Origin: Candidatus Latescibacterota bacterium
Lineage (GTDB): Bacteria; Latescibacterota; UBA2968; UBA8231
Length of the DNA stretch: 64,000 bases
Reading direction: 5' to 3'
Assembly: GCA_965206595.1 (NCBI GenBank)
Contig: OZ242214.1
Span: 1,056,001 to 1,120,000, forward strand
Shown: positions 1-64,000 of the stretch, in pieces
Layout: every line of letters begins with the position of its first letter
Position numbering within the stretch: the first letter of the stretch is position 1
Position numbers and translations under genes: made by a program
The notes under the pieces: generated by a model
The model's database searches: none
What the model was told of the DNA's origin: nothing
Seen by the model: the letters and a program-made list of their open reading frames with translations, nothing else

Positions 1-2071
1 GCTGCCGCCGGAGCGGGTACGGGCGCAGCTTGCGGCCCAACGGGGCGGCGCGGATGTGATTTTCGACGCGGACGGGCGGCGGACGGGTGGGGCGCGGATG
101 ACGGCGGTGGTGACGCTCAAGCCTGGGCAGGTGGGGCGGCACTATCGGATGCCTACGGGTGCGGACTACACGGCGGTGCGAAGGGCTCAGGAGCGGGTAG
201 CGCGGATTCTGGAGGAATGGGAGAGGGGCGGGAAACAGGGGCTTTGCCCGGTGCCGGATGAGCCGTTGCCGCCGATTGGTACATTGGGCTTCCGTGTACA
301 ACGCTACGGGATGCTCCAATGGGGCAACTTGTTTACGGCGCGGCAGAAAGTGGCTTTTACCATTCTGAGCGAGGCTATTTCGTTAATAGCGATAGATAAA
401 TCGTTCAAAGGGCTTCTGGCAATGCTCTGCACGAAACTGGCTGACCGGTGCAACAGCCTTGTGAATTGGAGCCTCGGCGTCGAATGCCCTAATCAACTCT
501 TTAAGGGCAATGCGATTCCAATAGGTTGGGACTTCGGAGAAAGCAATATCCTAAGCGACTCATCTGCTTCAATTGAACAGACACTAGAAAATATAACTCG
601 TAACGTGAAAGCCACAGTGATTGAAGGCGCTCAAGTCGGAGCAATCCAACCGGCCGACGCCACCGACCACCCCTTACCTGATCAAACTGCTATGATCTGG
701 TTCACCGACCCACCCTACTACGACGCAGTTCCCTACGCCGATCTTTCCGATTTCTTTCTTGTATGGTTCAAGCGTGGGCTGCCAGATCACCCGCTGTTAC
801 GCGATCCTTTCGACTCGGACAATCCACTCTCGCCGAAGACTGCTGAGGCGGTGCAAGACGAGACTAAACAGGATGAAGGTAAACCCAAGGACCGCGATTG
901 GTTTGAGGAGACTATGGCGAAAGCCTTCGCCGAGGGCCGTCGTGTGCTCAACGAAGACGGCATCGGCTCGGTCGTCTTCGCTCACAAAACTACTGAGGGC
1001 TGGGAAGCGCTGCTCTCCGGCATGATTCGCGGAGGTTGGACGATCACCGGCTCTTGGCCAATCGCCACCGAGAGGGTGTCGCGTCTCCGCGCCCGCGATT
1101 CCGCCGCCCTTGCCACCAGCGTCCACCTCATCTGCCGCCCGCGTCCCGAGGACGCCCCTATCGGCGACTGGGCCGATGTCCTGCGCGAACTGCCGATCCG
1201 CGTCGCTGACTGGATCGAGCGCTTGCAGACCGAAGGCATCCGCGGTGCCGATCTGGTCTTCGCCTGCATCGGCCCGGCGCTCGAAATCTTCAGCCGCTAC
1301 CGCGCCGTCGAAACCGCCGAGGGCGATATAATCGGCCTGCCCGATTACCTGGAGAAAGTCTGGGAAGTAGTCGGCCGCGCCGCGCTGCAACGGGTACTCG
1401 GCACTGCAGAGGCGCAAGCCCGCAACGGCCTGTCCGGCGCGCTGGAAGAAGACGCCCGCCTGACCGCGCTCTTCCTGTGGACGCTCCAGAGCACGGCCCC
1501 TGTTGCAGAGAATCAGGAACAAGACGACGAGGCCGACGAAGAAGCCGTCGCCAAGGTAGCAGCCACGGGATTTGCGCTCCCCTTCGACGTAGTGCGCCGC
1601 TTCGCCCAGCCCATGGGCATTGACCTCGACACCTGGACCGACCGCATCATCGGCCAGGAAAAGGGGGTCGTGCGCCTGCTGCCGGTTTCCGAGCGGGCAA
1701 GGAAGCTTTTTGGTGAAGAAGGGGCTGCGTCCGGCGCCGATAGGCTGGAGGAGTCCGCTGGTCGCAGGGAGCCGCTACAGCAGGAGCTATTCTCCGACCG
1801 GGCGGAAGACGCGGCTCTTTTGGTGAGGGAGAGGAGGCCCGAATACGGAGCCGGGGAGGAAGGGTCCGGCGACACCACCCTCGACCGCATTCACCAGGCC
1901 ATGCTGCTCCAGTCCAGCGGCCACGCAAACGCCCTGCGGTCGCTGATCGGCGCCGAGCAGGAGCGCGGCCCCGGCTTCCTGCGGCTCGCCAACGCGCTAT
2001 CCGCCCTGTACCCGCGCGGCTGCGAAGAGAAGCGGCTTCTCGACGCCATGCTGCTGGCGGTGCCGCGGTAA
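1..2071 (+). CDS. DUF1156-type adenine-specific DNA methyltransferase, 5'-partial
   Basis: Frame is open from base 2, upstream of the GTG at 56, so the gene starts left of the window. Amino-MTase motif IV FTDPPYYD, followed by YADLSDFF, FAHKTTEGW and SWPIATE blocks typical of DUF1156 methylases; co-located with a DUF499-type ATPase. Confidence 0.85.
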   Translation, partial: LPPERVRAQLAAQRGGADVIFDADGRRTGGARMTAVVTLKPGQVGRHYRMPTGADYTAVRRAQERVARILEEWERGGKQGLCPVPDEPLPPIGTLGFRVQRYGMLQWGNLFTARQKVAFTILSEAISLIAIDKSFKGLLAMLCTKLADRCNSLVNWSLGVECPNQLFKGNAIPIGWDFGESNILSDSSASIEQTLENITRNVKATVIEGAQVGAIQPADATDHPLPDQTAMIWFTDPPYYDAVPYADLSDFFLVWFKRGLPDHPLLRDPFDSDNPLSPKTAEAVQDETKQDEGKPKDRDWFEETMAKAFAEGRRVLNEDGIGSVVFAHKTTEGWEALLSGMIRGGWTITGSWPIATERVSRLRARDSAALATSVHLICRPRPEDAPIGDWADVLRELPIRVADWIERLQTEGIRGADLVFACIGPALEIFSRYRAVETAEGDIIGLPDYLEKVWEVVGRAALQRVLGTAEAQARNGLSGALEEDARLTALFLWTLQSTAPVAENQEQDDEADEEAVAKVAATGFALPFDVVRRFAQPMGIDLDTWTDRIIGQEKGVVRLLPVSERARKLFGEEGAASGADRLEESAGRREPLQQELFSDRAEDAALLVRERRPEYGAGEEGSGDTTLDRIHQAMLLQSSGHANALRSLIGAEQERGPGFLRLANALSALYPRGCEEKRLLDAMLLAVPR

Positions 2072-2079
2072 CCATTTCC

Positions 2080-3303
2080 ATGGCCGAACCCGTCCTCAGC
2101 CGGCTGGTAATGCAGCGTTTCCGCAGCCTTCCTTCGGAGCAGGTGGAATTCGACAATCCGACCTTTCTCGTCGGTCAGAACGGCTCGGGCAAGAGCAATT
2201 TCGCCGATGCCTTCGCCTTTCTCGCGGAGGCAATGGCCTCCCCACTGCAGGCCGTTCTCGAACATCGCGGGGGATTTTCCACGGTTGGCTATCGAAGCTC
2301 CGCCAGGGGCCGTCCGTCGAACCTGGGTCTTACGGTGGTGTTGAAAAACCCGGACAGGGATATCACCCAGGCTCGGTACGGATTTGAACTGCGCGCCTTG
2401 AGGGGCTACGGCTTCGAGGTCGTGCGCGAGCAATGTGCCGTATGGAGGGCTGACGGAAGGGGGGATTGGTTCGACCGCTCCACGTCCCCGAAAAATGACA
2501 GAACCAGTTGGGCAAGTACCACCGATTCCCTGGAGCCGGTCATGGAACCGAATGCCCTGGCCCTGCCTCTGGTCGGGGGGGACTCGCGCTTTCAGGCGGT
2601 TTCGCGATTCCTGTCCGAAATGTGTGTATACAGGATCGAGCCGGTAGTTCTCAGGGAGATGCAGGATCCGGACGGTGGTGTGCGCCTGCGTTCGGACGGC
2701 AGCAATGCCGCGAGCGTAATGCGCGAGATCCAACGAGGATCTCCCGACGCTTGGAAGCGAATCCTGGAGCTTCTTGAAACCATTGTCCCCGGGACCGTCG
2801 GCCTCCAGACCAAGAAACTAGGCAACATGCTGACGCTGGAGTTCGCCCAGGACTGGGGGAAGTCGGAGCCGGTGAAGTTCGAAGCGTACAACATGTCCGA
2901 CGGCACGCTGCGTGTGGTGGGGCTGCTCGCCGCCGTCTTTCAACATCCGGCCCCTTCGCTCCTCGTAATCGAGGAACCGGAGGCCACGATACATCCGGGG
3001 GCCCTCGGCTCGGTCCTCGACCTGTTGCGACACGCGGGCCGGTCCATGCAGGTCGTGGTGACGACGCACAGCCCCGACATCCTCGATGCGGAGTGGATCG
3101 AGGATCGCCACCTCCGGATTGCCGACTGGGACCAGGGAGGGACCCGTATCTGTCAAGTTTCACCGGCAACGCGTGCCGCCCTTGGCGAGCATCTGATGGG
3201 CGCGGGAGAACTGCTCCGCTCGAACGCTTTGACGCCCGAAGAGCTGTTCAGTCAGGATCCGAACAAGAACGAGTTGTTCGTGGAGGACCTCCCGTGGTGG
3301 TGA
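2080..3303 (+). CDS. ABC-type (AAA_21/SMC-like) ATPase
   Basis: Walker A GQNGSGKSN, signature-like MSDGT, Walker B/D-loop LLVIEEPEATIHP, H-loop VVVTTHSP; no TM segments. Confidence 0.9.
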   Translation: MAEPVLSRLVMQRFRSLPSEQVEFDNPTFLVGQNGSGKSNFADAFAFLAEAMASPLQAVLEHRGGFSTVGYRSSARGRPSNLGLTVVLKNPDRDITQARYGFELRALRGYGFEVVREQCAVWRADGRGDWFDRSTSPKNDRTSWASTTDSLEPVMEPNALALPLVGGDSRFQAVSRFLSEMCVYRIEPVVLREMQDPDGGVRLRSDGSNAASVMREIQRGSPDAWKRILELLETIVPGTVGLQTKKLGNMLTLEFAQDWGKSEPVKFEAYNMSDGTLRVVGLLAAVFQHPAPSLLVIEEPEATIHPGALGSVLDLLRHAGRSMQVVVTTHSPDILDAEWIEDRHLRIADWDQGGTRICQVSPATRAALGEHLMGAGELLRSNALTPEELFSQDPNKNELFVEDLPWW

Positions 3304-3923
3304 TTCAGCCGATCGTCGAAGGCCACGGGGACGTTGCCGCGTTCCCGGTACTGCTGCGTCGTTTGGTCGAAGAAGCTCAAGCCTGGGAGGTCGGCATCGG
3401 ACGGCCGATCCGAAGACGACGTAATCAGCTTGTGGAAAAGGCCGAGGTCGAGCTGGCTGTTCGGCTCGCCCTGCTGCAACCGGACTGTGGCGGCAGTCTC
3501 ATTCTGTTCGACGGCAACTCCGATTGCCCGGCGGAGTTGGGACCAACCATACAGGCCTGGGCTACAGCAGCGGCTGGCCGCGTGCCCTGTGGAATCGTCA
3601 TCGCACATCGGGAGTACGAGGCCTGGTTTCTGGCCGCGATTGAATCGTTGCGAGGATATCGCGGGATCAGGGGCGACGCCGAGCCTCATCCGGCCCCGGA
3701 AGGACCTCGTGACGCCAAAGCGCAACTGGAAACCCGGATGACCATTGGCACGAGCTACCTTGAGCGCACCGACCAACCGGCGTTCAGCGCGACGTTTTCG
3801 TTGGCCGATGCCTACCGCGGTTGCAGATCTTTTCGAAAGCTCTCCGATTCATTCGGATTCCTGGTCCGTTCCATGGGGAAGGAAATAGGTGCGTGGCCTC
3901 CCCCCGCCTGGACCGGGACTTGA
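3294..3923 (+). CDS. DUF4276/RloB-like TOPRIM-fold protein, putative nuclease partner of the ABC ATPase
   Basis: IVEGHGD (TOPRIM Glu motif), LFDGNSDCP (DxD-like), REYEAWFLA and CRSFRKL motifs. GGAGG at 3282-3286 with in-frame GTGs at 3294/3297/3300 overlapping the upstream stop. The ORF-track start at 3093 is too early. Confidence 0.75.
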   Translation: MVVIQPIVEGHGDVAAFPVLLRRLVEEAQAWEVGIGRPIRRRRNQLVEKAEVELAVRLALLQPDCGGSLILFDGNSDCPAELGPTIQAWATAAAGRVPCGIVIAHREYEAWFLAAIESLRGYRGIRGDAEPHPAPEGPRDAKAQLETRMTIGTSYLERTDQPAFSATFSLADAYRGCRSFRKLSDSFGFLVRSMGKEIGAWPPPAWTGT

Positions 3924-3986
3924 GCTGGAGTAATGAGATGGCTCCCCGGATGAAATCGAGAAACGAGAAAAGAGACAGGAGCTGAA

Positions 3987-6761
3987 ATGGCCCTCGATCC
4001 CTGGTACAAGGTTGTGACCCTTCGCAAGGAAGTGCGCGAGGGCCGCTCGTTCAGCCCGGACGAGTTCGCCATCGCCCTCGAACAGGTGCTCTCCAGAACC
4101 GCGCCCGAAGACTACAGCGACCCGGCCCAGTTCTTTTCGCGCACCTGTTTCACGCGGGCGTTGAAGGAGCACGCCGGCATGGTGCTCCGGCGCCTCGCCG
4201 GCGAGTCCGGGAACACGGCACCGGTCCTGACGCTGATCACCCAGTTCGGCGGCGGCAAGACGCATACCCTTACCGCGCTCTACCACCTGGCACAGGCCGG
4301 CGCAGACGCCTCCAAATACTCCGGGGTGGCCGATCTCCTGAAGGAGGCCGGGATGGCGGAAGCCCCCGCCGCCAGGGTCGGGGTATTCGTGGGCAATGCC
4401 TGGGACCCGTCCGAGGGCCGGGAAACCCCCTGGATCGATCTGGCCCGGCAGCTGGCAGGCGACGACGGCGTCGCCGCCCTGGGATCCGCGGCGCGGACCA
4501 CCCCCCCGGGAACCGAGGCGTTGGCCAAGGTGTGCGCTGCGGCGCAGGCCCCGGTGCTGCTGCTCTTCGACGAGGTGCTCAACTTCGTCAACCGCCACCG
4601 AGTCATGGCCGAGAGCTTCCACGCTTTTCTGCAGAACCTGACCGTCGCCGTCACCGGTACCACCCGGGCCGCCGCGGTCATCAGCCTTCCTCGCAGTCAG
4701 GTCGAAATGACCGACTGGGACCAGCAGTGGCAGGAACGGATAACCAAGGTGGTCCGACGCGTCGCCCGCGATCTGATCGCCAACGACGAGTCCGAGATCA
4801 GCGAGGTGGTCCGCCGCCGGCTCTTCGAGGATCTCGGCAACCCGCGCGTTCGCAGGAAGGTCGGCAAGGCCTACGCGGACTGGTGCTTTGAGCGTACGCC
4901 ACAACTCCCGGCCGAATGGCTCGCCGTCGACACCGCGGCGACGGAGGCCAAGGCAAGGGAATTCCTCAGGGGCCGGTTCGAGGCCAGCTATCCCTTGCAT
5001 CCGGCGACCCTGTCGGTTTTCCAACGCAAGTGGCGCGCCCTTCCCCAGTTTCAGCAGACCCGTGGAGCACTGGCCATGCTGGCGCAATGGATCTCATGGG
5101 CCGCCCGCGAGCAATTCGGAAAGGCGCGAACCGAGCCGCTGATCACCCTGGGATCGGCTCCCCTGGACGTGGCTGAATTCCGGGCGGTGGTCCTTGGACA
5201 GCTGGGCGAGACGCGGCTCGACGTGGCCGTAGAAGCCGATCTTGCAGGACCGATGGCGCATGCGAAGGCTCTGGATGCGGACGCGACCGGGGCTCTTCGC
5301 GACATCCATCGCCGGGTGGGCACGACCATTCTGTTCGAGTCCTCCGGGGGTCAGGTGGACAAGGAGGCTCATCTGCCGGAATTGCGCTTTGCCCTCGGCG
5401 AGCCCGAGGTCGACACAACCACCATCGACAACGCCGCCACAGCCCTGGAGAAATCGGGGTTCTTCATTCGCAGGGTCGGGACAGACGGCTATCGCATCCA
5501 TCATCAGGCGACGTTGAAGAAGGTCGTCAGCGATCGGCGGGCTTCCCTCGATGAAGAGACGGAGATCAAGCCTAGCATCCGCAAGCTCGTTGAAGGGGAG
5601 TTCAAACGCGGGGCAACCATTCCCGTGGTCTTCTTCCCGGAGGACAGCGCCGCGGTCCAGGATTCTCCACGCCTTGCGGTTATCGTCCTCGACCCCGAGG
5701 CGGAGTGGAGGGATGGCGACCAAGTGGTCGAGAGCATTGGCGATTGGACGAAGGAACGGGGCAAGTCTCCACGCCTCTACCCGGGCTCGCTGGTCTGGTG
5801 CGCCAGAAAACCCGGGCGGGAGCTCCGCGAGAAGGCCGAGCTGTGGCTCGCTTGGCAGCGGGTTGAACGGGAAGTGGCCGAAGGAGTCCTCGGCACCGAA
5901 TACGACCGCGCCGATCGCTCGGAGGTCCATGCCCGGGTTCGGGATTCCGAGGAAGCGGCCAGGGAGGAGGTATGGGCCGGATACCGCTTCGTAGCCCTCG
6001 CCGATTCCCAGGAGAGACACGGGCTCAAGGTCGTCGATCTGGGGGCAGGCCATGCCAGCGCTGGCCAGACGCTCTGCGGGCGGATCATCGGCGCGTTGAA
6101 GGCCGAGGCCCTGCTCAACGAGAATGTGGGTGCCGGTTATATCGACCGAAACTGGCCGCCGGCTTTCAAAGAGACCGGGGCTTGGCCCCTCACAAGTTTG
6201 CGCCAGAGCTTTCTCGACAGCTCGTTGACGAGGTTGGTCGACCCGGACGCGACCCTTCGGCGGCAGATCGTCGAGTTCGTGTCGAAGGGGGATTTCGGTC
6301 TGGCTTCAGGTACCAAGAACGGCGGTTTCGAACGGCTGTGGTACGCCGAGCAGGTAGGCCCGGAAGAAGCGGCGTTTGAACCAAGTGTTTTTCTGCTTAC
6401 CAGGGACAAAGCCAGGCAACTCAAAACGTCCCCCGGAGACCCGCCGCCGCCACAGCCGGGGCCGGCCCCAGGCCCGGGTCCGGAACCGCCTCCGGAACAG
6501 TCTCAAACGGAAACTGGTCCCGCGCCGGGTCCGGTCACTCGAAAAACGTCGCTCAGGCTGTCCGGGACCGTACCCTCGGAAGTCTGGAATCTCCTGGGGC
6601 GCAGACTCCTGCCCAAGCTGCGGTCCGGGGACGACCTCAGCGTAGGTATTGATTTTTCGGTCAGCGTCGGCTCGCAGTTTGCCCAGAACATGGAGACGGA
6701 GCTGCGGCAGATTCTCGATGATCTCGAGCTGGGCGACCGGGTCCGGGTCGAACGGTCGTAG
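3987..6761 (+). CDS. DUF499-type AAA+ ATPase
   Basis: N-terminal PWYKVVTLR, Walker A TQFGGGKTH, Walker B LLLFDE, YPLHP and FQQTRGAL blocks; Pro-rich linker before a small C-terminal domain; AGGAG RBS upstream. Confidence 0.9.
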   Translation: MALDPWYKVVTLRKEVREGRSFSPDEFAIALEQVLSRTAPEDYSDPAQFFSRTCFTRALKEHAGMVLRRLAGESGNTAPVLTLITQFGGGKTHTLTALYHLAQAGADASKYSGVADLLKEAGMAEAPAARVGVFVGNAWDPSEGRETPWIDLARQLAGDDGVAALGSAARTTPPGTEALAKVCAAAQAPVLLLFDEVLNFVNRHRVMAESFHAFLQNLTVAVTGTTRAAAVISLPRSQVEMTDWDQQWQERITKVVRRVARDLIANDESEISEVVRRRLFEDLGNPRVRRKVGKAYADWCFERTPQLPAEWLAVDTAATEAKAREFLRGRFEASYPLHPATLSVFQRKWRALPQFQQTRGALAMLAQWISWAAREQFGKARTEPLITLGSAPLDVAEFRAVVLGQLGETRLDVAVEADLAGPMAHAKALDADATGALRDIHRRVGTTILFESSGGQVDKEAHLPELRFALGEPEVDTTTIDNAATALEKSGFFIRRVGTDGYRIHHQATLKKVVSDRRASLDEETEIKPSIRKLVEGEFKRGATIPVVFFPEDSAAVQDSPRLAVIVLDPEAEWRDGDQVVESIGDWTKERGKSPRLYPGSLVWCARKPGRELREKAELWLAWQRVEREVAEGVLGTEYDRADRSEVHARVRDSEEAAREEVWAGYRFVALADSQERHGLKVVDLGAGHASAGQTLCGRIIGALKAEALLNENVGAGYIDRNWPPAFKETGAWPLTSLRQSFLDSSLTRLVDPDATLRRQIVEFVSKGDFGLASGTKNGGFERLWYAEQVGPEEAAFEPSVFLLTRDKARQLKTSPGDPPPPQPGPAPGPGPEPPPEQSQTETGPAPGPVTRKTSLRLSGTVPSEVWNLLGRRLLPKLRSGDDLSVGIDFSVSVGSQFAQNMETELRQILDDLELGDRVRVERS

Positions 6762-6845
6762 TGGTGTCGAGGCAATGCCTGCCTGGGCCAGTCTCGTGGA
6801 GCTGCCGGCGGAGAATCCGCAGGTCCCGAGCTACTACATATAGCC

Positions 6846-7748
6846 TTACCCGCGGTTCCCGCCGGCCCGCTTTCGCAGCTCTCCAAGGCGCCGCGAAAGC
6901 TTCTCCATCTCCTCCTCTATCAGGCGGATCTCGTCGCCGACGCTGATCTCGCCGTCGCGCTCGAGGTGCCGGCGCCGTTCCTCCGCCTCCTTTTCCGCCT
7001 CGGCCTCCGACATCGAGTTGATGATCACGCCGATGAACAGGTTGAGCATGATCATCGTTCCCAGCAGCACGAAGGAGACGAAGAAGGCCGCCCCGAGAAG
7101 CGGCCGGCCGCGCGAGGCTTCGCGCAGGTGGGCCTGGGCGAAGTCGCCGTAGTTCGGGTAGGCGTCGCTGCCGTACATCTGGATGTACATCACGTCGGTC
7201 CAGTCCTCGAGGGTCACCACCCGGAAGAGGGTGAGCAGGGCCGTCGACAGGTCCTGGAAGTGGACGGGGTCGTTGCCGCGGAACAGGAAAATTCCCATCA
7301 CCGCGTAGACGTAGAACAGCACCGCGAGCAGCAGGCCGACATAGCCCAGGGAGGGGATCGACTTGAGAAGCGAGCCGACCAGGAGCTGCAGCTTCGGCAC
7401 CGCGGTCACCAGCCGCAGGGCGCGCAGCACCCGCGCCAGCCGCAGCACCGCGGCGTACGGTCCCCCGACCGGCAGGAAGCAGACGACGACGATCAGGAAG
7501 TCGAAGACGTTCCAGGGGTCGGCGAAGTAGCGGTACCAGCGGCTCCCGTGGCGGGCGATCTTGAGCGCCGCCTCGACGGCGAAGATCCCCAGGACCAGTG
7601 CGTTGAGCCGGTGCAACAGGTCTCCGTGGGCCTCGACCAGGTCCCGCGAGGTTTCCAGCCCGACCAGCAGGGCGGCGAGCACGATTACCGCGAGGACTCC
7701 GTGCTGGAACCTGTCGGAGTCTACCAGTCTACCCAGCCGATCCGTCAC
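6846..7748 (-). CDS. Bacterial voltage-gated cation channel (BacNav/NaChBac family)
   Basis: Six TM segments, DPWNVFDF (S3), S4 LRLARVLRALRL, pore filter TLEDWTD, S6 MLNLFIGVIINSM, C-terminal coiled coil. Confidence 0.92.
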   Translation of the reverse strand: MTDRLGRLVDSDRFQHGVLAVIVLAALLVGLETSRDLVEAHGDLLHRLNALVLGIFAVEAALKIARHGSRWYRYFADPWNVFDFLIVVVCFLPVGGPYAAVLRLARVLRALRLVTAVPKLQLLVGSLLKSIPSLGYVGLLLAVLFYVYAVMGIFLFRGNDPVHFQDLSTALLTLFRVVTLEDWTDVMYIQMYGSDAYPNYGDFAQAHLREASRGRPLLGAAFFVSFVLLGTMIMLNLFIGVIINSMSEAEAEKEAEERRRHLERDGEISVGDEIRLIEEEMEKLSRRLGELRKRAGGNRG

Positions 7749-7828
7749 CTGTCTCCAATCTTTTTTGCGCCATCAGGAAAAGCGACCGGCCCCATGTGGC
7801 CGAAGCGAGGGGCCACAGCCCTGCCCGA

Positions 7829-8875
7829 CTACAGCTGCTCCGCCAGCTCGCGCAGCAGCCGTTCGTTTTCCGCGTCGGTGCCGACCGATATCCTCAGGCA
7901 GTCGCGCAGGCGCGGCTCGCTGAACCAGCGCACCAGGATGCGGCGCTCCTTGAGGCCCAGGTACAGCTCCTCGGCCGGGGGGGACTCGATGCGCGCGAGC
8001 ACGAAGTTGGCCTCCGAGTCCCATACCCGGAAGCCGAGACCGCGCAGCGCTTCCGTCAGCCGCTGCCGCGTTCTCCTGACGCGCGCGGCGTTGGCCCGCA
8101 TCTCCTCGATGGCGTCGAGAGCCGGGGCCGCGGCGGCCTGGGACAGGGCGTTCATGTTGTAGTGGTCGAGCACCTTGCGGATTCCGGCGATCAGGTCGGG
8201 CGGGCCGAAGCAGAAACCGATGCGCAGGGCGGCCAGCGAGAACGACTTCGACATCGTGCGGGTCACCAGGAGGTTGGGGTAGCGCTCCACCAGGTCGATG
8301 CAGCCGCCGTCGGAGAAATCGACGTACGCCTCGTCGACCAGGAGCACGCCCCGGGTGCGTCTCGCCATCTCCTCGACCGCGCCGGGGGCGACCGCGGTCC
8401 CCGTGGGAGAGTTGGGGTTGGCCAGCAGGGTCAGGCGGGCGTCGGCGGGGGGAAAGCCGGCGGGGATCCCGAAGTCGTCGTCGAGGTCGCAGCGGACCGC
8501 AACGGCGTTCTGCAGGTCGATCAGCTTCTGGTAGTAGGGGTAGGTGGGGAAGGGGATCGCCACCGGCTGTCCGGGGCCGGCGAAGCAGCGCAGGGCGGCG
8601 TTGAGCAGCTCGTCCGAGCCGTTCCCCATGACGATCTGTTCGGCGGGCAGACCGAACCTCTCCGACAGCTTGGCGAGCACGGCGACGGCGTCCGGGTCGG
8701 GATAGCGCTGCAGGTTGCCGTCGCAGGCCGCCCGTAGCGCCGCGATAACCCGGTCCGACGGCGGATAGGGGTTTTCGTTCGTGTTGAGCTTGAGGAACTC
8801 CCCGTCTCCGGGCTGCTCGCCAGGGACGTACCCCTCCATGCTGCGGATGTGCGGAAGGAACGGATCGGGTGGCAC
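7829..8875 (-). CDS. hisC: Histidinol-phosphate aminotransferase
   Basis: YVPGEQP, KLNTNENPYPPS, GNGSDE, NPNSPTG, DEAYVDF, RTMSKSFSLAALRIG (PLP lysine). Start moved to the GTG at 8875. Confidence 0.93.
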   Translation of the reverse strand: MPPDPFLPHIRSMEGYVPGEQPGDGEFLKLNTNENPYPPSDRVIAALRAACDGNLQRYPDPDAVAVLAKLSERFGLPAEQIVMGNGSDELLNAALRCFAGPGQPVAIPFPTYPYYQKLIDLQNAVAVRCDLDDDFGIPAGFPPADARLTLLANPNSPTGTAVAPGAVEEMARRTRGVLLVDEAYVDFSDGGCIDLVERYPNLLVTRTMSKSFSLAALRIGFCFGPPDLIAGIRKVLDHYNMNALSQAAAAPALDAIEEMRANAARVRRTRQRLTEALRGLGFRVWDSEANFVLARIESPPAEELYLGLKERRILVRWFSEPRLRDCLRISVGTDAENERLLRELAEQL

Positions 8876-8957
8876 GGTTCGCGTATCGACTGATGAAGGG
8901 GCGGAAAGGAGCAGGGCCCGGGTGCGGGGAAGTGGCGTCGGCGGTCTGGAGCCGGCC

Positions 8958-11189
8958 TCAGGCCGGGGGCAGGTCCGGGTCGTCAACGCGCGTGACCTCG
9001 TTGATTCCCTCGAGCTTGGAAAGCCCCTTGATCATCGACTGCAACTGGCGCGCGTCGGTTACGTCGAGCTCGAACTTCCCCACGACCCGGTGCAGCCGTG
9101 TGTGGCTTGCGGCGCTGCGGATGTTGGCGCCGGCCTCGCTGATCACCCGGGTTATCTCCGTCAGCAGGTAGGTGCGGTCGGTTCCGGTGATGCCCAGCTG
9201 CACGTGGAACGACTGCTCCTCGTCGACGTCCCACTCCATCACTGTGACGCGGTCCGGGTCCTCCGCTACGTCGGCCATGTTGGGGCAGTCGGTGCGGTGG
9301 ACGGTGATCCCCCGCCCCTTCGTTATCAGGCCGACGATGCGGTCTCCGGGAATCGGGGAGCAGCATTTCCCGAAGTGGATCATCATGTTGTCCAGGCCCT
9401 GGATGCGAATCCCGCTCAGGTCGCGGAACAGCGGGCGGATGCGCCGCTTGGGACGCTTCGGCACGAGGCGGTTGACGACTCCGCTCACCGACAGTTCGCC
9501 GCTGCCGACCGCGGCGTAGAGATGCTCGCTGCCGGCCAGCCCCAGCTCTTCGGCGAGTTCGTCGAGCGACTCGCTGCGCACGGAGTGGCGGTACTTCTTG
9601 AGCTCCCGCTCGAGGATTTCCTGCCCAAGGCGCACCCCGTGGGAGAACCTCTCCTCGCGCAGCCAGCGGCCGATCCAGTGGCGCGCCTTGCCGGTCTTGA
9701 CCATGTCGAGCCAGCTGCTGGTAGGGTGCTGGTGCTGCGAGCTGATGATCTGGACCGAATCGCCGCTGTGGAGCTCGGTTCCGAGCGGCACGATCTGCCC
9801 GTTGACCTTCGCCGTCAGGCAGTGGAGGCCGATGTCGGTGTGCACGGCGAAGGCGAAATCGATGGTCGTCGCCCCCCTGGGCAACTGCAGCAGGTCGCCC
9901 TCCGGGGTGAACACGTAGATCTCGTCCCGGTAGAGCTCGACCTTGAGGTTCTCGAGGAACTCCATCGGGTCGGCGGCTTCCCGCTGCCAGTCGAGCACCT
10001 GACGCAGCCAGCCGATGCGCTGGTCGTTTTCGACCTCCGTCGGCTGTCCGGACTTGTAGCGCCAGTGAGCGGCGATGCCGATCTCGGCGGTCTGGTGCAT
10101 CTCCCGGGTGCGGATCTGGACCTCCACCGGGCGTCCGTCCGGTCCCACCACCGAGGTGTGCAGGGATTGGTACATGTTGGTCTTGGGCGTGGCGATGTAG
10201 TCCTTGAAACGGTCTGAGATCGGCACGTACAGGCTGTGCACGAGGCCTAGCGTCGTGTAGCAGTCGCGCACCGACTCGACGAGAATGCGCACGGCGCTGA
10301 GGTCGTAGATCTCCTGGAAGGTCGTTCCCTGCGTCCTCATCTTGTTATAGATGCTGTAGAAGTGCTTCGGCCGGCCGGTGATCTCGGCGTCGATCCCGGT
10401 CTTGGCGAGGTCGGCCTCGATCGGGGCCTTGAACTCTTCGATGTAGACCTCGCGCTGCTCCCTCTTCATCGCCACCTGCCGCCGGATGTCGACGTACATC
10501 TCCGCGTCGAGGTACTTGAGACTCAGATCCTCGAGCTCCCGGCTGATGCGGGCGAGACCGAGCCGGTAGGCCAGCGGGGCGTACACGTCGACGGTCTCGC
10601 GGGAGATCCTTCTCTGCTGCTCGGCGTCGACGTGGTCGAGGGTGCGCATGTTGTGCAGCCGGTCGGCGAACTTGACGAGGATCACCCGCAGGTCCTCGAC
10701 CATCGACAGCAGCATCTTGCGGTACGATTCCGCCTGGCGGGCTTCACGGCTCTGGTACTGGAAGCGCTCGATCTTGGTCACCCCGTCGGTGAGGGCGGCG
10801 ATCTTGGGGCTGAACTCCCCCGCGACCTCCTCCAGGGTGACCGAGGTGTCTTCGAGCACGTCGTGCAGCAACCCGGAGGCCACCGTCGTCGAATCGAGGC
10901 GGAGCTGCGCGAGGATGCGGGCGACCTCGACGCAGTGCTGCATGAAAGGGCGCCCCGACATGCGGGTCTGGCCGGCGTGCTTGTCGCTGGCGTAGCGGTA
11001 GGCGCGCGCGATCAGATCGAAATCCGCCTGCTCGTTGATGGAGGCGACCTCGATCAGCAGCATCTGGAGTTCGAGCTCGCTCGTCTCTTCGAGGACCTCG
11101 TCGAGACTGCGCAGCCGGTGCGTCGCCGCGGCCGGGGCCCCGTTCCCGGCGGACTCGGGGGTTTTTGCGATTTCGGTCAGTTCGCTCAT
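8958..11189 (-). CDS. rel: Bifunctional (p)ppGpp synthetase/hydrolase RelA/SpoT
   Basis: HD hydrolase LLHDVLED, ADRLHNMRTL, synthetase GRPKHFYSI / YQSLHT / EVQIRT, then TGS, ZFD (CCSPIPGD) and ACT domains. Confidence 0.96.
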   Translation of the reverse strand: MSELTEIAKTPESAGNGAPAAATHRLRSLDEVLEETSELELQMLLIEVASINEQADFDLIARAYRYASDKHAGQTRMSGRPFMQHCVEVARILAQLRLDSTTVASGLLHDVLEDTSVTLEEVAGEFSPKIAALTDGVTKIERFQYQSREARQAESYRKMLLSMVEDLRVILVKFADRLHNMRTLDHVDAEQQRRISRETVDVYAPLAYRLGLARISRELEDLSLKYLDAEMYVDIRRQVAMKREQREVYIEEFKAPIEADLAKTGIDAEITGRPKHFYSIYNKMRTQGTTFQEIYDLSAVRILVESVRDCYTTLGLVHSLYVPISDRFKDYIATPKTNMYQSLHTSVVGPDGRPVEVQIRTREMHQTAEIGIAAHWRYKSGQPTEVENDQRIGWLRQVLDWQREAADPMEFLENLKVELYRDEIYVFTPEGDLLQLPRGATTIDFAFAVHTDIGLHCLTAKVNGQIVPLGTELHSGDSVQIISSQHQHPTSSWLDMVKTGKARHWIGRWLREERFSHGVRLGQEILERELKKYRHSVRSESLDELAEELGLAGSEHLYAAVGSGELSVSGVVNRLVPKRPKRRIRPLFRDLSGIRIQGLDNMMIHFGKCCSPIPGDRIVGLITKGRGITVHRTDCPNMADVAEDPDRVTVMEWDVDEEQSFHVQLGITGTDRTYLLTEITRVISEAGANIRSAASHTRLHRVVGKFELDVTDARQLQSMIKGLSKLEGINEVTRVDDPDLPPA

Positions 11190-11375
11190 TCAATCTTTCC
11201 GTCGACCCTCAATATACCGAACCGAGGTCCCCCGACAAAGGGGGAAGTATCGCATAATGAACAGGAACAACAGGTTACGCCGCCCGTGAGCACAGGAGAT
11301 GGAATGGACCGCAAGGCTCCGCCCGTACATTATTCCGAGCGCGGATCACAGCCATTACCGGGTAAGCTGCCGAGT

Positions 11376-11777
11376 ATGCGAGACTGGTTCGAACTGAGGA
11401 GGATACTGACCGCCGGGGACGTCGCCCTGATGCTGGCCGTCGCCGCCGGGGCCTTGCTGGCGGCGTGGCGGCAGCCGCCGGCTGTCCAGGCGGCTTTCGC
11501 CCTGGTCGAGGTCGAAGGCAGGGAGGTGGCGGTCTATCCGCTGGCCAGCGACGGGAAGCACGTCCTGGAGGGCTGCAGCGGGGAGGTGGTGATCGAAATC
11601 CGCGATGGCGCCGCCCGTTTCGCCGAAGCCGGGTGCCGCAACCGGATCTGCGTCCTCACCGGGTGGATCGGGCGGCCCGGGGAGATCGCCGCCTGCGTGC
11701 CGAACGGGATGGTGCTGCTGCTGCGCGGGGAGGGGCCCACCAGGCGGCCTGGCGGCGTCGACGCCTTCAGCGGCTGA
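11376..11777 (+). CDS. NusG domain II-containing membrane-anchored protein (DUF1312-like)
   Basis: N-terminal TM then AGCRNRICVLTGWI...IAACVPN Cys pattern; directly upstream of a Gx-family gene, its usual partner. True start is the ATG at 11376 within the long ORF 10362-11777. Confidence 0.8.
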   Translation: MRDWFELRRILTAGDVALMLAVAAGALLAAWRQPPAVQAAFALVEVEGREVAVYPLASDGKHVLEGCSGEVVIEIRDGAARFAEAGCRNRICVLTGWIGRPGEIAACVPNGMVLLLRGEGPTRRPGGVDAFSG

Positions 11778-11790
11778 GCGGGTGCCCTCG

Positions 11791-12294
11791 ATGTCCGCCA
11801 GAGAGCTGACGCGGCTCGGCCTGCTCGCCGGCGCCGGCCTGATCCTCTTCCTGCTGGAGGCCGTGGCGCCCCGGCCCCTCCCGTGGATGAAGCTGGGGCT
11901 CGGGAACCTGCCCGTCGTCGTCGCCCTCGACCTCTTCGGGGGCGGGGCGGCCATCGCGGTCGCCGTGGTGAAGATCTTTGCCGGCGGCCTGGTCAGCGGC
12001 GGTTTCGCCAGTCCGGCTTTCGCCATCGGCGGCGGGGCGGGAATCGCCAGCGTCGCCGCCATGGCCCTGGCCAAACGGGTGGCTCCGGGTCTTTTCAGTC
12101 TGGTAGGTCTCAGCGTTCTCGGAGCGGTCACCCACCAGCTGACCCAGCTGCTGATCGCCCGTGTCTATCTCAATCACCCCGGCCTGCTCAACTTCCTGCC
12201 GCTGTTCATGCTCACGGGGCTGGTCAGCGGCTTAGCGATCGGCATGATCGCCCACTGCTGCGCCGCCCGGCTGCGCCGTCTCGACTGGAGCTGA
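11791..12294 (+). CDS. Gx transporter family / heptaprenyl diphosphate synthase component I-like membrane protein
   Basis: LEAVAPRPLPWMKLGLGN and SVLGAVTHQLTQL motifs; about 5 TM segments. Confidence 0.85.
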   Translation: MSARELTRLGLLAGAGLILFLLEAVAPRPLPWMKLGLGNLPVVVALDLFGGGAAIAVAVVKIFAGGLVSGGFASPAFAIGGGAGIASVAAMALAKRVAPGLFSLVGLSVLGAVTHQLTQLLIARVYLNHPGLLNFLPLFMLTGLVSGLAIGMIAHCCAARLRRLDWS

Positions 12295-12330
12295 CGGTGC
12301 CGGAGGCACGGGCTGCGGATTCGTTAGCGA

Positions 12331-12360
12331 TTGCCAGAAAGGATTAATCTCCTTTATTTG
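12331..12360 (+). promoter_or_regulatory. Candidate sigma70-like promoter with an AAAGGA-N6-TCCTTT inverted repeat in the spacer
   Basis: TTGCCA at 12331-12336, weak AT-rich -10 near 12354-12360, inverted repeat at 12338-12355; lies about 120 bp upstream of the 1594-aa gene. Confidence 0.4.
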
Positions 12361-12478
12361 TGCGGTTGAGCCGGCGCAGAAATCCGAATCCCGAGCGGCA
12401 TCTGACCGAAAGATCGGCAACGCTCCACAACCTCCGCGTTCGTTCGCAAGGCCTCCGACAAACCATCTTCCCAAGCGC

Positions 12479-15400
12479 ATGAGAATACGACCCGTCAGCG
12501 CGCTCACGGCTTTACTAGGCAGCGCTATCCTGGGGTCGAGCCCGCCCCTGTACGCGGAAGTCGATTTCAGGGGGCTCGAGCGGCTGGCCCCGAAGCAGCG
12601 TCTCGAAGAGACCGTCCAGTATCTCTCCGGTCTCGGCTCGCGCGTCGCCGGGTACCCCGGCGCCGAAGCCGCCGCCCTCTACATCCAGCAGCAGTTTCGC
12701 GACATCGGGCTGGACGGGATCTCCTTTCAGACGTACGACATCTCCATCCCGGTAGAGAAGGGTGGATTCATCGAGCTCGCCGGAGGGGATGCCGGGCGTT
12801 TTGCGATTCACGGACTGTGGCCCAACCTCGTGCGCACCTCCACGCTTCCCGACGGCGGCATCGACGCGAAGCTCGTGTACGGCGGCACCGGGGAATTCCC
12901 CGAGCTCTCCGGCACCGGGATCGAAGGTTCGGTCGTCCTTCTCGAGTTCAACTCCGGCGACAACTGGCTCAACTGTGCCTACCTCGGCGCCGCGGCGATT
13001 CTTTTCGCCGAGCCGGACTCGACTGTCTATCTCGAGGGGGAGAAGAAATTTCTCACCATGCCGCTCGACATGCCGCGCTTCTGGATCGCCAAGGAGGCCG
13101 CCGAGAACCTGCGCGGGCGGCTGGAGGAGGGCGGGTCCCTGCCGGTGCACCTCGAATACCGCATGGACTGGGAACGCCGGCCGGCCTGGAACATCCTCGG
13201 CGCCATTCCGGGGTACGACCCGCTCCTCAAGGAGGACACCATCGTCCTCGAGTCGTACTACGACGCCATGTCGGTGGTGCCGGCGCTGGCTCCGGGGGCC
13301 GAGCAGGCGGCCGGCATCGCCGCCCTGCTCGAGCTCGCAAGGTACTTCCGCGACAATCCGCCCTCGCGGACCGTGGTCTTTCTGGCAACGTCGGCGCACC
13401 ATCTCGCCCTTCGCGGCGTAGACGATTTCATCCAGCGCTACCTGCGCAAGGAAGACCCGTTCATCGATCGCATGGTCGTTCGCAGGGTCGTCGAGGCGGC
13501 GCTGGCGAGAGGCTTGATAGAGTCGGAGGGAGTCACCTACCGGCTGGGCAGCCTCGAGTTCCACGGCAAGGAGGGACTGATCCGTGAGATCGCCGACAAC
13601 GACACGATCCTGGTCCGTTCCGTCCTGAAGGCCGCCCTCGAAGAGGAGGACGCGGTGCGGCGGGAAGGGGACCGTTTCCTCGTCGCCGATGAATCCTTCT
13701 CCAGCCTCGAGAAGCTCGAAGCGGAGCTCGCCGACGACGAGGACCTCAGGCTCGCCTTTTACAAGGAATGGGTCAATCCCAAGGTCGATTCCCTCGGCGT
13801 GAAGCTGTTCGTCAGCCTGGACCTGTCGACGCAGACCGACGAGCTCGGCGTCTGGAACAGCAACACGAGCTTCTACTACAAGCGCTACTTCGCCCCCTTC
13901 GGCAAGAACTTCATGTCGTACGCCCGTGTCCTGAGCCGCGAGCTGGGGTACGACGACCGCGACATCCTCGTCAACGGCATCAGCCCGGAGGGCGGCAAGA
14001 GCTGGGAGACCTTCGTTCCCGGCGAGATTTCCGTGAACAGCGAGCTCGTCCTCGACACCGGCACGCCGGCCCTGGCCTTCGTCACCGTGAACGACGCCCG
14101 CTTTCTCGTCGACACCCCGCTCGACCGCGCCTCCGAGGTCAACCACGAGAACCTGGCGCGCCAGATCAGGGCGCTGGCCGGGATGTTTCACATGGCCTTC
14201 GAGGACCCGGAGCTGTTTCCCGATTTCAAGATGCGCCTGAAGGACACCATGCGCACCCTGAAGGGCAGGACGATGGTCTTCCCGAGGCGCAGCATCGTTC
14301 CCGACCTGGCGCGGCCCGGGGCGGTAGCCTCTGTCCGCAACGGCAAGAAGAAGTCCTACAAGGGGGTGCGGGGAGAACACTTCGAGGTGGTCGACTCCGA
14401 CGGCGCCTTCTACGACAACCGCATCCGCGTCAACTCCGTGCAGATCGAGGGGTACTTCATGGACCCGGCCACCGGCAGCGTCACCTACGCGCCGGACCGC
14501 GGCGAGCAGGGGGACGGGTCCTACCCGATGAAGATCTCCATGGACTGGCGCGACAAGCAGTGGATGGTGGTGCTGTTTCCGTGCGAGTCGTTCAACTTCT
14601 ACGACATCGTCGACCCGCGCTACCTCACCAAGCTTTCGCAGGTGACGATCTTCGACGAAACCAACACGACGCCGGTCGAGTACGGGTACACCATCGGAGA
14701 GGGCCCCTCCGCCAGGGGCGAGCCGGTGGGGGTGCTGTTCGCCCGCCCCGGGACCATCATCAAGCTCGGCTTCGGCGCCAGCATCCTCGGGTTCCGTTCC
14801 CTGCTGCTCAACTCCGAGTCGGCCGACGACATGGACCGCGCCCTCGGCGCCGGGTTCGCGATCCAGCCAGGGACCTCGTTCGCGCGCACCTCGTACCGCT
14901 CCGCCAGGGACATGTGGACTCTCGACGAGGCCCGCATGCGGGAGCTCAAGAGCTTCGCCATCGAGAACCAGCGCCTCAACGCCCTGCACGATCGCGCCGA
15001 GGAGGAGCTCGAAAAGGCGGAGCTGGCACTGGCATCGAAGGAGTGGGGAGAATTCGTCAAGTACACGCGCGCCGCCATCGGCCTGGAGTCGCGCGCCTAT
15101 CCCGACGTCAAGTCGACGCAGAACGACGTCATCCGGGGCATCATTTTCTTCATGGCCCTGGTCCTGCCCTGCGCCTACTTCGCCGAGCGCCTGCTGATCA
15201 CCGCGGCGACGATCAAGAATCAGATCCTGGGATTCGGGAGCATCTTCCTCGTCATCTGGATCATCCTGTCGGTGGTGCACCCGGCGTTCCAGCTCTCCAA
15301 TCCCTTCGTGATCCTGCTCGCCTTCGTGATCCTGACGCTGGCGGTGCTCGTCATCTGGCTCATCTCGGGCCGCTTCAACGAGCAGATGAAAAAGCTGCGC

Positions 15401-17263
15401 ACCGAGGTGGCGGTGATTCACGACACCGACGTATCCCGTTCCAGCGCCTCCCTGACCGCCTTCCTGCTCGGCATCTCCAACATGAAGCGGCGCAAGCTGC
15501 GAACTGTGCTCACCTTCACGACCCTGCTGCTGCTGACCTTCACGGTGCTCTCCTTCACGTCGATCCAGACGTCGTTGCGCTTCAATCAGATCGAGCGCGA
15601 CAACGAGGGCCTCTACGAGGGGATCATGATCCGCAGCAAGGCCTGGACCCCTCTCGAGGAGTCGGTGTACGAGTATGCCCTGAGCCACTTCGGCGACCGC
15701 GCCGTGGTTGCGCCGCGCAGTTGGTACGACAACAAGACCAAGGCCCACATCAAGATGAAGCGCGGCGTCGGCAGGCATAACGCCCTCGGGGTGCTCGGCC
15801 TGACGCCGCATGAGAGCGAGATCACCGGCCTCGACCGCGCCCTGATAGCGGGGCGCTGGTTCCGGCCCGGGGAGGAAAAGGTCTGCATCATTCCCAACGA
15901 CATGATCGGGACGACGCAGGACAAGCTCGACATCGACCTCGCCGCGGTAAATGTCGGCGAGGGGGTCGAGATCCGGGTGTTCGGCGATCAGTTCAGGATC
16001 GTCGGAGTGATCAGCTCGAAGAAGATGAAACAGCTGAAGGATCTCGACGACGAGATGATGACGCCGGCCGACTTCGCCGTCACCGGCGGCCAGGCGGTGC
16101 AGGAGATGGCGGAGGAGGAAAAGCGGGAGAAGGAGGGCCTCGAGGACGCCAAGGTCGTTATCAAGCCGTTCGTCCACCTCGAGCCGGCCAACACCCTGAT
16201 CGTTCCCTACAACACTTTGCGCAACATCGGCAGCGGTAACCCGCTGCAGTCGGTGGCGGTGCGCTTCGAGGACGAGGACGTGTCCGTGCGGCGCGAGATC
16301 GAGGAGTTCCTGTCGCGGCTCGCGGTCACCCTTTTCGCCGGAGTTCAGGAAGAGGGTGACGAGTACGTCCGCGTCTCCATCTACAGCTCGCTCGGCATGA
16401 CCTCCCTTTCGGGTATGGCCAACCTGTTCATTCCGATCCTGATCGCCGCCCTGATCGTGCTGAACACGATGATGGGGAGCGTGTACGAGCGCTTCCGCGA
16501 GATCGGCGTCTACTCGTCGGTCGGGCTTGCCCCGGCCCACATATCCTGGCTGTTCATGGCCGAGTCCTGCGTGTACGCCGTCCTCGGAGTGGTCGCAGGA
16601 TACCTCGCCGGACAGATCACGGCGACGACGCTGATCAAGTTCGATCTGGTCGCCGGCTTCACCCTCAACTACTCGTCGCTGTCCGCGGTGATGTCCTGCA
16701 TCCTGGTGATGGCCGTGGTCATGCTGTCGACGGCGTATCCGGCACGCAAGGCCTCGCAGATGGCGGTACCCGACGTCACCCGCAAGTGGCGACTGCCGCC
16801 GCCGTCGGGGGACGAGTGGCATTTCGAGTTTCCGTTCACGGTCAGTGGGCACGACGTCATCGGGCTCAGCGTATTCCTTATCGGCTACTTCGACTCGTAC
16901 AGCGAAGAGTCGATCGGCACCTTCTACACCGACGGGGCCAGCCTGCGGCGTTTCGACTCTGAGCACGGCGAAGGTTACTCGATCGACATGAACATCTGGC
17001 TGGCGCCCTTCGACCTCGGGGTGAGTCAGCACGTCGTCATCCGGGCCAACCCGGAATCCGAGCACAACATCTACTCGATATCGCTGGACATCCGCCGCCT
17101 CAGCGGCGAGGATGCCTCCTGGCGGCGGGTCAACCAGCGCTTCATGAACGTCATCCGCAAGCAGTTCCTGATCTGGCGGACGGTCGACGCCGAGGCCAAG
17201 GACTCGTACCGCGGTCAGGGGGTCGAGATCCTCGCGGGTGAGCGCACCGAGGTATCGGCTTAA
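12479..17263 (+). CDS. Exported M28-fold (PA-containing) peptidase-like domain fused to a MacB/FtsX-like permease
   Basis: Signal peptide; SRVAGYPG, PA-like insert, NILGAIPG, GIAALLELAR (M28 scaffold). TM cluster near aa 890-1030 with SNMKRRKLRTVLT (MacB N-terminal motif), a MacB-type periplasmic domain, and FtsX motif SVYERFREIGVYSSVGLAP...AYPARKAS. Confidence 0.85.
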   Translation: MRIRPVSALTALLGSAILGSSPPLYAEVDFRGLERLAPKQRLEETVQYLSGLGSRVAGYPGAEAAALYIQQQFRDIGLDGISFQTYDISIPVEKGGFIELAGGDAGRFAIHGLWPNLVRTSTLPDGGIDAKLVYGGTGEFPELSGTGIEGSVVLLEFNSGDNWLNCAYLGAAAILFAEPDSTVYLEGEKKFLTMPLDMPRFWIAKEAAENLRGRLEEGGSLPVHLEYRMDWERRPAWNILGAIPGYDPLLKEDTIVLESYYDAMSVVPALAPGAEQAAGIAALLELARYFRDNPPSRTVVFLATSAHHLALRGVDDFIQRYLRKEDPFIDRMVVRRVVEAALARGLIESEGVTYRLGSLEFHGKEGLIREIADNDTILVRSVLKAALEEEDAVRREGDRFLVADESFSSLEKLEAELADDEDLRLAFYKEWVNPKVDSLGVKLFVSLDLSTQTDELGVWNSNTSFYYKRYFAPFGKNFMSYARVLSRELGYDDRDILVNGISPEGGKSWETFVPGEISVNSELVLDTGTPALAFVTVNDARFLVDTPLDRASEVNHENLARQIRALAGMFHMAFEDPELFPDFKMRLKDTMRTLKGRTMVFPRRSIVPDLARPGAVASVRNGKKKSYKGVRGEHFEVVDSDGAFYDNRIRVNSVQIEGYFMDPATGSVTYAPDRGEQGDGSYPMKISMDWRDKQWMVVLFPCESFNFYDIVDPRYLTKLSQVTIFDETNTTPVEYGYTIGEGPSARGEPVGVLFARPGTIIKLGFGASILGFRSLLLNSESADDMDRALGAGFAIQPGTSFARTSYRSARDMWTLDEARMRELKSFAIENQRLNALHDRAEEELEKAELALASKEWGEFVKYTRAAIGLESRAYPDVKSTQNDVIRGIIFFMALVLPCAYFAERLLITAATIKNQILGFGSIFLVIWIILSVVHPAFQLSNPFVILLAFVILTLAVLVIWLISGRFNEQMKKLRTEVAVIHDTDVSRSSASLTAFLLGISNMKRRKLRTVLTFTTLLLLTFTVLSFTSIQTSLRFNQIERDNEGLYEGIMIRSKAWTPLEESVYEYALSHFGDRAVVAPRSWYDNKTKAHIKMKRGVGRHNALGVLGLTPHESEITGLDRALIAGRWFRPGEEKVCIIPNDMIGTTQDKLDIDLAAVNVGEGVEIRVFGDQFRIVGVISSKKMKQLKDLDDEMMTPADFAVTGGQAVQEMAEEEKREKEGLEDAKVVIKPFVHLEPANTLIVPYNTLRNIGSGNPLQSVAVRFEDEDVSVRREIEEFLSRLAVTLFAGVQEEGDEYVRVSIYSSLGMTSLSGMANLFIPILIAALIVLNTMMGSVYERFREIGVYSSVGLAPAHISWLFMAESCVYAVLGVVAGYLAGQITATTLIKFDLVAGFTLNYSSLSAVMSCILVMAVVMLSTAYPARKASQMAVPDVTRKWRLPPPSGDEWHFEFPFTVSGHDVIGLSVFLIGYFDSYSEESIGTFYTDGASLRRFDSEHGEGYSIDMNIWLAPFDLGVSQHVVIRANPESEHNIYSISLDIRRLSGEDASWRRVNQRFMNVIRKQFLIWRTVDAEAKDSYRGQGVEILAGERTEVSA

Positions 17264-17301
17264 GGGGCAGCGGTCAAGGGAGCGAGCGAAGGGAACCTCA
17301 A

Positions 17302-19719
17302 GTGCTGTTTCGCAAGAACAAGAACCCCAACGCGGAAATAGAAGAGTACCGGGATCTGCTCGATACCCCCGAGACGTTCGAGGAGGGGTTCACGACCAAG
17401 ACGATCCTCGGCGTCCTGTTCGTCGCCTTCGTCATGATTCCCGGGAACATCTACCTGGGGCTGATGGTCGGCGGCAATCTCGGCGCCGCCGCGGAGTGGG
17501 TGACGATCATCCTGTTCGCCGAGATCACCAAGCGCTCCTTCACGACGCTGAGGAAGCAGGAAGTCTACGTCCTCTACTACGTCGCGGCCGGGCTGATAGC
17601 CGCCGAGACCGGCTCCTTCCAGGGCCTGCTATGGAACCAGTACCTGCGCCAGTCCCCGGCGGCCAAGCAGTTCGGCATCGCCAACCTGATTCCCGACTGG
17701 TTCGCGCCCCCTCTCGAATCGGCCGCCCTGCTGCAGCGGACCTTCCTGCACTCCGACTGGCTGCTGCCGATCGCCCTGCTGGTCGCCGGCGTGCTGATCG
17801 CCCGCGTCTCCTGGTTCACCGCGGCGTACGCCCTCTTCCGCGTCAACTCCGATTACGAGCGCCTGCCCTTTCCCTTCGCCCCGGTAGCGGCCCAGGGGGC
17901 AACGGCGCTGGCCGAGACAACCCAGGGGGTCGAGTCCTGGCGCTGGCGGGTGTTTTCCGCAGGAGCGATGATCGGGCTCGTCTTCGGCACCCTCTACGTC
18001 GCCATCCCGGCGATTACCGGCGCCCTGCTCACCGAGCCGATCCAGCTGATACCGATCCCCTTCGTAGACTTCACCCAGGTCACCGGTAACTTCATCCCGG
18101 CGACGCCGCTGGGATTCACCGCCCATCTCGGACCGATCTTCGCCGGTCTGGTGGTCCCCTTCTGGGGGGTGATCGGGACCTTTCTCGGGGTCGTCGCGCA
18201 CTCTATCGCCAACCCCATCCTCTACAAGTACGGTCTTCTCGAGATCTGGCAGCCGGGGATGGGGGCGGTCGAGACCTTCTTCGTCAACAGCGTCGACTTC
18301 TGGATGAGCTTCGGCATCGGCACGACCCTGGCGATCGCCATCATCGGCCTCTACCAGGTCACCCGGGCCCTGATAGGCGCCCGCGATGCCGGAGGCAGGG
18401 TCGGGGAAGTAAGGCGCAGCTGGGAGGTCCCGAAGGGCCGGGGAGATTTTTCGCTGTGGACGGCGCTGGGGCTGTACGCGGTGGCCACGAGCGGCCTGAT
18501 CCTGATCGCCGCTTTCCTGCTGCCGGGGTTCAAGGGCTTCATCTGGTTCTTCCTGTTCTTCGGCTTCGTCTTCACCCCGTTCCAGTCGTTCGTCAACGCC
18601 CGCCTCTACGGCATGGTGGGGCAGAGCGTCGATATCCCGTTCGTACGCGAAGCGACCATCATCCTGTCCGGGTACCAGGGGGTCGATATCTGGTTCATAC
18701 CGTTCCCCCTGGGGAACTACGGCAGCCAGTGCCAGAAATTTCGCGAGATCGAGCTGACCGGAACCCGCTTCACCAGCATCATCAAGGCCGAGGTCTTCAT
18801 GGTGCCGATCGTGCTGTTCACCACCTTCCTGTACTCGTCCTACGTCTGGAAGCTGGCACCGATTCCCTCGGCGTCGTACCCGTACGCCCAGGTGATGTGG
18901 CGGCTTCAGGCCTTGCAGACCTGTCTCTGGTTCACCGGGACCCTGCGCAGCGAAATGGATTACCTGCCCGACCGCTCCGAGGCGACCTGGATGCCGGCGA
19001 ACCTGGTCGAGGGGGAGTGGTGGTACTGGCGGGTGCGGGCCGTCGACCCCGCCTGGCTCGAGTCGAAGGGCAAGCAGGGGCAGGCCGGACCGTGGTCCGA
19101 GAAGCGGGCTTTCTTCACCCATTTCGACGAGGGGGAGCCGGAGCTGCCAGAGCATCCTCCCGGCGCCATGAAGAGTGTTCCGGATGTGGGCGCAGCGGCG
19201 GTTGCCCTGACCGGACCGGCGGTGACCGCGGTCTCTCCGGCAGTCGACATCGGCATTATCCGCACCCCGAGACCGGAGCTGGTGGTGCGTTCAGACGAAC
19301 CGCTTCCCGAGGGCTGGGAGTACTACTACGCCCTCGACACCGACCCCAACTTCTCCAGTCCGTGGATCCAGCGCACTACCGACGAGCCGTGGCTGTTCCG
19401 CGCCATCAAGCCGAACATCATCGCCGCCGGCGCCATCGTCGGCCTGGGGAGCTACATCCTGCTGTCGATTTTCGGCCTGCCGATCCTGCTGGTCTTCGGG
19501 TACGTCCGGGCCCTGACCACGATCCCGCACTGGATGGTAACCGAGGTCATCGGCGCCATGCTGGCCCGCTACTATTTCTGGGGCAAGTACGGCAAGAAGG
19601 AGTGGCGGCTGTACGCGCCGGTGCTTGCGGTCGGGTTCGCCTGCGGCATGGCGCTCATGGGGATGGCCGCGATCTCCATCGCCCTGATCCAGAAGTCGGT
19701 CTCCGTACTCATCTTCTGA
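17302..19719 (+). CDS. OPT-superfamily-like multi-pass membrane transporter with a large soluble insert
   Basis: FEEGFTTKTILG, AEWVTIILFAE, ERLPFPFAPV (OPT-like LPFP motif) and many TM helices; about 150-aa hydrophilic insert at roughly 18945-19390. Confidence 0.75.
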   Translation: MLFRKNKNPNAEIEEYRDLLDTPETFEEGFTTKTILGVLFVAFVMIPGNIYLGLMVGGNLGAAAEWVTIILFAEITKRSFTTLRKQEVYVLYYVAAGLIAAETGSFQGLLWNQYLRQSPAAKQFGIANLIPDWFAPPLESAALLQRTFLHSDWLLPIALLVAGVLIARVSWFTAAYALFRVNSDYERLPFPFAPVAAQGATALAETTQGVESWRWRVFSAGAMIGLVFGTLYVAIPAITGALLTEPIQLIPIPFVDFTQVTGNFIPATPLGFTAHLGPIFAGLVVPFWGVIGTFLGVVAHSIANPILYKYGLLEIWQPGMGAVETFFVNSVDFWMSFGIGTTLAIAIIGLYQVTRALIGARDAGGRVGEVRRSWEVPKGRGDFSLWTALGLYAVATSGLILIAAFLLPGFKGFIWFFLFFGFVFTPFQSFVNARLYGMVGQSVDIPFVREATIILSGYQGVDIWFIPFPLGNYGSQCQKFREIELTGTRFTSIIKAEVFMVPIVLFTTFLYSSYVWKLAPIPSASYPYAQVMWRLQALQTCLWFTGTLRSEMDYLPDRSEATWMPANLVEGEWWYWRVRAVDPAWLESKGKQGQAGPWSEKRAFFTHFDEGEPELPEHPPGAMKSVPDVGAAAVALTGPAVTAVSPAVDIGIIRTPRPELVVRSDEPLPEGWEYYYALDTDPNFSSPWIQRTTDEPWLFRAIKPNIIAAGAIVGLGSYILLSIFGLPILLVFGYVRALTTIPHWMVTEVIGAMLARYYFWGKYGKKEWRLYAPVLAVGFACGMALMGMAAISIALIQKSVSVLIF

Positions 19720-19741
19720 TTCGCCACAGGTGCGTTGCCAA

Positions 19742-20746
19742 ATGGCTGACCGTGGAGTCGAGTGGGCGGACTTCGGATGGCAGGGGATTTATCTGCGCGT
19801 GCCGGATGACTGGAACCTGGGCAAGGTGGACGGCGACGCGAAGAGCGGCTACGCCCGTCTCGACGACGCCGAGATCGTCCGCGCCGAAGTCGAATGGCGG
19901 GAGACGCCGGACCGGGGACGCAGACTGCCGGTCCCCGACCTCGTAGAGCGCTACCTCGACAAGCTGGCGAAAAAAGCGGAGAAGGCAGACACTCCCTTCT
20001 CGGTGACGAGGCAGGCAAAGTTCCTGCGCGACAAGCGCTGGCTCGAGGGGGCCGAGTACGAGGCCTTTACCTGGCGCGCCGACTACCTCGCCTACAATCT
20101 GGCGCGCGCCTGCCCCGACTGCGGGCGCATCCTGCTGCTGCGCGTTCTCGCCCGGCTCACGGAGAACCTCGAAGAGCTCGCCGACCGGGTCTTCCGCTCC
20201 GTCGCCTGCCACAGCGCCGACAGGATGCGCTACTGGAGCGTCTACGGCATGACCTTCCGAGTGCCCGAGGAGTTCGCCCTCTCCAAGCACGAGCTCAAAT
20301 CCGGCAATATCCAGATGACCTTCGAGAGGAAGAACCAAAGCTGCCGGGTACAGCGCCTCAGCATGGCCCAGATGCTGCTCAAGGGGACGACCCTCGAGGA
20401 GTGGTATCCCAACTTCTTCCGCAAGGAGCTGCGCGATTTCAACTGCGACGTCGCCGAGACCGGGGTGGGGGATCACCAGGGACTGCGGGTGACCGGGCGG
20501 CCGCGCAGCCGTTTGCGCCAGCTGCTGCGGCCCCTGCCGCTGCTCAACCCGCGTCCCCGCCAGCACCTCGACGCCCTCGTCTGGCACTGCGAGGAGGGGA
20601 ACCGAATCTGCGTCGTCGAACACCTTTACAAGAGGGAAAAGGAGCGCGACGACCTCACCGACCGCCTGAGCGCCGTCTATGTTTGCCACCCGCAAGAAAC
20701 CGAAGCTGACGCGCGAGGCGATGCTCAACTCGCGTCCGGCGCGTAA
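19742..20746 (+). CDS. Hypothetical cytoplasmic protein with two PsbP/Mog1-like repeats
   Basis: Internal repeat FGWQGIYLRVPDDWNL versus WSVYGMTFRVPEEFAL; CPDC motif; strong GC3 coding bias; operonic position. Confidence 0.7.
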   Translation: MADRGVEWADFGWQGIYLRVPDDWNLGKVDGDAKSGYARLDDAEIVRAEVEWRETPDRGRRLPVPDLVERYLDKLAKKAEKADTPFSVTRQAKFLRDKRWLEGAEYEAFTWRADYLAYNLARACPDCGRILLLRVLARLTENLEELADRVFRSVACHSADRMRYWSVYGMTFRVPEEFALSKHELKSGNIQMTFERKNQSCRVQRLSMAQMLLKGTTLEEWYPNFFRKELRDFNCDVAETGVGDHQGLRVTGRPRSRLRQLLRPLPLLNPRPRQHLDALVWHCEEGNRICVVEHLYKREKERDDLTDRLSAVYVCHPQETEADARGDAQLASGA

Positions 20747-21116
20747 CGACCTGCTTCAGTGGGATAAGACGGAAAGCGGCGAAGCCCGCATAACCGTCAC
20801 CCGCATCGACTCCTGGAAGGTGCGGCTGCTTTCCAAGCTGTTCTACGTCCCCAGGAAGCGCACCATCACTCTCGACGAAGTCGGCACCGAGATCTGGCAG
20901 ATGTGCAACGGCCGCACCTCGGTCGGGCAGATGATCGAGGAGCTGCGCGTCAAGTACAAGCTCGACCGCAAGGAGGCGGAGGTGTCGCTGCTGCAGTACC
21001 TGAAGACGCTGGGCGAGAAGCGATTCGTCGGCTTCGTCCTCGAGGGGACGGAGCAGTCGGAGCGGCAGCAGAAGTATTCCAGGGGGGACGCGAGCGGCAA
21101 GAGGTGGGAGAAATAG
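20679..21116 (+). CDS. PqqD-family / RiPP recognition element (RRE)-like protein
   Basis: ITLDEVGTEIWQMCNGRTSVGQMIEEL...LLQYLKTLGEKRFV matches the winged-helix PqqD pattern LD..G..IW...DG..TV..I...L. Confidence 0.85.
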   Translation: MFATRKKPKLTREAMLNSRPARNDLLQWDKTESGEARITVTRIDSWKVRLLSKLFYVPRKRTITLDEVGTEIWQMCNGRTSVGQMIEELRVKYKLDRKEAEVSLLQYLKTLGEKRFVGFVLEGTEQSERQQKYSRGDASGKRWEK

Positions 21117-21165
21117 TGCCTTCCCGCGTAAATCGGGGTCGAAACGAAGGCGAGGAGGAGCCACG

Positions 21166-21193
21166 TCCTTTCGCCGATGCATCGGCGAAAGGA
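21166..21193. repeat. Perfect 28-bp palindrome downstream of the PqqD gene
   Basis: TCCTTTCGCCGATGCATCGGCGAAAGGA is its own reverse complement; flanking CCACG/CGTGG can extend the stem. Confidence 0.85.
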
Positions 21194-21338
21194 TTCGCGT
21201 GGATGTGCGGGCGCGGGCACTTGCCGCCCTGAACGTCACCCGCCGCTCGTGGCCCCGGTTCTTCCCCTCGGCGGGAGGCCAGAATCTCCTGCCACCTTTC
21301 CACTTCAGGATACGAAACCGGTACGCTAGGCGGCAGAG

Positions 21339-21926
21339 ATGACCGGAACCCCCGACTGGCAGCACAGGTTCGCCCGGTTTCTGTCGCACCTGTTCAGTCC
21401 GGCGGCCATGGCTGTCTGGGTGTTCGCCGGACTGGGGATCCTGCGCCCAGGCGAGACCGACTGGAAGGCCCTGGGGATTGCCCTCGCCCTGTTCACCCTG
21501 CTTCCCTGCGCCGTCATGGTGCTGCTGCGCCGGCGAGGCCTCGAGGACGTGTACGCTCCCGAGCCGGCCCTCAGGCAGCGCATCCTCCTGATGGGAACAG
21601 TCTGCTATCTGACAGGTTTCCTGGTTCTTTCGGCCGTGGATGCGGCACCGACCATGACCTGGAGCGCCGCCTCCATCACCTTGGCCGCGGCCGCCGTCCG
21701 GGTGATCGACCGCTTCTGGAAGATCAGCATACATTCGGTCGGGGTCGCCGCGGGGGTGTTCGTCCTCGTGAAGGTGGGCGGCCCCGGGCAGTGGCCCCTG
21801 CTTGCCGCCCCTCCCCTCGTCGCCTGGGCGCGGCTGCGGCTCGGGGCGCACACGGTCCCGCAGCTGCTTGCCGGGATTCTCCTCGGGGCCCTGGTGCCCG
21901 CCCTTCTCCTGCCCCATTTCCGCTGA
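21339..21926 (+). CDS. PAP2-like membrane protein (putative lipid phosphate phosphatase)
   Basis: About 6 TMs; WKISIHS and WARLRLGAHT resemble PAP2 C2/C3 motifs; no C1 motif evident. Confidence 0.65.
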   Translation: MTGTPDWQHRFARFLSHLFSPAAMAVWVFAGLGILRPGETDWKALGIALALFTLLPCAVMVLLRRRGLEDVYAPEPALRQRILLMGTVCYLTGFLVLSAVDAAPTMTWSAASITLAAAAVRVIDRFWKISIHSVGVAAGVFVLVKVGGPGQWPLLAAPPLVAWARLRLGAHTVPQLLAGILLGALVPALLLPHFR

Positions 21927-21931
21927 TCGCC

Positions 21932-24067
21932 ATGCACACCGTGACCGGCCTGGTCAGCCGCCTGACCTTCCACAATCCCGACAACGGCTACACGATCGCC
22001 CAGATCGAGCCGGAGCCAGAAAAAGGGGAACGGCCACCCGAGGGGATTACGGTGGTCGGAGTCATGACCACGGTCGCCGAGGGACAGACCATCGAGGTCA
22101 CGGGCACCTGGGAAGACCATCCCAAGTACGGAAGGCAGCTCAAGCTCGAGTCCTGCCGGGCGGTCTTTCCGACCACCGAGGAGGGGATCCGGCGGTTTCT
22201 CGGGTCGGGACTGGTAAAGGGGGTGGGGAAGAAGTTCGCCGAGCGCATCGTCGCCCATTTTGGCGGGGACACCCTCAAGGTGCTCGAGGAGAATCCCCGG
22301 CGCCTGCTCGAGGTACCGGGACTGGGCCGCAAGCGGGCGGGGATGCTGGCGCGGGCATGGGCGGGGCAGCGCCGGATGAGGGACACCATGGTTTTTCTGC
22401 AGTCGCACGGAGTCGGGTCTGCAGCCGCCGTGAAGATTTTCCGGAAGTACGAGCAGGAGGCGATCACCAAGGTGAGAGAGAATCCCTACCGGCTGCAGAG
22501 GGACATCGACGGGATCGGGTTCGTGACCGCCGACGCCGTCGCCTCGCAGCTCGGGATCGCGCGCAACGCACCGCAGAGGATCCAGGCGGGAATCCTCTAC
22601 CTTTTGGAATCCGCGGCCGGGGAGGGACACGTGTTCCTGCCGCAGTCCGAGGTCGTCGAAAAGGGGAGCGAGCTTCTGCAGGTCGGCGCCGAGCTGTTTC
22701 CAGCGGCCCTGGAGGCCCTGGACGGCGAACGCCAGATCGTACGCGACCAGGAGCGCTGCTTCCTGCCGTATCTCTATCACTCGGAGGTGAAGGTCGCCGC
22801 GGCCCTGGAACGGCTGCTGCGAACCGAAGGGGCCGATGCGGAGTTCGGCGAAGACCCGGGAACGGAGCTGGATCTGAGCGCCAGTCAGCGCAGGGCGGTC
22901 GAGACCGCCCTGCGGGAGAAGGTGGTGGTCCTGACGGGCGGACCCGGTACCGGGAAGACGACGGTTACGCAGGTGATCCTCCGCCATTTCGAGCAAGGGG
23001 GCCTGCGGGTCGCCCTCTGTTCCCCCACGGGTCGGGCGGCCAAGCGGCTCGCCGAGGCGACCGGCCGCGAGGCGAAAACCATCCACCGGCTGCTGGAGTT
23101 CATGCCCGCGGAACGCAGGTTCCGCCGCGGCCGCAACGACCCGGTCGAAGCCGATGCCGTAATCGTCGACGAGGCCTCGATGATCGACATCCCGCTGATG
23201 CACGCCCTGCTGCGCGCCCTGTCGCCGCATGTCCGCCTGCTGCTGGTCGGCGACGCGGACCAGCTGCCGTCCGTGGGCCCGGGGAACGTCATTGGGGACG
23301 TCATCTCCTCCCGGCGCGTCCCGGTTGCGCGGCTGACCGAGATCCACCGGCAGGAGCGCCGCAGCCGCATCGTCGTCAACGCCCACCGCATCAACGCCGG
23401 CGACTGGCCGGAGCTGAGCAACAGCCGCGACGGCGACTTCTTCTTCGTCGAGGAGGAGAATCCCCCGGAGGCCGCGGCCATGATCTCCGATCTCGTGGGC
23501 AGCCGCCTGCCTGCCCACGGCGACTACGACCCGGTCGGCGACATCCAGGTGCTGACCCCGATGTACCGGGGGGAGACCGGGGCCATCAACCTCAACCGCC
23601 TGCTGCAGCAGCGGCTCAACCCGGGGGGCAGAGTCTCCCGGACAGGGGAACGGGAGCTGCGTGTCGGCGACAAGGTGCTGCAGATCCGCAACAACTACGA
23701 GCGCGCCGTCTTCAACGGCGACCTCGGGCGCATACTCGCTTTCGACCCCGAGGAAGGCTCGATCCGGGTGGGTTTCGACAGCGGCGTCTCATGCGAGTAC
23801 GGGGCCAACTCCCTCGACGAGATCGTGCTGGCCTACGCCATCAGCGTCCACCGCGCCCAGGGTTCGGAGTTCCCCGTCGTCGTGCTGCCCCTGACCACCC
23901 AGCATTACCCGATGCTGCAGCGCAACCTGCTGTACACCGCGGTCACGCGCGCCCGTTCCCTGCTGGTCGTCGTCGGCGGCAGGAGAGCCCTGGGCAGGGC
24001 GATTTCCAACGACGAGGTCGCCAAGCGCTACACCGCCCTCGGCGAGCGGTTGCGGGGTTCGAACTGA
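21932..24067 (+). CDS. recD2: ATP-dependent RecD-like DNA helicase (RecD2/YrrC)
   Basis: FHNPDNGYTI, HPKYGRQL, HhH motifs GVGKKFAERIV, Walker A TGGPGTGKTT, VDEASM, GDADQLPSVGPG, YAISVHRAQGSEF, LLYTAVTRA. Confidence 0.95.
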   Translation: MHTVTGLVSRLTFHNPDNGYTIAQIEPEPEKGERPPEGITVVGVMTTVAEGQTIEVTGTWEDHPKYGRQLKLESCRAVFPTTEEGIRRFLGSGLVKGVGKKFAERIVAHFGGDTLKVLEENPRRLLEVPGLGRKRAGMLARAWAGQRRMRDTMVFLQSHGVGSAAAVKIFRKYEQEAITKVRENPYRLQRDIDGIGFVTADAVASQLGIARNAPQRIQAGILYLLESAAGEGHVFLPQSEVVEKGSELLQVGAELFPAALEALDGERQIVRDQERCFLPYLYHSEVKVAAALERLLRTEGADAEFGEDPGTELDLSASQRRAVETALREKVVVLTGGPGTGKTTVTQVILRHFEQGGLRVALCSPTGRAAKRLAEATGREAKTIHRLLEFMPAERRFRRGRNDPVEADAVIVDEASMIDIPLMHALLRALSPHVRLLLVGDADQLPSVGPGNVIGDVISSRRVPVARLTEIHRQERRSRIVVNAHRINAGDWPELSNSRDGDFFFVEEENPPEAAAMISDLVGSRLPAHGDYDPVGDIQVLTPMYRGETGAINLNRLLQQRLNPGGRVSRTGERELRVGDKVLQIRNNYERAVFNGDLGRILAFDPEEGSIRVGFDSGVSCEYGANSLDEIVLAYAISVHRAQGSEFPVVVLPLTTQHYPMLQRNLLYTAVTRARSLLVVVGGRRALGRAISNDEVAKRYTALGERLRGSN

Positions 24068-24247
24068 GAGCCTGCCGGATGTAGCCGCTCCGGCGCTTGC
24101 GGCGGTGCCCCGGTAGAACTGCGGCCAACATCCCAATCCGTTTTCCGGCGCGGTTTCCGACCCGCGCCCAGAAGACCTGTCGCGGCCTGCTCATCTGCTA
24201 CGGGAGAGCTCGGGCGGCGGCCGGATTTGAGGCGGACCGCGCGCCCG

Positions 24248-24985
24248 CTACAGAAACAGCTTCTTGAAGATCCCCTCGGGAAGCAGACGCACCACCAGCA
24301 TGATCCAGCGCCAGAACCAAGGGGTGTAGACGACGTTGCGGCGTTTCCTCCAGGCCCGCAGGATGTCGCCGGCGACGCGGTCGGGAGAGGCCACGAGAAA
24401 CAGTCCGTCCAGCCCCTCGGTCATCGGCGTATCGACGAATCCAGGCTTTGCCGTGAGCACGTGAACCCCGGCGCGATGCAGCCGGTTGCGCAGGCCCTGG
24501 AGGAACAGGCCGAAGCCTCCCTTGGCGGCGCCGTACATGTAGTTGGACTGGCGTCCACGGTCTCCTGCGACCGAGGTGACGGCGATGATCCCGCCGCTTC
24601 TCCGGTCCTCGAGGTAGTTGGCGAGGTGGCTGAGCGTAAGGGCGGCCCCGGTGAAGTTGGTCTCCAGGGTGCGCACCATCTCCCCGGGGTCTCGGCGCAC
24701 CTGCTCCTGGTCACCCATGTAGCCGAACACGAGCAGGACGAGCTCGAACTCCCCGGCCGCTTCCTGAACCCGCGCGGCGAGACGGGGAAGCTGCGTGAAC
24801 TGGAGGGCGTCGAACTCGAGCAGGGTCGCCTCGCAGTTCAGGGTCAGCTCGAGATCGCTGGCCAGGGGCCTGAGCTCCTCAACGCGCCGCGCCGCCAGCA
24901 CGAGCCCCCAGCCTTCGGCGGCGAGGCGCCGGGCGAGGGCCTGGGCGATTTCGGAACGCGCGCCGAGTACCAGGGCCCGCTTCAC
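24248..24985 (-). CDS. Short-chain dehydrogenase, DprE2-like (decaprenylphosphoryl-2-keto-pentose reductase family)
   Basis: LVLGARSEIA, SVAGDRGRQSNYMYGAAKGG (YxxxK), KPGFVDTPMT; GTGA overlap with the upstream FAD oxidase. Confidence 0.85.
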   Translation of the reverse strand: MKRALVLGARSEIAQALARRLAAEGWGLVLAARRVEELRPLASDLELTLNCEATLLEFDALQFTQLPRLAARVQEAAGEFELVLLVFGYMGDQEQVRRDPGEMVRTLETNFTGAALTLSHLANYLEDRRSGGIIAVTSVAGDRGRQSNYMYGAAKGGFGLFLQGLRNRLHRAGVHVLTAKPGFVDTPMTEGLDGLFLVASPDRVAGDILRAWRKRRNVVYTPWFWRWIMLVVRLLPEGIFKKLFL

Positions 24986-26307
24986 GTCAGTCCCAGGCGG
25001 TCGGACTGCAGCGAGCGCAGCCGGCATTGCGGATCGTACTGCTGCTTGACGCCCCGGAACTCGTCGAGCCGCGGGTACATGCGGCGAAACTGCTCCGGTT
25101 CGAGGACGGCGTCCTTGGCGAGGTAGACCCTTCCCCCGGCCTCTGTCACCAGGGCTGTGAGCTCCCTCAGTGCCGCGATTGCGCCGCCGTCTCCGACCGG
25201 CAGGTCGAGGGCGAGGGTGAACCCGGGCAGGGGAAAGGAGAGCGGACCCATCCCCTCGGGGCCGAAGGTCTTGAGCACGGCCAGTGTGGTGAGGTGCCCG
25301 CCGCTTCCGAGGCGCGCGATGAACTCTCCGATCACCCCCTCGCCGGCGGCGAACGGGACGGCGAACTGGTATTGCAGGAACCCGCCGCGGCCATAGGCAC
25401 GGTTCCAGTTGCCGACGGCGTCGAGCGGGTAGAAGAAGGGGTCGTAATGGGTCAGGGAGTCTGCCTGACGGCGCCATTGCCGGAGGTAGTACGCGGCGTT
25501 GAACAACCGCGCCGTCAGCCGGTTGACGAACGGACCGGGCAGCGGCAGCGGCAAGTTGAAGCGCTGCGGCCGGTGGAGAGCATGCGGATTTCCCCTCACC
25601 TCGTCCGCGGCCGCGTGCCTGCCGAGGGAGACGAGACCGCGCCCGGGGTTCCGGGAGAGGCAGTCGATCCAGGCGACCGAGTAGAGGAACTCATCCTGCG
25701 TATCGACCAGGACCCGGCAGGTCTCGGCGAGATTGCCGGTCCTGACCGTGCGCGTGCGCAGGAAGGAGCTGGAGACCTTGCGCAGGCGCAGGGCCGCGGA
25801 GTACACGAACCCCGTGAGACCCATGCCGCCGAAGGTGGCCCGGAAGAGCCCCGGGTGGTCGTGACGGGAGCAGCGAATGACGGAGCCGTCCGGGATCACT
25901 ATCTCGAGCTCGTCGACGAAGTTGCTCAGGCAGCCGTCGCGGTGGTGGTTCTTGCCGTGGATATCCGCGGCGATGCAGCCGCCGAGGGTGGAGAACTTGG
26001 TCCCGGGTGTCACCGGAAGAAACCAGCCGAGGGGCAGGGAGAAGCGGATGATTTTCTCAAGAGTGGCCCCGGCCTCGGCGCGCAACACCCCCGTCTCCGG
26101 GTCGAACGACAGCAGGCGGTCCAGGCTCAGCGTCGACACCACGGACGGGAACAGGCAGGCATCGCCGTAGCTGCGGCAGTTTCCCTGCGGCAGCACCGGT
26201 TGGGAACCGCGTGCGAAGCGCACCAGGTCCCGCAGGGCGCGCGCCTTCCTTCTCTTTCCCGCGATGACGGGGTGATTGCCCCAGCCGGCGAGGCGTTGCG
26301 TTTTCAC
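24982..26307 (-). CDS. FAD-binding oxidoreductase, DprE1-like (decaprenylphosphoryl-beta-D-ribose oxidase family)
   Basis: LAGWG, RSYGD, VTPGTKFSTLGGCIAADIHGKNHH, YSVAWID, FFYPLD, GFLQYQ, LAVLKTFG, GGRVYLAKD. Confidence 0.9.
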   Translation of the reverse strand: MKTQRLAGWGNHPVIAGKRRKARALRDLVRFARGSQPVLPQGNCRSYGDACLFPSVVSTLSLDRLLSFDPETGVLRAEAGATLEKIIRFSLPLGWFLPVTPGTKFSTLGGCIAADIHGKNHHRDGCLSNFVDELEIVIPDGSVIRCSRHDHPGLFRATFGGMGLTGFVYSAALRLRKVSSSFLRTRTVRTGNLAETCRVLVDTQDEFLYSVAWIDCLSRNPGRGLVSLGRHAAADEVRGNPHALHRPQRFNLPLPLPGPFVNRLTARLFNAAYYLRQWRRQADSLTHYDPFFYPLDAVGNWNRAYGRGGFLQYQFAVPFAAGEGVIGEFIARLGSGGHLTTLAVLKTFGPEGMGPLSFPLPGFTLALDLPVGDGGAIAALRELTALVTEAGGRVYLAKDAVLEPEQFRRMYPRLDEFRGVKQQYDPQCRLRSLQSDRLGLT

Positions 26308-26491
26308 GACAGGTCCTGCAAAGGGTGAGGAATAGCCAAGGTGGGGGAGCACCGGGGAGGTAATGATGATAATATGCCCTTTCCCCGCCCGGCAAATCCC
26401 AATGGCAGGCCCGTTGGAGGACAAGTACATTAACCACGGCAACCATCGGTGAGGTGCACAGGTCTCAGGCATTTCGGGCGGAGCCGATTTC

Positions 26492-27373
26492 GTGCTTTCC
26501 TGGGCTCGCCTGCCGGAACCCGGGGCCACGACGGTGGCCGGCCGTCGCGGTCGAGCGGCATTTTCCACGCTTCTGACCGATCCCGTCTCAAGGCTAATCG
26601 AGTTGCAGAACCAATCCTTTCACGTGCTCCTGTTTTCCGGTCTGATCGCCGTCGCGGCAGGACCGCTGCTGTCGGCCGGATTCGGCCAGGTCGAGCTGTT
26701 CGCACTGCTCGGAATGCCGGTGTACGTCTGCGCCACCGGGGCCACGCCCCTGATCGCGATCCTGATCTACAAGGGGGTATCCCCGGGTGCCGCGCTCGCA
26801 TTTCTGCTCACTTGCCCGGCGACGAACGTCACTACCTTCGGAATCCTCACGCAGTTGCACGGCCGCCGCATTGCCCTGGCGTTCGGCGCCGGGATCGCCT
26901 GCCTCGCCGTAGTGGCAGGGCATGTCGTCAACGCCTTGGGGCCGGCGCTCCCGGGAACCCCCCTGAGTCACGCCCACTTCTCTTCCACCGGATTGCAGGA
27001 GATCTCCCTGGGAGTGCTGGCCCTGATCGTGGCCGCCTCCCTGCTGCGCCGGGGTCCGCGCGGCTTTGTCGGTCAGCTGTTCGCTTCCGGGGGAGGGCAA
27101 GTCCATCCCGAAAGCGCCGGGCACGCCGCCTCCCCGGACGCAAGCGACTGCTGCGCCGGCGAGGACGCGGCGCCTTCCTCGGAGGAGAGCGACTGCTGTG
27201 CCCGCGCGGATGCAGGTCACACCCCGCCTGCCGTCGAGGAACAGAACTGTTGCTCCCACGAGAACGTCGTTTCCTCCCCGCCTGCCGCCGAGGGGAATGA
27301 CTGCTGCGCCAGCGGGAACCGCGCCGCCCCGTCAGCGGAAGCACGCCCGGAACCGGCACCGGTCCCCGGCTGA
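26492..27373 (+). pseudogene. DUF318/SO_0444-like metal permease, apparently the C-terminal half only, with a Cys-Cys repeat tail
   Basis: GMPVYVCATGATPL...GVSPGAALAFLLTCPATN motif; the N-terminal stretch does not look like a permease and has no good RBS; tail has four CC repeats. Confidence 0.6.
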
Positions 27374-27385
27374 CAGTCACATCCG

Positions 27386-29620
27386 ATGGCCTCGTGCGGT
27401 CCCCAACGCCCAGGCGGACATAGCGAAGCAGGTGCGCGGGAGTACGCCCGGGACGTCCGGCTCCTCCTCGCTGCCGAGCACGACGACCCTTTCTCCTTTC
27501 TCGGGATGCATTCGCGGCCTGACGGCGCCCTCGGAGTGCGTGTCTTCAGGCCGGATGCCCGCGCGGTGACCGTGCGCGCTCCCGACGGCACCTGCTTCGA
27601 GAGCGAGCGCATCCATCCCGAGGGTCTGTTCGAGACGATCATCGCCGGTCGCGACCCGTTCCCCTACGAGCTGGAGACCACCGACGGCCGCGGGGAGGTG
27701 GCGGTAGAGCGCGATCCGTATTCCTTCGCGCCGCTCGTGGGCGACTACGACCAATACCTGTTCAACGAAGGCACTCACTGCGAAGCCGACCGCTTCCTGG
27801 GGGCCCACCCGTGCACAAAGGGAGGTTGTGACGGGGTGGCGTTCGCCCTCTGGGCACCGGCCGCCTCGAGGGTCAGCGTCGTCGGCGACTTCAACGGCTG
27901 GGAAGGCAGGCGCCACCCCATGCGCCGCCGCGGCAGCTCGGGCATATGGGAGCTGTTCGTCCCCCACCTCGGGACAGGGGCTGTCTACAAGCACGAGATC
28001 AGGACCGCGGGCGGAGAGCTCCTGCTCAAGGCCGACCCGTACGCCTTCCGCAGCGAAGCGCCGCCGCGTACCGCCTCGGTCGTCTGCGACGTCACCGCCT
28101 TCGAGTGGAGCGACGCCGACTGGATGTGCACCCGCGGGGAGCGCGACTGGCTTCGGGAGCCGCTGGCGATTTATGAGATCCACCTCGGCTCCTGGCGCCG
28201 CGGAGAGGGGTGCCGCACCCTCGGATACCGAGAGCTGGCGCAGCAGCTGGTCGACTACGTCGCAGAGCTCGGCTACACCCACGTCGAGCTGATGCCGGTG
28301 GCCGAGCACCCCTTCGGAGGCTCCTGGGGATACCAGGTATCCGGGTACTTCGCGCCGACCGCCCGTTTCGGGGAGCCGGCCGATTTCGCCTGGTTCGTCG
28401 ATTTGTGCCATCGCCGCGGCATCGGCGTGCTGCTCGACTGGGTGCCGTGCCATTTCCCGGACGACGCCCACGGGCTTGCCCGCTTCGACGGAACCCACCT
28501 GTACGAGCACGCCGACCCGCGCCAGGGGAGGCATCCGGACTGGGGCACCTCGATCTTCAATTTTGGACGCCGCGAGGTTGCGAGCTTCCTGCTCTCCAAC
28601 GCCCGCTTCTGGTTCGACCGATATCACGTCGACGGCCTGCGCGTCGACGCTGTCTCCTCAATGCTCTACCTCGACTACTCGCGCCGGGAAGGGGAGTGGG
28701 TACCCAACGTCCAGGGAGGCAGGGAAAACCTCGAGGCGATCGATTTAATGAGACGAATGAACGGGGCGATCCACGATCGTTTTCCCGGGGTGCTGATCAT
28801 TGCCGAGGAGTCGACTTCCTGGCCGGGGGTTTCGCGGCCCGCCGCGGAAGGGGGGCTCGGGTTCAGGTACAAGTGGAACATGGGCTGGATGAACGACGTC
28901 CTGCGCTACATGTCGCGCGATCCGGCTCACCGCAGGGATCACCAGTCCGACCTGACCTTCGGCATGCTCTACGCCTGTGCCGAGAACTTCGTGCTGCCGC
29001 TGTCGCACGACGAGGTCGTCCACGGCAAGGGATCGCTGCTGGGGCGCATGCCGGGAAGCGATTGGGAGCGCTTCGCCAACCTCCGGCTGCTCCTCGCTTT
29101 CATGTACGGGCACCCGGGGAAGAAGCTGCTGTTCATGGGAGGGGAGTTCGGGCAATGGTCGGAGTGGGACTGCGACCGGGGACTCGACTGGCATCTGCTC
29201 GAGCACGCCCCCCACAGGGGAATCCAGAGTCTGGCCAGGGACCTCAATACCCTCTATCGGCAGTCGCCGTCCCTCCACCGCCTCGACGCCGATCCGCGCG
29301 GCTTCGAGTGGATCGACTGCCACGACGCGAACAGCAGCGTGCTGTCGTTCCGGCGCAGGTCGGATCGGGTTGCCGACGGAGAGCTCGTGATTGCGTGCAA
29401 CTTCTCCCCGGAGACCCGCCGGGGCTACCGGATGGGGCTGCCCCTGCCGGGCAAGTACGAGGAGCTGCTCAACACCGACGCAGAGATTTACGGGGGCAGT
29501 GGCGCCGGGAATCGCGGCGGGGTGGAAGCTGCCCCGAACCCCTGGCAAGGCCTGGACTGCTCGGCGCTGGTGACCCTGCCGCCGCTGGCTGCGGTGGTAC
29601 TGAGGCGAAGCCCGCCCTAG
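27386..29620 (+). CDS. glgB: 1,4-alpha-glucan branching enzyme
   Basis: DPFSFLGMH, WAPAASRVSVVGDFNGW, IYEIHLGSW, SWGYQVSGYFAPT, DGLRVDAV, IAEESTSWPGV, LPLSHDEVVHGKGSL. Confidence 0.97.
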   Translation: MASCGPQRPGGHSEAGAREYARDVRLLLAAEHDDPFSFLGMHSRPDGALGVRVFRPDARAVTVRAPDGTCFESERIHPEGLFETIIAGRDPFPYELETTDGRGEVAVERDPYSFAPLVGDYDQYLFNEGTHCEADRFLGAHPCTKGGCDGVAFALWAPAASRVSVVGDFNGWEGRRHPMRRRGSSGIWELFVPHLGTGAVYKHEIRTAGGELLLKADPYAFRSEAPPRTASVVCDVTAFEWSDADWMCTRGERDWLREPLAIYEIHLGSWRRGEGCRTLGYRELAQQLVDYVAELGYTHVELMPVAEHPFGGSWGYQVSGYFAPTARFGEPADFAWFVDLCHRRGIGVLLDWVPCHFPDDAHGLARFDGTHLYEHADPRQGRHPDWGTSIFNFGRREVASFLLSNARFWFDRYHVDGLRVDAVSSMLYLDYSRREGEWVPNVQGGRENLEAIDLMRRMNGAIHDRFPGVLIIAEESTSWPGVSRPAAEGGLGFRYKWNMGWMNDVLRYMSRDPAHRRDHQSDLTFGMLYACAENFVLPLSHDEVVHGKGSLLGRMPGSDWERFANLRLLLAFMYGHPGKKLLFMGGEFGQWSEWDCDRGLDWHLLEHAPHRGIQSLARDLNTLYRQSPSLHRLDADPRGFEWIDCHDANSSVLSFRRRSDRVADGELVIACNFSPETRRGYRMGLPLPGKYEELLNTDAEIYGGSGAGNRGGVEAAPNPWQGLDCSALVTLPPLAAVVLRRSPP

Positions 29621-29778
29621 CGCAGCCGGGGGCATGCGCCAAACCGGGCCGGGGCGGCATCCCGTATATTGATTGTCATGCCAGGCAGGGACTATGCCCA
29701 AAGAGGAAGAGCGCCGACACGGAAAGAAGATCTTCTCGACATGCCGGACATGATTCCGATTCTCCCCGAGCGGCGGTC

Positions 29779-30672
29779 ATGGTCCCGGCCGGCGCCTGGG
29801 CCCCGGTGCAGGTGAGGGGCCGTTTGCTGCGGCGGTCTCTGCGCCGCCATCCGCTGGCCGTCTGCGGGGCTGCGATCGTCGCCGGGCTGGTCGTTGCGGC
29901 CCTGTTCGCACCGGTTCTCGCTCCCAGCGATCCGTTCGAGCAGAACCTCTACCAGCGGCTCGCCCCTCCCTCGTTTTCGAATCCGCTCGGCACCGACGAG
30001 TTCGGGCGCGACATCTTCAGCCGCATTCTCTACGGAGCGCGCATTTCCCTGCGCATCGGGATCGTCTGCATCGCCATCGCCCTCACTTCGGGCACGCTGA
30101 TCGGGGTAACCGCCGGCTACTTCGGCGGTGCCGTCGATACCGTCCTGATGAGGGTGGTCGACCTGATGCTCGCCTTTCCCAGCATACTGCTCGCCATCGC
30201 AGTGGTCTCCGTCATCGGACCCGGCATCGACAACGCGATCGTTGCCGTCGGCATCGTTCTCGTTCCGCAGTTCGCGCGCATGATGCGGGCGACCGTGCTC
30301 GCCGTGGCGCAGATGCCCTACGTCGAGGCGGCCAGGGCCCTGGGAGCCGGGGACTGGCGCATCGTGCTGCGCGCCATCCTGCCGAACTGCCTTGCCCCCC
30401 TGATCGTCCAGGGCAGCCTGAGCCTCGCCACCTCCATCCTCGACGCCGCCGGGCTCAGCTTTCTCGGACTCGGCGCCCAGCCCCCGGCCCCCGAATGGGG
30501 GGCGATGCTGAACAGCGGGCGCGAGCTCCTGATCGTGGCACCGTGGGTGATGGTATTCCCCGGACTGGCGATCTTCGTCGTCGCTCTCGGCTTCAACCTC
30601 TTCGGCGACGGTCTTCGCGACCTCTTGGATCCGCGCGCTGGCGACCGCATCGCCGCGGAGACCAGGGCGTGA
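29779..30672 (+). CDS. dppC: Peptide/nickel ABC transporter permease (DppC/OppC type)
   Basis: PLGTDEFGRDIFSRILYGARISL, EAA loop YVEAARALGA, LSFLGLGAQPPAPEWGAML; start approximate. Confidence 0.9.
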   Translation: MVPAGAWAPVQVRGRLLRRSLRRHPLAVCGAAIVAGLVVAALFAPVLAPSDPFEQNLYQRLAPPSFSNPLGTDEFGRDIFSRILYGARISLRIGIVCIAIALTSGTLIGVTAGYFGGAVDTVLMRVVDLMLAFPSILLAIAVVSVIGPGIDNAIVAVGIVLVPQFARMMRATVLAVAQMPYVEAARALGAGDWRIVLRAILPNCLAPLIVQGSLSLATSILDAAGLSFLGLGAQPPAPEWGAMLNSGRELLIVAPWVMVFPGLAIFVVALGFNLFGDGLRDLLDPRAGDRIAAETRA

Positions 30673-32600
30673 GCGGGCGCGGCCAGGCATTCATATGGGC
30701 CGCCGCGGTGGCTGCGGCCCATTCCCTCGGCGGCTGCGGGGCCCCCCTGTGGCCTCGCATTCAGGGCGGCGCCGCGGAAGAGGAGCAATCCCGGCAGAGC
30801 CAGCGGGCGATGCATTATTTCGTGCAGGCGAAGGTGTTCGAGAAACAGGAGAATCCATTCGGGGCGATTGTCGCACTGCGTAGCGCCGCGGATCTCGATC
30901 CGACCTCGCCGACCATCTACGCGCGCCTCGCCCACAACTACGAGAAGATCGGGGATTACGAGCAGGCGATGGTCTTCGCGGCCAGGGCGCTCGATCTCGA
31001 TCCCGGTCTCGACGAGCTGCGGCTGCAACTGATCCGCTGGTACGAATCCGCGGACAACGCCGCGGCCGCGACGGTTCATCTCGAACAGCTGATCGCGCGT
31101 CAGCCGGCCCGGTGGCCGCTCTACTCCCACCTGGCGCGCCTCTACCGGGAGATGGGTGAAGCCGGTCGCATCGACCGGCTTTTCAACGATCTCCTGTCGC
31201 GGGAGGACACGCCGGAGGACATCCGCGTCAACATTGCGTACACGCTTTCGCGCAGCGGCCGTCCGAAAAGGGCAGAAAGAATCTTTGGGGAAATCCTCAG
31301 GAATAACCCCGGCTCGGAGGAAGCCTGGATCGGTCTCGCTGAGGTCCACCTGTCGCGGGGGGACCGCGAGCGTGCCGTCGAGCATTTCGTCGCCGCGGCC
31401 CATCATTTTCCGGAAAACACCGTGATCATGTCGGAGCTCGCGCGCCTGCTCGACGGTCCGGAGGACCTGTCCCGATTCGACGGGGCTGATCCCGGGTTCC
31501 TGTACCGGCTCGGCGAGGCCCTGGCAGCCGTTGAGAGGTTTGAGCTCGCGGCGATTGTTTTCGAGCGCATCGTCGGGCTGCAGCCCGACCGGGTCGAGGC
31601 CCGGCTCGACCCGGCGCGCTACTACCTGCACATCGAGGAGTACGACCGCCTCGACGAGCTTTTGAGCGAAGCCGTCGAGGCGATGCCGGACAGCGTCGAT
31701 CTCTACCTTTTCTGGGGACAGGCCCTTGCCCGGCAGGAGCGTTACGAAGAGGCGATCGCCACCTTCCGCCGCGGATTGGAGCGGCTGCCCCGCAACGTCG
31801 ATCTGCTCGAGCGCTGGGGCTATGCCCACGAGCAGCAGGAGCAATACGAGGAGGCGATCGAGGTGTACCGACAGGGTCTCGCCGCCGGCGCCCCGCCGGA
31901 AGCGATGTACCTACGCTGGGGAATTGTCCTCGGACGCCAGGAACGCTGGCTCGAGGCGCTCGGACGCTTCAGCAAGGCTGCCGGGGAGGCCCCCGACGAT
32001 TCCAGCCTCGGCGAAGCCTTCCTGCACTCCGGGATCGCCCTGGAGAACCTCGGGCGCTGGCAGGAAGCGATAGAGAAGCTGAGGCAGGCGACCGAGCTGG
32101 ACAGCTCAGACACGACCCCGCTGTTCTACCTCGGCAGCTGCCTCGAGCAGGCGTCGCGCAGCCTCCCCGACTCCGCCGCTCACTTCGATGCCGCCATCGC
32201 CGCCTTCGAACGTCTGATCGAGCTCGATCCCGGCGATGCCTACGCCCTCAACTACCTCGGGTACATGTACGCGGAGCGCGGCATCCATCTCGAGGAAGCA
32301 CTGGGCCTGCTGATCCGCGCAGTCGCGATCGATCCCGACAACGGGGCGTTCCTCGACAGCCTGGGGTGGGCTTATTACCGCCTCGGCGAGTTCGAGAAGG
32401 CGGAGCGCTGCCTTGTCAAGGTGATGGAACGGCTCGTCGAGGAGGACGACGAGGATCAGGCGGTCATCTACGATCACGCCGGCGACATCGCCAGGGCCCT
32501 CGGCAAGCAAGGGGAGGCGGCATCCCACTGGCAGCGCGCTCTCGAGCTGACGCCGGAGGACGAGGAGCTCCGGCGCAAGCTCGGCGCCGGGATCCCCTGA
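30669..32600 (+). CDS. TPR-repeat lipoprotein
   Basis: Lipobox LGGC; many TPRs; C-terminal ALNYLGYMYAERG...FLDSLGWAYY...HAGDI pattern of outer-membrane-associated TPR proteins; GTGA coupling to dppC. Confidence 0.88.
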   Translation: MSGRGQAFIWAAAVAAAHSLGGCGAPLWPRIQGGAAEEEQSRQSQRAMHYFVQAKVFEKQENPFGAIVALRSAADLDPTSPTIYARLAHNYEKIGDYEQAMVFAARALDLDPGLDELRLQLIRWYESADNAAAATVHLEQLIARQPARWPLYSHLARLYREMGEAGRIDRLFNDLLSREDTPEDIRVNIAYTLSRSGRPKRAERIFGEILRNNPGSEEAWIGLAEVHLSRGDRERAVEHFVAAAHHFPENTVIMSELARLLDGPEDLSRFDGADPGFLYRLGEALAAVERFELAAIVFERIVGLQPDRVEARLDPARYYLHIEEYDRLDELLSEAVEAMPDSVDLYLFWGQALARQERYEEAIATFRRGLERLPRNVDLLERWGYAHEQQEQYEEAIEVYRQGLAAGAPPEAMYLRWGIVLGRQERWLEALGRFSKAAGEAPDDSSLGEAFLHSGIALENLGRWQEAIEKLRQATELDSSDTTPLFYLGSCLEQASRSLPDSAAHFDAAIAAFERLIELDPGDAYALNYLGYMYAERGIHLEEALGLLIRAVAIDPDNGAFLDSLGWAYYRLGEFEKAERCLVKVMERLVEEDDEDQAVIYDHAGDIARALGKQGEAASHWQRALELTPEDEELRRKLGAGIP

Positions 32601-32659
32601 ACGGCCTGTCTTAGAAACCCCGGCCAACACTTTTCTCCGTTCACCTGCAGGCGCACCCC

Positions 32660-33400
32660 TTGCCGGCAATCCGAGCCCTCCTCCTCCTCCTCTCTGTCGC
32701 TGGGCTGCTAGGATGCTCCCACCGCGCTCCGCGCCAGGGCTGGCAGTCCGGAGCGGACGTCGGCGAGCTGCTGGCGTTGTCGCAGCGGAGCTTCGAGCAG
32801 CTCGAAGGCCTGACCGCGGAGGCGGCAATAAGGTTTCGCGGCCCCGAGGGGAGCGGCAGGGCGACCGCGGCCATCCTCTACCGCAGGCCGTGCGAGTTGC
32901 GGCTCGAGGTCAAGGATCCGCTTTTCAGGCAGGTGCTTTCCGCGGTCGTGCGCGGGGATTCGATGGAGGTTCTCGCCGGCGGGGAAACCTGGCGCGGATC
33001 GACCTCCCGGGGGCTGCACCGCTACCTGCCGGTTCTCGACCTCGGAGGCTACGATCTGCGCTACCTGCTGTTCGGCATCGTCGCTCCCTGGCAGCCGCAC
33101 GAGGTGCCGTCCCTGTCGCACCCGAGGGGGGACCGCGTCGTCGCGACGGTTGGCGGGGACCTGGGAAGTCGGTCGATATCGGCCGATCTCCACCGCGGCT
33201 TCGTATTTCGCGAGGAATCGGTCGCCGCCGATGGCGGTTCGTGGCGCCGCGACCTGGAGCGCTACCGGGAGATTTCCATTCCCGGGGGCGCTGCCGTCCC
33301 CCTGTACCTGCCGGGACTCGTGCGTATCGTGCAACCGGGGGCGACCCTGGAGATCGACGTGCGCAGCTATCGGGTCGCCGTTTCCGCCCCGGTGCCCTGA
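32660..33400 (+). CDS. LolB/LolA-like (DUF4292-like) lipoprotein
   Basis: Lipobox LLGC; beta-rich pattern ILYRRPCELRLEVKDPL; follows a TPR gene, as is common for lolB-like genes. Confidence 0.6.
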   Translation: MPAIRALLLLLSVAGLLGCSHRAPRQGWQSGADVGELLALSQRSFEQLEGLTAEAAIRFRGPEGSGRATAAILYRRPCELRLEVKDPLFRQVLSAVVRGDSMEVLAGGETWRGSTSRGLHRYLPVLDLGGYDLRYLLFGIVAPWQPHEVPSLSHPRGDRVVATVGGDLGSRSISADLHRGFVFREESVAADGGSWRRDLERYREISIPGGAAVPLYLPGLVRIVQPGATLEIDVRSYRVAVSAPVP

Positions 33401-33410
33401 ACCGCCGTTC

Positions 33411-34418
33411 TCAGCGGCGGTAGCGGATGCGCGGGTCGAGGCAGGCGTAGAGGATGTCGGCGATAAGGTTGACGACCATGAACACCGTCGCCAGCAGCAG
33501 CACCCCTCCCTGAACGGCGCGGAAGTCGCGCGCCTGCACCGCCAGGAAGACCCAGCGACCCAGGCCGGGCCAGGCGAAGATCGTCTCGGTGATGACGGCG
33601 CCTCCCAGCAGGTAGCCGAATTCGAGAGCGATCACGGTCAGGGTCGGCACGAAGGCGTTCCTCAAGGCGTGGCGAAGAACGACGAGCCGCCGCGGCAGGC
33701 CCTTTGCCCGGGCGGTGCGCACGTACTCCTCTCCGAGAACCTCGAGCAGGCTGGCGCGGGTCATCCTCGCTATGAAGGCGAGGGGGATCGTCGCCAGGGT
33801 GAGGGCCGGCAGCGCCAGGTGCCAGAGCGCGTCGACGAAGCCGTCCCAGTTGGCTCCCAGGACCGCGTCGAAGAGGTATAATCCGGTTATCGCCTCGACC
33901 TGGACCGCGGCGCCGAGGCGCCCGGATACCGGGAAAAGGGGAAACTGCACCGCGAGCAGCAGCATCAGCATCAATCCGAGCCAGAAGACGGGAATCGAGA
34001 TTCCTGCCGTGGCCGCCACCATGCTGACGTAGTCGGCGACCTTGCCCTGTGCCAGGGCGGCGAGGACCCCGAGGCCGATGCCGCCGGCGATGGCGATGAT
34101 CATCGCCGCCAGGGTCAGCTCGCAGGTGGCGGGGAAGCGCTGCAGGATCTCGGTGCTGATCAGCTCGTGGGTGCGGAAGGAGCGGCCGAGATTACCGCGC
34201 AGAAGGTCGCCGAAGAACCTGGCGAACTGCACGTGGAAGGGCTGGTCCAGCCCCATGTCGAGGCGCAGCGCCGCGATGCTGGCGGCGTCGGCGCGCTCTC
34301 CTAGCATGATCTGCGCCGGGTCCCCGGGAACCAGGTGGATCATCAGGAACACCAGCAGGGAGATCCCGATCAGGGTCGGCACCAGGAGCGCCAGCCGCCG
34401 CAGGACGAAACCGGTCAA
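33411..34418 (-). CDS. dppB: Peptide ABC transporter permease (DppB/OppB type)
   Basis: LVPGDPA, GLDQPFHVQF, ARMTRASLLEVLGEEYVRTARAKGL, ITETIFAWPGLG. Confidence 0.93.
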   Translation of the reverse strand: MTGFVLRRLALLVPTLIGISLLVFLMIHLVPGDPAQIMLGERADAASIAALRLDMGLDQPFHVQFARFFGDLLRGNLGRSFRTHELISTEILQRFPATCELTLAAMIIAIAGGIGLGVLAALAQGKVADYVSMVAATAGISIPVFWLGLMLMLLLAVQFPLFPVSGRLGAAVQVEAITGLYLFDAVLGANWDGFVDALWHLALPALTLATIPLAFIARMTRASLLEVLGEEYVRTARAKGLPRRLVVLRHALRNAFVPTLTVIALEFGYLLGGAVITETIFAWPGLGRWVFLAVQARDFRAVQGGVLLLATVFMVVNLIADILYACLDPRIRYRR

Positions 34419-34452
34419 CGGGGCGCTTCCGCAAACGGCCCCCGCGGGCGGC

Positions 34453-36132
34453 TCAGTTCGAGAGGACTACGCGGTGGAACCACTTGCTGCCGGTCGGATG
34501 CAGCGCGAAGCCGCGCACGTTCGACCGGAAGGCCGCGGTCTGGGTGGCGTGCACCAGCGGAACCCACGGGGCATCCGCGTGGATGATCTGTTGCGCCTTC
34601 CTGTAGAGGGAGGTGCGCTCGGCCATGTCGCCGCTGCGGCGGGCGGCGACGAGCAGCTCGTGCAGGGGGTCGCTGCGGTAGAAGGAGACGTTGTTGGCCG
34701 GCTTGACGGCCGCGGTCTTGTCGAGCAGGACGTAGAGGAAATTGTCTGGGTCGCCGTTGTCCCCGGTCCATCCCAGCAGGCACATCGGGTGCTCCCCGGC
34801 GAACACCTTGTCGAGGTAGGTGCCCCACTCCCAACGCACGATTTTGGCCCTGACGCCGACGGCGTCGAGGTTGGCCTTGATGGCGACGGCGATCTTCTCC
34901 GGCTGAGGCATGTAGGGCCGCGGCGCCGGCATCGCCCACAGTTCGGTCTCGAAACCGTCGGGAAACCCCGCCTCGGCGAGCAGCCTGCGGGCCCGGTCGG
35001 GGTCGAAGGGGTACGGCTCGACGCTGTCGTCGTACCCCCACATCAGAGGGGGCAGCGGGTTCTTCGCAGGAACCGCCAGCCCGGAGTAGAAGTTGTCGAC
35101 CAGGGCCTGCTTGTCGATGGCGCAGTTGATGGCGACGCGGACGAGGCGGTTGTCGAACGGGGGCCGGTCCATGTTCATCGCCACGTAGCCGACGTTCATG
35201 CCGGGCTGGGTCAGGAGTTGCAGGTCGGGATCCTCGCGGATGGCCTCGATGAACTCCGGGCTGACGTTGTCGATCCCCTGGATGGCACCCGTCCTGAGCT
35301 CGAGGAAACGGACCGAGGCATCCTGTATCGGCCGGAAGATCAGGCGCTTCAGGAGCGGGGGCTTCCCCCAGTAGCTGTCGTTGCGGTCGAGCACGATGCG
35401 CTCGTCCTTGCGCCACTCGACGAACTTGAACGGTCCCGTACCGACGGGATTCTTGAAGAACTCGGGGCCGTGCGCGGCGACCGCGGTCGGGCTGACCGCG
35501 GCGCAGAAGTTCATTCCCAGGGTCGCGAGGAACGTGGCGTTCGGCTCGGCGAGGCGCACGACGAAGGTCGAGTCGTCGGCGGCCTCCATCGCCGCGACGA
35601 CGTCGCTCATGCCCATGGAGTTCCAGTAGTTGTAGGCGCCCTGCACCTTGTGGTAGGGATGGTCTTCATCGAACTGGCGCGCCAGGGAGAACTGCATAGC
35701 CTCGGCGTCGAAGGGAGTGCCGTCGTGAAAGCGGACCCCGGTGCGCAGGCGGAAGGTCCAGGTCAGGCGGTCCTCGGAGACCTCCCAGCTTTTGGCCAGC
35801 TGCGGAACCACCGTGGTCGAGCCTTCCCCGTAGGTGACCAGGTTTTCGTAGATGTTGTCGCAGACCTTGAAGGATTCGCCGTCTCCCTCCAGCGCCGGGT
35901 CGAGTCCGACCGAGTCGGAACCGCGGCCGAAAACCAGGACATGATCCGCCTCGCGCACGCAACCGGTCAGCAGCATGGAGGCGAACAGCAAACACCAGAG
36001 GCAGGGCAGTGCCAATCCGGTGAAGAGTGCGTCGCGTGGGGAAACGGGGACGGGGGCCGCGGCCTGCCGGGCGATCGGGGGCGGGAACGGCCGCCGCGGG
36101 GGTATTGCGGCGGAGACGGCTCGCCGTCTCAC
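34453..36132 (-). CDS. dppA: Peptide ABC transporter substrate-binding lipoprotein (family 5, DppA-like)
   Basis: LLTGC lipobox, [36 protein letters not shown]. Start uncertain; the GTG at 36132 overlaps the upstream stop. Confidence 0.9.
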
Positions 36133-37121
36133 TCGGAGAAGGCGGCGTCGAACGCCGCTGCGGAGGGCTCGAAGTCGACTTCCTTCACGAAGGCGCAGGC
36201 CTCGGCGGCGCCGTGCTCGCGGTCCATGCCGCCGTCCTCCCATTCGACCGAGAGCGGGCCCTGATAGTCGATGCGGTTGAGGGCGCGGATGATCTCCTCG
36301 AAGTCGATGTTGCCCCTTCCGAGCGAGCGGAAGTCCCAGTAGCGCCGCCGGTCGCCGAAATCGACGTGGCCGCCGAACACCCCGGCTTCGGTCGGAGTGG
36401 CCGACCAGGCGACGTCCTTCATGTGCACGTGGAAGATCCGCTCTGCGAACCGGTAGATGAACTCGACGTAGTCGACGCCCTGGTACCCGAGGTGGCTCGG
36501 GTCGTAGTTGAAGCCGAACGCGGGGTGGCCGTCCAGGGCCGCTAGGGCGCGCTCCGCGGAAGCGATGTCGAAGGCGATCTCCGTGGGGTGGACCTCGAGG
36601 GCGAACCTGACCCCCGCCTTCTCGAACTCGTCCATGATCGGCTTGAACCGGGATCCGAATTCGGCGAACCCGTCATCGATCATTTCGGGCGGGGTTGGCG
36701 GAAAGGAGTACAGAAGGTGCCAGATCGGACTGCCGGTGAACCCGTTGACGACGTCGACTCCGAGGCGCTTGGCAGCATGGGCGGTTGCGATCAGCTCCGC
36801 GGCGGCGCGCTCGCGTACCCCATCGGGGTCCCCGTCCCCCCAGACGTGGGGCGGCAGGATCGCCTCGTGGCGGCCGTCGATGTTGTCGCACACTGCCTGT
36901 CCGACGAGGTGGGCGGAAATCGAGAAGAGCTGCAGGCCGTGCTTTTCGAGCAGCGCACGCCTCGCCTTGCAGTAATCCTCGTCGGCCTTTTCGACCTCGA
37001 AGTGGTCTCCCCAGCAGGCGAGCTCGACCCCGTCGTATCCGAAGGAAACCGCTTTCTCGCACATGGCCCTGATGTCGAGATCAGCCCATTGGCCGGTGAA
37101 CAGTGTGACTGGTCGCGCCAT
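36129..37121 (-). CDS. Sugar phosphate isomerase/epimerase (xylose-isomerase-like TIM barrel)
   Basis: [50 protein letters not shown]. Confidence 0.9.
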
Positions 37122-37146
37122 GATGTTCTCCGTTTGTGTTTGCCTT

Positions 37147-38319
37147 CTAAAGGTCCCGGATGCGGATCCAGCCGCGTTCCTTCGCCGACAGCGAAACCGC
37201 CTCGAGCACCGCCTGCGCCTTGACTCCGTCGGCGAAATCCGGATGCACCTTTCCGTCCGACGCTATCCCCTGCATAAGGTCGTAGACCTCGTGGATGAAG
37301 GTGTGCTCCCAACCGATTATGTGTCCGGGCGGCCACCACGCATCCATGTAAGGGTGCGTCCCCCCTTCGTTGACGATGATCTCGCGAAAGCCCTGCAGGT
37401 GGCCCGGGTCGTCGCGGTCGTAGAACTGCAGCTCGTTCATCTTTTCGAGGTTGAAGCTGAGCGAGCCCTTGCTGCCGTTGATCTCGAAGCGGTTGTGATT
37501 GCGCCTGCCGGCGGCAAAGCGGGTCGCCTCGAAGGACCCCAGGGCCCCGTTCCTGAAGCGGGCGAGAAAGAGGGTCGCGTCGTCGACGGTGACCCTGCCC
37601 CTTTTCCTGGTCTTACCGCGCGAGGCGCCGAGGGCGGCGTCTATCTCTTCCGCCAGGGGCCGTTCCCTGATGAAGGTCGCATCCGCTCCGACGACCTCGG
37701 TGATGTCTCCAACCAGGAAATGGGCGAGGTCGATGATGTGGGCGTTCAGGTCTCCGTGCGGCCCGGAGCCGGCCTTGCTCTTCTGTAGCCGCCAGACGAG
37801 CGGGAATTCCGGATCGATGATCCAGTCCTGGAGGTAGACGGCGCGCCAGTGGTAGATCTCGCCCAGACGTCCCTCGTCGACGATTTGCTTGGCCAGGGCC
37901 ACGGCGGGGACGCGCCGGTAGTTGTAGGCCACCATGTGTTTGACCTTGGCTTTGCGCACCGCGGCGAGCATTGCCCGGGCTTCGGAGAGGTTGTTGGCCA
38001 GCGGTTTCTCGCAGAACAGGTGCTTGCCGTTCTCCGCCGCGGCGATGGCGATGTCGGCGTGGGTGTTCCCGGGCGTCGACACGTCGACGAGGTCGATGTC
38101 CTCCCGTTGCACGAGGCGCTTCCAGCTCGTCTCGACCTCTTCCCAGCCGAACTGCACGGCCGCGGCCTGCACGGCCTCCCGGTTGCGGCCGCAAAGGGCC
38201 TTCATCACCGGCATCGCCCCGGCATCGGGGAAGAAGAAGCCCATGTCCTTGTAGGCGTGGCTGTGGGCCTTGCCCATGAACTGGTAGCCGACGAGTCCGA
38301 CGTTGATCTGTTTCGGCAT
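37147..38319 (-). CDS. Gfo/Idh/MocA-family NAD-dependent oxidoreductase
   Basis: [53 protein letters not shown]. Confidence 0.92.
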
Positions 38320-38551
38320 GGGGAACTAACTCCCGGATCGGGGGAAGCTGATTCTCCCTCCAGGTAGGAGGGGCAGGTAATTGCAGTGGTAAGGCCGGCG
38401 GGCCCCTAAGTAGATGGGGGCTCCGGCGACTGTCAATAGCCGCCGCGGGGGTGAGCGGCCGCCTCGAGGGGAGCTCCTTCAGTTCGGCAAGGCCAGGCCG
38501 GGGATGGCGCGGTCGTGGAGAGTCACCGGGTGGACAGGATGCCCGCGACCG

Positions 38552-39349
38552 TCAATGACGGATCGCTTTCTGGCGCCGCAGGTCGACGTCGAATACGCGC
38601 AACTGGCCGCCGGGGAACTCCCCGATCAGCTCGACGATGCCGTCGTTGTCGAGATCGAGGGTTCCCAGGCGCTCCCCGAACGGCTCGGGGGACTGCCACT
38701 CCAGGTCGCGGAAGCGCGCGTCGAAGACGAACCCGTCGTTGAGCACGATCTCCTCGGCGTTGTCCCCGTCGACATCGGCGACGATGATCTCCACGGCTTC
38801 GATGTTCGACTGGTCGGAGCGCCATTCCTCGAAGCGGTCGAGGCCGTCGTAGATGATGAGCATGCCGTCGCCGCAGAACACCATCTCGAGCTGTTCGTCG
38901 TCGTCGACGTTGTGGAGGATCATCGCGGTGATCGACTCGTACTCGTTGGGAGGGTTGCTCCACAGGGTGCGGTAATCCCCGGAGTCCAGTACGTAGATGC
39001 GCCCTGTCTCGGTGTAGACAAGGAGCTCCGAGAGGCCGTCGGAGTCGACGTCGGAGACGAAGAGGCCGCCGACCGGCCCTTCGAGATGCTCGCTGATCCA
39101 GACCTCCTCGAACGCCTCTCCCTGATCCTCGAATACATGGAGGAACCCCCGGGCCTCTCCGAGGACGAGCCGAGCCGGGTCTTCCGGCTTCGCCCTCGGC
39201 AGCAGCCCGAGGTTGTCGAATTCATCGAGCGACCAGTTCTCTTCGAGCCGGACCGACAGGGAGTCCCTTGCCGCGGCAGGCGAGGCCGCTCCGAGGGTCG
39301 CTCCGAAAAGAGCGGCCGCCGCCGCAATCCCGAGTGCAGACAGTTTCAT
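38552..39349 (-). CDS. Secreted FG-GAP/VCBS-like repeat protein
   Basis: Signal peptide; repeated Ca-binding-like DxDxDG motifs (DVDSDG, NVDDDE, DVDGDN, DLDNDG). Confidence 0.7.
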   Translation of the reverse strand: MKLSALGIAAAAALFGATLGAASPAAARDSLSVRLEENWSLDEFDNLGLLPRAKPEDPARLVLGEARGFLHVFEDQGEAFEEVWISEHLEGPVGGLFVSDVDSDGLSELLVYTETGRIYVLDSGDYRTLWSNPPNEYESITAMILHNVDDDEQLEMVFCGDGMLIIYDGLDRFEEWRSDQSNIEAVEIIVADVDGDNAEEIVLNDGFVFDARFRDLEWQSPEPFGERLGTLDLDNDGIVELIGEFPGGQLRVFDVDLRRQKAIRH

Positions 39350-40590
39350 TCCTGGCTCTCCTCGCCGATCGCCGCCTTCGCCGCTTCGTACACGGCGAGG
39401 ATCGGTACCTTGCGCTGGCGCGCGCGCGCCGCGCAGTCCTCGTATTCGGGCGCGAGCCGCCGGCCGCCGTCGAAGTGGCAGACCTTGACGCGAACATCCC
39501 CGTGCGCAGTCGACACGGTGGTCGAGCTGCGCTGCAGCTTGCGCCGTTCGACGGGGTGAAACCGCACACCCGTGGTGGTAGTTTCCCCGAGAACGGTCTC
39601 GACGGCCGCCTCGACGCCGGCGGGGTCGACGAGCACGCTCAGCAGGCTGCCGGGGCGGCCTTTCTTCATGTAGACCGGGGTGATGTACACGTCCTTGGCT
39701 CCGCGCTCCAGCAGCAGGTCGAACAGGTAGCCGTACACCTCGGGGTTCATGTCGTCAATGTTGGCCTCGATGAGCAGAGCGTCGTCGCGTTCGAGTCGGG
39801 TGCGTCCATCGGGCGGGGCTTTCGCGAGCTCGCCGATGCGAACCCTCAGGGCGTTGGGCACCGAGGGCAGATCCCGCGCTCCGGCACCGTAGCCGACCTG
39901 AAGCAAGCGATACTCCGGCGGGGCGCTGAAGTCCGCAAGAGTGGTGATGATGGCCGCTCCCGTAGGGGTGATCAGCTCCGCTTCGACATCGGTCTGGATC
40001 AGCCGCAGGCCGGGCACGCCCTCGCACAGCGCCAGGACCCCGGGGACCGGCACCGGGTAGCTGCCGTGGGCGCACTGGACGAGCCCGGTGCCGCACCGCA
40101 GGGGGGACGAGTGCACGGCGGCGACTCCCAGCAACTGCAGACCGGCCACCGCTCCGACTACGTCGACGACCGCGTCCAACGCTCCCGCTTCGTGCAGGCG
40201 AACCTCCTCGACGTCGACGCCGTGAACCTGCGCCTCCGCCTCGGCGAGTCTTCGAAAGACCTTGAGGGAACCGCTCCTGACCTCCTCGTCGAGGTCGCTC
40301 GAGGCCAGGAGTTCCTCGAGTTCGCCCAAGTGGCGGTGGCCGCCCCCGTCCGCATGCGAGTGGATGTGATGCTCATCGGTTTGTGCGATCGCTTTTCCGC
40401 CGAGGCGGACCTGCACGCGGAGGGGCCCTAGGCCGCAACGCTCGACCCTTTCGACCCGAAGGTCTGCGGGAAGCCGGAGCTTGGCGATCTCGGCGCGCAG
40501 GAGATCGGCGTCGAGGCCGGCGTCGACCAGCGCCCCAAGGACCATGTCGCCGCTGATCCCCGAGAAACAGTCGAAATGGGCTAGGCGCAT
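39346..40590 (-). CDS. larC: Nickel pincer cofactor biosynthesis protein LarC
   Basis: FDCFSGISGDMVLGAL, His-rich HHIHSH...HRH, AEAQVHG, CAHGSYPVPVP, ELITPTGAA, EANIDDMNPE, MKKGRPG, PEYEDC. Confidence 0.95.
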   Translation of the reverse strand: MRLAHFDCFSGISGDMVLGALVDAGLDADLLRAEIAKLRLPADLRVERVERCGLGPLRVQVRLGGKAIAQTDEHHIHSHADGGGHRHLGELEELLASSDLDEEVRSGSLKVFRRLAEAEAQVHGVDVEEVRLHEAGALDAVVDVVGAVAGLQLLGVAAVHSSPLRCGTGLVQCAHGSYPVPVPGVLALCEGVPGLRLIQTDVEAELITPTGAAIITTLADFSAPPEYRLLQVGYGAGARDLPSVPNALRVRIGELAKAPPDGRTRLERDDALLIEANIDDMNPEVYGYLFDLLLERGAKDVYITPVYMKKGRPGSLLSVLVDPAGVEAAVETVLGETTTTGVRFHPVERRKLQRSSTTVSTAHGDVRVKVCHFDGGRRLAPEYEDCAARARQRKVPILAVYEAAKAAIGEESQE

Positions 40591-40622
40591 TGGCACGGTC
40601 CGGTTTCGCGGGGGGTCAGGCT

Positions 40623-41036
40623 CTACTTCCTGAATTCGGCCCTGCGTTTGTTCCAGTCGAACTCCGAGGCGAAATCGTAGACGTCGATAAAGTCCTCCAG
40701 GCAGTCATTTTCCGTCCTCCCCAACTGCTTCGCCGATACCAGGTTGAAAACGATGTTGCCGAAGTCCTCGGTCTTGTAGACGCCCCAGTGCTCGAAAACG
40801 GTACGGGTCAGCGGCCCGAACCGGCTGAGCCCGAACTCGCTGATTCCCCTGAGCAGATCGGCGCCGGAGACATGTCTCTGATCGTCGGGCATGCCCGCCT
40901 TTCCGAGACTCTTTACCGTGTAATTCAGGGCCTCGTACAGGAAAACGTACGCCTCCCTTGCGTAGCGGCCGTCCTGGTCGACCAGGTGGTCGACGGCTCG
41001 GTCGAGGTTGGCTTTAGGGGACAATTGGTCACCCAT
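40623..41036 (-). CDS. Minf_1886-family (TIGR04138-like) protein
   Basis: RYAREAYVFLYEAL, RHVSGADLL, FGPLTRTVFEHWGV, EDFGNIVFNLV, DFIDVYDF. Confidence 0.8.
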   Translation of the reverse strand: MGDQLSPKANLDRAVDHLVDQDGRYAREAYVFLYEALNYTVKSLGKAGMPDDQRHVSGADLLRGISEFGLSRFGPLTRTVFEHWGVYKTEDFGNIVFNLVSAKQLGRTENDCLEDFIDVYDFASEFDWNKRRAEFRK

Positions 41037-41037
41037 G

Positions 41038-42324
41038 TCATCGCCCGGGGTTCTGGAGTGCGAAGGACGGGCCGGCTGCCGCCGCCCGGGCGACGAGTCG
41101 GTCGCGGTGAGCGAAGAAGGGCGCCTTCTGATTCTCGGGAAGGGGTGCGACCTTGGCCTGCCTGTTGACGCTGGCCGGGTTGCGGTGGCGACCGTTGCGC
41201 AGCAGTTCGTAGTGCAAGTGAGGGCCGGTCGTGCGCCCGGTGGCTCCGACGCGGCCGACAACCTCGAACTTGTCGACCCGCTGGCCCTTGCGCACCGAGA
41301 TGCGACTGAGGTGGGCGTAGCGGGTCTTGTAGCCGTTCGGATGTTCGACCTCCACCAGCTTTCCGTAGCCGCCCTTGCGGCCGGCGTAGCTGACAGTCCC
41401 GCGCGCCGTGGCCCAGACCCTGGTTCCCTTGTCGGCGGCGAAGTCCATGCCTAGATGGGGAATGTTGCGTTTCAGGATCGGGTGGAAGCGCTTGTTGCTG
41501 AAACCGGAGCTGATGCGGCGGTAGGAGAGGGGACTGAGAAGGAACATGCGCTCGACCGACTTGCCGTTCTCGTCGTAATACCCCGAGCCTTCCTCCGTCT
41601 CGTAGAACACCGCCAGTTGCGAAACGATCTCGCCATCGTAGCGGGCCAGCAGGACGCGGTCATAGCGCACGAATATCCCGTCCTTGAAGAGCTTGCGAAC
41701 TACCAGGCCGAGGCGGTCCCCCTTCCTGGGGTCCTTGTTGAAATCGACGACCGACCCGAAGATCCGGTCGGCGAGCAGGTCGGTGAGCAGCATGCTCTCG
41801 CCAGCGCCGGCCATGGCGTTGGACAGGTTGTCCTCGATCGTCACCTGCAGCGCGACCACCGAAGTGTCGAGTGGTTCCGTGATCCGTCGCGCGGAAAAAC
41901 CGCCCGCGGCGGTGCGCTCTACGTGCAGAACCTGGTCCGGTTGGTTGCGCTGCAGGTAGGAAAAGCTGGTAACCTCACTCTCCTGGCCGACGACGAGCCG
42001 GTAGCTGTCGCCGGGTTTCAGGCTCGATGCATCGAACAGGTCCCGCATGGCCTCGTTCAGGTGCGCCACCTCGAGATCGGAGACTCCGTGCCGCTTCAGG
42101 GACAGGTATAAGGTGTCGTTCCGGCCGATGGTATCGAGCAGGGCCGCTGCCTCGGAGGGCTCGGCTGCTGCCGGGGCGGGGACAGGTTCGATGGCCGTCC
42201 CCCCGGCGGCTGCGAGCGGTTCGCCAGGAGTGCGATCAAGGCGGATCACCGCGGCGACCGCGGTCAGGGCGATCAGCACCGGGATCACCGTCCAGAGCCA
42301 GAGCGAATAGGGGGAACGGGTCAT
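41038..42324 (-). CDS. M23-family murein DD-endopeptidase (MepM/OapA-type)
   Basis: N-terminal TM; RISSGF, RFHPILK, HLGMD (HxxxD), YAHLS, GRTTGPHLHYE. Confidence 0.93.
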   Translation of the reverse strand: MTRSPYSLWLWTVIPVLIALTAVAAVIRLDRTPGEPLAAAGGTAIEPVPAPAAAEPSEAAALLDTIGRNDTLYLSLKRHGVSDLEVAHLNEAMRDLFDASSLKPGDSYRLVVGQESEVTSFSYLQRNQPDQVLHVERTAAGGFSARRITEPLDTSVVALQVTIEDNLSNAMAGAGESMLLTDLLADRIFGSVVDFNKDPRKGDRLGLVVRKLFKDGIFVRYDRVLLARYDGEIVSQLAVFYETEEGSGYYDENGKSVERMFLLSPLSYRRISSGFSNKRFHPILKRNIPHLGMDFAADKGTRVWATARGTVSYAGRKGGYGKLVEVEHPNGYKTRYAHLSRISVRKGQRVDKFEVVGRVGATGRTTGPHLHYELLRNGRHRNPASVNRQAKVAPLPENQKAPFFAHRDRLVARAAAAGPSFALQNPGR

Positions 42325-42438
42325 GTACAGGAGGCGGTCGGGAGTGGAACGGTTACGCCGCCGCCGGGGGGAAGTACAGCCCTTCGAAGGGCTTTGCAAT
42401 TGCCGTAACATGTTTGTTATTATACACCTACGTAAAAA

Positions 42439-43614
42439 ATGCGTCAAGAAATTCCACACCGTTCACCGGCGCAGCGAAGTTCTGCGGAACCCGCGACAAC
42501 TGCTGCCTCGACACTCTCGGAAGGCGCCGTAACCGACGCCCGCGTCGACCTCAAGGGGCTGACGCCGCAGGAGCTGGCCGCCCTGGTCGTCGAGTTGGGG
42601 CAGAAACCGTACCGGGGCCGGCAACTCTGGTCCTGGATCCACGAGCGCGGAGCCGCGGACTTCGACGCCATGACCGATCTGCCCCGAAACTTCAGGGAAC
42701 GGTTGGCGGAGCGCTCTGGCGTCGCCGGAATGCCCCAGCGAGAGCGCCTGCGGTCGCCGGCGGGAAAGGCGGTGAAATTTCTCTTCGAGGTGCCGGGCGG
42801 GGGACAGGTGGAAGCGGTCTACATCACCGACGGGGCACGGCGGACCGCCTGCCTGTCCTCCCAGGTCGGGTGCCCGCTGGACTGCCGCTTCTGCGCCACC
42901 GGGAAGATGGGTTTCCTGCGCAACCTCGGCGCCGCCCAGATCGTGGATCAGCTCCTTCAACTCCAGGATTACTCCAGGTCCCTCGGAGAAAGGGTGACCC
43001 ACATCGTGATGATGGGGATGGGGGAACCGCTGCTGAACTACGACCAGGTGGTGCGGGCGCTGCACATCATCCGCTCCCAGGAAGGGGGGATCGGCGGTCG
43101 CCGCATCACGGTCTCTACGGCGGGGTACGTTCCCGGGATTCGGCGGCTGGCGGACGAGGCTCTCAACGTCAGCCTGGCGATCTCCCTGAACGCCACCAGC
43201 GACGAAACCCGAACCCGCCTGATGCCGATCAACCGCAAGTTCCCGATCGCCGAGCTGCTCGATGCGGCGCGTCTCTTCTACCAGCGCCGCGGGCGCCGGG
43301 TGACTTTCGAGTACGTGCTGATGGCGGGGGTCACCGACAGCGATGGCGATGCCGTGCGCCTGGCCTCGCTGTCGCGGCAGCTGCCGTGCAAGATCAACCT
43401 CATTCCCTACAACGAGCTGAGCGGACTGCCCGCCGGGGAGGAGGTCTTCACACGCCCTTCCCGGCAGCGAGTCAGGCGCTTTACCGAGCTGGTCAGAGCC
43501 AACACCGAAACCGCGGTCACCGTCCGCGATAGCCGCGGCGGGGATATCGACGCTGCCTGCGGGCAGCTCTACCGGCGCCTCGAAAAGCGCGCTGACTCCC
43601 GCCGGTCCCGGTGA
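42439..43614 (+). CDS. rlmN: 23S rRNA (A2503-C2)-methyltransferase RlmN
   Basis: CLSSQVGCPLDCRFCATG radical-SAM motif, MGMGEPLLN, FEYVL, INLIPYN, DIDAACGQL. Confidence 0.96.
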   Translation: MRQEIPHRSPAQRSSAEPATTAASTLSEGAVTDARVDLKGLTPQELAALVVELGQKPYRGRQLWSWIHERGAADFDAMTDLPRNFRERLAERSGVAGMPQRERLRSPAGKAVKFLFEVPGGGQVEAVYITDGARRTACLSSQVGCPLDCRFCATGKMGFLRNLGAAQIVDQLLQLQDYSRSLGERVTHIVMMGMGEPLLNYDQVVRALHIIRSQEGGIGGRRITVSTAGYVPGIRRLADEALNVSLAISLNATSDETRTRLMPINRKFPIAELLDAARLFYQRRGRRVTFEYVLMAGVTDSDGDAVRLASLSRQLPCKINLIPYNELSGLPAGEEVFTRPSRQRVRRFTELVRANTETAVTVRDSRGGDIDAACGQLYRRLEKRADSRRSR

Positions 43615-43644
43615 GAAGGACCGGCGGCTGCCGGTCCAAGGGAA

Positions 43645-44151
43645 GTGAGCTACAAAGGCCACCTGGTCGGAGGAGTTCTGGTGGCTACCGCGGTGGCGGC
43701 CGCTGCGGAAGTTAGCGGCGGGGGTCCCGGAACCACCTTGGCCCTCTTCGCCACGGCCTTGTTCTTTTCGCTGTTTCCGGATCTCGACACCTCGTCGCGC
43801 CCGCAGCGATGGTTCTTCAAGGTGGTCTTTGCCGCTTTGCTGTACCTCGCCTGGACAGGGGAGTATCGAACCGCTACCGCGGTGGCGGTGCTCGCGCTTC
43901 TGCCGGTCCTGGATCACCATCGCGGCTGGACCCATCATCGTCTGAGTCCGATCGCCGCGGCCGCGGTTGCCGCCGCAGGGTACGCCTGGTGGAAGCTGGA
44001 CGGGGCCGGTCCCGGGGAGTGGTTTGCGGTTCTTCGTGAGCTGCCGCAGGGACTGGAGGTGGGATTCGCCGGGGCGGCCCTCGCCGGCTGGTACACCCAC
44101 CTGTTTCTCGATGGACTGTTTCGGGTGTTTCCCCAGGAGAAGAATTCCTGA
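43645..44151 (+). CDS. Membrane-bound metal-dependent hydrolase (YdjM/DUF457-like)
   Basis: KGH, SLFPDLD, HRGWTH and HLFLD motifs with TM helices. Confidence 0.8.
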   Translation: MSYKGHLVGGVLVATAVAAAAEVSGGGPGTTLALFATALFFSLFPDLDTSSRPQRWFFKVVFAALLYLAWTGEYRTATAVAVLALLPVLDHHRGWTHHRLSPIAAAAVAAAGYAWWKLDGAGPGEWFAVLRELPQGLEVGFAGAALAGWYTHLFLDGLFRVFPQEKNS

Positions 44152-44246
44152 CTTCCTCCGGAATCGCGACGTCGCCTTGCAAGGCGAAGGGAGCGGTTCA
44201 GCCGACAGCCGCGGCGATTCGCTTTCGCAGGCGAGGCAGACCGCGG

Positions 44247-44630
44247 TCATTCCGGAGGAACTTCCTCCCTCTCCGTGTCCTCTTTCCGGGCCTTGCGGTC
44301 GACGAACGACTTGATCTTCGACACCGCCTCCGGCATCAGACCGAGGATCTGGCTCCAGGAGACATCCTTGTCGGAAAGGGTGAGGATCTGGGCCTTGCCG
44401 TCCCGGTCGATGACGACGAAGGCAATCGGCTCGACGGTGGCGCCGCCGCCGGTGCCGCTCTGTCCCTTGCCGTGCTGCCCGCCCCCGGCTCCGAAGCCGA
44501 AGGTGATCTTGCTCACGGGAATGAGCGTCAGGTCGCCGGCCTCTACCGGCTCCCCGATGACGGTTTTGGTCTGCACTATCCGGTGCAGCTCTCCCATCAC
44601 CCGCTCGATCAGACCTTCTATGGAAGTCAC
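44247..44630 (-). CDS. YtfJ/GerW-family protein
   Basis: KTVIGEPV, LIPVSKITFGFGAGGG, GGGATVEPIAFVV. Confidence 0.88.
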   Translation of the reverse strand: MTSIEGLIERVMGELHRIVQTKTVIGEPVEAGDLTLIPVSKITFGFGAGGGQHGKGQSGTGGGATVEPIAFVVIDRDGKAQILTLSDKDVSWSQILGLMPEAVSKIKSFVDRKARKEDTEREEVPPE

Positions 44631-44658
44631 TGGCGTTTTTCCCGGTTATCGGTTGCCT

Positions 44659-45387
44659 TCATGAAGCTCTCCAGTCCGGCCTGAATGGAACCCATCGAGC
44701 CGACCGCAAGCAGTCGGAGAGCCGTCTGCCTCCCATCTCCAGCCCAAACCGTAGACCGGAAGCGGCCAGACGCATCAGGGACAGATGCAGGCAGATCTCC
44801 AAGCGGCCGCAGAACACTTGCTCGCGGAAATCGGGTTCGAGTTGGATCTGCAGCTGTTTTCGCCGCTGCGGCAGGGCTGCTTCCAGGCTCTGGACGACAC
44901 CGTACAGATATCCGGTCTTCGCCGGATCACCCAGTCCGACGCGGCCGTCGACGCGGAGTCGGCGCAGGTTGATGCAGCGCGGCAGCGCCCGCAGCATCCG
45001 CAACCCCGGACGGATGGCGACCCGCCGCAGACGCCTCGGTTGCGTCCGCCTTCTTCGCCGGGCTGTCCGGTCCGGCCCCTCTCCTGCCGTCTCCGCGGCT
45101 CCCTGTCGCTGCTGTTCGGGAACCGGTTCCTCCCGGCCTCCGGCTCCGCCTCGGTACCTCAGGGGAAAGGCCAAGCCTCCCAGGGAGCGCCGGGCAAGGG
45201 TCGGACCCCATCTCCAGGCGTCAGGACCAGTGAAGGCGACCCCCACGAGCCCGGCGAGCAGCGATGCCTCGGCACGTATCGCCACGGCACTCCCGGGCAG
45301 AGGCCGGTCGATCCGCATGCGCAACGCGACCGGGAGGGCAACCAGCGCCAGCGCGGCGCCAGACAGGTACAGGAAAATTTCGAACAT
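44659..45387 (-). CDS. DUF2953 (YtfI-like) membrane protein
   Basis: GLGDPAKTGYLYG and LEPDF motifs; canonical position upstream of ytfJ. Confidence 0.75.
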   Translation of the reverse strand: MFEIFLYLSGAALALVALPVALRMRIDRPLPGSAVAIRAEASLLAGLVGVAFTGPDAWRWGPTLARRSLGGLAFPLRYRGGAGGREEPVPEQQRQGAAETAGEGPDRTARRRRRTQPRRLRRVAIRPGLRMLRALPRCINLRRLRVDGRVGLGDPAKTGYLYGVVQSLEAALPQRRKQLQIQLEPDFREQVFCGRLEICLHLSLMRLAASGLRFGLEMGGRRLSDCLRSARWVPFRPDWRAS

Positions 45388-45501
45388 GCGAATCCTGTCG
45401 ACCACTGTTGCAGCGGTCGATCCGGGGAAACATGAAACCCAAGTCCGGGAGCGTCAAGAAACGCCGGCTCCGCTGCATCCTGCCCAGGGACGCCGGACAG
45501 C

Positions 45502-45531
45502 TTGACAGCCCGGGCTTTCGCCCGTTAAGGT
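45502..45531 (+). promoter_or_regulatory. Candidate sigma70 promoter for the 45589 gene
   Basis: TTGACA (45502-45507), 18-bp spacer, TAAGGT (45526-45531). Confidence 0.45.
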
Positions 45532-45588
45532 TGAAGTGACGCAAGTGCAGTTAACAAAACAACTTGAGCAAATTTCCTGAAAGCGCTT

Positions 45589-47346
45589 ATGGCACTGTCC
45601 AAAGGGGGAGCGGGGCTTCCGGTTGCCCTCCTGATCTGCTGGCTGGGGGCGGCTGAAGCCCGCACCACCTTTTCGGTCCGGGCGGACCACGCCGCGGTTG
45701 CCGGACCCGGCCTGGAACACGTCCTCACGCTTTCCCTCAGCTACTTTCCCGGCGACGGCGAGGCAGTCCTGCTGACGGAGATCGACTTCGATCCGGGGCT
45801 GCTGGCGGTGGCGGGTGCAACTTCGACCGCCGGCGCCGCCACTCTGCATTCGGGCCGGATCGAGATAGACTACGGCAGTGAACCCCTTGCGGAGGTGGCA
45901 GAGGACACCCTCCGGATCACCGCCACTCCCGAGACGTCGCTTGTTCTTGACATGCGAACCTACTCGTCGTTGGAGGGGGAGGCTGTCCCGGCGCACGCAA
46001 TCGTATTCCCTCTCGAGGTGCGATCCCCCGTTCCCGTCGCTGTCTCCGTCCGGCCGACCGCGGTGTACCCCGGAATACCGTTCGAGCTGGCCATCAGCAT
46101 TCGCAACCTCGATACGGAAGGGCGTCCCCTCGAGTCGTTGGTATGGGAGTGGCCCGAGGTGGTGCAGGTGGGCGAGGGTGCGGCGGAAGGGGATCTCGAG
46201 ACCCTCGTGGAGGCTGGGGACAGCGTTGCCGTTACCTGCGATCTGCAGGTGCGTCGCGGAGCCGCGGGAACCGTTGCTCTGAAAGGGATTGCAGTTTCCA
46301 AAGCTGTCTACGGGTCGCCGCTGCCCGCGGTCTACCTCGACCTTCTTCCCGTGCCCCAGGCCTCGGCAGCTTTTTCCGGAGGCCGTGCCGTCAAAGGCAG
46401 CACCAGCGAGCTGCAGTTCACTTGGCGCAATGACTCGCAGACCTCGATCCCGGTGAGGGAGTTGCGCGCCCAGATACCGGACAGTTTTCGTGAAATCGCC
46501 ATCATGGACGCCTCTCCTGCCTCGGCGCGAGTGGAAGTGGAATCCACCCCCTCCGAAGAAGGTACTCCCCCTGGCTGGCCATCCGCCTGGTGGCACCTGG
46601 TCGTCCGTCCCGAATCCGAAGAGCTGCGCCCCGGGGGACAGGTCGAGGTCTCCCTGGGGCTGCGGCCGGCTCGCTCCGGTCTGTTCGGATGCGAGAGCGC
46701 ATTCTACCCCGAAGCCGGAGGGGATCCGGTTCCTCTGTCCGGCGACGTCGTGGTGAGTGTTGTCGAGGAGGACCCGCAGATCGGGGGAGAAACCGGGGGT
46801 GCGGTGGCTGAAATCAGGACCGACCTCGAGGCGGTCCAGGCAGCTCTCCAAGGGGGAATCCGCAAAGAGCTCGCCGATCTTCCCCTGGGCACGGGTTCCC
46901 GGATCGAGCTCGAGGCCTCGGAGGAAGACGACAGGAACTGGATTGCTGAGGACATCCTGACCGCGGAGCTGATCAGGAGAGGATACCGCGTGGCCGTGAA
47001 ATTTCCGGATTCGGGTGGGGACACAGGGGCCGCCCTCAGCTACCGGGTCGCCGATGCCCGCGTGGTGTACTCGCCGCAGAAGGGCTGGAATCCGATGGCG
47101 GCAAAGCGCCGCCGGGAGGCGATCGGCGACCTGTTTCTCTCTTTCGAGAATGCCGACCGCGAGCTGTCCTGGATCAGAAGAATCCGGGGATACGGTGTCG
47201 AAACGGTTTCCTCGGAGGGGAACCAATGGCTGGGCGGTTCGGAAACCGTGGACCGGGTCTCCGTGGATCCAGGGAACAAGGCGGTCGAGATCGGGCTCTC
47301 GGGCATGATCGTCGGCGGGCTCTTCTTTGTCTTCTTCGCCCCTTGA
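45589..47346 (+). CDS. Hypothetical exported beta-rich (Ig-like) protein with a C-terminal membrane anchor
   Basis: Signal peptide ending AEA; several beta-sandwich-like segments; hydrophobic C-terminus IVGGLFFVFFAP. Confidence 0.7.
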   Translation: MALSKGGAGLPVALLICWLGAAEARTTFSVRADHAAVAGPGLEHVLTLSLSYFPGDGEAVLLTEIDFDPGLLAVAGATSTAGAATLHSGRIEIDYGSEPLAEVAEDTLRITATPETSLVLDMRTYSSLEGEAVPAHAIVFPLEVRSPVPVAVSVRPTAVYPGIPFELAISIRNLDTEGRPLESLVWEWPEVVQVGEGAAEGDLETLVEAGDSVAVTCDLQVRRGAAGTVALKGIAVSKAVYGSPLPAVYLDLLPVPQASAAFSGGRAVKGSTSELQFTWRNDSQTSIPVRELRAQIPDSFREIAIMDASPASARVEVESTPSEEGTPPGWPSAWWHLVVRPESEELRPGGQVEVSLGLRPARSGLFGCESAFYPEAGGDPVPLSGDVVVSVVEEDPQIGGETGGAVAEIRTDLEAVQAALQGGIRKELADLPLGTGSRIELEASEEDDRNWIAEDILTAELIRRGYRVAVKFPDSGGDTGAALSYRVADARVVYSPQKGWNPMAAKRRREAIGDLFLSFENADRELSWIRRIRGYGVETVSSEGNQWLGGSETVDRVSVDPGNKAVEIGLSGMIVGGLFFVFFAP

Positions 47347-47414
47347 ACCGCTGCCTCGGGGGGGGTCGATCGCTCTCGCTCTTCTTACGCCGATCTGCCT
47401 CGATCGGGGTTTGT

Positions 47415-48191
47415 TCAGGCTTCCGCCTTCTTCTCGAAGAGCCACATGCCGAACCCCATGGAAGCGAGCCCGACGGCGACCGAGTACGCGGCGATCATGA
47501 AATTGACCTCGACGGAATCCAGACCCACGGCCAGGGGGATGCCGTAGGCGGAGTCGATCCGCAGCGACAGCTCGTAGGTGCCGAGGACCGCCGGAAGGGC
47601 GAGCACCCCAGGCAGGGTGCGGAGATACCAGTACAGCACGAAGATGGTGAAGGCCGCGGACGCCAGTCCGGAAAAGCGCCGCACCACCAGCCTGAGGCCT
47701 GCGATACCGCCGGCTATGCCCAGCATGACCCCCATGGCGGACAGGTAGATGACGCCGTTGAGTACCAGGACGTCCAGGGCCGGGAAGAGGGGGATTCGTA
47801 CCTCCGCTACCCGGTCGGCGAGGCCGCGCAATTCGCCGAGAACGGCGAAGAGACCGGCGCTGCTCATGGCGAACAGGATTATGCCTAGAGTCGCCACCGC
47901 CGCGGCCTTGGCGGCGAATATCCGGGCCCGGGATACCGGCAGGGAGAGGAGCAGGTAATGGGTCTGTCCTTTCACTTCCTGGGTGAACGAGTGACTGAGC
48001 GCGAAAGGCAGGACCAGCAGCCACGCGTAGGGGACGAAGCTCCACAGGACGTGGATGGAGGGGAGGACCTGGGCATCGTCGAAAGACAGAACCGCAATGA
48101 TCTCCAGGAAGGCGGTCACCAGCGGCAGCAGGATGAACAGGGTGCGGTGCTCCTTGATCTCTTTCAGGTACAGGCTCTTCCAGGTATTCAC
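47415..48191 (-). CDS. ABC-2-type transporter permease
   Basis: KSLYLKEIKE, QEVKGQTHYLLLSLPVSRARIFAAK; about 6 TMs; in a GntR-ATPase-permease operon. Confidence 0.85.
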   Translation of the reverse strand: MNTWKSLYLKEIKEHRTLFILLPLVTAFLEIIAVLSFDDAQVLPSIHVLWSFVPYAWLLVLPFALSHSFTQEVKGQTHYLLLSLPVSRARIFAAKAAAVATLGIILFAMSSAGLFAVLGELRGLADRVAEVRIPLFPALDVLVLNGVIYLSAMGVMLGIAGGIAGLRLVVRRFSGLASAAFTIFVLYWYLRTLPGVLALPAVLGTYELSLRIDSAYGIPLAVGLDSVEVNFMIAAYSVAVGLASMGFGMWLFEKKAEA

Positions 48192-48848
48192 GCTACCACC
48201 TCCTCGAAAATGTCACCGAGGGACATGCCGCGATTTTCCCTCAGCTCTTCGACGTCGCCGATGACCGCAATCTCGCCATGCCGCAGGAAGGCTACTTCCT
48301 CGATCAACTCTTCCACTTCGCCGACGAGATGGGTCGAGATCAGGATCGTCTGCTCTCCGAAGCGGAACTCACTGAGCAAGGTTTCCAGGATGCGCCGGCG
48401 CGAACGGCGGGTCGATGCGCCCCAGCGGCTCGTCCATCAGAACCAGCTCACTCGGCCAGGAGAAGGCGGCCGCCACCTTGAGCCGCGCCCGCTGGCCGTC
48501 GACGTTCATGATGGCGAGAAGCCGGCGCGACTTCTCCATGTCCCACCCCGGGAAGAAGGCGGCCAGGAACTCGAACTGCTCGATTACGCCCATCCAGTCG
48601 TAAAAGGGACTGACCTCGGGCAGGTAGGCGGTTATGCGGCGGGTTTCGACCCCCACCGGGAGTCCGGAGATGCGGGCGCTGCCTTCGCTGGCACGGGCGA
48701 CCCCGGCCAGGATCTTGAAGAGCGTGATCTTGCCGCTCCCGTTTTCTCCGAGGATGCCCATCACCCGTCCGCGTGCGACGGTCAGAGAGATGCCCCCGAG
48801 GGCGGTTACACCGGGATATCGCTTCCACAGGTTCTTCACTTCTATCAT
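48188..48848 (-). pseudogene. ABC transporter ATP-binding protein (YtrB-like), disrupted
   Basis: Walker A reads GENGSGKIT; the ABC signature is missing (MNVD joins directly to GQRARL); one extra base at about 48403-48404 shifts the frame after MDEPLGRIDPP, and the other frame continues SRRRILETLLSEF...ILISTH. Confidence 0.85.
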
Positions 48849-49216
48849 CGGCTTGCCTCCGTTAGGATTTCGCCAACCAGGTCCTCGATCTGGGCTCGTG
48901 AGAGGGCCAGGCCGCGGACCTCCGAGACGAAGCGGTCCCGCGCCTTCCGGGCCAGGGTGCTGCGCTCGCTGTCGATCCGTTCGGTGCTTTCGGTTAGCGA
49001 AGATCCATGGCCGCGTCGCGTCGTTATGAACCCCTCGCGCTCCAGCTCCATGTAGGCCCTGGACATGGTGTTGGGATTTACCCCCATTTCAGCTGCCATC
49101 TCCCGCACCGACGGCAAACGGTCCCCGGCCCTATAGACTCCCTGAGCGGTGCGCTTTTTCACCGCCTCGATGATCTGCAGGTAGATGGGCCGGGTAGGAT
49201 CAAAGTCGGGAACCAT
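48845..49216 (-). CDS. GntR-family (YtrA subfamily) transcriptional regulator
   Basis: PIYLQI, GDRLPSVREMA, VNPNTMSRAYMELEREG; short C-terminal domain; heads an ABC exporter operon. Confidence 0.93.
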   Translation of the reverse strand: MVPDFDPTRPIYLQIIEAVKKRTAQGVYRAGDRLPSVREMAAEMGVNPNTMSRAYMELEREGFITTRRGHGSSLTESTERIDSERSTLARKARDRFVSEVRGLALSRAQIEDLVGEILTEASR

Positions 49217-49351
49217 CTATTCGCACCATTCCGATGTCTCTCTCAATCTCGACCTCCATTCGAAGGTAGATCCCGTTTCGCCGCGGGGGTGCTGTGCCGA
49301 TCTGATTGCGGGAGGAAACGAATGGGACCACATCGTATCCTATTGGCATAG

Positions 49352-49392
49352 TGTTCTATTTGTATAGTACAACAATATTGTAGACAGGTCAA
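49352..49392 (-). promoter_or_regulatory. Sigma70 promoter overlapped by a YtrA-type operator palindrome
   Basis: Minus strand TTGACC (49392-49387), 17 bp, TACTAT (49369-49364). Inverted repeat TGTTCTAT-N4-ATAGTACA at 49352-49371 (one mismatch) covers the -10. Confidence 0.8.
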
Positions 49393-49493
49393 GTTTTTAT
49401 GGTGTCATTGCCCGAATCGGATGCCGGCAAGACCGCGTTGCAGTACTCTTACGGCAAAACTCGCAGTTATGGCAGTTATGGTGGAGGAGAAAG

Positions 49494-50651
49494 ATGCGGA
49501 TTCGAGTGATGTACCTGATACTCGCAGGGCTGATGAGCGCCGTCCCGGTCCGGGCGGATCATCTCACCTTCTACGACCCCACCCTTCCCGGAAGGTCGCC
49601 CGCCTTAGGAAACGAAGACGCCCCGGTTTTCGACGCCGGCATTTCGCCGGTCCGGGGAGAGGTGCCGGCTGCGGATCCTTCAGGCGCTCCGCGAGAGGGG
49701 GCGTTCGTCCGGAATTCCGGCTCGGATTTGGCGAGCCCGCCGCGGGGAAGGGCCGCCGCCGCGACCGTTCGCGTCGTCTGGCAGGAGGAGGGCCGGGGCG
49801 GGACAGCCGCCGCCACGGAGGAGGACACGGATGCACTCAGCGAAATGCTGCGCTCCGAAGAGCTGAGCCTGGGCCTGATTTTGGGGGCGCTGGCTCTGTC
49901 CCTCTTTCTCGGGGCCGCCCACGGCCTTGAGCCGGGCCACGGCAAGACCGTGGTAGCTGCCTATCTGGTCGGCTCGCGGGGTACCGTGGGCAACGCCATG
50001 TTTCTGGGCGGAGTTGTCACCTTCACGCACACCTTCAGTGTGATCATGCTGGGCTTGGTGGCGCTCTTCGCCACCCAGTACGTCCAACCGGAGCAGATCT
50101 TCCCCTGGCTCGGCACCGCCTCCGGAGTTCTGATCATGGCTCTCGGCATATGGCTCCTCGCCGGTCATCTGAGGAAGCTGGACACCCGCGGTCACCACCA
50201 TCACGACCACCACGGTGATCATGACCACCATCACGACCACAGCCACCATGACCACGGCCATGAAGGGGAGGATCACCACCATGGGCATGGCCATTCCCAC
50301 AGCCACGAGATTCCCGAAAAGGTGACCCTGGGAAGTCTCCTGGCCCTCGGGATTTCCGGCGGCATCGTCCCGTGTCATGGGGCGTTGGTGATCCTGTTGC
50401 TGGCGGTGGCCCTGCATCGCATCGCCTTCGGTCTGCTGCTGCTGCTCGCCTTCAGCGTCGGGCTGGCCGCGGTCCTGATCGCCATCGGCGTGCTCATGGT
50501 CAAGGCGCGTCCGCTCGTCGACCGTTTTTCCGGGGACAGCAAGTGGATACAACGCCTGCCGGCCGTCAGCTCGGTCATCATCATCGCCGTGGGCCTGGGG
50601 ATAACTGTCAGAACCCTCATTGGCACGGGGGTCGTCAGCGTCCACCTGTAA
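49494..50651 (+). CDS. Nickel/cobalt efflux transporter, RcnA/NicO family
   Basis: LGAAHGLEPGHGKTVVAAYLVG, VTFTHT, long His-rich loop, GISGGIVPC; GGAGGA RBS. Confidence 0.9.
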   Translation: MRIRVMYLILAGLMSAVPVRADHLTFYDPTLPGRSPALGNEDAPVFDAGISPVRGEVPAADPSGAPREGAFVRNSGSDLASPPRGRAAAATVRVVWQEEGRGGTAAATEEDTDALSEMLRSEELSLGLILGALALSLFLGAAHGLEPGHGKTVVAAYLVGSRGTVGNAMFLGGVVTFTHTFSVIMLGLVALFATQYVQPEQIFPWLGTASGVLIMALGIWLLAGHLRKLDTRGHHHHDHHGDHDHHHDHSHHDHGHEGEDHHHGHGHSHSHEIPEKVTLGSLLALGISGGIVPCHGALVILLLAVALHRIAFGLLLLLAFSVGLAAVLIAIGVLMVKARPLVDRFSGDSKWIQRLPAVSSVIIIAVGLGITVRTLIGTGVVSVHL

Positions 50652-50858
50652 TCGGCACCAGGCAGCCGCAGGCGGTCGCCAGGAAACCGCCCGGGGAACA
50701 CCTGTTCGGTCGCGAAGTCCGCAAGTCCAGTCAGGCGCAGTAGATCACCGGGTCTGTTTACTGCCGGACAGGCAGGCCGCCGCCCCGAAGTTTCCGGTGA
50801 AGGCCTTGCCGGCGGGATGGCCACAGGTGCAGTCAGGGCCGGTGAATCGCAGGTCGTT

Positions 50859-51428
50859 TCACCGGACATGGGCGGATCGTCCTCCGCCCGCCGGGTTCCA
50901 TCCGCGCGGCAGGACGATGAGCCGCATCCCGGGCCGGGCGGCGTTGTAGAGTGCGCGGATGTCCCCTTCGTTCAGTCGCACGCTCGGCGCCCGGACCACC
51001 CCCCATTCCGGGGCTGCGTAAATCAGCATTTGACCCGTAAGCCAGAGCGCGCAGTCTCTGTCGCCGTCCTCGGCGAGGTAATCCTCCCAATCGAATGACG
51101 ACTGCGAGTGCCCCGGGCGCCCGCTGCCTCCCGGGGCCCGCCAGTAACGTCGGATCTTCCCCAGCACTTCCCGTTCGCCGCCGCCGCCGGTGAGGGAGTC
51201 GAGGACAGCCGGGCAGCGGCGCAGCAGGGCCTTCTGCTGCATCAATCGCACCTCCGCCGCCTCGTAATCGAGCAGGAGATAGGGCTCGCTGGCATCGATC
51301 GCCTGCACCCAGGCCTGCAGGGCGCGGTTGATCGATTCGAGTTCCGCGATTTGTGTGGGGGTTTGTGAGGCTGGCAACGGCGGCACCGTTGCGGAAGCGA
51401 TTGCCGCAGACAACAGAAAGCCCCTCAT
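50859..51428 (-). CDS. Exported YkuD (L,D-transpeptidase)-like protein lacking the catalytic His/Cys
   Basis: PYLLLD...EVRL...LLRRCP and SVRLNEGDIRALYNAARPGMRLIV parallel the PYLVVD and CVRV...DLAYLF...GTPVFI segments of the nearby LDT. Confidence 0.55.
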   Translation of the reverse strand: MRGFLLSAAIASATVPPLPASQTPTQIAELESINRALQAWVQAIDASEPYLLLDYEAAEVRLMQQKALLRRCPAVLDSLTGGGGEREVLGKIRRYWRAPGGSGRPGHSQSSFDWEDYLAEDGDRDCALWLTGQMLIYAAPEWGVVRAPSVRLNEGDIRALYNAARPGMRLIVLPRGWNPAGGGRSAHVR

Positions 51429-51434
51429 GCGAAA

Positions 51435-52376
51435 TCAGTCCCCGAGATTCTCGCGAACCCGGCCGAAAATCCCGCGGATTCGCGCCATCGCTTCGGCGCT
51501 GAGCGGGGGGCCGTTGACGGCGGCTGCGTTTGCCTCGAGATGGCGGATGTTCGCGGTCCCGGTGAGAACGGTCGACACCGCCGGATGCGAGGCAGCGAAC
51601 TTGTACCCCGCCGCCGGCAGGGACGGAACACCCCCTTCGAGGAGCCATCCGAGGGGATCCGACAGATCGACGGTACCGGCGTCGACAACCCCGCGTTCCA
51701 CCGCGTCCCGGATGCGCCGGCGCAGATGTTCGGGACGGCTGAGGCCGCGACGGACCGCCACCATGTCAACAACCCCGACCTGCCGCTTCAGGCAGCGGTC
51801 GAAGACGAGCTCCTCTGCCGAGGGGCTGAGAATGCCGTAGGCGATCATCATCGCGTCGATGGCCTCGATGTCGAGAGCCCGCCCGACGACTTCGTGGTTG
51901 TGGTCCCTGCTGTAGTTCTCGGAAAGTCCGAGGAATCGGCACTTGCCCTGCTCGACCAGGCGGATGGCGGTGGGCAGCTGGGTTTCCATGACCTCGTCAT
52001 ACAGCTCCGGGATCACGCCGTGGAACTGCACCAGATCGATAACGTCGACGCCGAGCCGCTCGAGACTCCCCTCCACCGACGCAACCACTTCATCGCCCGA
52101 CGGCACGCGTCCGTCGATCGCCGAGGGAAACTTCGTCGCGATCAGGTACTGGTCCCTGGTTACGCCGGAGAGCATCCTGCCGAGGAGGGACTCGCTGTCG
52201 CCGTATTGCGACGACGAGTCGATGAAGTTGACCCCGAGCTCCAGCGCCCGGCGCAGCATCCGGCCTGCCGCGGTTTCGTCGACGCCGGAGGTTTGGCCGA
52301 ACAGGCTGGGGCCACCGGTCCCAAGGCTGAGAAGCGAAACCCGCAACCCGGTGCGACCCAAAGGACGATAGCGCAT
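51435..52376 (-). CDS. Aldo/keto reductase
   Basis: YRPLGRTGLRVSLLSLG, NFIDSS..YG.SE, IATKF, SLERLGVDVIDLVQFH. Confidence 0.9.
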   Translation of the reverse strand: MRYRPLGRTGLRVSLLSLGTGGPSLFGQTSGVDETAAGRMLRRALELGVNFIDSSSQYGDSESLLGRMLSGVTRDQYLIATKFPSAIDGRVPSGDEVVASVEGSLERLGVDVIDLVQFHGVIPELYDEVMETQLPTAIRLVEQGKCRFLGLSENYSRDHNHEVVGRALDIEAIDAMMIAYGILSPSAEELVFDRCLKRQVGVVDMVAVRRGLSRPEHLRRRIRDAVERGVVDAGTVDLSDPLGWLLEGGVPSLPAAGYKFAASHPAVSTVLTGTANIRHLEANAAAVNGPPLSAEAMARIRGIFGRVRENLGD

Positions 52377-52382
52377 GGCGGT

Positions 52383-53336
52383 TCAACTTTCACCGATATC
52401 GAGGAGTATCTTCAGGATCCCGGGCCGGGTCGCCCGCTCGAAAGCTTCCAACCCGTCGTCGATGGCGAAGCGGTCGCTGACCAGCGGGGCGACATCGATG
52501 GCTCCCGAGGTCAGCAGGTCGACTGCGGGGGCAAAGGGTCCGCAGCGCGAACCGATGATCGTCAGCTCGTCCACGACCAGCGGAGCGGCGTCGAGGTGCA
52601 GGCGGCCGGCGTAGGTGCTTTTCATAACCAGGGTCCCCCGTGGTCTGAGGGCGAAGCGGGCGAGCTCGAAACCTCCCGGAGAGCCGGTGCACTCCACGGA
52701 GAGGTCGAAGCTGCCCTCCTCCACCTCCTGGGAGGCTACCGTGGCGATGCCGCGCCTGCGCAGCAGCTCGAGCTTGTTTTCATGGCCGCCCGCGACGGAA
52801 AGCCGGCAACCGGTCAGGGCCAGTGTCTGGCCGATAAGCTGCCCGAGCTTGCCGTCTCCCACTACCAGCACCCGGTCATCCTCGCCGACCCGGACTTGCT
52901 CCTGAATCTGCAGGGCAGCTGCAAGGGGCTCGGTGAACACCGCCTCCGAGGAGCCGAGGCTTTGCGGGACGACGTGCAGGTTCCGCGAGGGAAGAACGAG
53001 GTGTTCGGCGAAGGCGCCGTCGCGGGCGGCGATTCCGAGAACGGTGCGATTGCCGCAGTGGGCGGGCACTCCCGACCTGCAGCGGCAGCAGGATCCGCAG
53101 GCGGCGTTTATTTCTCCGACCACCCGTTTGCCGGTGAGAGGGCCCGACTCGACGATGCCGACGAACTCGTGGCCTAGTATACCGCGGAAAGGGTAGTAAC
53201 CCCTGGTCAGCTCGATGTCGGTGTTGCAGATGCAGGCGACGAGAACTCTGACCAGGCACTCGTCGGCTGCGGGCTCCGGTCTCGGCAGGTCGAAGCGGAG
53301 GGTGAGCTTTCGCTCCTCGAGCCACAACCCTTTCAC
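52383..53336 (-). CDS. Zn-dependent medium-chain alcohol dehydrogenase
   Basis: ICNTD, GHEFVG, CGSCCRC...C structural zinc site, GDGKLG, GSRCGPF. Start moved to the GTG at 53336. Confidence 0.92.
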   Translation of the reverse strand: MKGLWLEERKLTLRFDLPRPEPAADECLVRVLVACICNTDIELTRGYYPFRGILGHEFVGIVESGPLTGKRVVGEINAACGSCCRCRSGVPAHCGNRTVLGIAARDGAFAEHLVLPSRNLHVVPQSLGSSEAVFTEPLAAALQIQEQVRVGEDDRVLVVGDGKLGQLIGQTLALTGCRLSVAGGHENKLELLRRRGIATVASQEVEEGSFDLSVECTGSPGGFELARFALRPRGTLVMKSTYAGRLHLDAAPLVVDELTIIGSRCGPFAPAVDLLTSGAIDVAPLVSDRFAIDDGLEAFERATRPGILKILLDIGES

Positions 53337-53374
53337 GGTTCTTTTAGGCTGTGTGAGTCGGTCAGATGCGAGGG

Positions 53375-53950
53375 TCAGTAAATGAAGACCGGGGTCCCCA
53401 GGTCGACGTTTTCGAACAGGTAGGCCAGATCCGGCGCGCCAACCCGCACACAGCCGTGGGTGATGCTCCTGCCGAGGTTCGTTTCGTAGAGCGTGCCGTG
53501 GATCATGTAGTCCTTGGCGAAATAGAGGGCGTATTCTCCCAGAACCCCCCGTTGAAAGCGGCGCCGGTCCTCGGCGAAGATCGGCACCGCCTCCTCCGAT
53601 TCGAGAAATGCCCACTCCGGCTTGATCCAGATCGGGTCGCGCTCCTTCCGCAAGATGGAAAAGCGTCCCATGGGAGTGGCGAAATTCCACCTGTGTTTCG
53701 CCTTGGTCCCTTCGAACCTGCGAGCGGCACCCGTGGCGCAGACGGCCTGGCGCAGGATCTCGTGCCCCCGGGCGCGCAGCAGCAGGCGGTTGTCGTGAGT
53801 ATCGACGACGAGGTAGGGTGCATTCGGTTCCCGCTCGGAGAGCTGGTTGAGGAGAATGGCCTGCCTCCTTCTCAGATCCTCCAGACTATCAGATGCCCCC
53901 GGATACGGAAGGGAGCAGAGAGCTATCGCGGTCACCACTAGTAGGCGCAT
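53375..53950 (-). CDS. L,D-transpeptidase (YkuD family)
   Basis: FATPMGRF, KERDPIWIKPEW, YMIHGT...ITHGCVRV catalytic motif; N-terminal signal. Confidence 0.92.
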   Translation of the reverse strand: MRLLVVTAIALCSLPYPGASDSLEDLRRRQAILLNQLSEREPNAPYLVVDTHDNRLLLRARGHEILRQAVCATGAARRFEGTKAKHRWNFATPMGRFSILRKERDPIWIKPEWAFLESEEAVPIFAEDRRRFQRGVLGEYALYFAKDYMIHGTLYETNLGRSITHGCVRVGAPDLAYLFENVDLGTPVFIY

Positions 53951-53967
53951 GGGCAACAGGAACAAAG

Positions 53968-53999
53968 AAGGGCCGGGGAGGAATTCCTCCCCGGCCCTT
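53968..53999 (-). terminator. Perfect 32-bp palindrome; likely intrinsic terminator or mRNA-stabilising hairpin after the lipoprotein gene
   Basis: AAGGGCCGGGGAGGAATTCCTCCCCGGCCCTT, followed on the minus strand by CTTTGTT. Confidence 0.75.
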
Positions 54000-54020
54000 G
54001 GGCGCATCGTGAAACTTTTT

Positions 54021-54653
54021 CTACATCTTGAGATACCAGGGCGTGTTCTTCTCGACGAGCTCATGGTATCTGGCGACCGCCTGCTCAACTCCGCTGGCGA
54101 CGGCTTCCGCTGTGCTCATGGCGCTGTTCGCCTTGGCAGTAGCCTCCTCGAACTCTTCGCTGTCGACCGCGGCGCGGGCGGCAGCGAGGTCGGAGTCGGC
54201 ACCCCCGAGGTCGGTTTTCAGCTGTTCGATGTCCACTTCGGTTCCCTTGCCGGCGGGAGCGGCTTCGAGGCTTCCCCTCGTTTGCTCGACTGCGGCAGCA
54301 GCCTCGGCGATAGCCGCTTCCGCGGCGCTCATGGCTGCGTTCTTGGCCTCGGTTGCGGAGGCTGCCGCGGCGTTCGCCTGGCCGGTGGCGTCGGCGAGTC
54401 CGGGCTTGACCACCTCGTCCCAGTTCTTGAACCACTTCTCGGCTTCGACATCGTAGGCGCTCTTGGCGTCGTCGAAGGCACGTTGCGCCGAGGCCAGCTC
54501 ATTATCGGCGTACTTCTCAGCCCCCGCATCCCTGGCGGCCTGCAGGGCTTGACTGGCAGCGTCGAGATCTGCCTTGGGAGGATCGCCGCCGCATCCCAGT
54601 GTCAGTCCGACGGCCAGAAGCACTGCAAGCAACGAAAATACCCGCGTTTTCAT
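54021..54653 (-). CDS. Ala-rich coiled-coil lipoprotein (DUF4398-like)
   Basis: Lipobox TLGC; AGAEKYA motif; helical Ala/Glu repeats; strong GGAGGAGG RBS. Confidence 0.8.
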   Translation of the reverse strand: MKTRVFSLLAVLLAVGLTLGCGGDPPKADLDAASQALQAARDAGAEKYADNELASAQRAFDDAKSAYDVEAEKWFKNWDEVVKPGLADATGQANAAAASATEAKNAAMSAAEAAIAEAAAAVEQTRGSLEAAPAGKGTEVDIEQLKTDLGGADSDLAAARAAVDSEEFEEATAKANSAMSTAEAVASGVEQAVARYHELVEKNTPWYLKM

Positions 54654-54721
54654 ATCCTCCTCCGAACCTGCTTGACAGGTCCGCTCGGCAGACCTGAAAG
54701 TGGCGTAAATAGAATAAAAAC

Positions 54722-54750
54722 AAACTAAAATTTGACATTGCGGTTGTCAA
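54722..54750 (-). promoter_or_regulatory. Sigma70 promoter with a TTGACA-N7-TGTCAA inverted repeat
   Basis: Minus strand TTGACA (54750-54745), 17 bp, TAGTTT; inverted repeat at 54732-54750. Confidence 0.65.
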
Positions 54751-54811
54751 GCAGAAACCTGCCAACCGCTACCGGTTCCCCGAGGGGTTCGCTTCTCCGG
54801 GAGGAGGTCGA

Positions 54812-55024
54812 TCACAGCTGGTTTTCGGCCTCCTCGGGCTCCCCGAAATCGTCGTCTTCGGATGAATCGTCTTCGTAAATCCAGCCGCACTCCCGGCACA
54901 GCGGGTGATCCTCCTCCCTGGGACTGAAGCACTGAGGGCATCGCTGCCGGCGTTTGCCGAAGAAGCGGATGGCGATAACCGCCAGGAGCAGGCAGGCGAA
55001 CAGCAGGTAAAGCGTTGTCGTCAC
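54812..55024 (-). CDS. Small single-TM protein with a zinc ribbon and acidic tail
   Basis: TM, then KRRQR, CPQC...CRECG, and a D/E-rich C-terminus. Confidence 0.7.
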   Translation of the reverse strand: MTTTLYLLFACLLLAVIAIRFFGKRRQRCPQCFSPREEDHPLCRECGWIYEDDSSEDDDFGEPEEAENQL

Positions 55025-55079
55025 GGCAGGTCGGGTCTTTCCCGGTCCCCGATTGCTCGAACCAAGTGAGCTGCAGGGC

Positions 55080-55928
55080 TCATGGTTCAGGACGGGATTT
55101 GCTCAGTTTTCTCAGCCGCCGCCGGCGTCCCCAACGGGTCGGCTTGATGCGCTGTCGTCGCCCTAGCGGCGCCTGAATGAGACCGGCTGCTTCGAGGTTG
55201 TCGAGAATGCCGTTGAGCTTTTCCGGGTGGTTGGTGATAATCCCCTGCACTCCCATCTGAACCATGTCGCGCATCACGAACTCCTCGTCCACCGTCCAGG
55301 CCCAGACGGAAACCGCACGTTTGCGCATTTCCTCGAAGAAAGGGGGGGTGAGGGTGGCGTGCCATATCGCCAGGGCGTTGGCGCCCACCTCCAGCACCTG
55401 CTTAATCAGCCTTCGCGCCCTGACCCTGGAGGGAACGGCCGGGAGCTTCCCGATCAGGAGGGCGGTCGGAATGCCGGCATCGAGGAGCTTGACGCGGCGG
55501 ATCGTCTCCGGGTTGAAGGACTGGATGACGACCTGGTCCGTCGCCTCCATGTCGTCGACGATCTGCAGCACCTTCTCGGCGAGGAATTCCCCTTTGATTT
55601 CGACGAGAAGGAGAGCGCGGTGGCGGGTCGTCTCGATCGCCTCTTCGAGCAGGGGGATCTGCGCACCCTTGAACTCCCTGCCGAACCAGGTTCCGGCGTC
55701 CGCGTTGCGGATCTGATCGAGCGTCTGCTGTCGAACCAAGCCGCGGCGGTCGGTGGTTCGGTCGAGGGTCGCGTCGTGGATGACTACCACGCGGCCATCG
55801 CTCGTCCCGTGAACGTCGATCTCGATCGCGTCCACTCCGATCCGGATGGCGCGCTCGAAGGCCGCCACCGTGTTTTCCGGTGCCGAGCCGGAAGCGCCGC
55901 GGTGGGCGATGCGCACCGGGTGAATCAT
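55080..55928 (-). CDS. Glycerophosphodiester phosphodiesterase
   Basis: IAHRGASG.APENT, IEIDV, HDATLDRTT, VEIKG, WTVD, GIITN. Confidence 0.93.
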   Translation of the reverse strand: MIHPVRIAHRGASGSAPENTVAAFERAIRIGVDAIEIDVHGTSDGRVVVIHDATLDRTTDRRGLVRQQTLDQIRNADAGTWFGREFKGAQIPLLEEAIETTRHRALLLVEIKGEFLAEKVLQIVDDMEATDQVVIQSFNPETIRRVKLLDAGIPTALLIGKLPAVPSRVRARRLIKQVLEVGANALAIWHATLTPPFFEEMRKRAVSVWAWTVDEEFVMRDMVQMGVQGIITNHPEKLNGILDNLEAAGLIQAPLGRRQRIKPTRWGRRRRLRKLSKSRPEP

Positions 55929-56061
55929 GTCCGTCGCTCCGCTCTGGGAATCGGTGTCCGAAACGCGGGAAAGTATATGGCGGGGGAGGATGGCCGGCTA
56001 ACCGGCGGGGGCAGGCAGCACGATGGGAACGCGTGCGAAAACATGGCCGGCCAGGGGCCGG

Positions 56062-57270
56062 CTAAGCACCGTACTTGCGCAGTCTCGCGGCGTGAGCGAG
56101 GAGAAGGGCCATCAGGCTGGAACTCGGTATGCTCCCGATGCTGCCGTTGCGGCATCCCCTCTCGGAGAAGGCCGCCCCTTCGTGAGGCTGGGCCCAGCGA
56201 CTGGCGATGGCGACCGGAACCGGATGCCAGCTATGGCTTTTCACCAGCGACGGGGTGGAGTGATCCCCAGTGATGGCGAAGACTTCCGGTTCGAGTTCCT
56301 GAATGCGCGATACCGAGGTATCCATCTCTTCGAGGAGGCGGACCTTTTCACCGAAATCGCCGTCCTCTCCGGCGCTGTCCGTCTTCTTGAAGTGGATGAA
56401 GAAAAAGTCGTGACGGTCCCAATGCCGGCGCAGCAGCTCGCACGACGAGGAGAGGTCGCCGCCGCCTGGGATTGCGGACATGCCGACCGCCTGCGCCACC
56501 CCCCGGTACATCGGGTAGGCGGCGACCGCCAGACCCCGGAGTCCGTACACCTCCCCGAACCGCGGCATCTCGGGAATAGTGCCGAATCCCCTTATCAGGA
56601 CCATGTTGGCGGGCGATTGATCCCGCAGCCGCTTTTCGGCCTGGGAGAGAAAGCTCGTCACCGCGGCCTCCGCCCTTGATGCCGCCCCGTCGATGGCCGA
56701 AACCGCCCTGGGGGCGACACCAGTCTGCTGGGGGTCCGATTCAGTCAGGCGGGCGGAAAGACCCTCTCCTCGAAACACGATTGCGGCCCGGTACTCCATC
56801 TCGGGAACCAGTGAGATCTCCGTGCCGGGAAGGTCGATATCGGCCAGGAGCGCGCACAGGTGCCGGCACTGGTCCGTCGAGATGCGGCCGGCGCGCCGGT
56901 CGGTCACCCTGCCGTCGGCATCCACGCTGCAGAAATTGAGCCGCGCCGCCAAGTCTCCGGGGCGAAAGTCCATCCCCGTTCCCAGTGCCGACAGAGCCCC
57001 GCGCCCGATCTGCCAGCGCCACGGATCGTAGCCGAACAGGGCCAAGTGGGCAGGACCGCTTCCCGGTGTGAATCCCGGCCCCAGGGGCGTCAGCGAGCCG
57101 CACGATCCGCTGCGGGCGATGCGGTCGAGGTTCGGGAGCATCGCGCTGTCCAGCTCCGACCTGCCGGTGTCCGGATCGGGAAGACCACCGAGTCCGTCGA
57201 TCACGAGCAGGACAATCTTGCTGTCGCTTTCAGGGACCAGCAGTCGCCGGGTGAAGTCCGAGCTGATCAT
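56062..57270 (-). CDS. apgM: 2,3-bisphosphoglycerate-independent phosphoglycerate mutase (archaeal/ApgM type)
   Basis: IDGLGG, TPGSGPAHLALFGYDP, DRRAGRI, YPMYRG, HFKKTDSAGEDG, ITGDHSTP, HSWHPVP. Confidence 0.93.
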   Translation of the reverse strand: MISSDFTRRLLVPESDSKIVLLVIDGLGGLPDPDTGRSELDSAMLPNLDRIARSGSCGSLTPLGPGFTPGSGPAHLALFGYDPWRWQIGRGALSALGTGMDFRPGDLAARLNFCSVDADGRVTDRRAGRISTDQCRHLCALLADIDLPGTEISLVPEMEYRAAIVFRGEGLSARLTESDPQQTGVAPRAVSAIDGAASRAEAAVTSFLSQAEKRLRDQSPANMVLIRGFGTIPEMPRFGEVYGLRGLAVAAYPMYRGVAQAVGMSAIPGGGDLSSSCELLRRHWDRHDFFFIHFKKTDSAGEDGDFGEKVRLLEEMDTSVSRIQELEPEVFAITGDHSTPSLVKSHSWHPVPVAIASRWAQPHEGAAFSERGCRNGSIGSIPSSSLMALLLAHAARLRKYGA

Positions 57271-57285
57271 GGATGGAGGCCGTTT

Positions 57286-59079
57286 TCAGAACGCCAAGTC
57301 TCCCCTCACCGGCTCTCCCGAAGTGCTGACGACGTCAACGTCGATTTCCCGGTTGCCGTCCGCAGAGGTTTCAGGAACCGGCTCGGAGGAAACGGAAACA
57401 GAGCGGCGAGTGTGGTACATGTCGCGAACCATCAGCTGTACTCCGTTGCCTGCCCCTTCGTACATGTCCGGTTTCAGCTCGAAGGCAACCGCCACGTGGT
57501 CTCCCTGGGCGAGTTCGTCCGCCGCGACCCCGTTCCTCCACCACACCGCCGACGTCCGCCGGCCGTCGAGGTTGAGGACGACGCGAAGGTGCTCCCCTCC
57601 CTGTCCCATGCGGGCACGGTCGACTACCTGGAGATCCCGGGCGGCGAACACCGGTGATTCGTTGCCGCTTCCGAACGGCTCCATCTGCGCAAGGGTCTCC
57701 AGCGTCGGTCCGCCGATATCGGACGGGTCGAGGAGAAGATCGATCAGAAGCTTTGGCGCCATGTCCGCCTCGGTCAGCCGCTCGTTGGCATGCCTGATGA
57801 GGTCGGCCCGGAAGGCCTCGAAGTTCTCTCCTTGCAGCGAGAACCCGGCCGCCGCAGGGTGACCTCCGTACGTAGTGAGGTGTTTCGCGCAGGAACTGAT
57901 ACCGCCATTGATGTCGTAGGCCTCAATGCTGCGCGCCGATCCGACGTAGACCCCGTCGCGGCGCGCGTCGGTGACGATGACCGCGGGGCGGTTGTATTTC
58001 TCGACCACCGCACCCGCGATCAACCCGATGATCCCGGGGTTCCAGTCCTCGCCGAGGAGGACGAGGAGGCGGTCCATCTCGAGGTCGTCTTCGGACACCA
58101 GGCTCTGCGCCTCGCGCGTGCCTTCGCGCTGCAGTTCGCGGCGGCGGCTGTTGAGCTCTTCGAGCTCCCCTGCCAGGGTTTTTGCGGTGTCTTCGTCCCT
58201 GGCCCGCAGGAGCCGCAGGGAGAGATCGGGCGAGGCCAGACGACCGGAGGAGTTGAGCCGGGGTCCCAGATAGAAACCGACAGAGGTCGTGTCGACCGGT
58301 CCGTTGTCGCAGCGGGCAGCCGCCTTCAGCTGTTTTATCCCGGGCCAGGAGGACTCCTGCATGGCCCGCAGCCCCCGCCGGATCATGACGCGGTTCTCGT
58401 CGAGAACGGGGGCGACGTCGGCGACCGAGCCGAGGGCGACGAACTCGAGCAGCTGGTTGAGATAGCGCCGGCGCTTCTCCGGTGTCATGAAAGTGGTGCA
58501 GAGAGCCTGCACGACCTTGAAGGTGACCCCGACCCCGGCGAGACCCTTGAACGGATAGTCGCAGTCACGGCGATTGGGATTGACGATGCTGTGGGCCGGC
58601 GGCAGCTCCTCGTTCTGGCGGTGGTGATCGAGGACGATGACGTCGAGATCATGTGAGTGCGCGAGTTGCAGGGCCTCGAAGGCGGAGATGCCGTTGTCGA
58701 CGGTGATGATCAGCCCGGCTTCGCGCTCCAGGGCGGCCGCGACGGCACGCGGGCTGATCCCGTATCCGTCGCGGTGCCGGTTGGGAAGCATGTAGTCGCA
58801 TTCGGCCCCGACCGATTCTAGGAAATCGAGGAGCAGGGCGGTGCTCGTGATGCCGTCGGCGTCGTAGTCGCCGAAAACGAGGATCAGCTCCTTGTCGTGG
58901 ACTGCCCGGGAGATCCGTTCGACTGCACGGGTCATGTCTTTCAGAAGCTCGGGGGCGTGCAGGGCCTCGGCTCCCACCGCGAGATCGCTCCCCTCGAGGC
59001 CGCGGCACTGCAGAAGGGCTTCGCGGACCGAGGAATAGGGAGGTTCGCGCTGGATGTTCCAGATTGGGTATTGGCGCAT
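57286..59079 (-). CDS. recJ: Single-stranded-DNA-specific exonuclease RecJ
   Basis: FGDYDADG, PNRHRDGYG, ITVDNG, LDHH, LGPRLNSSGRL, GSARS, GGHPAAAG, EPFGSGN. Confidence 0.95.
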   Translation of the reverse strand: MRQYPIWNIQREPPYSSVREALLQCRGLEGSDLAVGAEALHAPELLKDMTRAVERISRAVHDKELILVFGDYDADGITSTALLLDFLESVGAECDYMLPNRHRDGYGISPRAVAAALEREAGLIITVDNGISAFEALQLAHSHDLDVIVLDHHRQNEELPPAHSIVNPNRRDCDYPFKGLAGVGVTFKVVQALCTTFMTPEKRRRYLNQLLEFVALGSVADVAPVLDENRVMIRRGLRAMQESSWPGIKQLKAAARCDNGPVDTTSVGFYLGPRLNSSGRLASPDLSLRLLRARDEDTAKTLAGELEELNSRRRELQREGTREAQSLVSEDDLEMDRLLVLLGEDWNPGIIGLIAGAVVEKYNRPAVIVTDARRDGVYVGSARSIEAYDINGGISSCAKHLTTYGGHPAAAGFSLQGENFEAFRADLIRHANERLTEADMAPKLLIDLLLDPSDIGGPTLETLAQMEPFGSGNESPVFAARDLQVVDRARMGQGGEHLRVVLNLDGRRTSAVWWRNGVAADELAQGDHVAVAFELKPDMYEGAGNGVQLMVRDMYHTRRSVSVSSEPVPETSADGNREIDVDVVSTSGEPVRGDLAF

Positions 59080-59248
59080 TTTGGGTACCGGTGATTCGAG
59101 GGAGAGGGCGTTTGCAGGGGGAGGGCGGCAATATACCTTGGAGGAGTGCCGGGTCAAGTGTAGATTCGAACCGGATTCTCGAGTTGCTCCCTTCGAACCG
59201 CTCCCCGCATCGCCGTCAACCACCTCTCCATTTTCCTGTTCGCACTTC

Positions 59249-60622
59249 GTGAAGCACCGGTCCGACGTCACCCGGTCCGTTGACGGGGCGCGCTCCGCGG
59301 CGCTGGAGGTCCTGTGCGCCTTCGACGCCGGGAAAGGAGCCTTGGAACAGATCTTCCAAGGCGAGGCTGCAAACCTCGACAGCCGCGACCGCCGCTTTGC
59401 CAGACAGCTGGTCAACGGGGTAGTCAAATGGCGGGCGCGGCTGGACTGGAGCGCGAACCAGTTCACAAGGCAGCCTGTCGAGAAGCTCCCCAGGGATGTT
59501 CGCAACCTCCTCAGGCTGGGGCTCTTCCAGTTGCTGTGGCTCGACCGCGTGCCGGCCAGAGCGGCGGTGCACACTGCCGTCACGCTCGCAAAAAGACGCC
59601 GCAGGGGAAACCTTGCGGGGCTGGTCAACGCCGTGCTGCGCAGGGCCTCGATCGAGGCGTCGTCGCTGCCGCTTCCCGACCGGGCCGGGGATCCGGTAGG
59701 GTACCTGGCCCTCGCTCATTCCCATCCCCCCTGGCTGGTGGAGCGCTGGCTGCAGCGATGGGGCGACTGCGAAACCGAAGCGCTGCTCGAGGCCAACAAC
59801 CGTCCGCCGCCGCTGTTCGCGAGGATCGACGCGCGCCGCGCCGGCGACCTCGCGGCACAGCTCCCGCAAGGCGCCTTCCATCCCGACCCGGTGCCGGATT
59901 TCGAAGGCTGCTTCCGGATCCGGGAAGCCGAGGGTCTGTTCGATTCCCCCGCCTTTCGCGCCGGGCTGTTCTGGATACAGGACGTGAACGCCGGTATCGC
60001 CGCTTCCCTCCTCGACCCGAAGCCGGGGGAAAGGGTGCTCGATGCCTGCAGCGCTCCCGGTGGAAAGACGGTGCAAATCGCCCTGGCGATGGGAGGCCGG
60101 GGATTGTTGGTCGCCGCGGACTCGGTGCCCTCCAGGCTTCGGTTCGTCGCTGAAACCTGCCGGCGCATGAGGCTCGAGTCGGTTGCTATCGTCGCCCAGG
60201 ATGCGGCGAAGCCATCCTTTGTCCCGGGCACCTTGGGGCCTGGCGGTTTCGACCGCGTGCTTCTCGATGTGCCCTGCAGCAGCACCGGGGTCCTGGCGCG
60301 CCTTCCAGAAGCGCGCTGGCGCCGCCGCTCCGGCGACCTGAAGGGATACGCCGCCCGCCAGCTCGACATTCTCAGAGCGGGGTACGAAGTTCTGAAGTCC
60401 GGCGGCGTTCTCGTCTACAGCACCTGCTCGCTCGAGCCGGAAGAAAACGACCAGGTGGTCGCCGCCTTCCTGGAGCAGACCCCGAATGCGGCACTCGAAC
60501 CGGCGCATCGGTTTTTTCGCGCCCCCTGGGCCGCGGCATATGTCCAGACCGTTCCCGGTCGCGAAGTCGGCGATGGCGCCTTCGCCGCCCGCATCAGGAA
60601 GAAACCGGTCCCGATCAGATGA
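59249..60622 (+). CDS. rsmB: 16S rRNA (C967-C5)-methyltransferase RsmB/Sun
   Basis: NusB-like N-terminus (LVNAVLR), SHPPWLV, DACSAPGGKT, DVPCSSTG, YSTCSLEPEEN; start approximate. Confidence 0.93.
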   Translation: MKHRSDVTRSVDGARSAALEVLCAFDAGKGALEQIFQGEAANLDSRDRRFARQLVNGVVKWRARLDWSANQFTRQPVEKLPRDVRNLLRLGLFQLLWLDRVPARAAVHTAVTLAKRRRRGNLAGLVNAVLRRASIEASSLPLPDRAGDPVGYLALAHSHPPWLVERWLQRWGDCETEALLEANNRPPPLFARIDARRAGDLAAQLPQGAFHPDPVPDFEGCFRIREAEGLFDSPAFRAGLFWIQDVNAGIAASLLDPKPGERVLDACSAPGGKTVQIALAMGGRGLLVAADSVPSRLRFVAETCRRMRLESVAIVAQDAAKPSFVPGTLGPGGFDRVLLDVPCSSTGVLARLPEARWRRRSGDLKGYAARQLDILRAGYEVLKSGGVLVYSTCSLEPEENDQVVAAFLEQTPNAALEPAHRFFRAPWAAAYVQTVPGREVGDGAFAARIRKKPVPIR

Positions 60623-61374
60623 TGAGATGTCTCTTGCGCAGGGTTTTTCTGACAGCGGTGACTGCAGCCGCCTCATTGGTTCTGGTTCTTCTGCTTCTCG
60701 ACAGTGTCGTCATGCCTTACGTGGTAACCGTGAAGCGGGTCAGTGTGCCGGATGTCAACCGCCAGTCTTCCCGCGAGGCCGCCATGCTTCTTGAGCGGGA
60801 GGGCCTGCGAATGGCCGTGCGCGACAGTGTCTTCAGTGAGGCCGTCTCCCGAGGACACGTCGTCGAGCAGTCCCTCGACCCGGGAGAGCTGATCAAAAAA
60901 GGACGCCGCGTGTTCGTCGACCTGAGCCGCGGTCCGCGGCTCCACGAAGTGCCGAACGTCACCGGAGGCAGCATCCGAGAAGCCCGTCTGCAGATTGCCG
61001 GACACCAGCTGCGACTGGGTGATTGGGTGTACATCTCATCCAGGGAGGTCCCGCGAGGGGTCGTGGTGCGCCAGGAACCGCCTGCGGGCACCAGCCTCCC
61101 CCGTGGAGGCCGGCTCTACCTGGAGGTCAGCAGCGGCTCTCCGTCAGCCCTCAAGTGGGTGCCCGACCTCGATGGGCTGCCGGTCGCCGCCGCCGGAGAC
61201 ACCCTCCGCAAGTACGAGATGAGCATGGGGGCGGTCATCAAGCGCCCCGGCAACGTCTCGCGGCCCGGAATCGTTCTCGGCCAGCGCCCCGCAGCCGGGG
61301 ACCGCGTCGCCCGGAATACTCCCGTCGAGCTGATTGTCAGCGCCGTAGAAACTTCCGGGAGAGGACCACAGTGA
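60619..61374 (+). CDS. PASTA-domain membrane protein (three repeats)
   Basis: N-terminal TM; VPDV / VPNVTG / VPDLDG repeat starts, each with a VxxQxP motif; typical rsmB-PASTA-rpe context. Confidence 0.88.
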   Translation: MMRCLLRRVFLTAVTAAASLVLVLLLLDSVVMPYVVTVKRVSVPDVNRQSSREAAMLLEREGLRMAVRDSVFSEAVSRGHVVEQSLDPGELIKKGRRVFVDLSRGPRLHEVPNVTGGSIREARLQIAGHQLRLGDWVYISSREVPRGVVVRQEPPAGTSLPRGGRLYLEVSSGSPSALKWVPDLDGLPVAAAGDTLRKYEMSMGAVIKRPGNVSRPGIVLGQRPAAGDRVARNTPVELIVSAVETSGRGPQ

Positions 61375-62066
61375 GACTCCGTGACCTGAAAGCGGAAGGG
61401 GCCGTGAAGGCCGCGGAAATCAAGGTGGGCCCGTCTCTACTGGCAGCGGATTTCTCCCGGCTGGGGGACGAGATCCGAAGGGTGGAGGACGCCGGCGCCG
61501 ATTTCCTCCATCTCGACATCATGGACGGCCATTTCGTACCCAACCTGAGCTACGGGATCCCCGTGGTCGAAGCAGTGCGGCGAGCCACCGGCCTCGAGCT
61601 CGACACTCACCTGATGCTGAGCGCCCCGGGGCAGTACCTCAAACCCTTCCGGGACGCAGGAGCCGATTCCCTGACCGTCCACCTCGAAGTGGCACCGGAC
61701 CCCGCCGAGCTGATCGGAAGCATCCGGGATCTGGGTCTCGGCTGTGGGATCGCAGTCAACCCCGGCACTCCGGTCGAGGGGCTCCTGCCGTTCGTCCCCG
61801 ACCTCGACCTCGTCCTGATCATGTCGGTCGAGCCCGGTTTCGGGGGCCAGTCTTTTCAATGGGAAGTCCTCTCCAAGGCCCGGGACCTGTCCTCCTGGAT
61901 GCAGTCCCGCAGCCTGGCGGTTCCGATCGAAATGGACGGTGGCATCTCCCCGCAGAACGCGGCGGAGTGCCGCGATGCCGGGGTTGGCCTCCTCGTCGCA
62001 GGCTCCTCGGTTTTCGGGGCTGGCGACGCCCCTGCCGCCATCCGCGCCGTCCGCGGGAGCGGCTGA
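61371..62066 (+). CDS. rpe: Ribulose-phosphate 3-epimerase
   Basis: PSLLAADF, HLDIMDGHFVPN, DTHLM, MSVEPGFGGQSF, MDGGI, VAGS. Confidence 0.96.
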   Translation: MRLRDLKAEGAVKAAEIKVGPSLLAADFSRLGDEIRRVEDAGADFLHLDIMDGHFVPNLSYGIPVVEAVRRATGLELDTHLMLSAPGQYLKPFRDAGADSLTVHLEVAPDPAELIGSIRDLGLGCGIAVNPGTPVEGLLPFVPDLDLVLIMSVEPGFGGQSFQWEVLSKARDLSSWMQSRSLAVPIEMDGGISPQNAAECRDAGVGLLVAGSSVFGAGDAPAAIRAVRGSG

Positions 62067-62173
62067 CCTCCGGCCCGGCCCCGGCGGCCGTCAAAATTGC
62101 CGGTTGTCTTCGATGCTCGTATATTCAGCTACTTTTGTCAGTCCGTTTTTCCTCTTCCGAACCGGTTGGGTCG

Positions 62174-63520
62174 ATGTTCGATCGCTTGACAGAGCGCCTG
62201 GATGACGCCTTTCGCAAGCTGCGGGGACATGGGCGCCTCAGCGACCGCGATCTCGACGACTCCCTGCGCGAAATCCGCCGCGCCCTGCTCGAGGCGGACG
62301 TCAATTTCGATGTCGCCAGGAGCTTTCTGAAACGGGTCCGAGAGCAGGCGGTCGGCCGCGAGGTGTTGCGCAGTCTGACCCCGGGCCAGCAGGTGATCAA
62401 GATCGTTCACGACGAGCTCGTGTCCCTGCTGGGAGGTCAAAGCGCCCCCCTCGCCCAGGCTGAGCGGCCGCCGACGGTGATCCTCCTGGTCGGCCTGCAG
62501 GGATGTGGCAAGACCACCGCGGCGGCAAAGCTGGCGTCCCACCTGCAGGGAAAGAACCGGCCTCCCCTTCTCGTCGGCGCCGACGTGTACAGGCCCGCGG
62601 CGTTCGACCAGTTGCGCACCCTCGCCGACGGGCTCTCGGTGCCGGCGTTCGGCGGCGGCTCCGAAGGAAACGGCGATCCGGTGGAGATCTGCCGGCAGGG
62701 AGTGGAAAGGGCGCGGTCCGGCAACCGCAGCGCCGTAATCCTCGACACTGCCGGGCGTCTCGCCATCGACGAGGAGATGATGGATGAACTGACGGCGATC
62801 CGGTCCGCTACCGAACCGGATGAGATCCTGTTCGTCGCCGACGCCATGCTCGGGCAGGACGCCGTCGAGACGTCCGGGAGGTTCTGCGAACGCCTGGAGT
62901 TCACCGGATGCATTCTCACCAAGATGGACGGCGACGCGCGTGGCGGGGCTGCCTTGTCGATTCGCGAAGTCACCGGGCGGCCGGTCAAATTCATCGCTGC
63001 CGGCGAGGGGGTCGAGGCCCTGGAGCCGTTCCATCCGCAGCGCGTGGCGTCCCGGATCCTGGGCATGGGAGATGTGGTTTCCCTGGTCGAAAGGGTGGAG
63101 CAGGCCTTCGATCAGGGCCATGCGCGGAAGATGGAGGCAAAGCTCAGGCAAAATGCCTTCACCTTCGACGATTTCCGCGAGCAGCTGGGGGCAATACGGA
63201 AAATGGGCCCTCTCGACCAGCTGCTGGGAATGATTCCCGGTGCCGGCAAGGCCTTCAGGGAGGCACAGGTGGACGACAAGGCGTTCGTTCAGGTCGAGGC
63301 GATCATCGACTCGATGACCCGGGCCGAACGGGTGCAGCCGCAGATACTGAACGGCAGCAGGCGGCGGCGCATCGCGCGCGGCAGCGGCACGAAGATCCAG
63401 GACGTCAACCGGCTTCTCAAACAGTTCCAGGCAATGCAGAAAATGATGAGGCAGGTGAACCGCCCCGGTCGCGGCCGGCGCGGTGCCGCCAGATTGCAGT
63501 TGCCCGCAGCGTTTGGGTGA
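62174..63520 (+). CDS. ffh: Signal recognition particle protein Ffh
   Basis: ALLEADV, GLQGCGKTT, DTAGRL, TKMDGDARGG, RILGMGD, M-domain SRRRRIARGSG. Confidence 0.97.
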   Translation: MFDRLTERLDDAFRKLRGHGRLSDRDLDDSLREIRRALLEADVNFDVARSFLKRVREQAVGREVLRSLTPGQQVIKIVHDELVSLLGGQSAPLAQAERPPTVILLVGLQGCGKTTAAAKLASHLQGKNRPPLLVGADVYRPAAFDQLRTLADGLSVPAFGGGSEGNGDPVEICRQGVERARSGNRSAVILDTAGRLAIDEEMMDELTAIRSATEPDEILFVADAMLGQDAVETSGRFCERLEFTGCILTKMDGDARGGAALSIREVTGRPVKFIAAGEGVEALEPFHPQRVASRILGMGDVVSLVERVEQAFDQGHARKMEAKLRQNAFTFDDFREQLGAIRKMGPLDQLLGMIPGAGKAFREAQVDDKAFVQVEAIIDSMTRAERVQPQILNGSRRRRIARGSGTKIQDVNRLLKQFQAMQKMMRQVNRPGRGRRGAARLQLPAAFG

Positions 63521-63584
63521 CAACTACACTTCGCCGCGCCGTTCCTTTTGCGAACGGTGCGCCATCCCGGAAAAGGAGATCCGT

Positions 63585-63965
63585 TTGGTCAAGCTTCGTT
63601 TGAAGAGAACAGGTCGCAAGGGGCGGCCGTTTTACAGAATAGTTGCCATGCATTCGACCCTGGCGCGCGGTGCCCGGTCGCTGTCGCAGGTGGGCACGTA
63701 CGATCCTGTTCACGCCCGCGTCGAGGTCGACGAAGAAGCGGCCGTAACTTGGCTCAAACAGGGTGCGCAGATGACGAAAACCGTCGAGGACCTGTTGAAA
63801 AGCCAGGGAATACTCGCCCGTTTTCGCGGTTTCGAAGGATCCGTTCGGGAAGGGGCCCTCACCAGTGACAAGCCGAAGCGGCGCCGGAATCTGGCGCGGG
63901 CAGAGCAGATCGTGGTGGCTGCCGGGGACGGGGATGGGCAGGAAGAGGCGGACGGCGGGGAATAA
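63585..63965 (+). CDS. rpsP: 30S ribosomal protein S16
   Basis: VKLRLKRTGRKGRPFYRIV...GTYDP...WLKQGAQ; TTG start after AGGAG; canonical ffh-rpsP order. Confidence 0.95.
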   Translation: MVKLRLKRTGRKGRPFYRIVAMHSTLARGARSLSQVGTYDPVHARVEVDEEAAVTWLKQGAQMTKTVEDLLKSQGILARFRGFEGSVREGALTSDKPKRRRNLARAEQIVVAAGDGDGQEEADGGE

Positions 63966-64000
63966 GGCGTTGGGTTCCGCAGGGAGTGAGTTGCGTTGGG

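Follow-up and report, generated by a model that had tools for sequence, protein, structure and literature searches.

The window, a stretch of 64,000 nucleotides from a Latescibacterota genome, carries four co-oriented open reading frames on the + strand within positions 12479 to 21116, referred to here as P1 to P4. P1 (12479..17263) encodes a giant subunit of 1594 aa, P2 (17302..19719) a polytopic permease of 805 aa, P3 (19742..20746) a protein with a predicted tandem Mog1/PsbP fold, and P4 (20679..21116) a PqqD/RRE-like protein of 145 aa. Gaps of 38 bp (P1-P2) and 22 bp (P2-P3) separate the first three genes, and P3 and P4 share 68 bp at their junction. This layout, together with a strong GC3 bias, had been described in the initial annotation of the window, and all of it was reproduced here, with GC3 values of 0.90, 0.89, 0.85 and 0.90 for P1 to P4, respectively. 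The P3 reading frame is also open from 19730, although the ATG at 19742, which defines the 22-bp gap, is favoured by 36 homologues that start there and likewise by a 1-nt deletion at 19738 found in RNA-library contigs of a 95–99% relative. Chance adjacency of the four genes was ruled out by synteny across two phyla.

P1, P2, the beginning of P3 and the overlap between P3 and P4 are covered by contigs from four RNA libraries of one study, 95–99% alike to the locus, and two of these contigs bridge the P2-P3 junction. The P1-P2 junction is unbridged at 95% likeness, and loose ends at 17259 indicate that contigs run into diverged intergenic sequence there. The earliest listed contig starts at 12355, which cannot mark a transcript start, and missing cover, as in the contig-free flanks at 11500-12201 and 20977-22000, carries no weight. 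Contigs of this kind cannot prove transcription, nor a single P1-P4 transcript.

A scan of positions 11500 to 22000 for the sigma-70 consensus returned no sites. The candidate promoter previously placed upstream of P1 was not reproduced; what is left is an AT-rich patch, visible on inspection at approximately 12330..12362 (+ strand) in the 184-bp gap before the gene, which is the sole candidate promoter region. The terminator scan gave four sites against 5.9 expected, with none at the operon end. The downstream palindrome that had been reported is indeed present, lying 50 nt past the P4 stop at 21166..21193 (no strand assigned). It is perfect over 28 nt, with two arms of 14 nt that are 100% complementary, and although it has no T-run it may form a transcript-end hairpin. 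As the genome has no second copy of it and the related loci lack it, a repeated element or a conserved operator was ruled out. Of the ten ORFs examined from 3987 to 29620, which comprise RelA/SpoT, Hpre_diP_synt_I, a weak PAP2 and RecD2 among others, none was recognised as an ATPase or as a radical SAM, YcaO or lasso enzyme, in agreement with the initial annotation as to radical SAM, YcaO and lasso cyclase. The flanking gaps hold only Arg-rich short ORFs that resemble chance reading frames.

P1 belongs to the MacB/FtsX-type permease subunits of type VII ABC systems and bears a large PA/M28-like pseudo-peptidase head in the periplasm and a conserved tail domain in the cytoplasm. From its N-terminus, it comprises a signal peptide, the PA/M28-like ectodomain (12557..15127, aa 27-883), three extra TM helices identified by hydropathy that join the ectodomain to the FtsX module (15128..15331, aa 884-951), the MacB/FtsX-type module (15497..16762, aa 1007-1428) and a C-terminal cytoplasmic domain with an alpha+beta fold (16766..17260, aa 1430-1594), all on the + strand. 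Hydropathy gives seven TM segments in total. The FtsX module matches Pfam FtsX (1.1e-14, aa 1317-1428) and the MacB structure 5lil (1e-10, aa 1239-1428), and its segments at 1007-1025, 1305-1323, 1355-1373 and 1401-1419 give the four-helix type VII topology of TM1, periplasmic domain and TM2-4. The match to MacB_PCD reaches 22 bits (E 2.2e-4), below the cut-off of 27, with a loop of 280 aa between TM1 and TM2.

The fusion of an M28 fold to FtsX, as originally suggested, is borne out by a match to Pfam Peptidase_M28 (PF04389; 8.9e-8, 32.5 bits, cut-off 21.3) that covers only 78 of the 193 profile positions. Residues 26-325 can be aligned with M28 aminopeptidases that have a PA domain, and phmmer against the PDB returned 2ek8 (8.6e-8, aa 38-308), YwaD 6hc6 (1.2e-6) and, weakly, Nicalin (E 0.0085). 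In P1 itself the site motifs are altered, with SHHD replaced by SYYD, GA(D)DD by GAEQ and EE by HH. Numbering after the Aeromonas enzyme, whose positions we take to be the co-catalytic zinc ligands and the catalytic Glu, the His97 position is Tyr in 50, Phe in 12, Ser in two and Ala in one of 65 P1 homologues; the Glu151 position is His in 57, Asn in four and Tyr in four; and the Glu152 position is His in 33, Phe in 14, Gly in six, Tyr in five, Ala in four and Ser in two. Not one of the 65 retains the canonical M28 residues for metal binding or catalysis. Because the zinc-ligand and catalytic Glu positions are replaced across these homologues, we class the head as a pseudo-peptidase.

The C-terminal domain of P1 was found by tblastn in 66 of 80 related loci, at 30–87% identity, and its AF2 model has a mean pLDDT of 90.0. 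Structure comparison gave middling matches to the Aha1 C-terminal domain, START-like proteins and KA1 (Z 8.2-8.9), while Foldseek returned START/Bet v 1 proteins at a TM-score of only ~0.3. As the structural matches are no better than middling, we assign no family name to this domain.

P2 itself has no Pfam match at E<=0.1, and a profile of its family gave no matches to PDB sequences at E<=1. The OPT-like character assigned to it earlier is instead recovered through relatives. Seven of the 39 aligned family members match PF03169 (OPT), the best being P0200 (1.3e-17, 64 bits), which in turn matches P2 at 1e-66 over aa 28-546. By this transitive link P2 appears to be a divergent OPT-superfamily permease, and it is nearly always encoded right after a P1-type gene. 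It has at least 10 TM segments by hydropathy and an insert of ~130 aa (about aa 555-685) that is missing from shorter relatives; the family comprises 970 clusters at 50% identity. A second permease within the same clusters is of the DUF6785 type. P2 has no match to DUF6785/DUF6784 (PF20581/PF20580), and jackhmmer kept the P2 and DUF6785 sets apart in the P1-P4 genome. That genome holds 38 long DUF6785 matches, located beside carbohydrate-catabolic genes, which fits a transporter family.

P3 is cytoplasmic, with neither a signal peptide nor a TM segment, and has no Pfam match. In its AF2 model (mean pLDDT 87.6), the N-terminal half (aa 10-161) superposes on CyanoP 2xb3 (Z 13.4, rmsd 3.0, 138 aligned residues) and the C-terminal half (aa 164-326) on BT_1490 (3hlz, Z 13.0) and Mog1p (Z 12.0-12.1, with 1jhs at 12.1), so that both halves are predicted to adopt a Mog1/PsbP fold, as the earlier description of P3 as a tandem PsbP-like protein had it. 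Further matches are the SciW/EagT6 chaperones (Z 9.6-10.5) and DcrB (Z 11.2), and Foldseek returned TplEi/Tli4, PsbP and SciW. A conserved Arg/Pro-rich loop at aa 255-282 is specific to the P3 family. P4 was correctly recognised as a stand-alone PqqD/RRE protein, matching Pfam PqqD (PF05402) at 3.8e-13 with 50 bits against a cut-off of 23.4; it scores below every NCBIfam RiPP-chaperone cut-off and has a conserved basic N-terminal extension.

The genes for the cytoplasmic proteins P3 and P4 are a tight pair that accompanies the system. P4 lies behind P3 in all 29 loci that have P4, and also in L107-L110, such that the pairing is kept even where the two genes stand apart from P1-P2. In many families the pair is not adjacent to P1-P2. 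The neighbours in such separate loci (L107-L112) share no conserved gene across families and therefore offer no functional lead. With this P3 as query, two cultured Desulfobacterota with the core genes gave no homologue.

The related loci were surveyed using the 17-sequence P2-family alignment, as the 39-sequence alignment has no conserved stretch. Among the 80 loci obtained, 70 have a P1-type C-terminal domain upstream of P2 on the same strand, and this neighbourhood survey thus agrees with the expectation of a gene core conserved in other genomes. In seven of the ten loci without P1 upstream of P2, the sequence available on that side is shorter than 2.3 kb; the other three (L053, L060 and L091) lack P1 although 10 kb is available there.

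These loci also reveal an ATPase. In L093, genes for a small FtsX protein (sFtsX) and an ABC_tran ATPase lie, in that order, directly upstream of P1, and 12 Desulfobacterota-type loci have the same arrangement, with ATPase identities of 71–100%. The other Latescibacterota genomes G003, G005 and G011 have the contiguous order DUF6785-P1-P2-P3-P4-sFtsX-ATPase, and a contiguous eight-gene cluster recurs in Desulfobacterota, cultured strains included. Cultured carriers are Desulfogranum marinum DSM 2058 (L082), where the cluster is contiguous, Desulforhabdus sp. TSK and Desulfacinum hydrothermale DSM 13146. In the genome studied here the pair is present as a single copy at G000:C1:4577083-4578607, 3.5 Mb from P1-P4. 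Its ATPase (G000:C1:4577083-4577871) is 69% identical to that of L093 and finds its best NCBIfam matches in LolD, MacB, YbbA, DarD, DevA and FtsE, all below cut-off. The sFtsX protein has 234 aa and almost no periplasmic domain. Across the phylum, P2 and P3 each occur in 51 of 61 genomes and sFtsX in 50, with the same 10 genomes, of family f9, lacking all three. P3 and sFtsX are single matches per genome, even in genomes of 1.8-2.6 Mb.

Taken together, these data lead us to favour, with some reserve, the view that P1-P4 is the larger part of a conserved, uncharacterised inner-membrane machine whose ATPase genes lie elsewhere on the chromosome. The composition of this machine and its trans-encoded motor we consider very probable. 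The initial annotation rightly saw no ATPase in or beside the operon, but the machine does not appear to be ATPase-less, since a cognate ATPase and sFtsX pair is found 3.5 Mb away. That annotation proposed recognition of a peptide or protein on the two sides of the inner membrane, by a complex possibly powered by its OPT-like subunit, and held that a cognate ABC ATPase linked to these genes elsewhere would speak against it; such linkage is what the 12 Desulfobacterota-type loci and G003, G005 and G011 display, with an ATPase of LolD/MacB type. The co-occurrence of one specific ATPase and sFtsX pair with these genes across genomes points the same way. An ATPase-less complex can appeal to the lack of any ATPase near the operon in the window and to the existence of a named family of orphan FtsX permeases (ADOP, TIGR03434), to which P1 has a weak match, but we consider it improbable.

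The PqqD domain of P4 might alternatively suggest a cluster for the maturation and export of a RiPP or other peptide natural product, with P4 as the leader-peptide recognition element. Apart from the Pfam match, this would be consistent with weak similarity of P4 to lasso, GeoRSP and PQQ chaperones, although the specific RiPP-chaperone models all fall below cut-off. Radical SAM, YcaO, lasso cyclase and protease genes are absent from the neighbours in the window and from the L093 cluster, the short ORFs in the flanking gaps include no convincing precursor, and the genes are a single-copy core of a whole phylum, unlike a natural-product cluster. We do not read P1-P4 as a RiPP cluster, and regard this alternative, in its wider peptide natural-product form as well, as very remote.

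For a machine with a trans-encoded motor, we can sketch how the parts might work together. P1 and sFtsX would pair in the manner of Lol proteins, as a heterodimer seated on two ATPase subunits, and ATP hydrolysis would move the pseudo-peptidase head by mechanotransmission. The head could then capture a peptide-like or oligomeric periplasmic substrate and feed or gate the OPT-fold permease, from which the net direction would be import. P3 and P4 would sit at the cytoplasmic face as adaptor, regulator or cargo receiver. This feeding mechanism, and import with it, is put forward only tentatively. Equally tentative is the wider picture of a hybrid primary/secondary transporter of a kind so far undescribed, in which a MacB-type ABC mechanotransducer drives a periplasmic pseudo-peptidase ‘hand’ with ATP, the hand loads or gates OPT-fold permeases, and the PqqD/PsbP-fold pair reads the peptide cargo or couples the motor to it.

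The same parts could also serve envelope biogenesis or extraction, as Lol, FtsEX or YbbAP do. Motor and head would then act on an envelope component, be it a lipid, a lipoprotein or a hydrophobic peptide or protein, by extracting, exporting or remodelling it, with the OPT-fold proteins as conduit or scaffold and P3-P4 as cytoplasmic cargo chaperones. The last role is suggested because Eag chaperones of the Mog1/PsbP fold bind TM segments, and P3 resembles SciW/EagT6 and DcrB; the tail of P1 is weakly like START/Aha1-type lipid- or ligand-binding folds, although that match is only middling (Z 8-9). As far as titles and abstract openings tell, the characterised type VII ABC systems among the matches listed all act outward or on periplasmic partners. 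To our knowledge, no type VII ABC system imports; the known ones extract, export or drive periplasmic partners. The presence of P2, P3 and sFtsX in 50-51 of 61 phylum genomes, small ones included, suggests a core function. The single-copy, near-universal pattern of the system within the phylum suits a housekeeping role in the envelope at least as well as it suits nutrient uptake. Against this stand the importers that make up the OPT family, a cluster without a conserved cargo gene, and the expansion of DUF6785 paralogues next to carbohydrate-catabolic genes, which points to uptake. Overall, we judge an envelope machine of this type rather unlikely.

Returning to the machine with a trans-encoded motor, we compared its parts with known systems. 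As in the type VII ABC systems MacAB-TolC, LolCDE, FtsEX-EnvC and YbbAP-TesA, the P1 module runs from TM1 through a periplasmic domain to TM2-4, the ATPase resembles LolD, MacB, YbbA and FtsE, P1 and sFtsX could pair like LolC and LolE, and ATP hydrolysis could move a large periplasmic element. Unlike these systems, P1 has a built-in periplasmic partner, the 857-aa head carried by three extra TM helices, and adds the conserved 165-aa tail; the second FtsX subunit is almost devoid of a periplasmic domain; the genes are encoded with, and sometimes fused to, OPT-like permeases and joined by a PsbP-fold/PqqD accessory pair; and in this genome the motor is unlinked from P1-P4. P2 resembles OPT/Yellow-Stripe-like proteins (PF03169, TC 2.A.67) in being polytopic and, over its whole core, homologous to PF03169-matching proteins, but it lies below Pfam detection itself, carries the extra loop domain of ~130 aa and is genetically locked to an ABC-type partner; we know of no such partner described for any OPT protein.

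The P1 head shares with Nicalin, Nicastrin and the transferrin receptor a membrane-anchored M28/PA fold without a catalytic metal site, and those proteins are part of multi-subunit membrane complexes, as P1 may be. P1 differs from them in being bacterial and fused to an FtsX module, with homology traced no further than the shared fold family. By analogy, the head could act as a receptor. P4 has a PqqD domain above the Pfam cut-off, but unlike other PqqD/RRE proteins it has no RiPP enzyme or precursor among its window neighbours or in the L093 cluster, carries its basic extension, always goes with a protein of tandem PsbP fold and is part of a gene set for membrane transport. The fold predicted for both halves of P3 is that of PsbP/CyanoP, Tli4/TplEi, Tsi3, the Eag/DUF1795 chaperones and DcrB, and the T6SS immunity proteins TplEi/Tli4 have the same tandem arrangement. 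P3 departs from these in being cytoplasmic without a signal peptide, in sharing only 4–18% identity in structural alignments and in having its own Arg/Pro-rich loop.

Every member of the gene set is annotated as ‘hypothetical’ or under a DUF name, and no paper describing the set was found in the titles and abstract openings available, in line with the original remark that no characterised system has this composition. Within the same scope, and among the matches listed, none of the literature on known type VII ABC systems names this system and none of that on Latescibacteria transporters concerns these genes. The set is widespread, being present in most of the sampled candidate phylum, yet unstudied. 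If an ABC motor truly works with OPT-fold permeases, a secondary-transporter fold would be coupled to ATP hydrolysis in a new way and the type VII ABC systems would gain a fifth functional class; the PqqD domain would also have a non-RiPP role. The cluster is present in cultured sulfate reducers, which makes the question experimentally approachable.

Finally, the genome encodes five full-length P1 genes and a single motor pair, and several giant-subunit paralogues within one cell may share that motor. One paralogue in this genome, at 1304597-1311244, supports the proposed machine, being a fusion of P1 and DUF6785 types in which FtsX, DUF6785 and DUF6784 are joined in one ORF of 2215 aa.

The cluster studied here comprises four co-oriented genes on the forward strand, encoding an M28-like/FtsX fusion (P1, 12479-17263, 1594 aa), an OPT-like permease (P2, 17302-19719, 805 aa), a tandem PsbP-fold protein (P3, ending at 20746) and a PqqD-like protein (P4, 20679-21116, 145 aa). 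Their GC3 values are 0.90, 0.89, 0.85 and 0.90, respectively, in surroundings of 62-70% G+C. For P3 there are two candidate starts, a GTG at 19730 and an ATG at 19742. The latter is favoured because the N-termini of all 36 aligned P3 homologues fall at or downstream of the Met encoded at 19742, and because a 1-nt deletion at window position 19738, in the P2-P3 spacer between the two codons, is present in contigs of a 95-99% identical relative from all four RNA-library runs. With this start, P1 and P2 are separated by 38 bp and P2 and P3 by 22 bp, while P3 and P4 overlap by 68 bp, exactly the arrangement of ORFs described in the initial annotation. The RNA-library contigs (four libraries of one study, labelled as sponge metagenome, 95-99% alike) cover P1, P2, the P3 start and the P3/P4 overlap, and two of them bridge the P2-P3 junction; they place these sequences in an RNA library but define neither a single transcript nor its ends.

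The palindrome downstream of P4 was confirmed (21166-21193, a perfect 14+14 nt); it has no second copy in the genome and is not conserved at related loci. The candidate promoter was not recovered by a sigma-70 scan, which returned zero sites; an AT-rich patch at approximately 12330-12362 is the sole promoter-like feature visible upstream. At 6846-7748 on the reverse strand, adjoining a class I/II aminotransferase and RelA/SpoT, lies a gene for a 300-aa bacterial voltage-gated-type cation channel with Ion_trans (5.7e-48) and PKD_channel domains.

P1 has a signal-peptide-like N-terminus and seven hydrophobic segments (three in 884-951, one at 1007-1025 and three in 1305-1419), a topology that would place residues 27-883 and approximately 1026-1304 outside the cytoplasm and the last 165 residues within it. 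The fusion of an M28 fold to FtsX was recovered by Pfam, with matches to FtsX (1.1e-14) and to Peptidase_M28 (8.9e-8, first 78 of 193 profile positions only), and with MacB_PCD below threshold. Against PDB sequences we see matches to MacB (1e-10), to the PA-domain aminopeptidases 2ek8 and YwaD and, weakly, to the pseudo-peptidase Nicalin. Residue-level alignment shows that the M28 motifs SHHD, GA(D)DD and EE are replaced in P1 by SYYD, GAEQ and HH. Across 65 homologues, drawn from two phyla and including paralogues from the same genome, the canonical His or Glu-Glu pair is kept in none, and the Asp and His ligand positions further on are likewise not conserved as such. By these alignments, the P1 head is a predicted pseudo-peptidase across the whole family. 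At 66 of 80 related loci the C-terminal stretch of 165 residues is conserved, at identities down to 30%; it was confidently modelled (pLDDT 90.0) as a five-stranded sheet with three helices. Structural matches of this tail are only middling (Aha1-C/START-like and KA1, Z 8.2-8.9; Foldseek TM ~0.3), and no family label was given to it.

P2 itself has no match in Pfam or NCBIfam. Its family is large: clustering at 50% identity gives 970 clusters, and at 90% the clusters scored number more than 4187. Among the 120 relatives listed, orthologues share 68-93% identity, and those with a source name are labelled as Latescibacterota, Gemmatimonadota/Gemmatimonadetes or simply "bacterium". The OPT-like assignment is supported by transitive homology, since distant full-length relatives, 7 of the 39 aligned members, match Pfam OPT (1.3e-17 for P0200). 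The P2 core spans residues 25-550 and 685-805, and the intervening stretch is an insert that is absent from relatives of ~650 aa. Some family members of 900-1080 aa (P0125, P0142 and others in the alignment) bear extra domains, namely Reg_prop in four cases and a WD40-type propeller, PDZ and FGE-sulfatase in one each, probably located in the same loop as the P2 insert.

By hydropathy, P3 has neither a signal peptide nor a transmembrane segment. Its AlphaFold model (pLDDT 87.6) agrees with the earlier tandem PsbP-like call, as each half adopts a Mog1/PsbP fold: the N-terminal half resembles CyanoP (Z 13.4) and the C-terminal half BT_1490 (Z 13.0), Mog1p (Z 12.0-12.1) and Tsi3 (Z ~12). As a whole, P3 is structurally most like the tandem T6SS immunity proteins TplEi/Tli4. 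P4 is indeed a PqqD domain (Pfam, 50 bits), preceded by a conserved basic extension at the N-terminus, and falls below the cut-off for all curated RiPP-chaperone models in NCBIfam.

The initial annotation had named a gene-neighbourhood survey as a check on the set. P2 relatives were scanned in one genome per species, and the best 80 of the 570 loci returned were analysed; P1-P4 are complete at 29 of them, 20 being Latescibacterota-type orthologous loci and nine Desulfobacterota-type. A P1-type gene lies upstream of P2 on the same strand at 70 of the 80. At seven of the remaining ten the sequence available upstream is shorter than 2.3 kb, and three (L053, L060 and L091) lack the gene despite 10 kb. 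P3 is found at 32 loci and P4 at 29, each P4 preceded by P3; of the three loci with P3 alone, L070 shows no P4 match and the other two are cut off by the end of the contig. The Desulfobacterota-type order, from Pfam matches at locus L093, is small FtsX (227 aa), ABC ATPase (250 aa), P1, DUF6785/DUF6784, P2-like, a 201-aa unknown, P3-like and PqqD. In the cultured Desulfogranum marinum DSM 2058 (G061, L082; C177:45344-46120), a five-gene core stands without adjoining P3-P4, and a P3-like gene (E 5.7e-22) lies on a different contig; the same query matched no P3-like gene in the genomes of L084 and L085.

These loci bear directly on the ATPase-less peptide-handling complex that had been proposed from the window. 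Among the ten ORFs scanned with Pfam within 3987-29620, including RelA/SpoT (reverse strand), an Hpre_diP_synt_I-family membrane protein, a weak PAP2 match and RecD2, there is indeed no ABC-type ATPase or RiPP enzyme. A complex without an ATPase is nevertheless poorly supported: the small FtsX-ATPase pair stands immediately upstream of P1 at 12 Desulfobacterota-type loci, and in three Latescibacterota genomes (G005 and G011 of family f8, G003 of f6) DUF6785, P1, P2, P3, P4, small FtsX and ATPase are contiguous and co-oriented. In families f2, f3 and f5, P3-P4 are paired and apart from P1-P2. Taken together, these arrangements show the set in the window to be one of several split forms of a seven- or eight-gene system. 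The genome itself holds one close copy of the pair 3.5 Mb away, at 4577083-4578607 on the reverse strand of the chromosome, where its neighbours are genes for a GT2 glycosyltransferase and for anthranilate synthase. The ATPase shares 69% identity with its Desulfobacula counterpart, and its best curated matches (LolD, MacB, YbbA, DarD, DevA and FtsE) are all below cut-off; the small FtsX has 234 aa and four transmembrane segments, with ~55 residues from the first to the second.

In 61 genomes of the phylum, each at least 85% complete (thresholds E<=1e-100 for P2 and E<=1e-25 for small FtsX), P3 and P2 each occur in 51 and small FtsX in 50, with P3 and small FtsX single-copy wherever present. 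All three go unmatched in one and the same set of ten genomes, which belong to family f9 and are 88-97% complete (G006, G012, G016, G020, G023, G025, G027, G029, G031 and G033), and one 89%-complete genome lacks only the small FtsX match. Because the genomes are related and f9 forms one clade, this shared absence counts as about one loss event, not as 61 independent observations. Family f9 may serve comparative work as a natural loss clade.

Three parts make up the system. Its motor, of type VII ABC-like kind, consists of the ATPase, the small FtsX and the giant FtsX subunit, whose M28 head is dead; to this are added one or two permeases of the OPT superfamily and, in the cytoplasm, the pair of PsbP-fold and PqqD proteins. 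A literature search at title and abstract level found no published description of this gene set. A RiPP role is poorly supported. Tentatively, we favour a mechanism in which ATP-driven movement of the head would capture a peptide-like or oligomeric periplasmic substrate and would load or gate the OPT-fold permease, while P3-P4 would work on the cytoplasmic side. Its main rival is an outward-acting envelope machine, favoured by the spread of the core genes through the phylum, small genomes included, and by the known type VII systems, which as far as published summaries describe them all act outwards.

Of P1-type genes the same genome carries five of full length and one decayed copy; of P2-type genes it carries three of full length besides fragments. 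One P1 paralogue (40% identity) is followed by a P2 paralogue, and another by genes for a DUF6785/DUF6784 protein and a sulfatase. The closest (68%; 3761071-3769317) has, 40 bp downstream, a gene for a 944-aa UPF0182 membrane protein in place of an OPT-like permease. At 1304597-1311244 (6597-13244 of locus L013), a single 2215-aa ORF joins the P1 architecture to DUF6785 and DUF6784, and this natural fusion argues that the two kinds of protein may work in contact. At 5082461-5086235 (L014), P1-like pieces (265 and 358 aa), P2-like pieces and DUF6785 fragments follow one another, in what looks like a decayed paralogous cluster.

DUF6785, the second permease type of related clusters, has 47 matches in this genome, 38 of them covering at least 437 of 498 profile positions (e.g. 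931253-932767 and 4846253-4847767), and none across 14 control genomes. Only two or three of these genes adjoin a P1 gene, so most DUF6785 permeases must function without P1. Of the 29 FG-GAP/ASPIC genes in the genome, nine are at most three genes away from a DUF6785 gene, and other neighbours encode GHL10, UxuA, enolase-superfamily and PhyH enzymes; this company gives a rough hint that the wider family may import carbohydrate-derived nutrients.

Follow-up and report, generated by a model that had tools for sequence, protein, structure and literature searches.

Proteins that have the M28 fold but no peptidase chemistry are known from eukaryotes: the transferrin receptor is a receptor without peptidase activity, and nicalin and nicastrin are inactive as peptidases. 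GCPII, with the same PA and M28 domains in its ectodomain, is an active two-zinc enzyme. In bacteria, PA-M28 aminopeptidases from Aneurinibacillus (AM-1, 2ek8), B. subtilis (BSAP/YwaD, 6hc6) and P. aeruginosa (PaAP) share one fold with the Aeromonas/Vibrio proteolyticus aminopeptidase (1amp). In 1amp, the canonical residues include His97 at site 1 (a Zn2 ligand), Asp117 at site 2, Asp179 at site 4 and His256 at site 5.

The numbering of the M28 sites and the Zn1/Zn2 assignment used here are those of Table 1 in PMC7522609. The same paper describes glutaminyl cyclases, in which the M28 scaffold can run on a single metal held by sites 2, 3 and 5, and GPAA1 of GPI transamidase, modelled with the altered ligands Pro, Asp, Asp, Glu and Tyr. 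A second group of described systems, the type VII ABC systems (MacAB-TolC, LolCDE, FtsEX-EnvC, YtrEF, HrtBA, BceAB and YbbAP-TesA), is thought to pass ATP-driven movement to periplasmic parts. In YbbAP-TesA and FtsEX, the permease is coupled to a hydrolase or its activator, according to published abstracts.

The window analysed here is a 64,000-nucleotide stretch of contig OZ242214.1 from a Candidatus Latescibacterota bacterium. It contains a gene, P0001 (12479..17263, + strand), whose open reading frame encodes a 1594-aa fusion of a PA/M28-like head with a MacB/FtsX-type permease; a literature search found no paper on this family. We consider the head to be most likely the ligand-handling part of an unstudied ATP-driven membrane machine, and not an ordinary peptidase. 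Beside the eukaryotic examples, bacteria have here remodelled the M28 scaffold in another, tightly conserved way and joined it to a MacB-type mechanotransmission permease.

Domain architecture and fold of the head

The P0001 gene has a GC3 of 0.88, and its product comprises a signal peptide, a PA/M28-fold ectodomain, three transmembrane (TM) helices, a MacB/FtsX-type permease and a cytoplasmic tail, with 7 TM segments in total. Pfam matches were obtained for FtsX (E 1.1e-14), Peptidase_M28 (8.9e-8) and MacB_PCD (2.2e-4). Scoring of 8000 candidates yielded 406 homologues at E<=1e-3, and the family amounts to 766 clusters at 50% identity (E<=1e-30). The signal peptide (residues 1-26, ...LYA/EV; 12479..12556, +) was read from the sequence and has no lipobox cysteine; homologue alignments begin at about residue 27.

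An apical PA-like domain interrupts the M28 fold at about residues 112-236 (12812..13186, +; limits approximate) and aligns with the corresponding domains of 2ek8 and BSAP. It carries the family-invariant residues W114, P115, N116, F176, K190, P199, R200 and W231. The M28-like core, with all five former metal-ligand positions, spans 13241..14130 (+). Between former sites 3 and 4, the secondary structure of the model delimits an insert of ~115 residues (325-440; 13451..13798, +), made of helices and small sheets, which is variable across the family, splits the family matches into two stretches and is shorter in relatives of 1480-1530 aa. A beta-rich domain with three long helices (residues 586-889; 14234..15145, +; pLDDT mostly >85) is predicted to connect the head to the membrane. 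The three extra TM helices (residues 884-962; 15128..15364, +) were located by a hydropathy scan and are helical in a second model.

Structure prediction and superposition on an M28 aminopeptidase, proposed as a check in the first-pass annotation of this DNA, yielded the M28 fold. The AlphaFold model of the ectodomain (pLDDT 93.2, pTM 0.92) aligns with 1amp over 265 of 291 residues with a Z of 29.3 and an rmsd of 2.4 Å (VIA-align), and its Foldseek list is headed by 2ek8 (E 1.5e-22), BSAP and PaAP. The family profile likewise matches active PA-M28 aminopeptidases, namely 2ek8 (E 7.2e-24) and BSAP 6hc6 (E 3.8e-22). On the predicted model, the P0001 head is a complete M28 domain of the aminopeptidase fold with a PA domain. 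These bacterial enzymes, in which the PA domain is inserted in M28 in the same order, are its best sequence and fold matches; they differ in being secreted, whereas P0001 is fused to a membrane permease and has the extra ~115-residue insert.

Replaced metal-ligand positions and the conserved pocket

The first-pass annotation had claimed that the zinc and catalytic residues of the M28 domain are replaced, and had based this on five motifs. All five sit where it placed them: ESYYD (residues 258-262; nt 13250-13264, +), GAEQAAG (273-279; nt 13295-13315, +), SAHH (305-308; nt 13391-13402, +), SLDLS (446-450; nt 13814-13828, +) and VDTPLD (544-549; nt 14108-14125, +). Their equivalence to canonical motifs was judged by aligning the protein with canonical or structurally solved M28 proteins using phmmer, profile hmmsearch and hhalign.

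In these alignments, Tyr260 of Tyr260-Tyr261-Asp262 (13256..13264, +) replaces the site 1 His, while Asp262 is the retained Asp of HxD. Glu275 (13301..13303, +), the first residue of a helix in the model, lies at or beside the position of the bridging Asp of site 2: the HMMER alignment to 6hc6 pairs it with the GAxDxxSG ligand Asp, the P0001 loop being shorter by one residue, and hhalign sets it opposite the neighbouring Asp, leaving a one-residue ambiguity in the site 2 equivalence. The pair His307-His308 (13397..13402, +) aligns with the Glu-Glu of canonical M28 proteins, such that His307 replaces the general base (Glu151 in 1amp) and His308 the site 3 Glu (Glu152). Asp448 (13820..13822, +) corresponds to the retained site 4 Asp; it closes a beta-strand in the model and pairs with the Asp of nicalin's LCLD in the profile alignment, and hhalign against four canonical M28 proteins left its motif unaligned, with a 3-residue offset. 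In the loop DARFLVDTPLD (14093..14125, +), Asp545 replaces the site 5 His of YHTPxD and Thr-Pro-x-Asp549 is retained; the aligned stretches are weak alone, but the motif fits. Asp539 and Arg541 of this loop are family-specific invariants.

The claimed replacement was borne out, with Tyr260, Glu275, His307, His308 and Asp545 at canonical positions and Asp448 kept. As judged by alignment, the P0001 head has substitutions at the general base and at four of its five metal-ligand positions. The head still has in common with active M28 aminopeptidases the Asp of HxD, PGA, the site 4 Asp and T-P-x-D; it departs from them at sites 1, 2, 3 and 5, which are Tyr, Glu, His or Phe, and Asp, and in having His as the base. 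The change from Asp to Glu275 at site 2 is conservative, and metal binding there might still be conceivable.

If the motifs had been misaligned in the first-pass annotation, P0001 could be an ordinary two-zinc M28 aminopeptidase, a reading that would fit the complete fold and a Pfam M28 match above the gathering score (PF04389, 32.5 vs 21.3 bits). That match, however, spans only profile positions 1-78 of 193, and four independent alignment methods concur on the replacements. Four canonical M28 proteins encoded in the same genome show the expected motifs. The canonical His/Asp/Glu-Glu/Asp/His set was found in 0 of 151 family representatives, and a two-zinc aminopeptidase is therefore excluded on sequence. 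This candidate, contradicted by both the replaced sites and the family-wide count, was given next to no credence.

The pattern of replaced residues is nearly uniform in 121 close homologues, with Tyr260 in 116, Glu275 in 120, His308 in 117, and His307, Asp448 and Asp545 in all 121; it is thus not due to chance. The same 12-position signature recurs in 65 of 78 sequences (44 + 21, differing only by Gln/Met at 276). Across the 151 representatives, Asp262 (148) and His307 (147) rank first and second among 864 ectodomain positions by conservation. Position 260 is Tyr in 111, Phe in 12 and His in 10, position 275 is Glu in 112 and Asp in 19, and Asp448 is present in 115, with 17 gaps. The loop residues Asp539, Arg541, Asp545, Pro547 and Asp549 are found in 140, 142, 122, 140 and 143 representatives, respectively, and Asp549, Arg541 and Asp539 rank 12, 15 and 20. 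Glu/Asp275, Asp448 and Asp545 are each retained in 76-87% of representatives, and together with His307 they are jointly present in 85 of 151. At position 275 the paralogues of this genome carry Gly or Thr, and at position 545 Asn or Ser. The former active site has not merely decayed: the replacements, together with Asp262, His307, Asp448, Asp539, Arg541 and Asp549, are under strong purifying selection.

His308 behaves differently from its neighbour. Position 308 is Phe in 79 of the 151 representatives, His in 18, Tyr in 16, Gly in 13 and Cys in 11, and the His occurrences are scattered over a tree of 137 representatives. Of the residues whose conservation the first-pass annotation proposed to check, Glu275, His307 and Asp448 are conserved in the close homologues, while His308 is not kept family-wide. 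The suggestion that the His-His pair forms a rewired metal site cannot be extended to the family, in which the pair is clade-specific and only His307 is near invariant.

The alternative offered in the first-pass annotation was a catalytically dead substrate receptor like nicastrin or nicalin. The family profile does find nicalin (E 7.5e-11; 9.9e-7 in a second profile search) and nicastrin (7.6e-4), while P0001 has no Nicastrin-family Pfam match at E<=1. Both are membrane proteins with the M28 fold and an incomplete catalytic set, as is P0001, and nicalin and the P0001 family share a similar stretch, YDAxxVxPxLxxGA. In the alignment, nicalin shows AHYD, GADS, GGG and LCLD; with sites 1, 2 and 4 still His, Asp and Asp and the Glu-Glu pair changed to Gly-Gly, its pattern of loss differs from that of P0001. 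Nicalin and nicastrin are furthermore single-pass proteins of eukaryotic ER or gamma-secretase complexes, whereas P0001 is bacterial and has 7 TM segments and an FtsX module; they also lack the ABC module and the invariant His that the P0001 family has in place of the general base. The comparison holds insofar as the canonical two-zinc set and the Glu base are lost, but the active PA-M28 aminopeptidases are closer relatives, and "catalytically dead" is too strong for a pocket whose Asp262 and His307 make it one of the best-conserved parts of the ectodomain.

A purely structural role, in which the M28/PA head would serve dimerisation or docking, as in the transferrin receptor, and the conserved residues would stabilise the fold, appears improbable. 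The ectodomains of transferrin receptor 1 and GCPII do match the model (transferrin receptor Z 26.6, Foldseek 1.7e-18; GCPII Z 25.8), and both proteins resemble P0001 in having a membrane-anchored PA and M28 ectodomain; each of them ends in a helical dimerisation domain and is anchored once, at its N-terminus, whereas the P0001 head stands on a 7-TM MacB-type base. In alignments with canonical M28 sequences, Asp262, Thr-Pro-x-Asp549, Gly273 and Gly313 fall on second-shell or structural positions of the motifs, but the highly ranked His307, Asp539 and Arg541 have no such canonical structural role. Stabilising the fold would not by itself readily account for a polar cluster of His, Asp and Arg in the former active site, and the invariant PA residues W114, P115, N116, R200 and K190 suggest a conserved inter-domain cleft.

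A rewired enzyme, in which the head would have remained a hydrolase or transferase by building a new active site on the old scaffold, is the main rival reading, which we regard as a real possibility but not the favoured one. In the P0001 clade, Glu275, His308 and Asp545 would together bind one metal, an arrangement that uses the Zn1 positions but exchanges the His and a carboxylate, and His307 would act as the general base; in the rest of the family, the metal would sit on Glu/Asp275, His307, and Asp448 or Asp545. The ABC module would deliver or extract the substrate, as for the hydrolase TesA on YbbAP, a type VII ABC-hydrolase complex according to the abstract of PMC12646458. All six positions are able to bind metal or serve as acid or base and are invariant in the P0001 clade, and the family-wide retention of His307, and of the four-residue combination in 85 representatives, fits this proposal. 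So does the solved E151H variant of AAP, the Aeromonas aminopeptidase (2anp), the PDB title of which contains the word 'functional'. The one-zinc glutaminyl cyclases, which according to PMC7522609 use sites 2, 3 and 5 only, match the ectodomain model at a Z of ~26, and the P0001 residues at these sites, Glu275, His308 and Asp545, are a plausible triad by make-up only. Glutaminyl cyclases, however, retain the full canonical five along with Glu as the base, whereas in the P0001 family the base is His and site 3 varies freely, being Phe in more than half of the representatives. Site 1 is Tyr or Phe, and there is no universal metal-ligand triad because the same-genome paralogues differ at positions 275 and 545.

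MacB-type permease and putative ABC partners

The MacB/FtsX-type module (residues 1005-1430; 15491..16768, +), delimited by Pfam, profile and fold, consists of TM1, a periplasmic core domain and TM2-4. Its FtsX domain (PF02687, TM2-4) scores 55 bits against a cut-off of 25.5, and the MacB_PCD match lies under its cut-off (22 vs 27 bits). In a search of the PDB, the family profile found MacB 5lil (5.7e-20) and YtrF (2.3e-13). The permease model matches 5gko in Foldseek (3.2e-11) and, in VIA, YtrEF (Z 16.1) and MacB 5nik (Z 15.2), with rmsd values that are large owing to domain placement; the periplasmic core domain between TM1 and TM2 superposes on MacB 3ftj with a Z of 13.1 and 3.1 Å over 177 residues. 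P0001 therefore carries a MacB-fold (type VII ABC) permease. It is distinguished from the described type VII systems, with which it shares this permease fold, by a ~860-residue ectodomain and three extra TM helices ahead of the FtsX module, a cytoplasmic domain after it, an unlinked ATPase and five paralogous large subunits. The C-terminal domain, a conserved alpha/beta domain in the model (residues ~1441-1585; 16799..17233, +), gave middling helix-grip/START/Aha1/KA1-like matches (Z 7-8, VIA) and no match in the Atlas search.

The likely partner permease is a minimal 4-TM FtsX protein of 214-234 aa. At three distant loci (L100, L103 and L104), such a short FtsX and an ABC ATPase lie in the same gene row as the head, and at a further locus (L096) an ABC ATPase lies upstream of it. 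The genome of P0001 encodes one unlinked orthologous pair of short FtsX and ATPase, at genome position 4.577 Mb; this ATPase shares 72-74% identity with its counterparts at L103 and L104, vs 52-54% for the next ABC ATPase. Among 168 genomes of the phylum, the head occurs in 155, usually in several copies, and the short FtsX in 148, always as a single copy. No genome has the short FtsX without the head, and the 13 genomes lacking the head, all from one family, lack the short FtsX as well, a co-occurrence that, among related genomes, amounts to roughly one independent loss, the gene-order link coming from the three distant loci. From these sequence comparisons, we infer that P0001 pairs with the short 4-TM FtsX and the ABC ATPase.

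Gene neighbourhood and proposed ligand handling

Directly downstream of P0001 lies a gene for an 805-aa polytopic membrane protein (17302..19719, +) with ~10 TM-like segments and no Pfam family. Its homologue directly follows the head gene in 59 of 79 related loci and also adjoins two other head copies in the same genome. An OPT match, below the Pfam cut-off, was seen in one of 16 of its relatives. A DUF6785-like gene lies directly upstream of the head in 49 of the 79 loci; phmmer found no significant similarity between the downstream protein and the DUF6785 or UPF0182 partners, and one BLASTP pair reached E 2e-4. Each of the five paralogous large subunits in the genome is followed by a protein of 568-944 aa with 7-10 hydrophobic segments. 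A large polytopic membrane-protein gene thus adjoins the head gene, after or before it, nearly always. Further downstream, a gene for a PqqD-family protein (20679..21116, +; Pfam PF05402 3.8e-13), of a peptide-chaperone family, is present in 34 of the 79 loci; its NCBIfam matches are all under cut-off.

Our preferred reading, held at about even odds, is that the P0001 head binds a ligand without being a peptidase and belongs to a type VII (MacB/FtsX-type) ABC machine. The M28-fold domain would have lost its co-catalytic two-zinc centre and Glu general base and been repurposed as an extracytoplasmic head, the predicted pocket binding a ligand without cleaving it. The ligand is most likely a peptide or peptide-like amine, given the M28 ancestry of the fold and the PqqD-family protein in the operon, although its nature is a guess. 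Cytoplasmic ATP hydrolysis would drive the head through mechanotransmission of the kind known from MacB, LolCDE and FtsEX, and this movement would capture or release the ligand or hand it over to the neighbouring membrane protein. By alignment, Glu275, His308 and Asp545 of the P0001 clade reproduce the make-up of the canonical Zn1 site (two carboxylates and one His), and a single metal, structural or ligand-bridging, would thus be compatible with a binding head.

More speculatively, and with distinctly lower probability, the pocket could be a new active or gated site around His307 and Asp262, with Asp448, Asp539, Arg541 and Asp545 (in the P0001 clade, the swapped one-metal triad Glu275/His308/Asp545), driven by the ABC ATPase through the MacB-type base. 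The whole would then form an ATP-powered machine outside the cytoplasm that processes peptides or passes them on and feeds the neighbouring polytopic transporter, with one shared motor (short FtsX and ATPase) serving several paralogous heads with diverged pockets. Whether a ligand, a metal or both occupy the pocket would show what is moved by this envelope machine, which is abundant in uncultured bacteria, and the family would add a case of a converted two-metal hydrolase site in which an invariant His stands in for the catalytic Glu.

An invariant His at the general-base position, accompanied by conserved carboxylates, is also what would be expected of a rewired catalytic site.

Two further genes lie downstream on the same strand. 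A conserved hypothetical protein of 338 aa (19730..20746, +), found in 32 of the 79 loci, has nearest Atlas clusters without a Pfam family, and a putative PAP2-like membrane phosphatase (21339..21926, +), present in 28 of the 79 loci, matches Pfam PAP2 weakly (1.2e-4; 22.2 bits vs a cut-off of 27.2).

Fold and domain layout of the fusion protein

The core of the M28-like domain, including all five former metal-ligand positions (window 13241-14130), is contained in one long gene at 12479-17263 (+) with 1594 codons, whose GC3 of 0.88 is in the usual range for genuine genes of a window with 65% G+C. In its product, a fusion of a PA/M28-like head with a MacB/FtsX-type permease, Pfam places an FtsX domain at residues 1317-1428 (E = 1.1e-14) and, with 22 bits against a cut-off of 27, a weakly matched MacB periplasmic core domain at 1020-1200. 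Peptidase_M28 scores 32.5 bits (cut-off 21.3) but covers residues 238-319 only, or positions 1-78 of the 193 in the profile. Hydropathy scanning combined with two AlphaFold models gave the layout: a signal peptide (residues 1-26), an ectodomain (27-883), three transmembrane helices (884-962), a cytoplasmic linker, FtsX TM1 followed by the periplasmic core domain and TM2-4 (1005-1430), and a conserved cytoplasmic C-terminal domain of ~150 residues (window 16799-17233). The permease half has the MacB/LolCDE/YtrEF fold. The C-terminal domain is strongly conserved, with the motifs WLAPFDLGVSQ and RKQFLIWRT; its model gave only middling matches to helix-grip, START, Aha1 and KA1-like folds (Z 7-8), and a search against the Atlas returned no usable match.

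AlphaFold modelled the ectodomain with confidence from an alignment of 51 rows (pLDDT 93.2, pTM 0.92). Foldseek placed PA-domain M28 aminopeptidases on top (2ek8 at 1.5e-22, BSAP, PaAP), followed by the transferrin receptor (TfR) and GCPII, and VIA-align superposed the Aeromonas aminopeptidase (1amp) with Z 29.3 and an rmsd of 2.4-2.5 Å over 265 of its 291 residues. These matches show the whole fold of an M28 catalytic domain, although Pfam matches only part of it. The domain carries an insert of ~115 residues (window 13451-13798), made of helices and small sheets and possibly of two similar halves, which is specific to the clade of the fusion protein and mostly absent from relatives of 1480-1530 aa.

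Conservation of the former active site in the family

The canonical M28 sites in 1amp are His97 (site 1), Asp117 (site 2), Glu152 (site 3), Asp179 (site 4) and His256 (site 5), as listed in Table 1 of PMC7522609, which assigns sites 2, 3 and 5 to Zn1 and sites 1, 2 and 4 to Zn2. In alignments to M28 proteins, the site 1 His is replaced by Tyr260, the site 2 Asp by Glu275 (the first residue of the next helix), the general-base Glu together with the site 3 Glu by His307-His308, and the site 5 His by Asp545 (vDtPlD against YHTPND). At site 2, the loop is short by one residue, and Glu275 is moved by one position in hhalign. The site 4 Asp corresponds to Asp448, which faces the Asp of nicalin's LCLD and lies at a strand end in the model; this assignment rests on the nicalin alignment and secondary structure, as hhalign, run against four canonical M28 proteins encoded in this genome, left site 4 unaligned, with a three-residue offset near an artificial insert cut. 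The five motifs read in the first-pass annotation as the remnants of the active site (ESYYD, GAEQAAG, SAHH, SLDLS and VDTPLD) were all found in place.

Searching 1.84 billion cluster representatives with HMMER yielded 2750 matches at E<=1e-3 (766 at E<=1e-30), mostly about 1450-1750 residues long, of which the best 150 were aligned with the query. None of these 151 rows carries the canonical His/Asp/Glu-Glu/Asp/His set. Together with the M28-fold model and the alignments, this bears out the annotation's claim that the zinc-binding and catalytic residues have been replaced; on sequence grounds, a two-zinc aminopeptidase is excluded. An ordinary aminopeptidase, the kind of protein that the ectodomain most resembles in fold, is thus given almost no credence.

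The residues that took over these positions are unevenly conserved. Among 864 ectodomain positions, Asp262 (148/151) and His307 (147/151) ranked as the top two, and Asp549 (143), Arg541 (142) and Asp539 (140) were retained nearly as widely. Position 545 is Asp in 122 of the 151 rows, position 448 Asp in 115 (with 17 gaps), position 275 Glu in 112 or Asp in 19, and position 260 Tyr in 111, Phe in 12 or His in 10. Position 308 ranked 236th, with Phe in 79 rows, His in 18, Tyr in 16, Gly in 13 and Cys in 11. In a quick midpoint-rooted FastTree of 137 of the 151 rows, His308 is found at several separate spots amid the Phe majority. It is frequent close to the fusion protein, in 70 of 78 sequences compared, all but five of these from related MAG loci. 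Among 121 homologues of 50-96% identity, His307, Asp448 and Asp545 were invariant, and Glu275 (120), His308 (117) and Tyr260 (116) nearly so. Co-variation of Glu275 and Asp545 with His308 was considered and rejected: the two residues are kept in 15 and 16 of the 18 rows with His308, and in 72 and 60 of the 79 with Phe308.

The genome that contains the window (7.05 Mb, one contig, C1) holds five full copies of the fusion gene and one broken copy. The full copies outside the window (C1:3761662-3766440, 6510551-6515323, 1782129-1786445 and 1304933-1309255) are 37-68% identical to it; the broken copy (C1:5082542-5084308) has an in-frame TAG and adjoins Mutator-family and DUF772 transposase genes. 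All full copies keep His307, Asp448, Asp539, Arg541 and Asp549. One paralogue carries the full residue set of the window gene. In the remaining three, position 308 is Phe or Tyr; two of them carry Gly or Thr at 275, and two carry Asn or Ser at 545. To judge from these alignments, the former active site of the family combines an invariant His at the base position and a kept site 4 Asp with a variable site 3 and clade- or paralogue-specific sites 2 and 5, a position-by-position picture that is newly described here. Our search of the published literature (M28/FtsX fusion, DUF6785/DUF6784, type VII ABC) found no paper on the fusion family.

One explanation of this pattern is a rewired enzyme, in which the head would still be catalytic with a new site; we consider this possible, though less likely than the ligand-binding head proposed below. 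One-zinc M28-fold enzymes do exist: glutaminyl cyclases, which match the ectodomain model with a VIA Z of ~26, use sites 2, 3 and 5 (PMC7522609). In the clade of the fusion protein, the former Zn1 positions are occupied by Glu275, His308 and Asp545, which, like Asp117, Glu152 and His256 of 1amp, comprise two carboxylates and one His, with the His moved. Since the make-up is the same, a one-metal site is conceivable in this clade. Against a universal metal site, site 3 varies freely in the family, and own-genome paralogues lack Glu275 or Asp545. The annotation's alternative of a metal site built on the His307-His308 pair cannot hold for the family in general, as the second His belongs to this protein's clade.

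Nicastrin, nicalin and TfR are inactive as peptidases, and the likeness to nicastrin and nicalin that the first-pass annotation had proposed holds only partly as far as sequence comparison can tell. The family profile detects both nicalin (7.5e-11 over ~430 profile positions; 9.9e-7 in a second profile search) and nicastrin (7.6e-4), and nicalin strikingly resembles the family in the stretch YDAxxVxPxLxxGA. However, active bacterial aminopeptidases are far closer (7e-24 and 4e-22), and nicalin, when aligned, keeps sites 1, 2 and 4 and has lost the Glu-Glu pair, a different route of decay. Neither protein appeared among the Foldseek and VIA matches listed, which does not rule them out.

Membrane partners, candidate motor and proposed mechanism

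The fusion gene is preceded by NusG_II and Hpre_diP_synt_I family genes and followed on the same strand by g2 (17302-19719; 805 aa with ~10 hydrophobic segments and no Pfam family), g3 (19730-20746; 338 aa, no family, one CxxC), a PqqD-family gene (20679-21116; PF05402, 3.8e-13) and a weakly matched PAP2-like gene (21339-21926). A scan of one genome per species gave 591 relatives of the fusion protein among 595 pattern matches. Gene neighbourhoods were counted for the best 79 of these, nearly all in MAGs labelled Latescibacterota, while some carry the label Gemmatimonadota, one that of Nitrospirota and a few just 'bacterium'; the closest relative (locus L062) is 96% identical. A g2 homologue lies directly downstream of the fusion gene in 59 of the 79 loci, a DUF6785/DUF6784-type membrane protein gene directly upstream in 49, and a UPF0182 gene downstream in 3; PqqD, g3 and PAP2 genes occur in 34, 32 and 28 loci, respectively. 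In the window's own genome, the large membrane protein encoded after the fusion gene differs from one full copy to the next: it is g2, a g2 paralogue, DUF6785/6784, UPF0182 or a family-less protein of 568 aa.

Sequence searches with g2 found no relative of solved structure. A sub-threshold match to the OPT family was seen in 1 of 16 g2 relatives, phmmer detected no significant similarity of g2 to the DUF6785, UPF0182 or 568-aa partners, and BLASTP among the partners gave one pair at E 2e-4; these tests did not confirm the partners as relatives of OPT transporters or of one another. Atlas searches with g3 returned unnamed clusters only. The g3 and PqqD-family genes overlap by 68 nt as called and travel together in about 32-34 of the 79 loci, and neither a radical-SAM nor any other peptide-modifying enzyme was seen beside them.

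No ABC ATPase gene adjoins any of the five full copies. In three distant loci (L100, L103 and L104), the gene row runs fusion, g2-like, (g3,) PqqD, an FtsX protein of 214-216 aa that has no large periplasmic domain, and finally an ABC ATPase, with a TPR protein gene preceding the fusion gene in L100 and L103; in locus L096, an ATPase gene and a DUF6785 gene lie ahead of the fusion gene. The window's own genome encodes exactly one orthologous pair, a short FtsX (234 aa; 50-53% identity to its orthologues) and an ABC ATPase (262 aa; 72-74% identity to those of L103 and L104, against 52-54% for the next-best ABC ATPase). It lies on the minus strand at C1:4577086-4578607 (locus L105:7086-8607), between glycosyltransferase and tryptophan-synthesis (trp) genes and unlinked to the fusion genes. 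Of 168 genomes of the phylum, 155 encode the head and 148 the short FtsX, the latter always as a single copy. The same 13 genomes, all of one family, lack both; seven genomes, each <90% complete, have the head without the short FtsX, and none has the reverse. As the 168 genomes are kin, this co-occurrence counts as roughly one independent loss; it is consistent with a single motor shared by several large subunits.

Taken together, the M28/PA-fold head with its tightly conserved polar pocket and no two-zinc set, the MacB-type base in the same chain and the adjoining gene for a conserved membrane protein lead us to propose, with moderate confidence, a non-cutting ligand-binding head moved by an ATP-driven FtsX base. 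In this model, the head would bind a ligand, probably a peptide or peptide-like amine, without cutting it, and the short FtsX and ATPase would supply the movement of the FtsX base that opens, closes or repositions the head, so that the ligand is passed on. A purely structural head appears improbable.

Transcription and other neighbouring genes

Metatranscriptome contigs from four runs of one study (X1-X4, labelled sponge metagenome), 95-99% alike to the window, fall on pieces of 12355-15745, 16380-17259 and 17407-19900, which are parts of the fusion gene and g2. They hint that both genes are transcribed, and are not proof because their source is a close relative and DNA may be present in RNA libraries. 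Upstream of 12293, the bins are without cover by these contigs, which carries no weight.

Downstream of the cassette, related loci contain bacterial-microcompartment shell genes (L096:17184-18907), a PilZ-domain gene (L103:9909-10331) and a GAF-GGDEF diguanylate cyclase gene (L104:18153-19253), a hint of c-di-GMP control in some lineages. Elsewhere, the window encodes an AAA_21/AbiEii-like ATPase (2080-3303, +), a 924-aa ORF with gene-like codon bias (3987-6761, +; GC3 0.78) and no Pfam family at E<=1e-3, a voltage-gated-type ion channel (6846-7748, -; Ion_trans, 5.7e-48), a RelA/SpoT (p)ppGpp synthetase-hydrolase (8958-11189, -) and a RecD2-type helicase (21791-24067, +).
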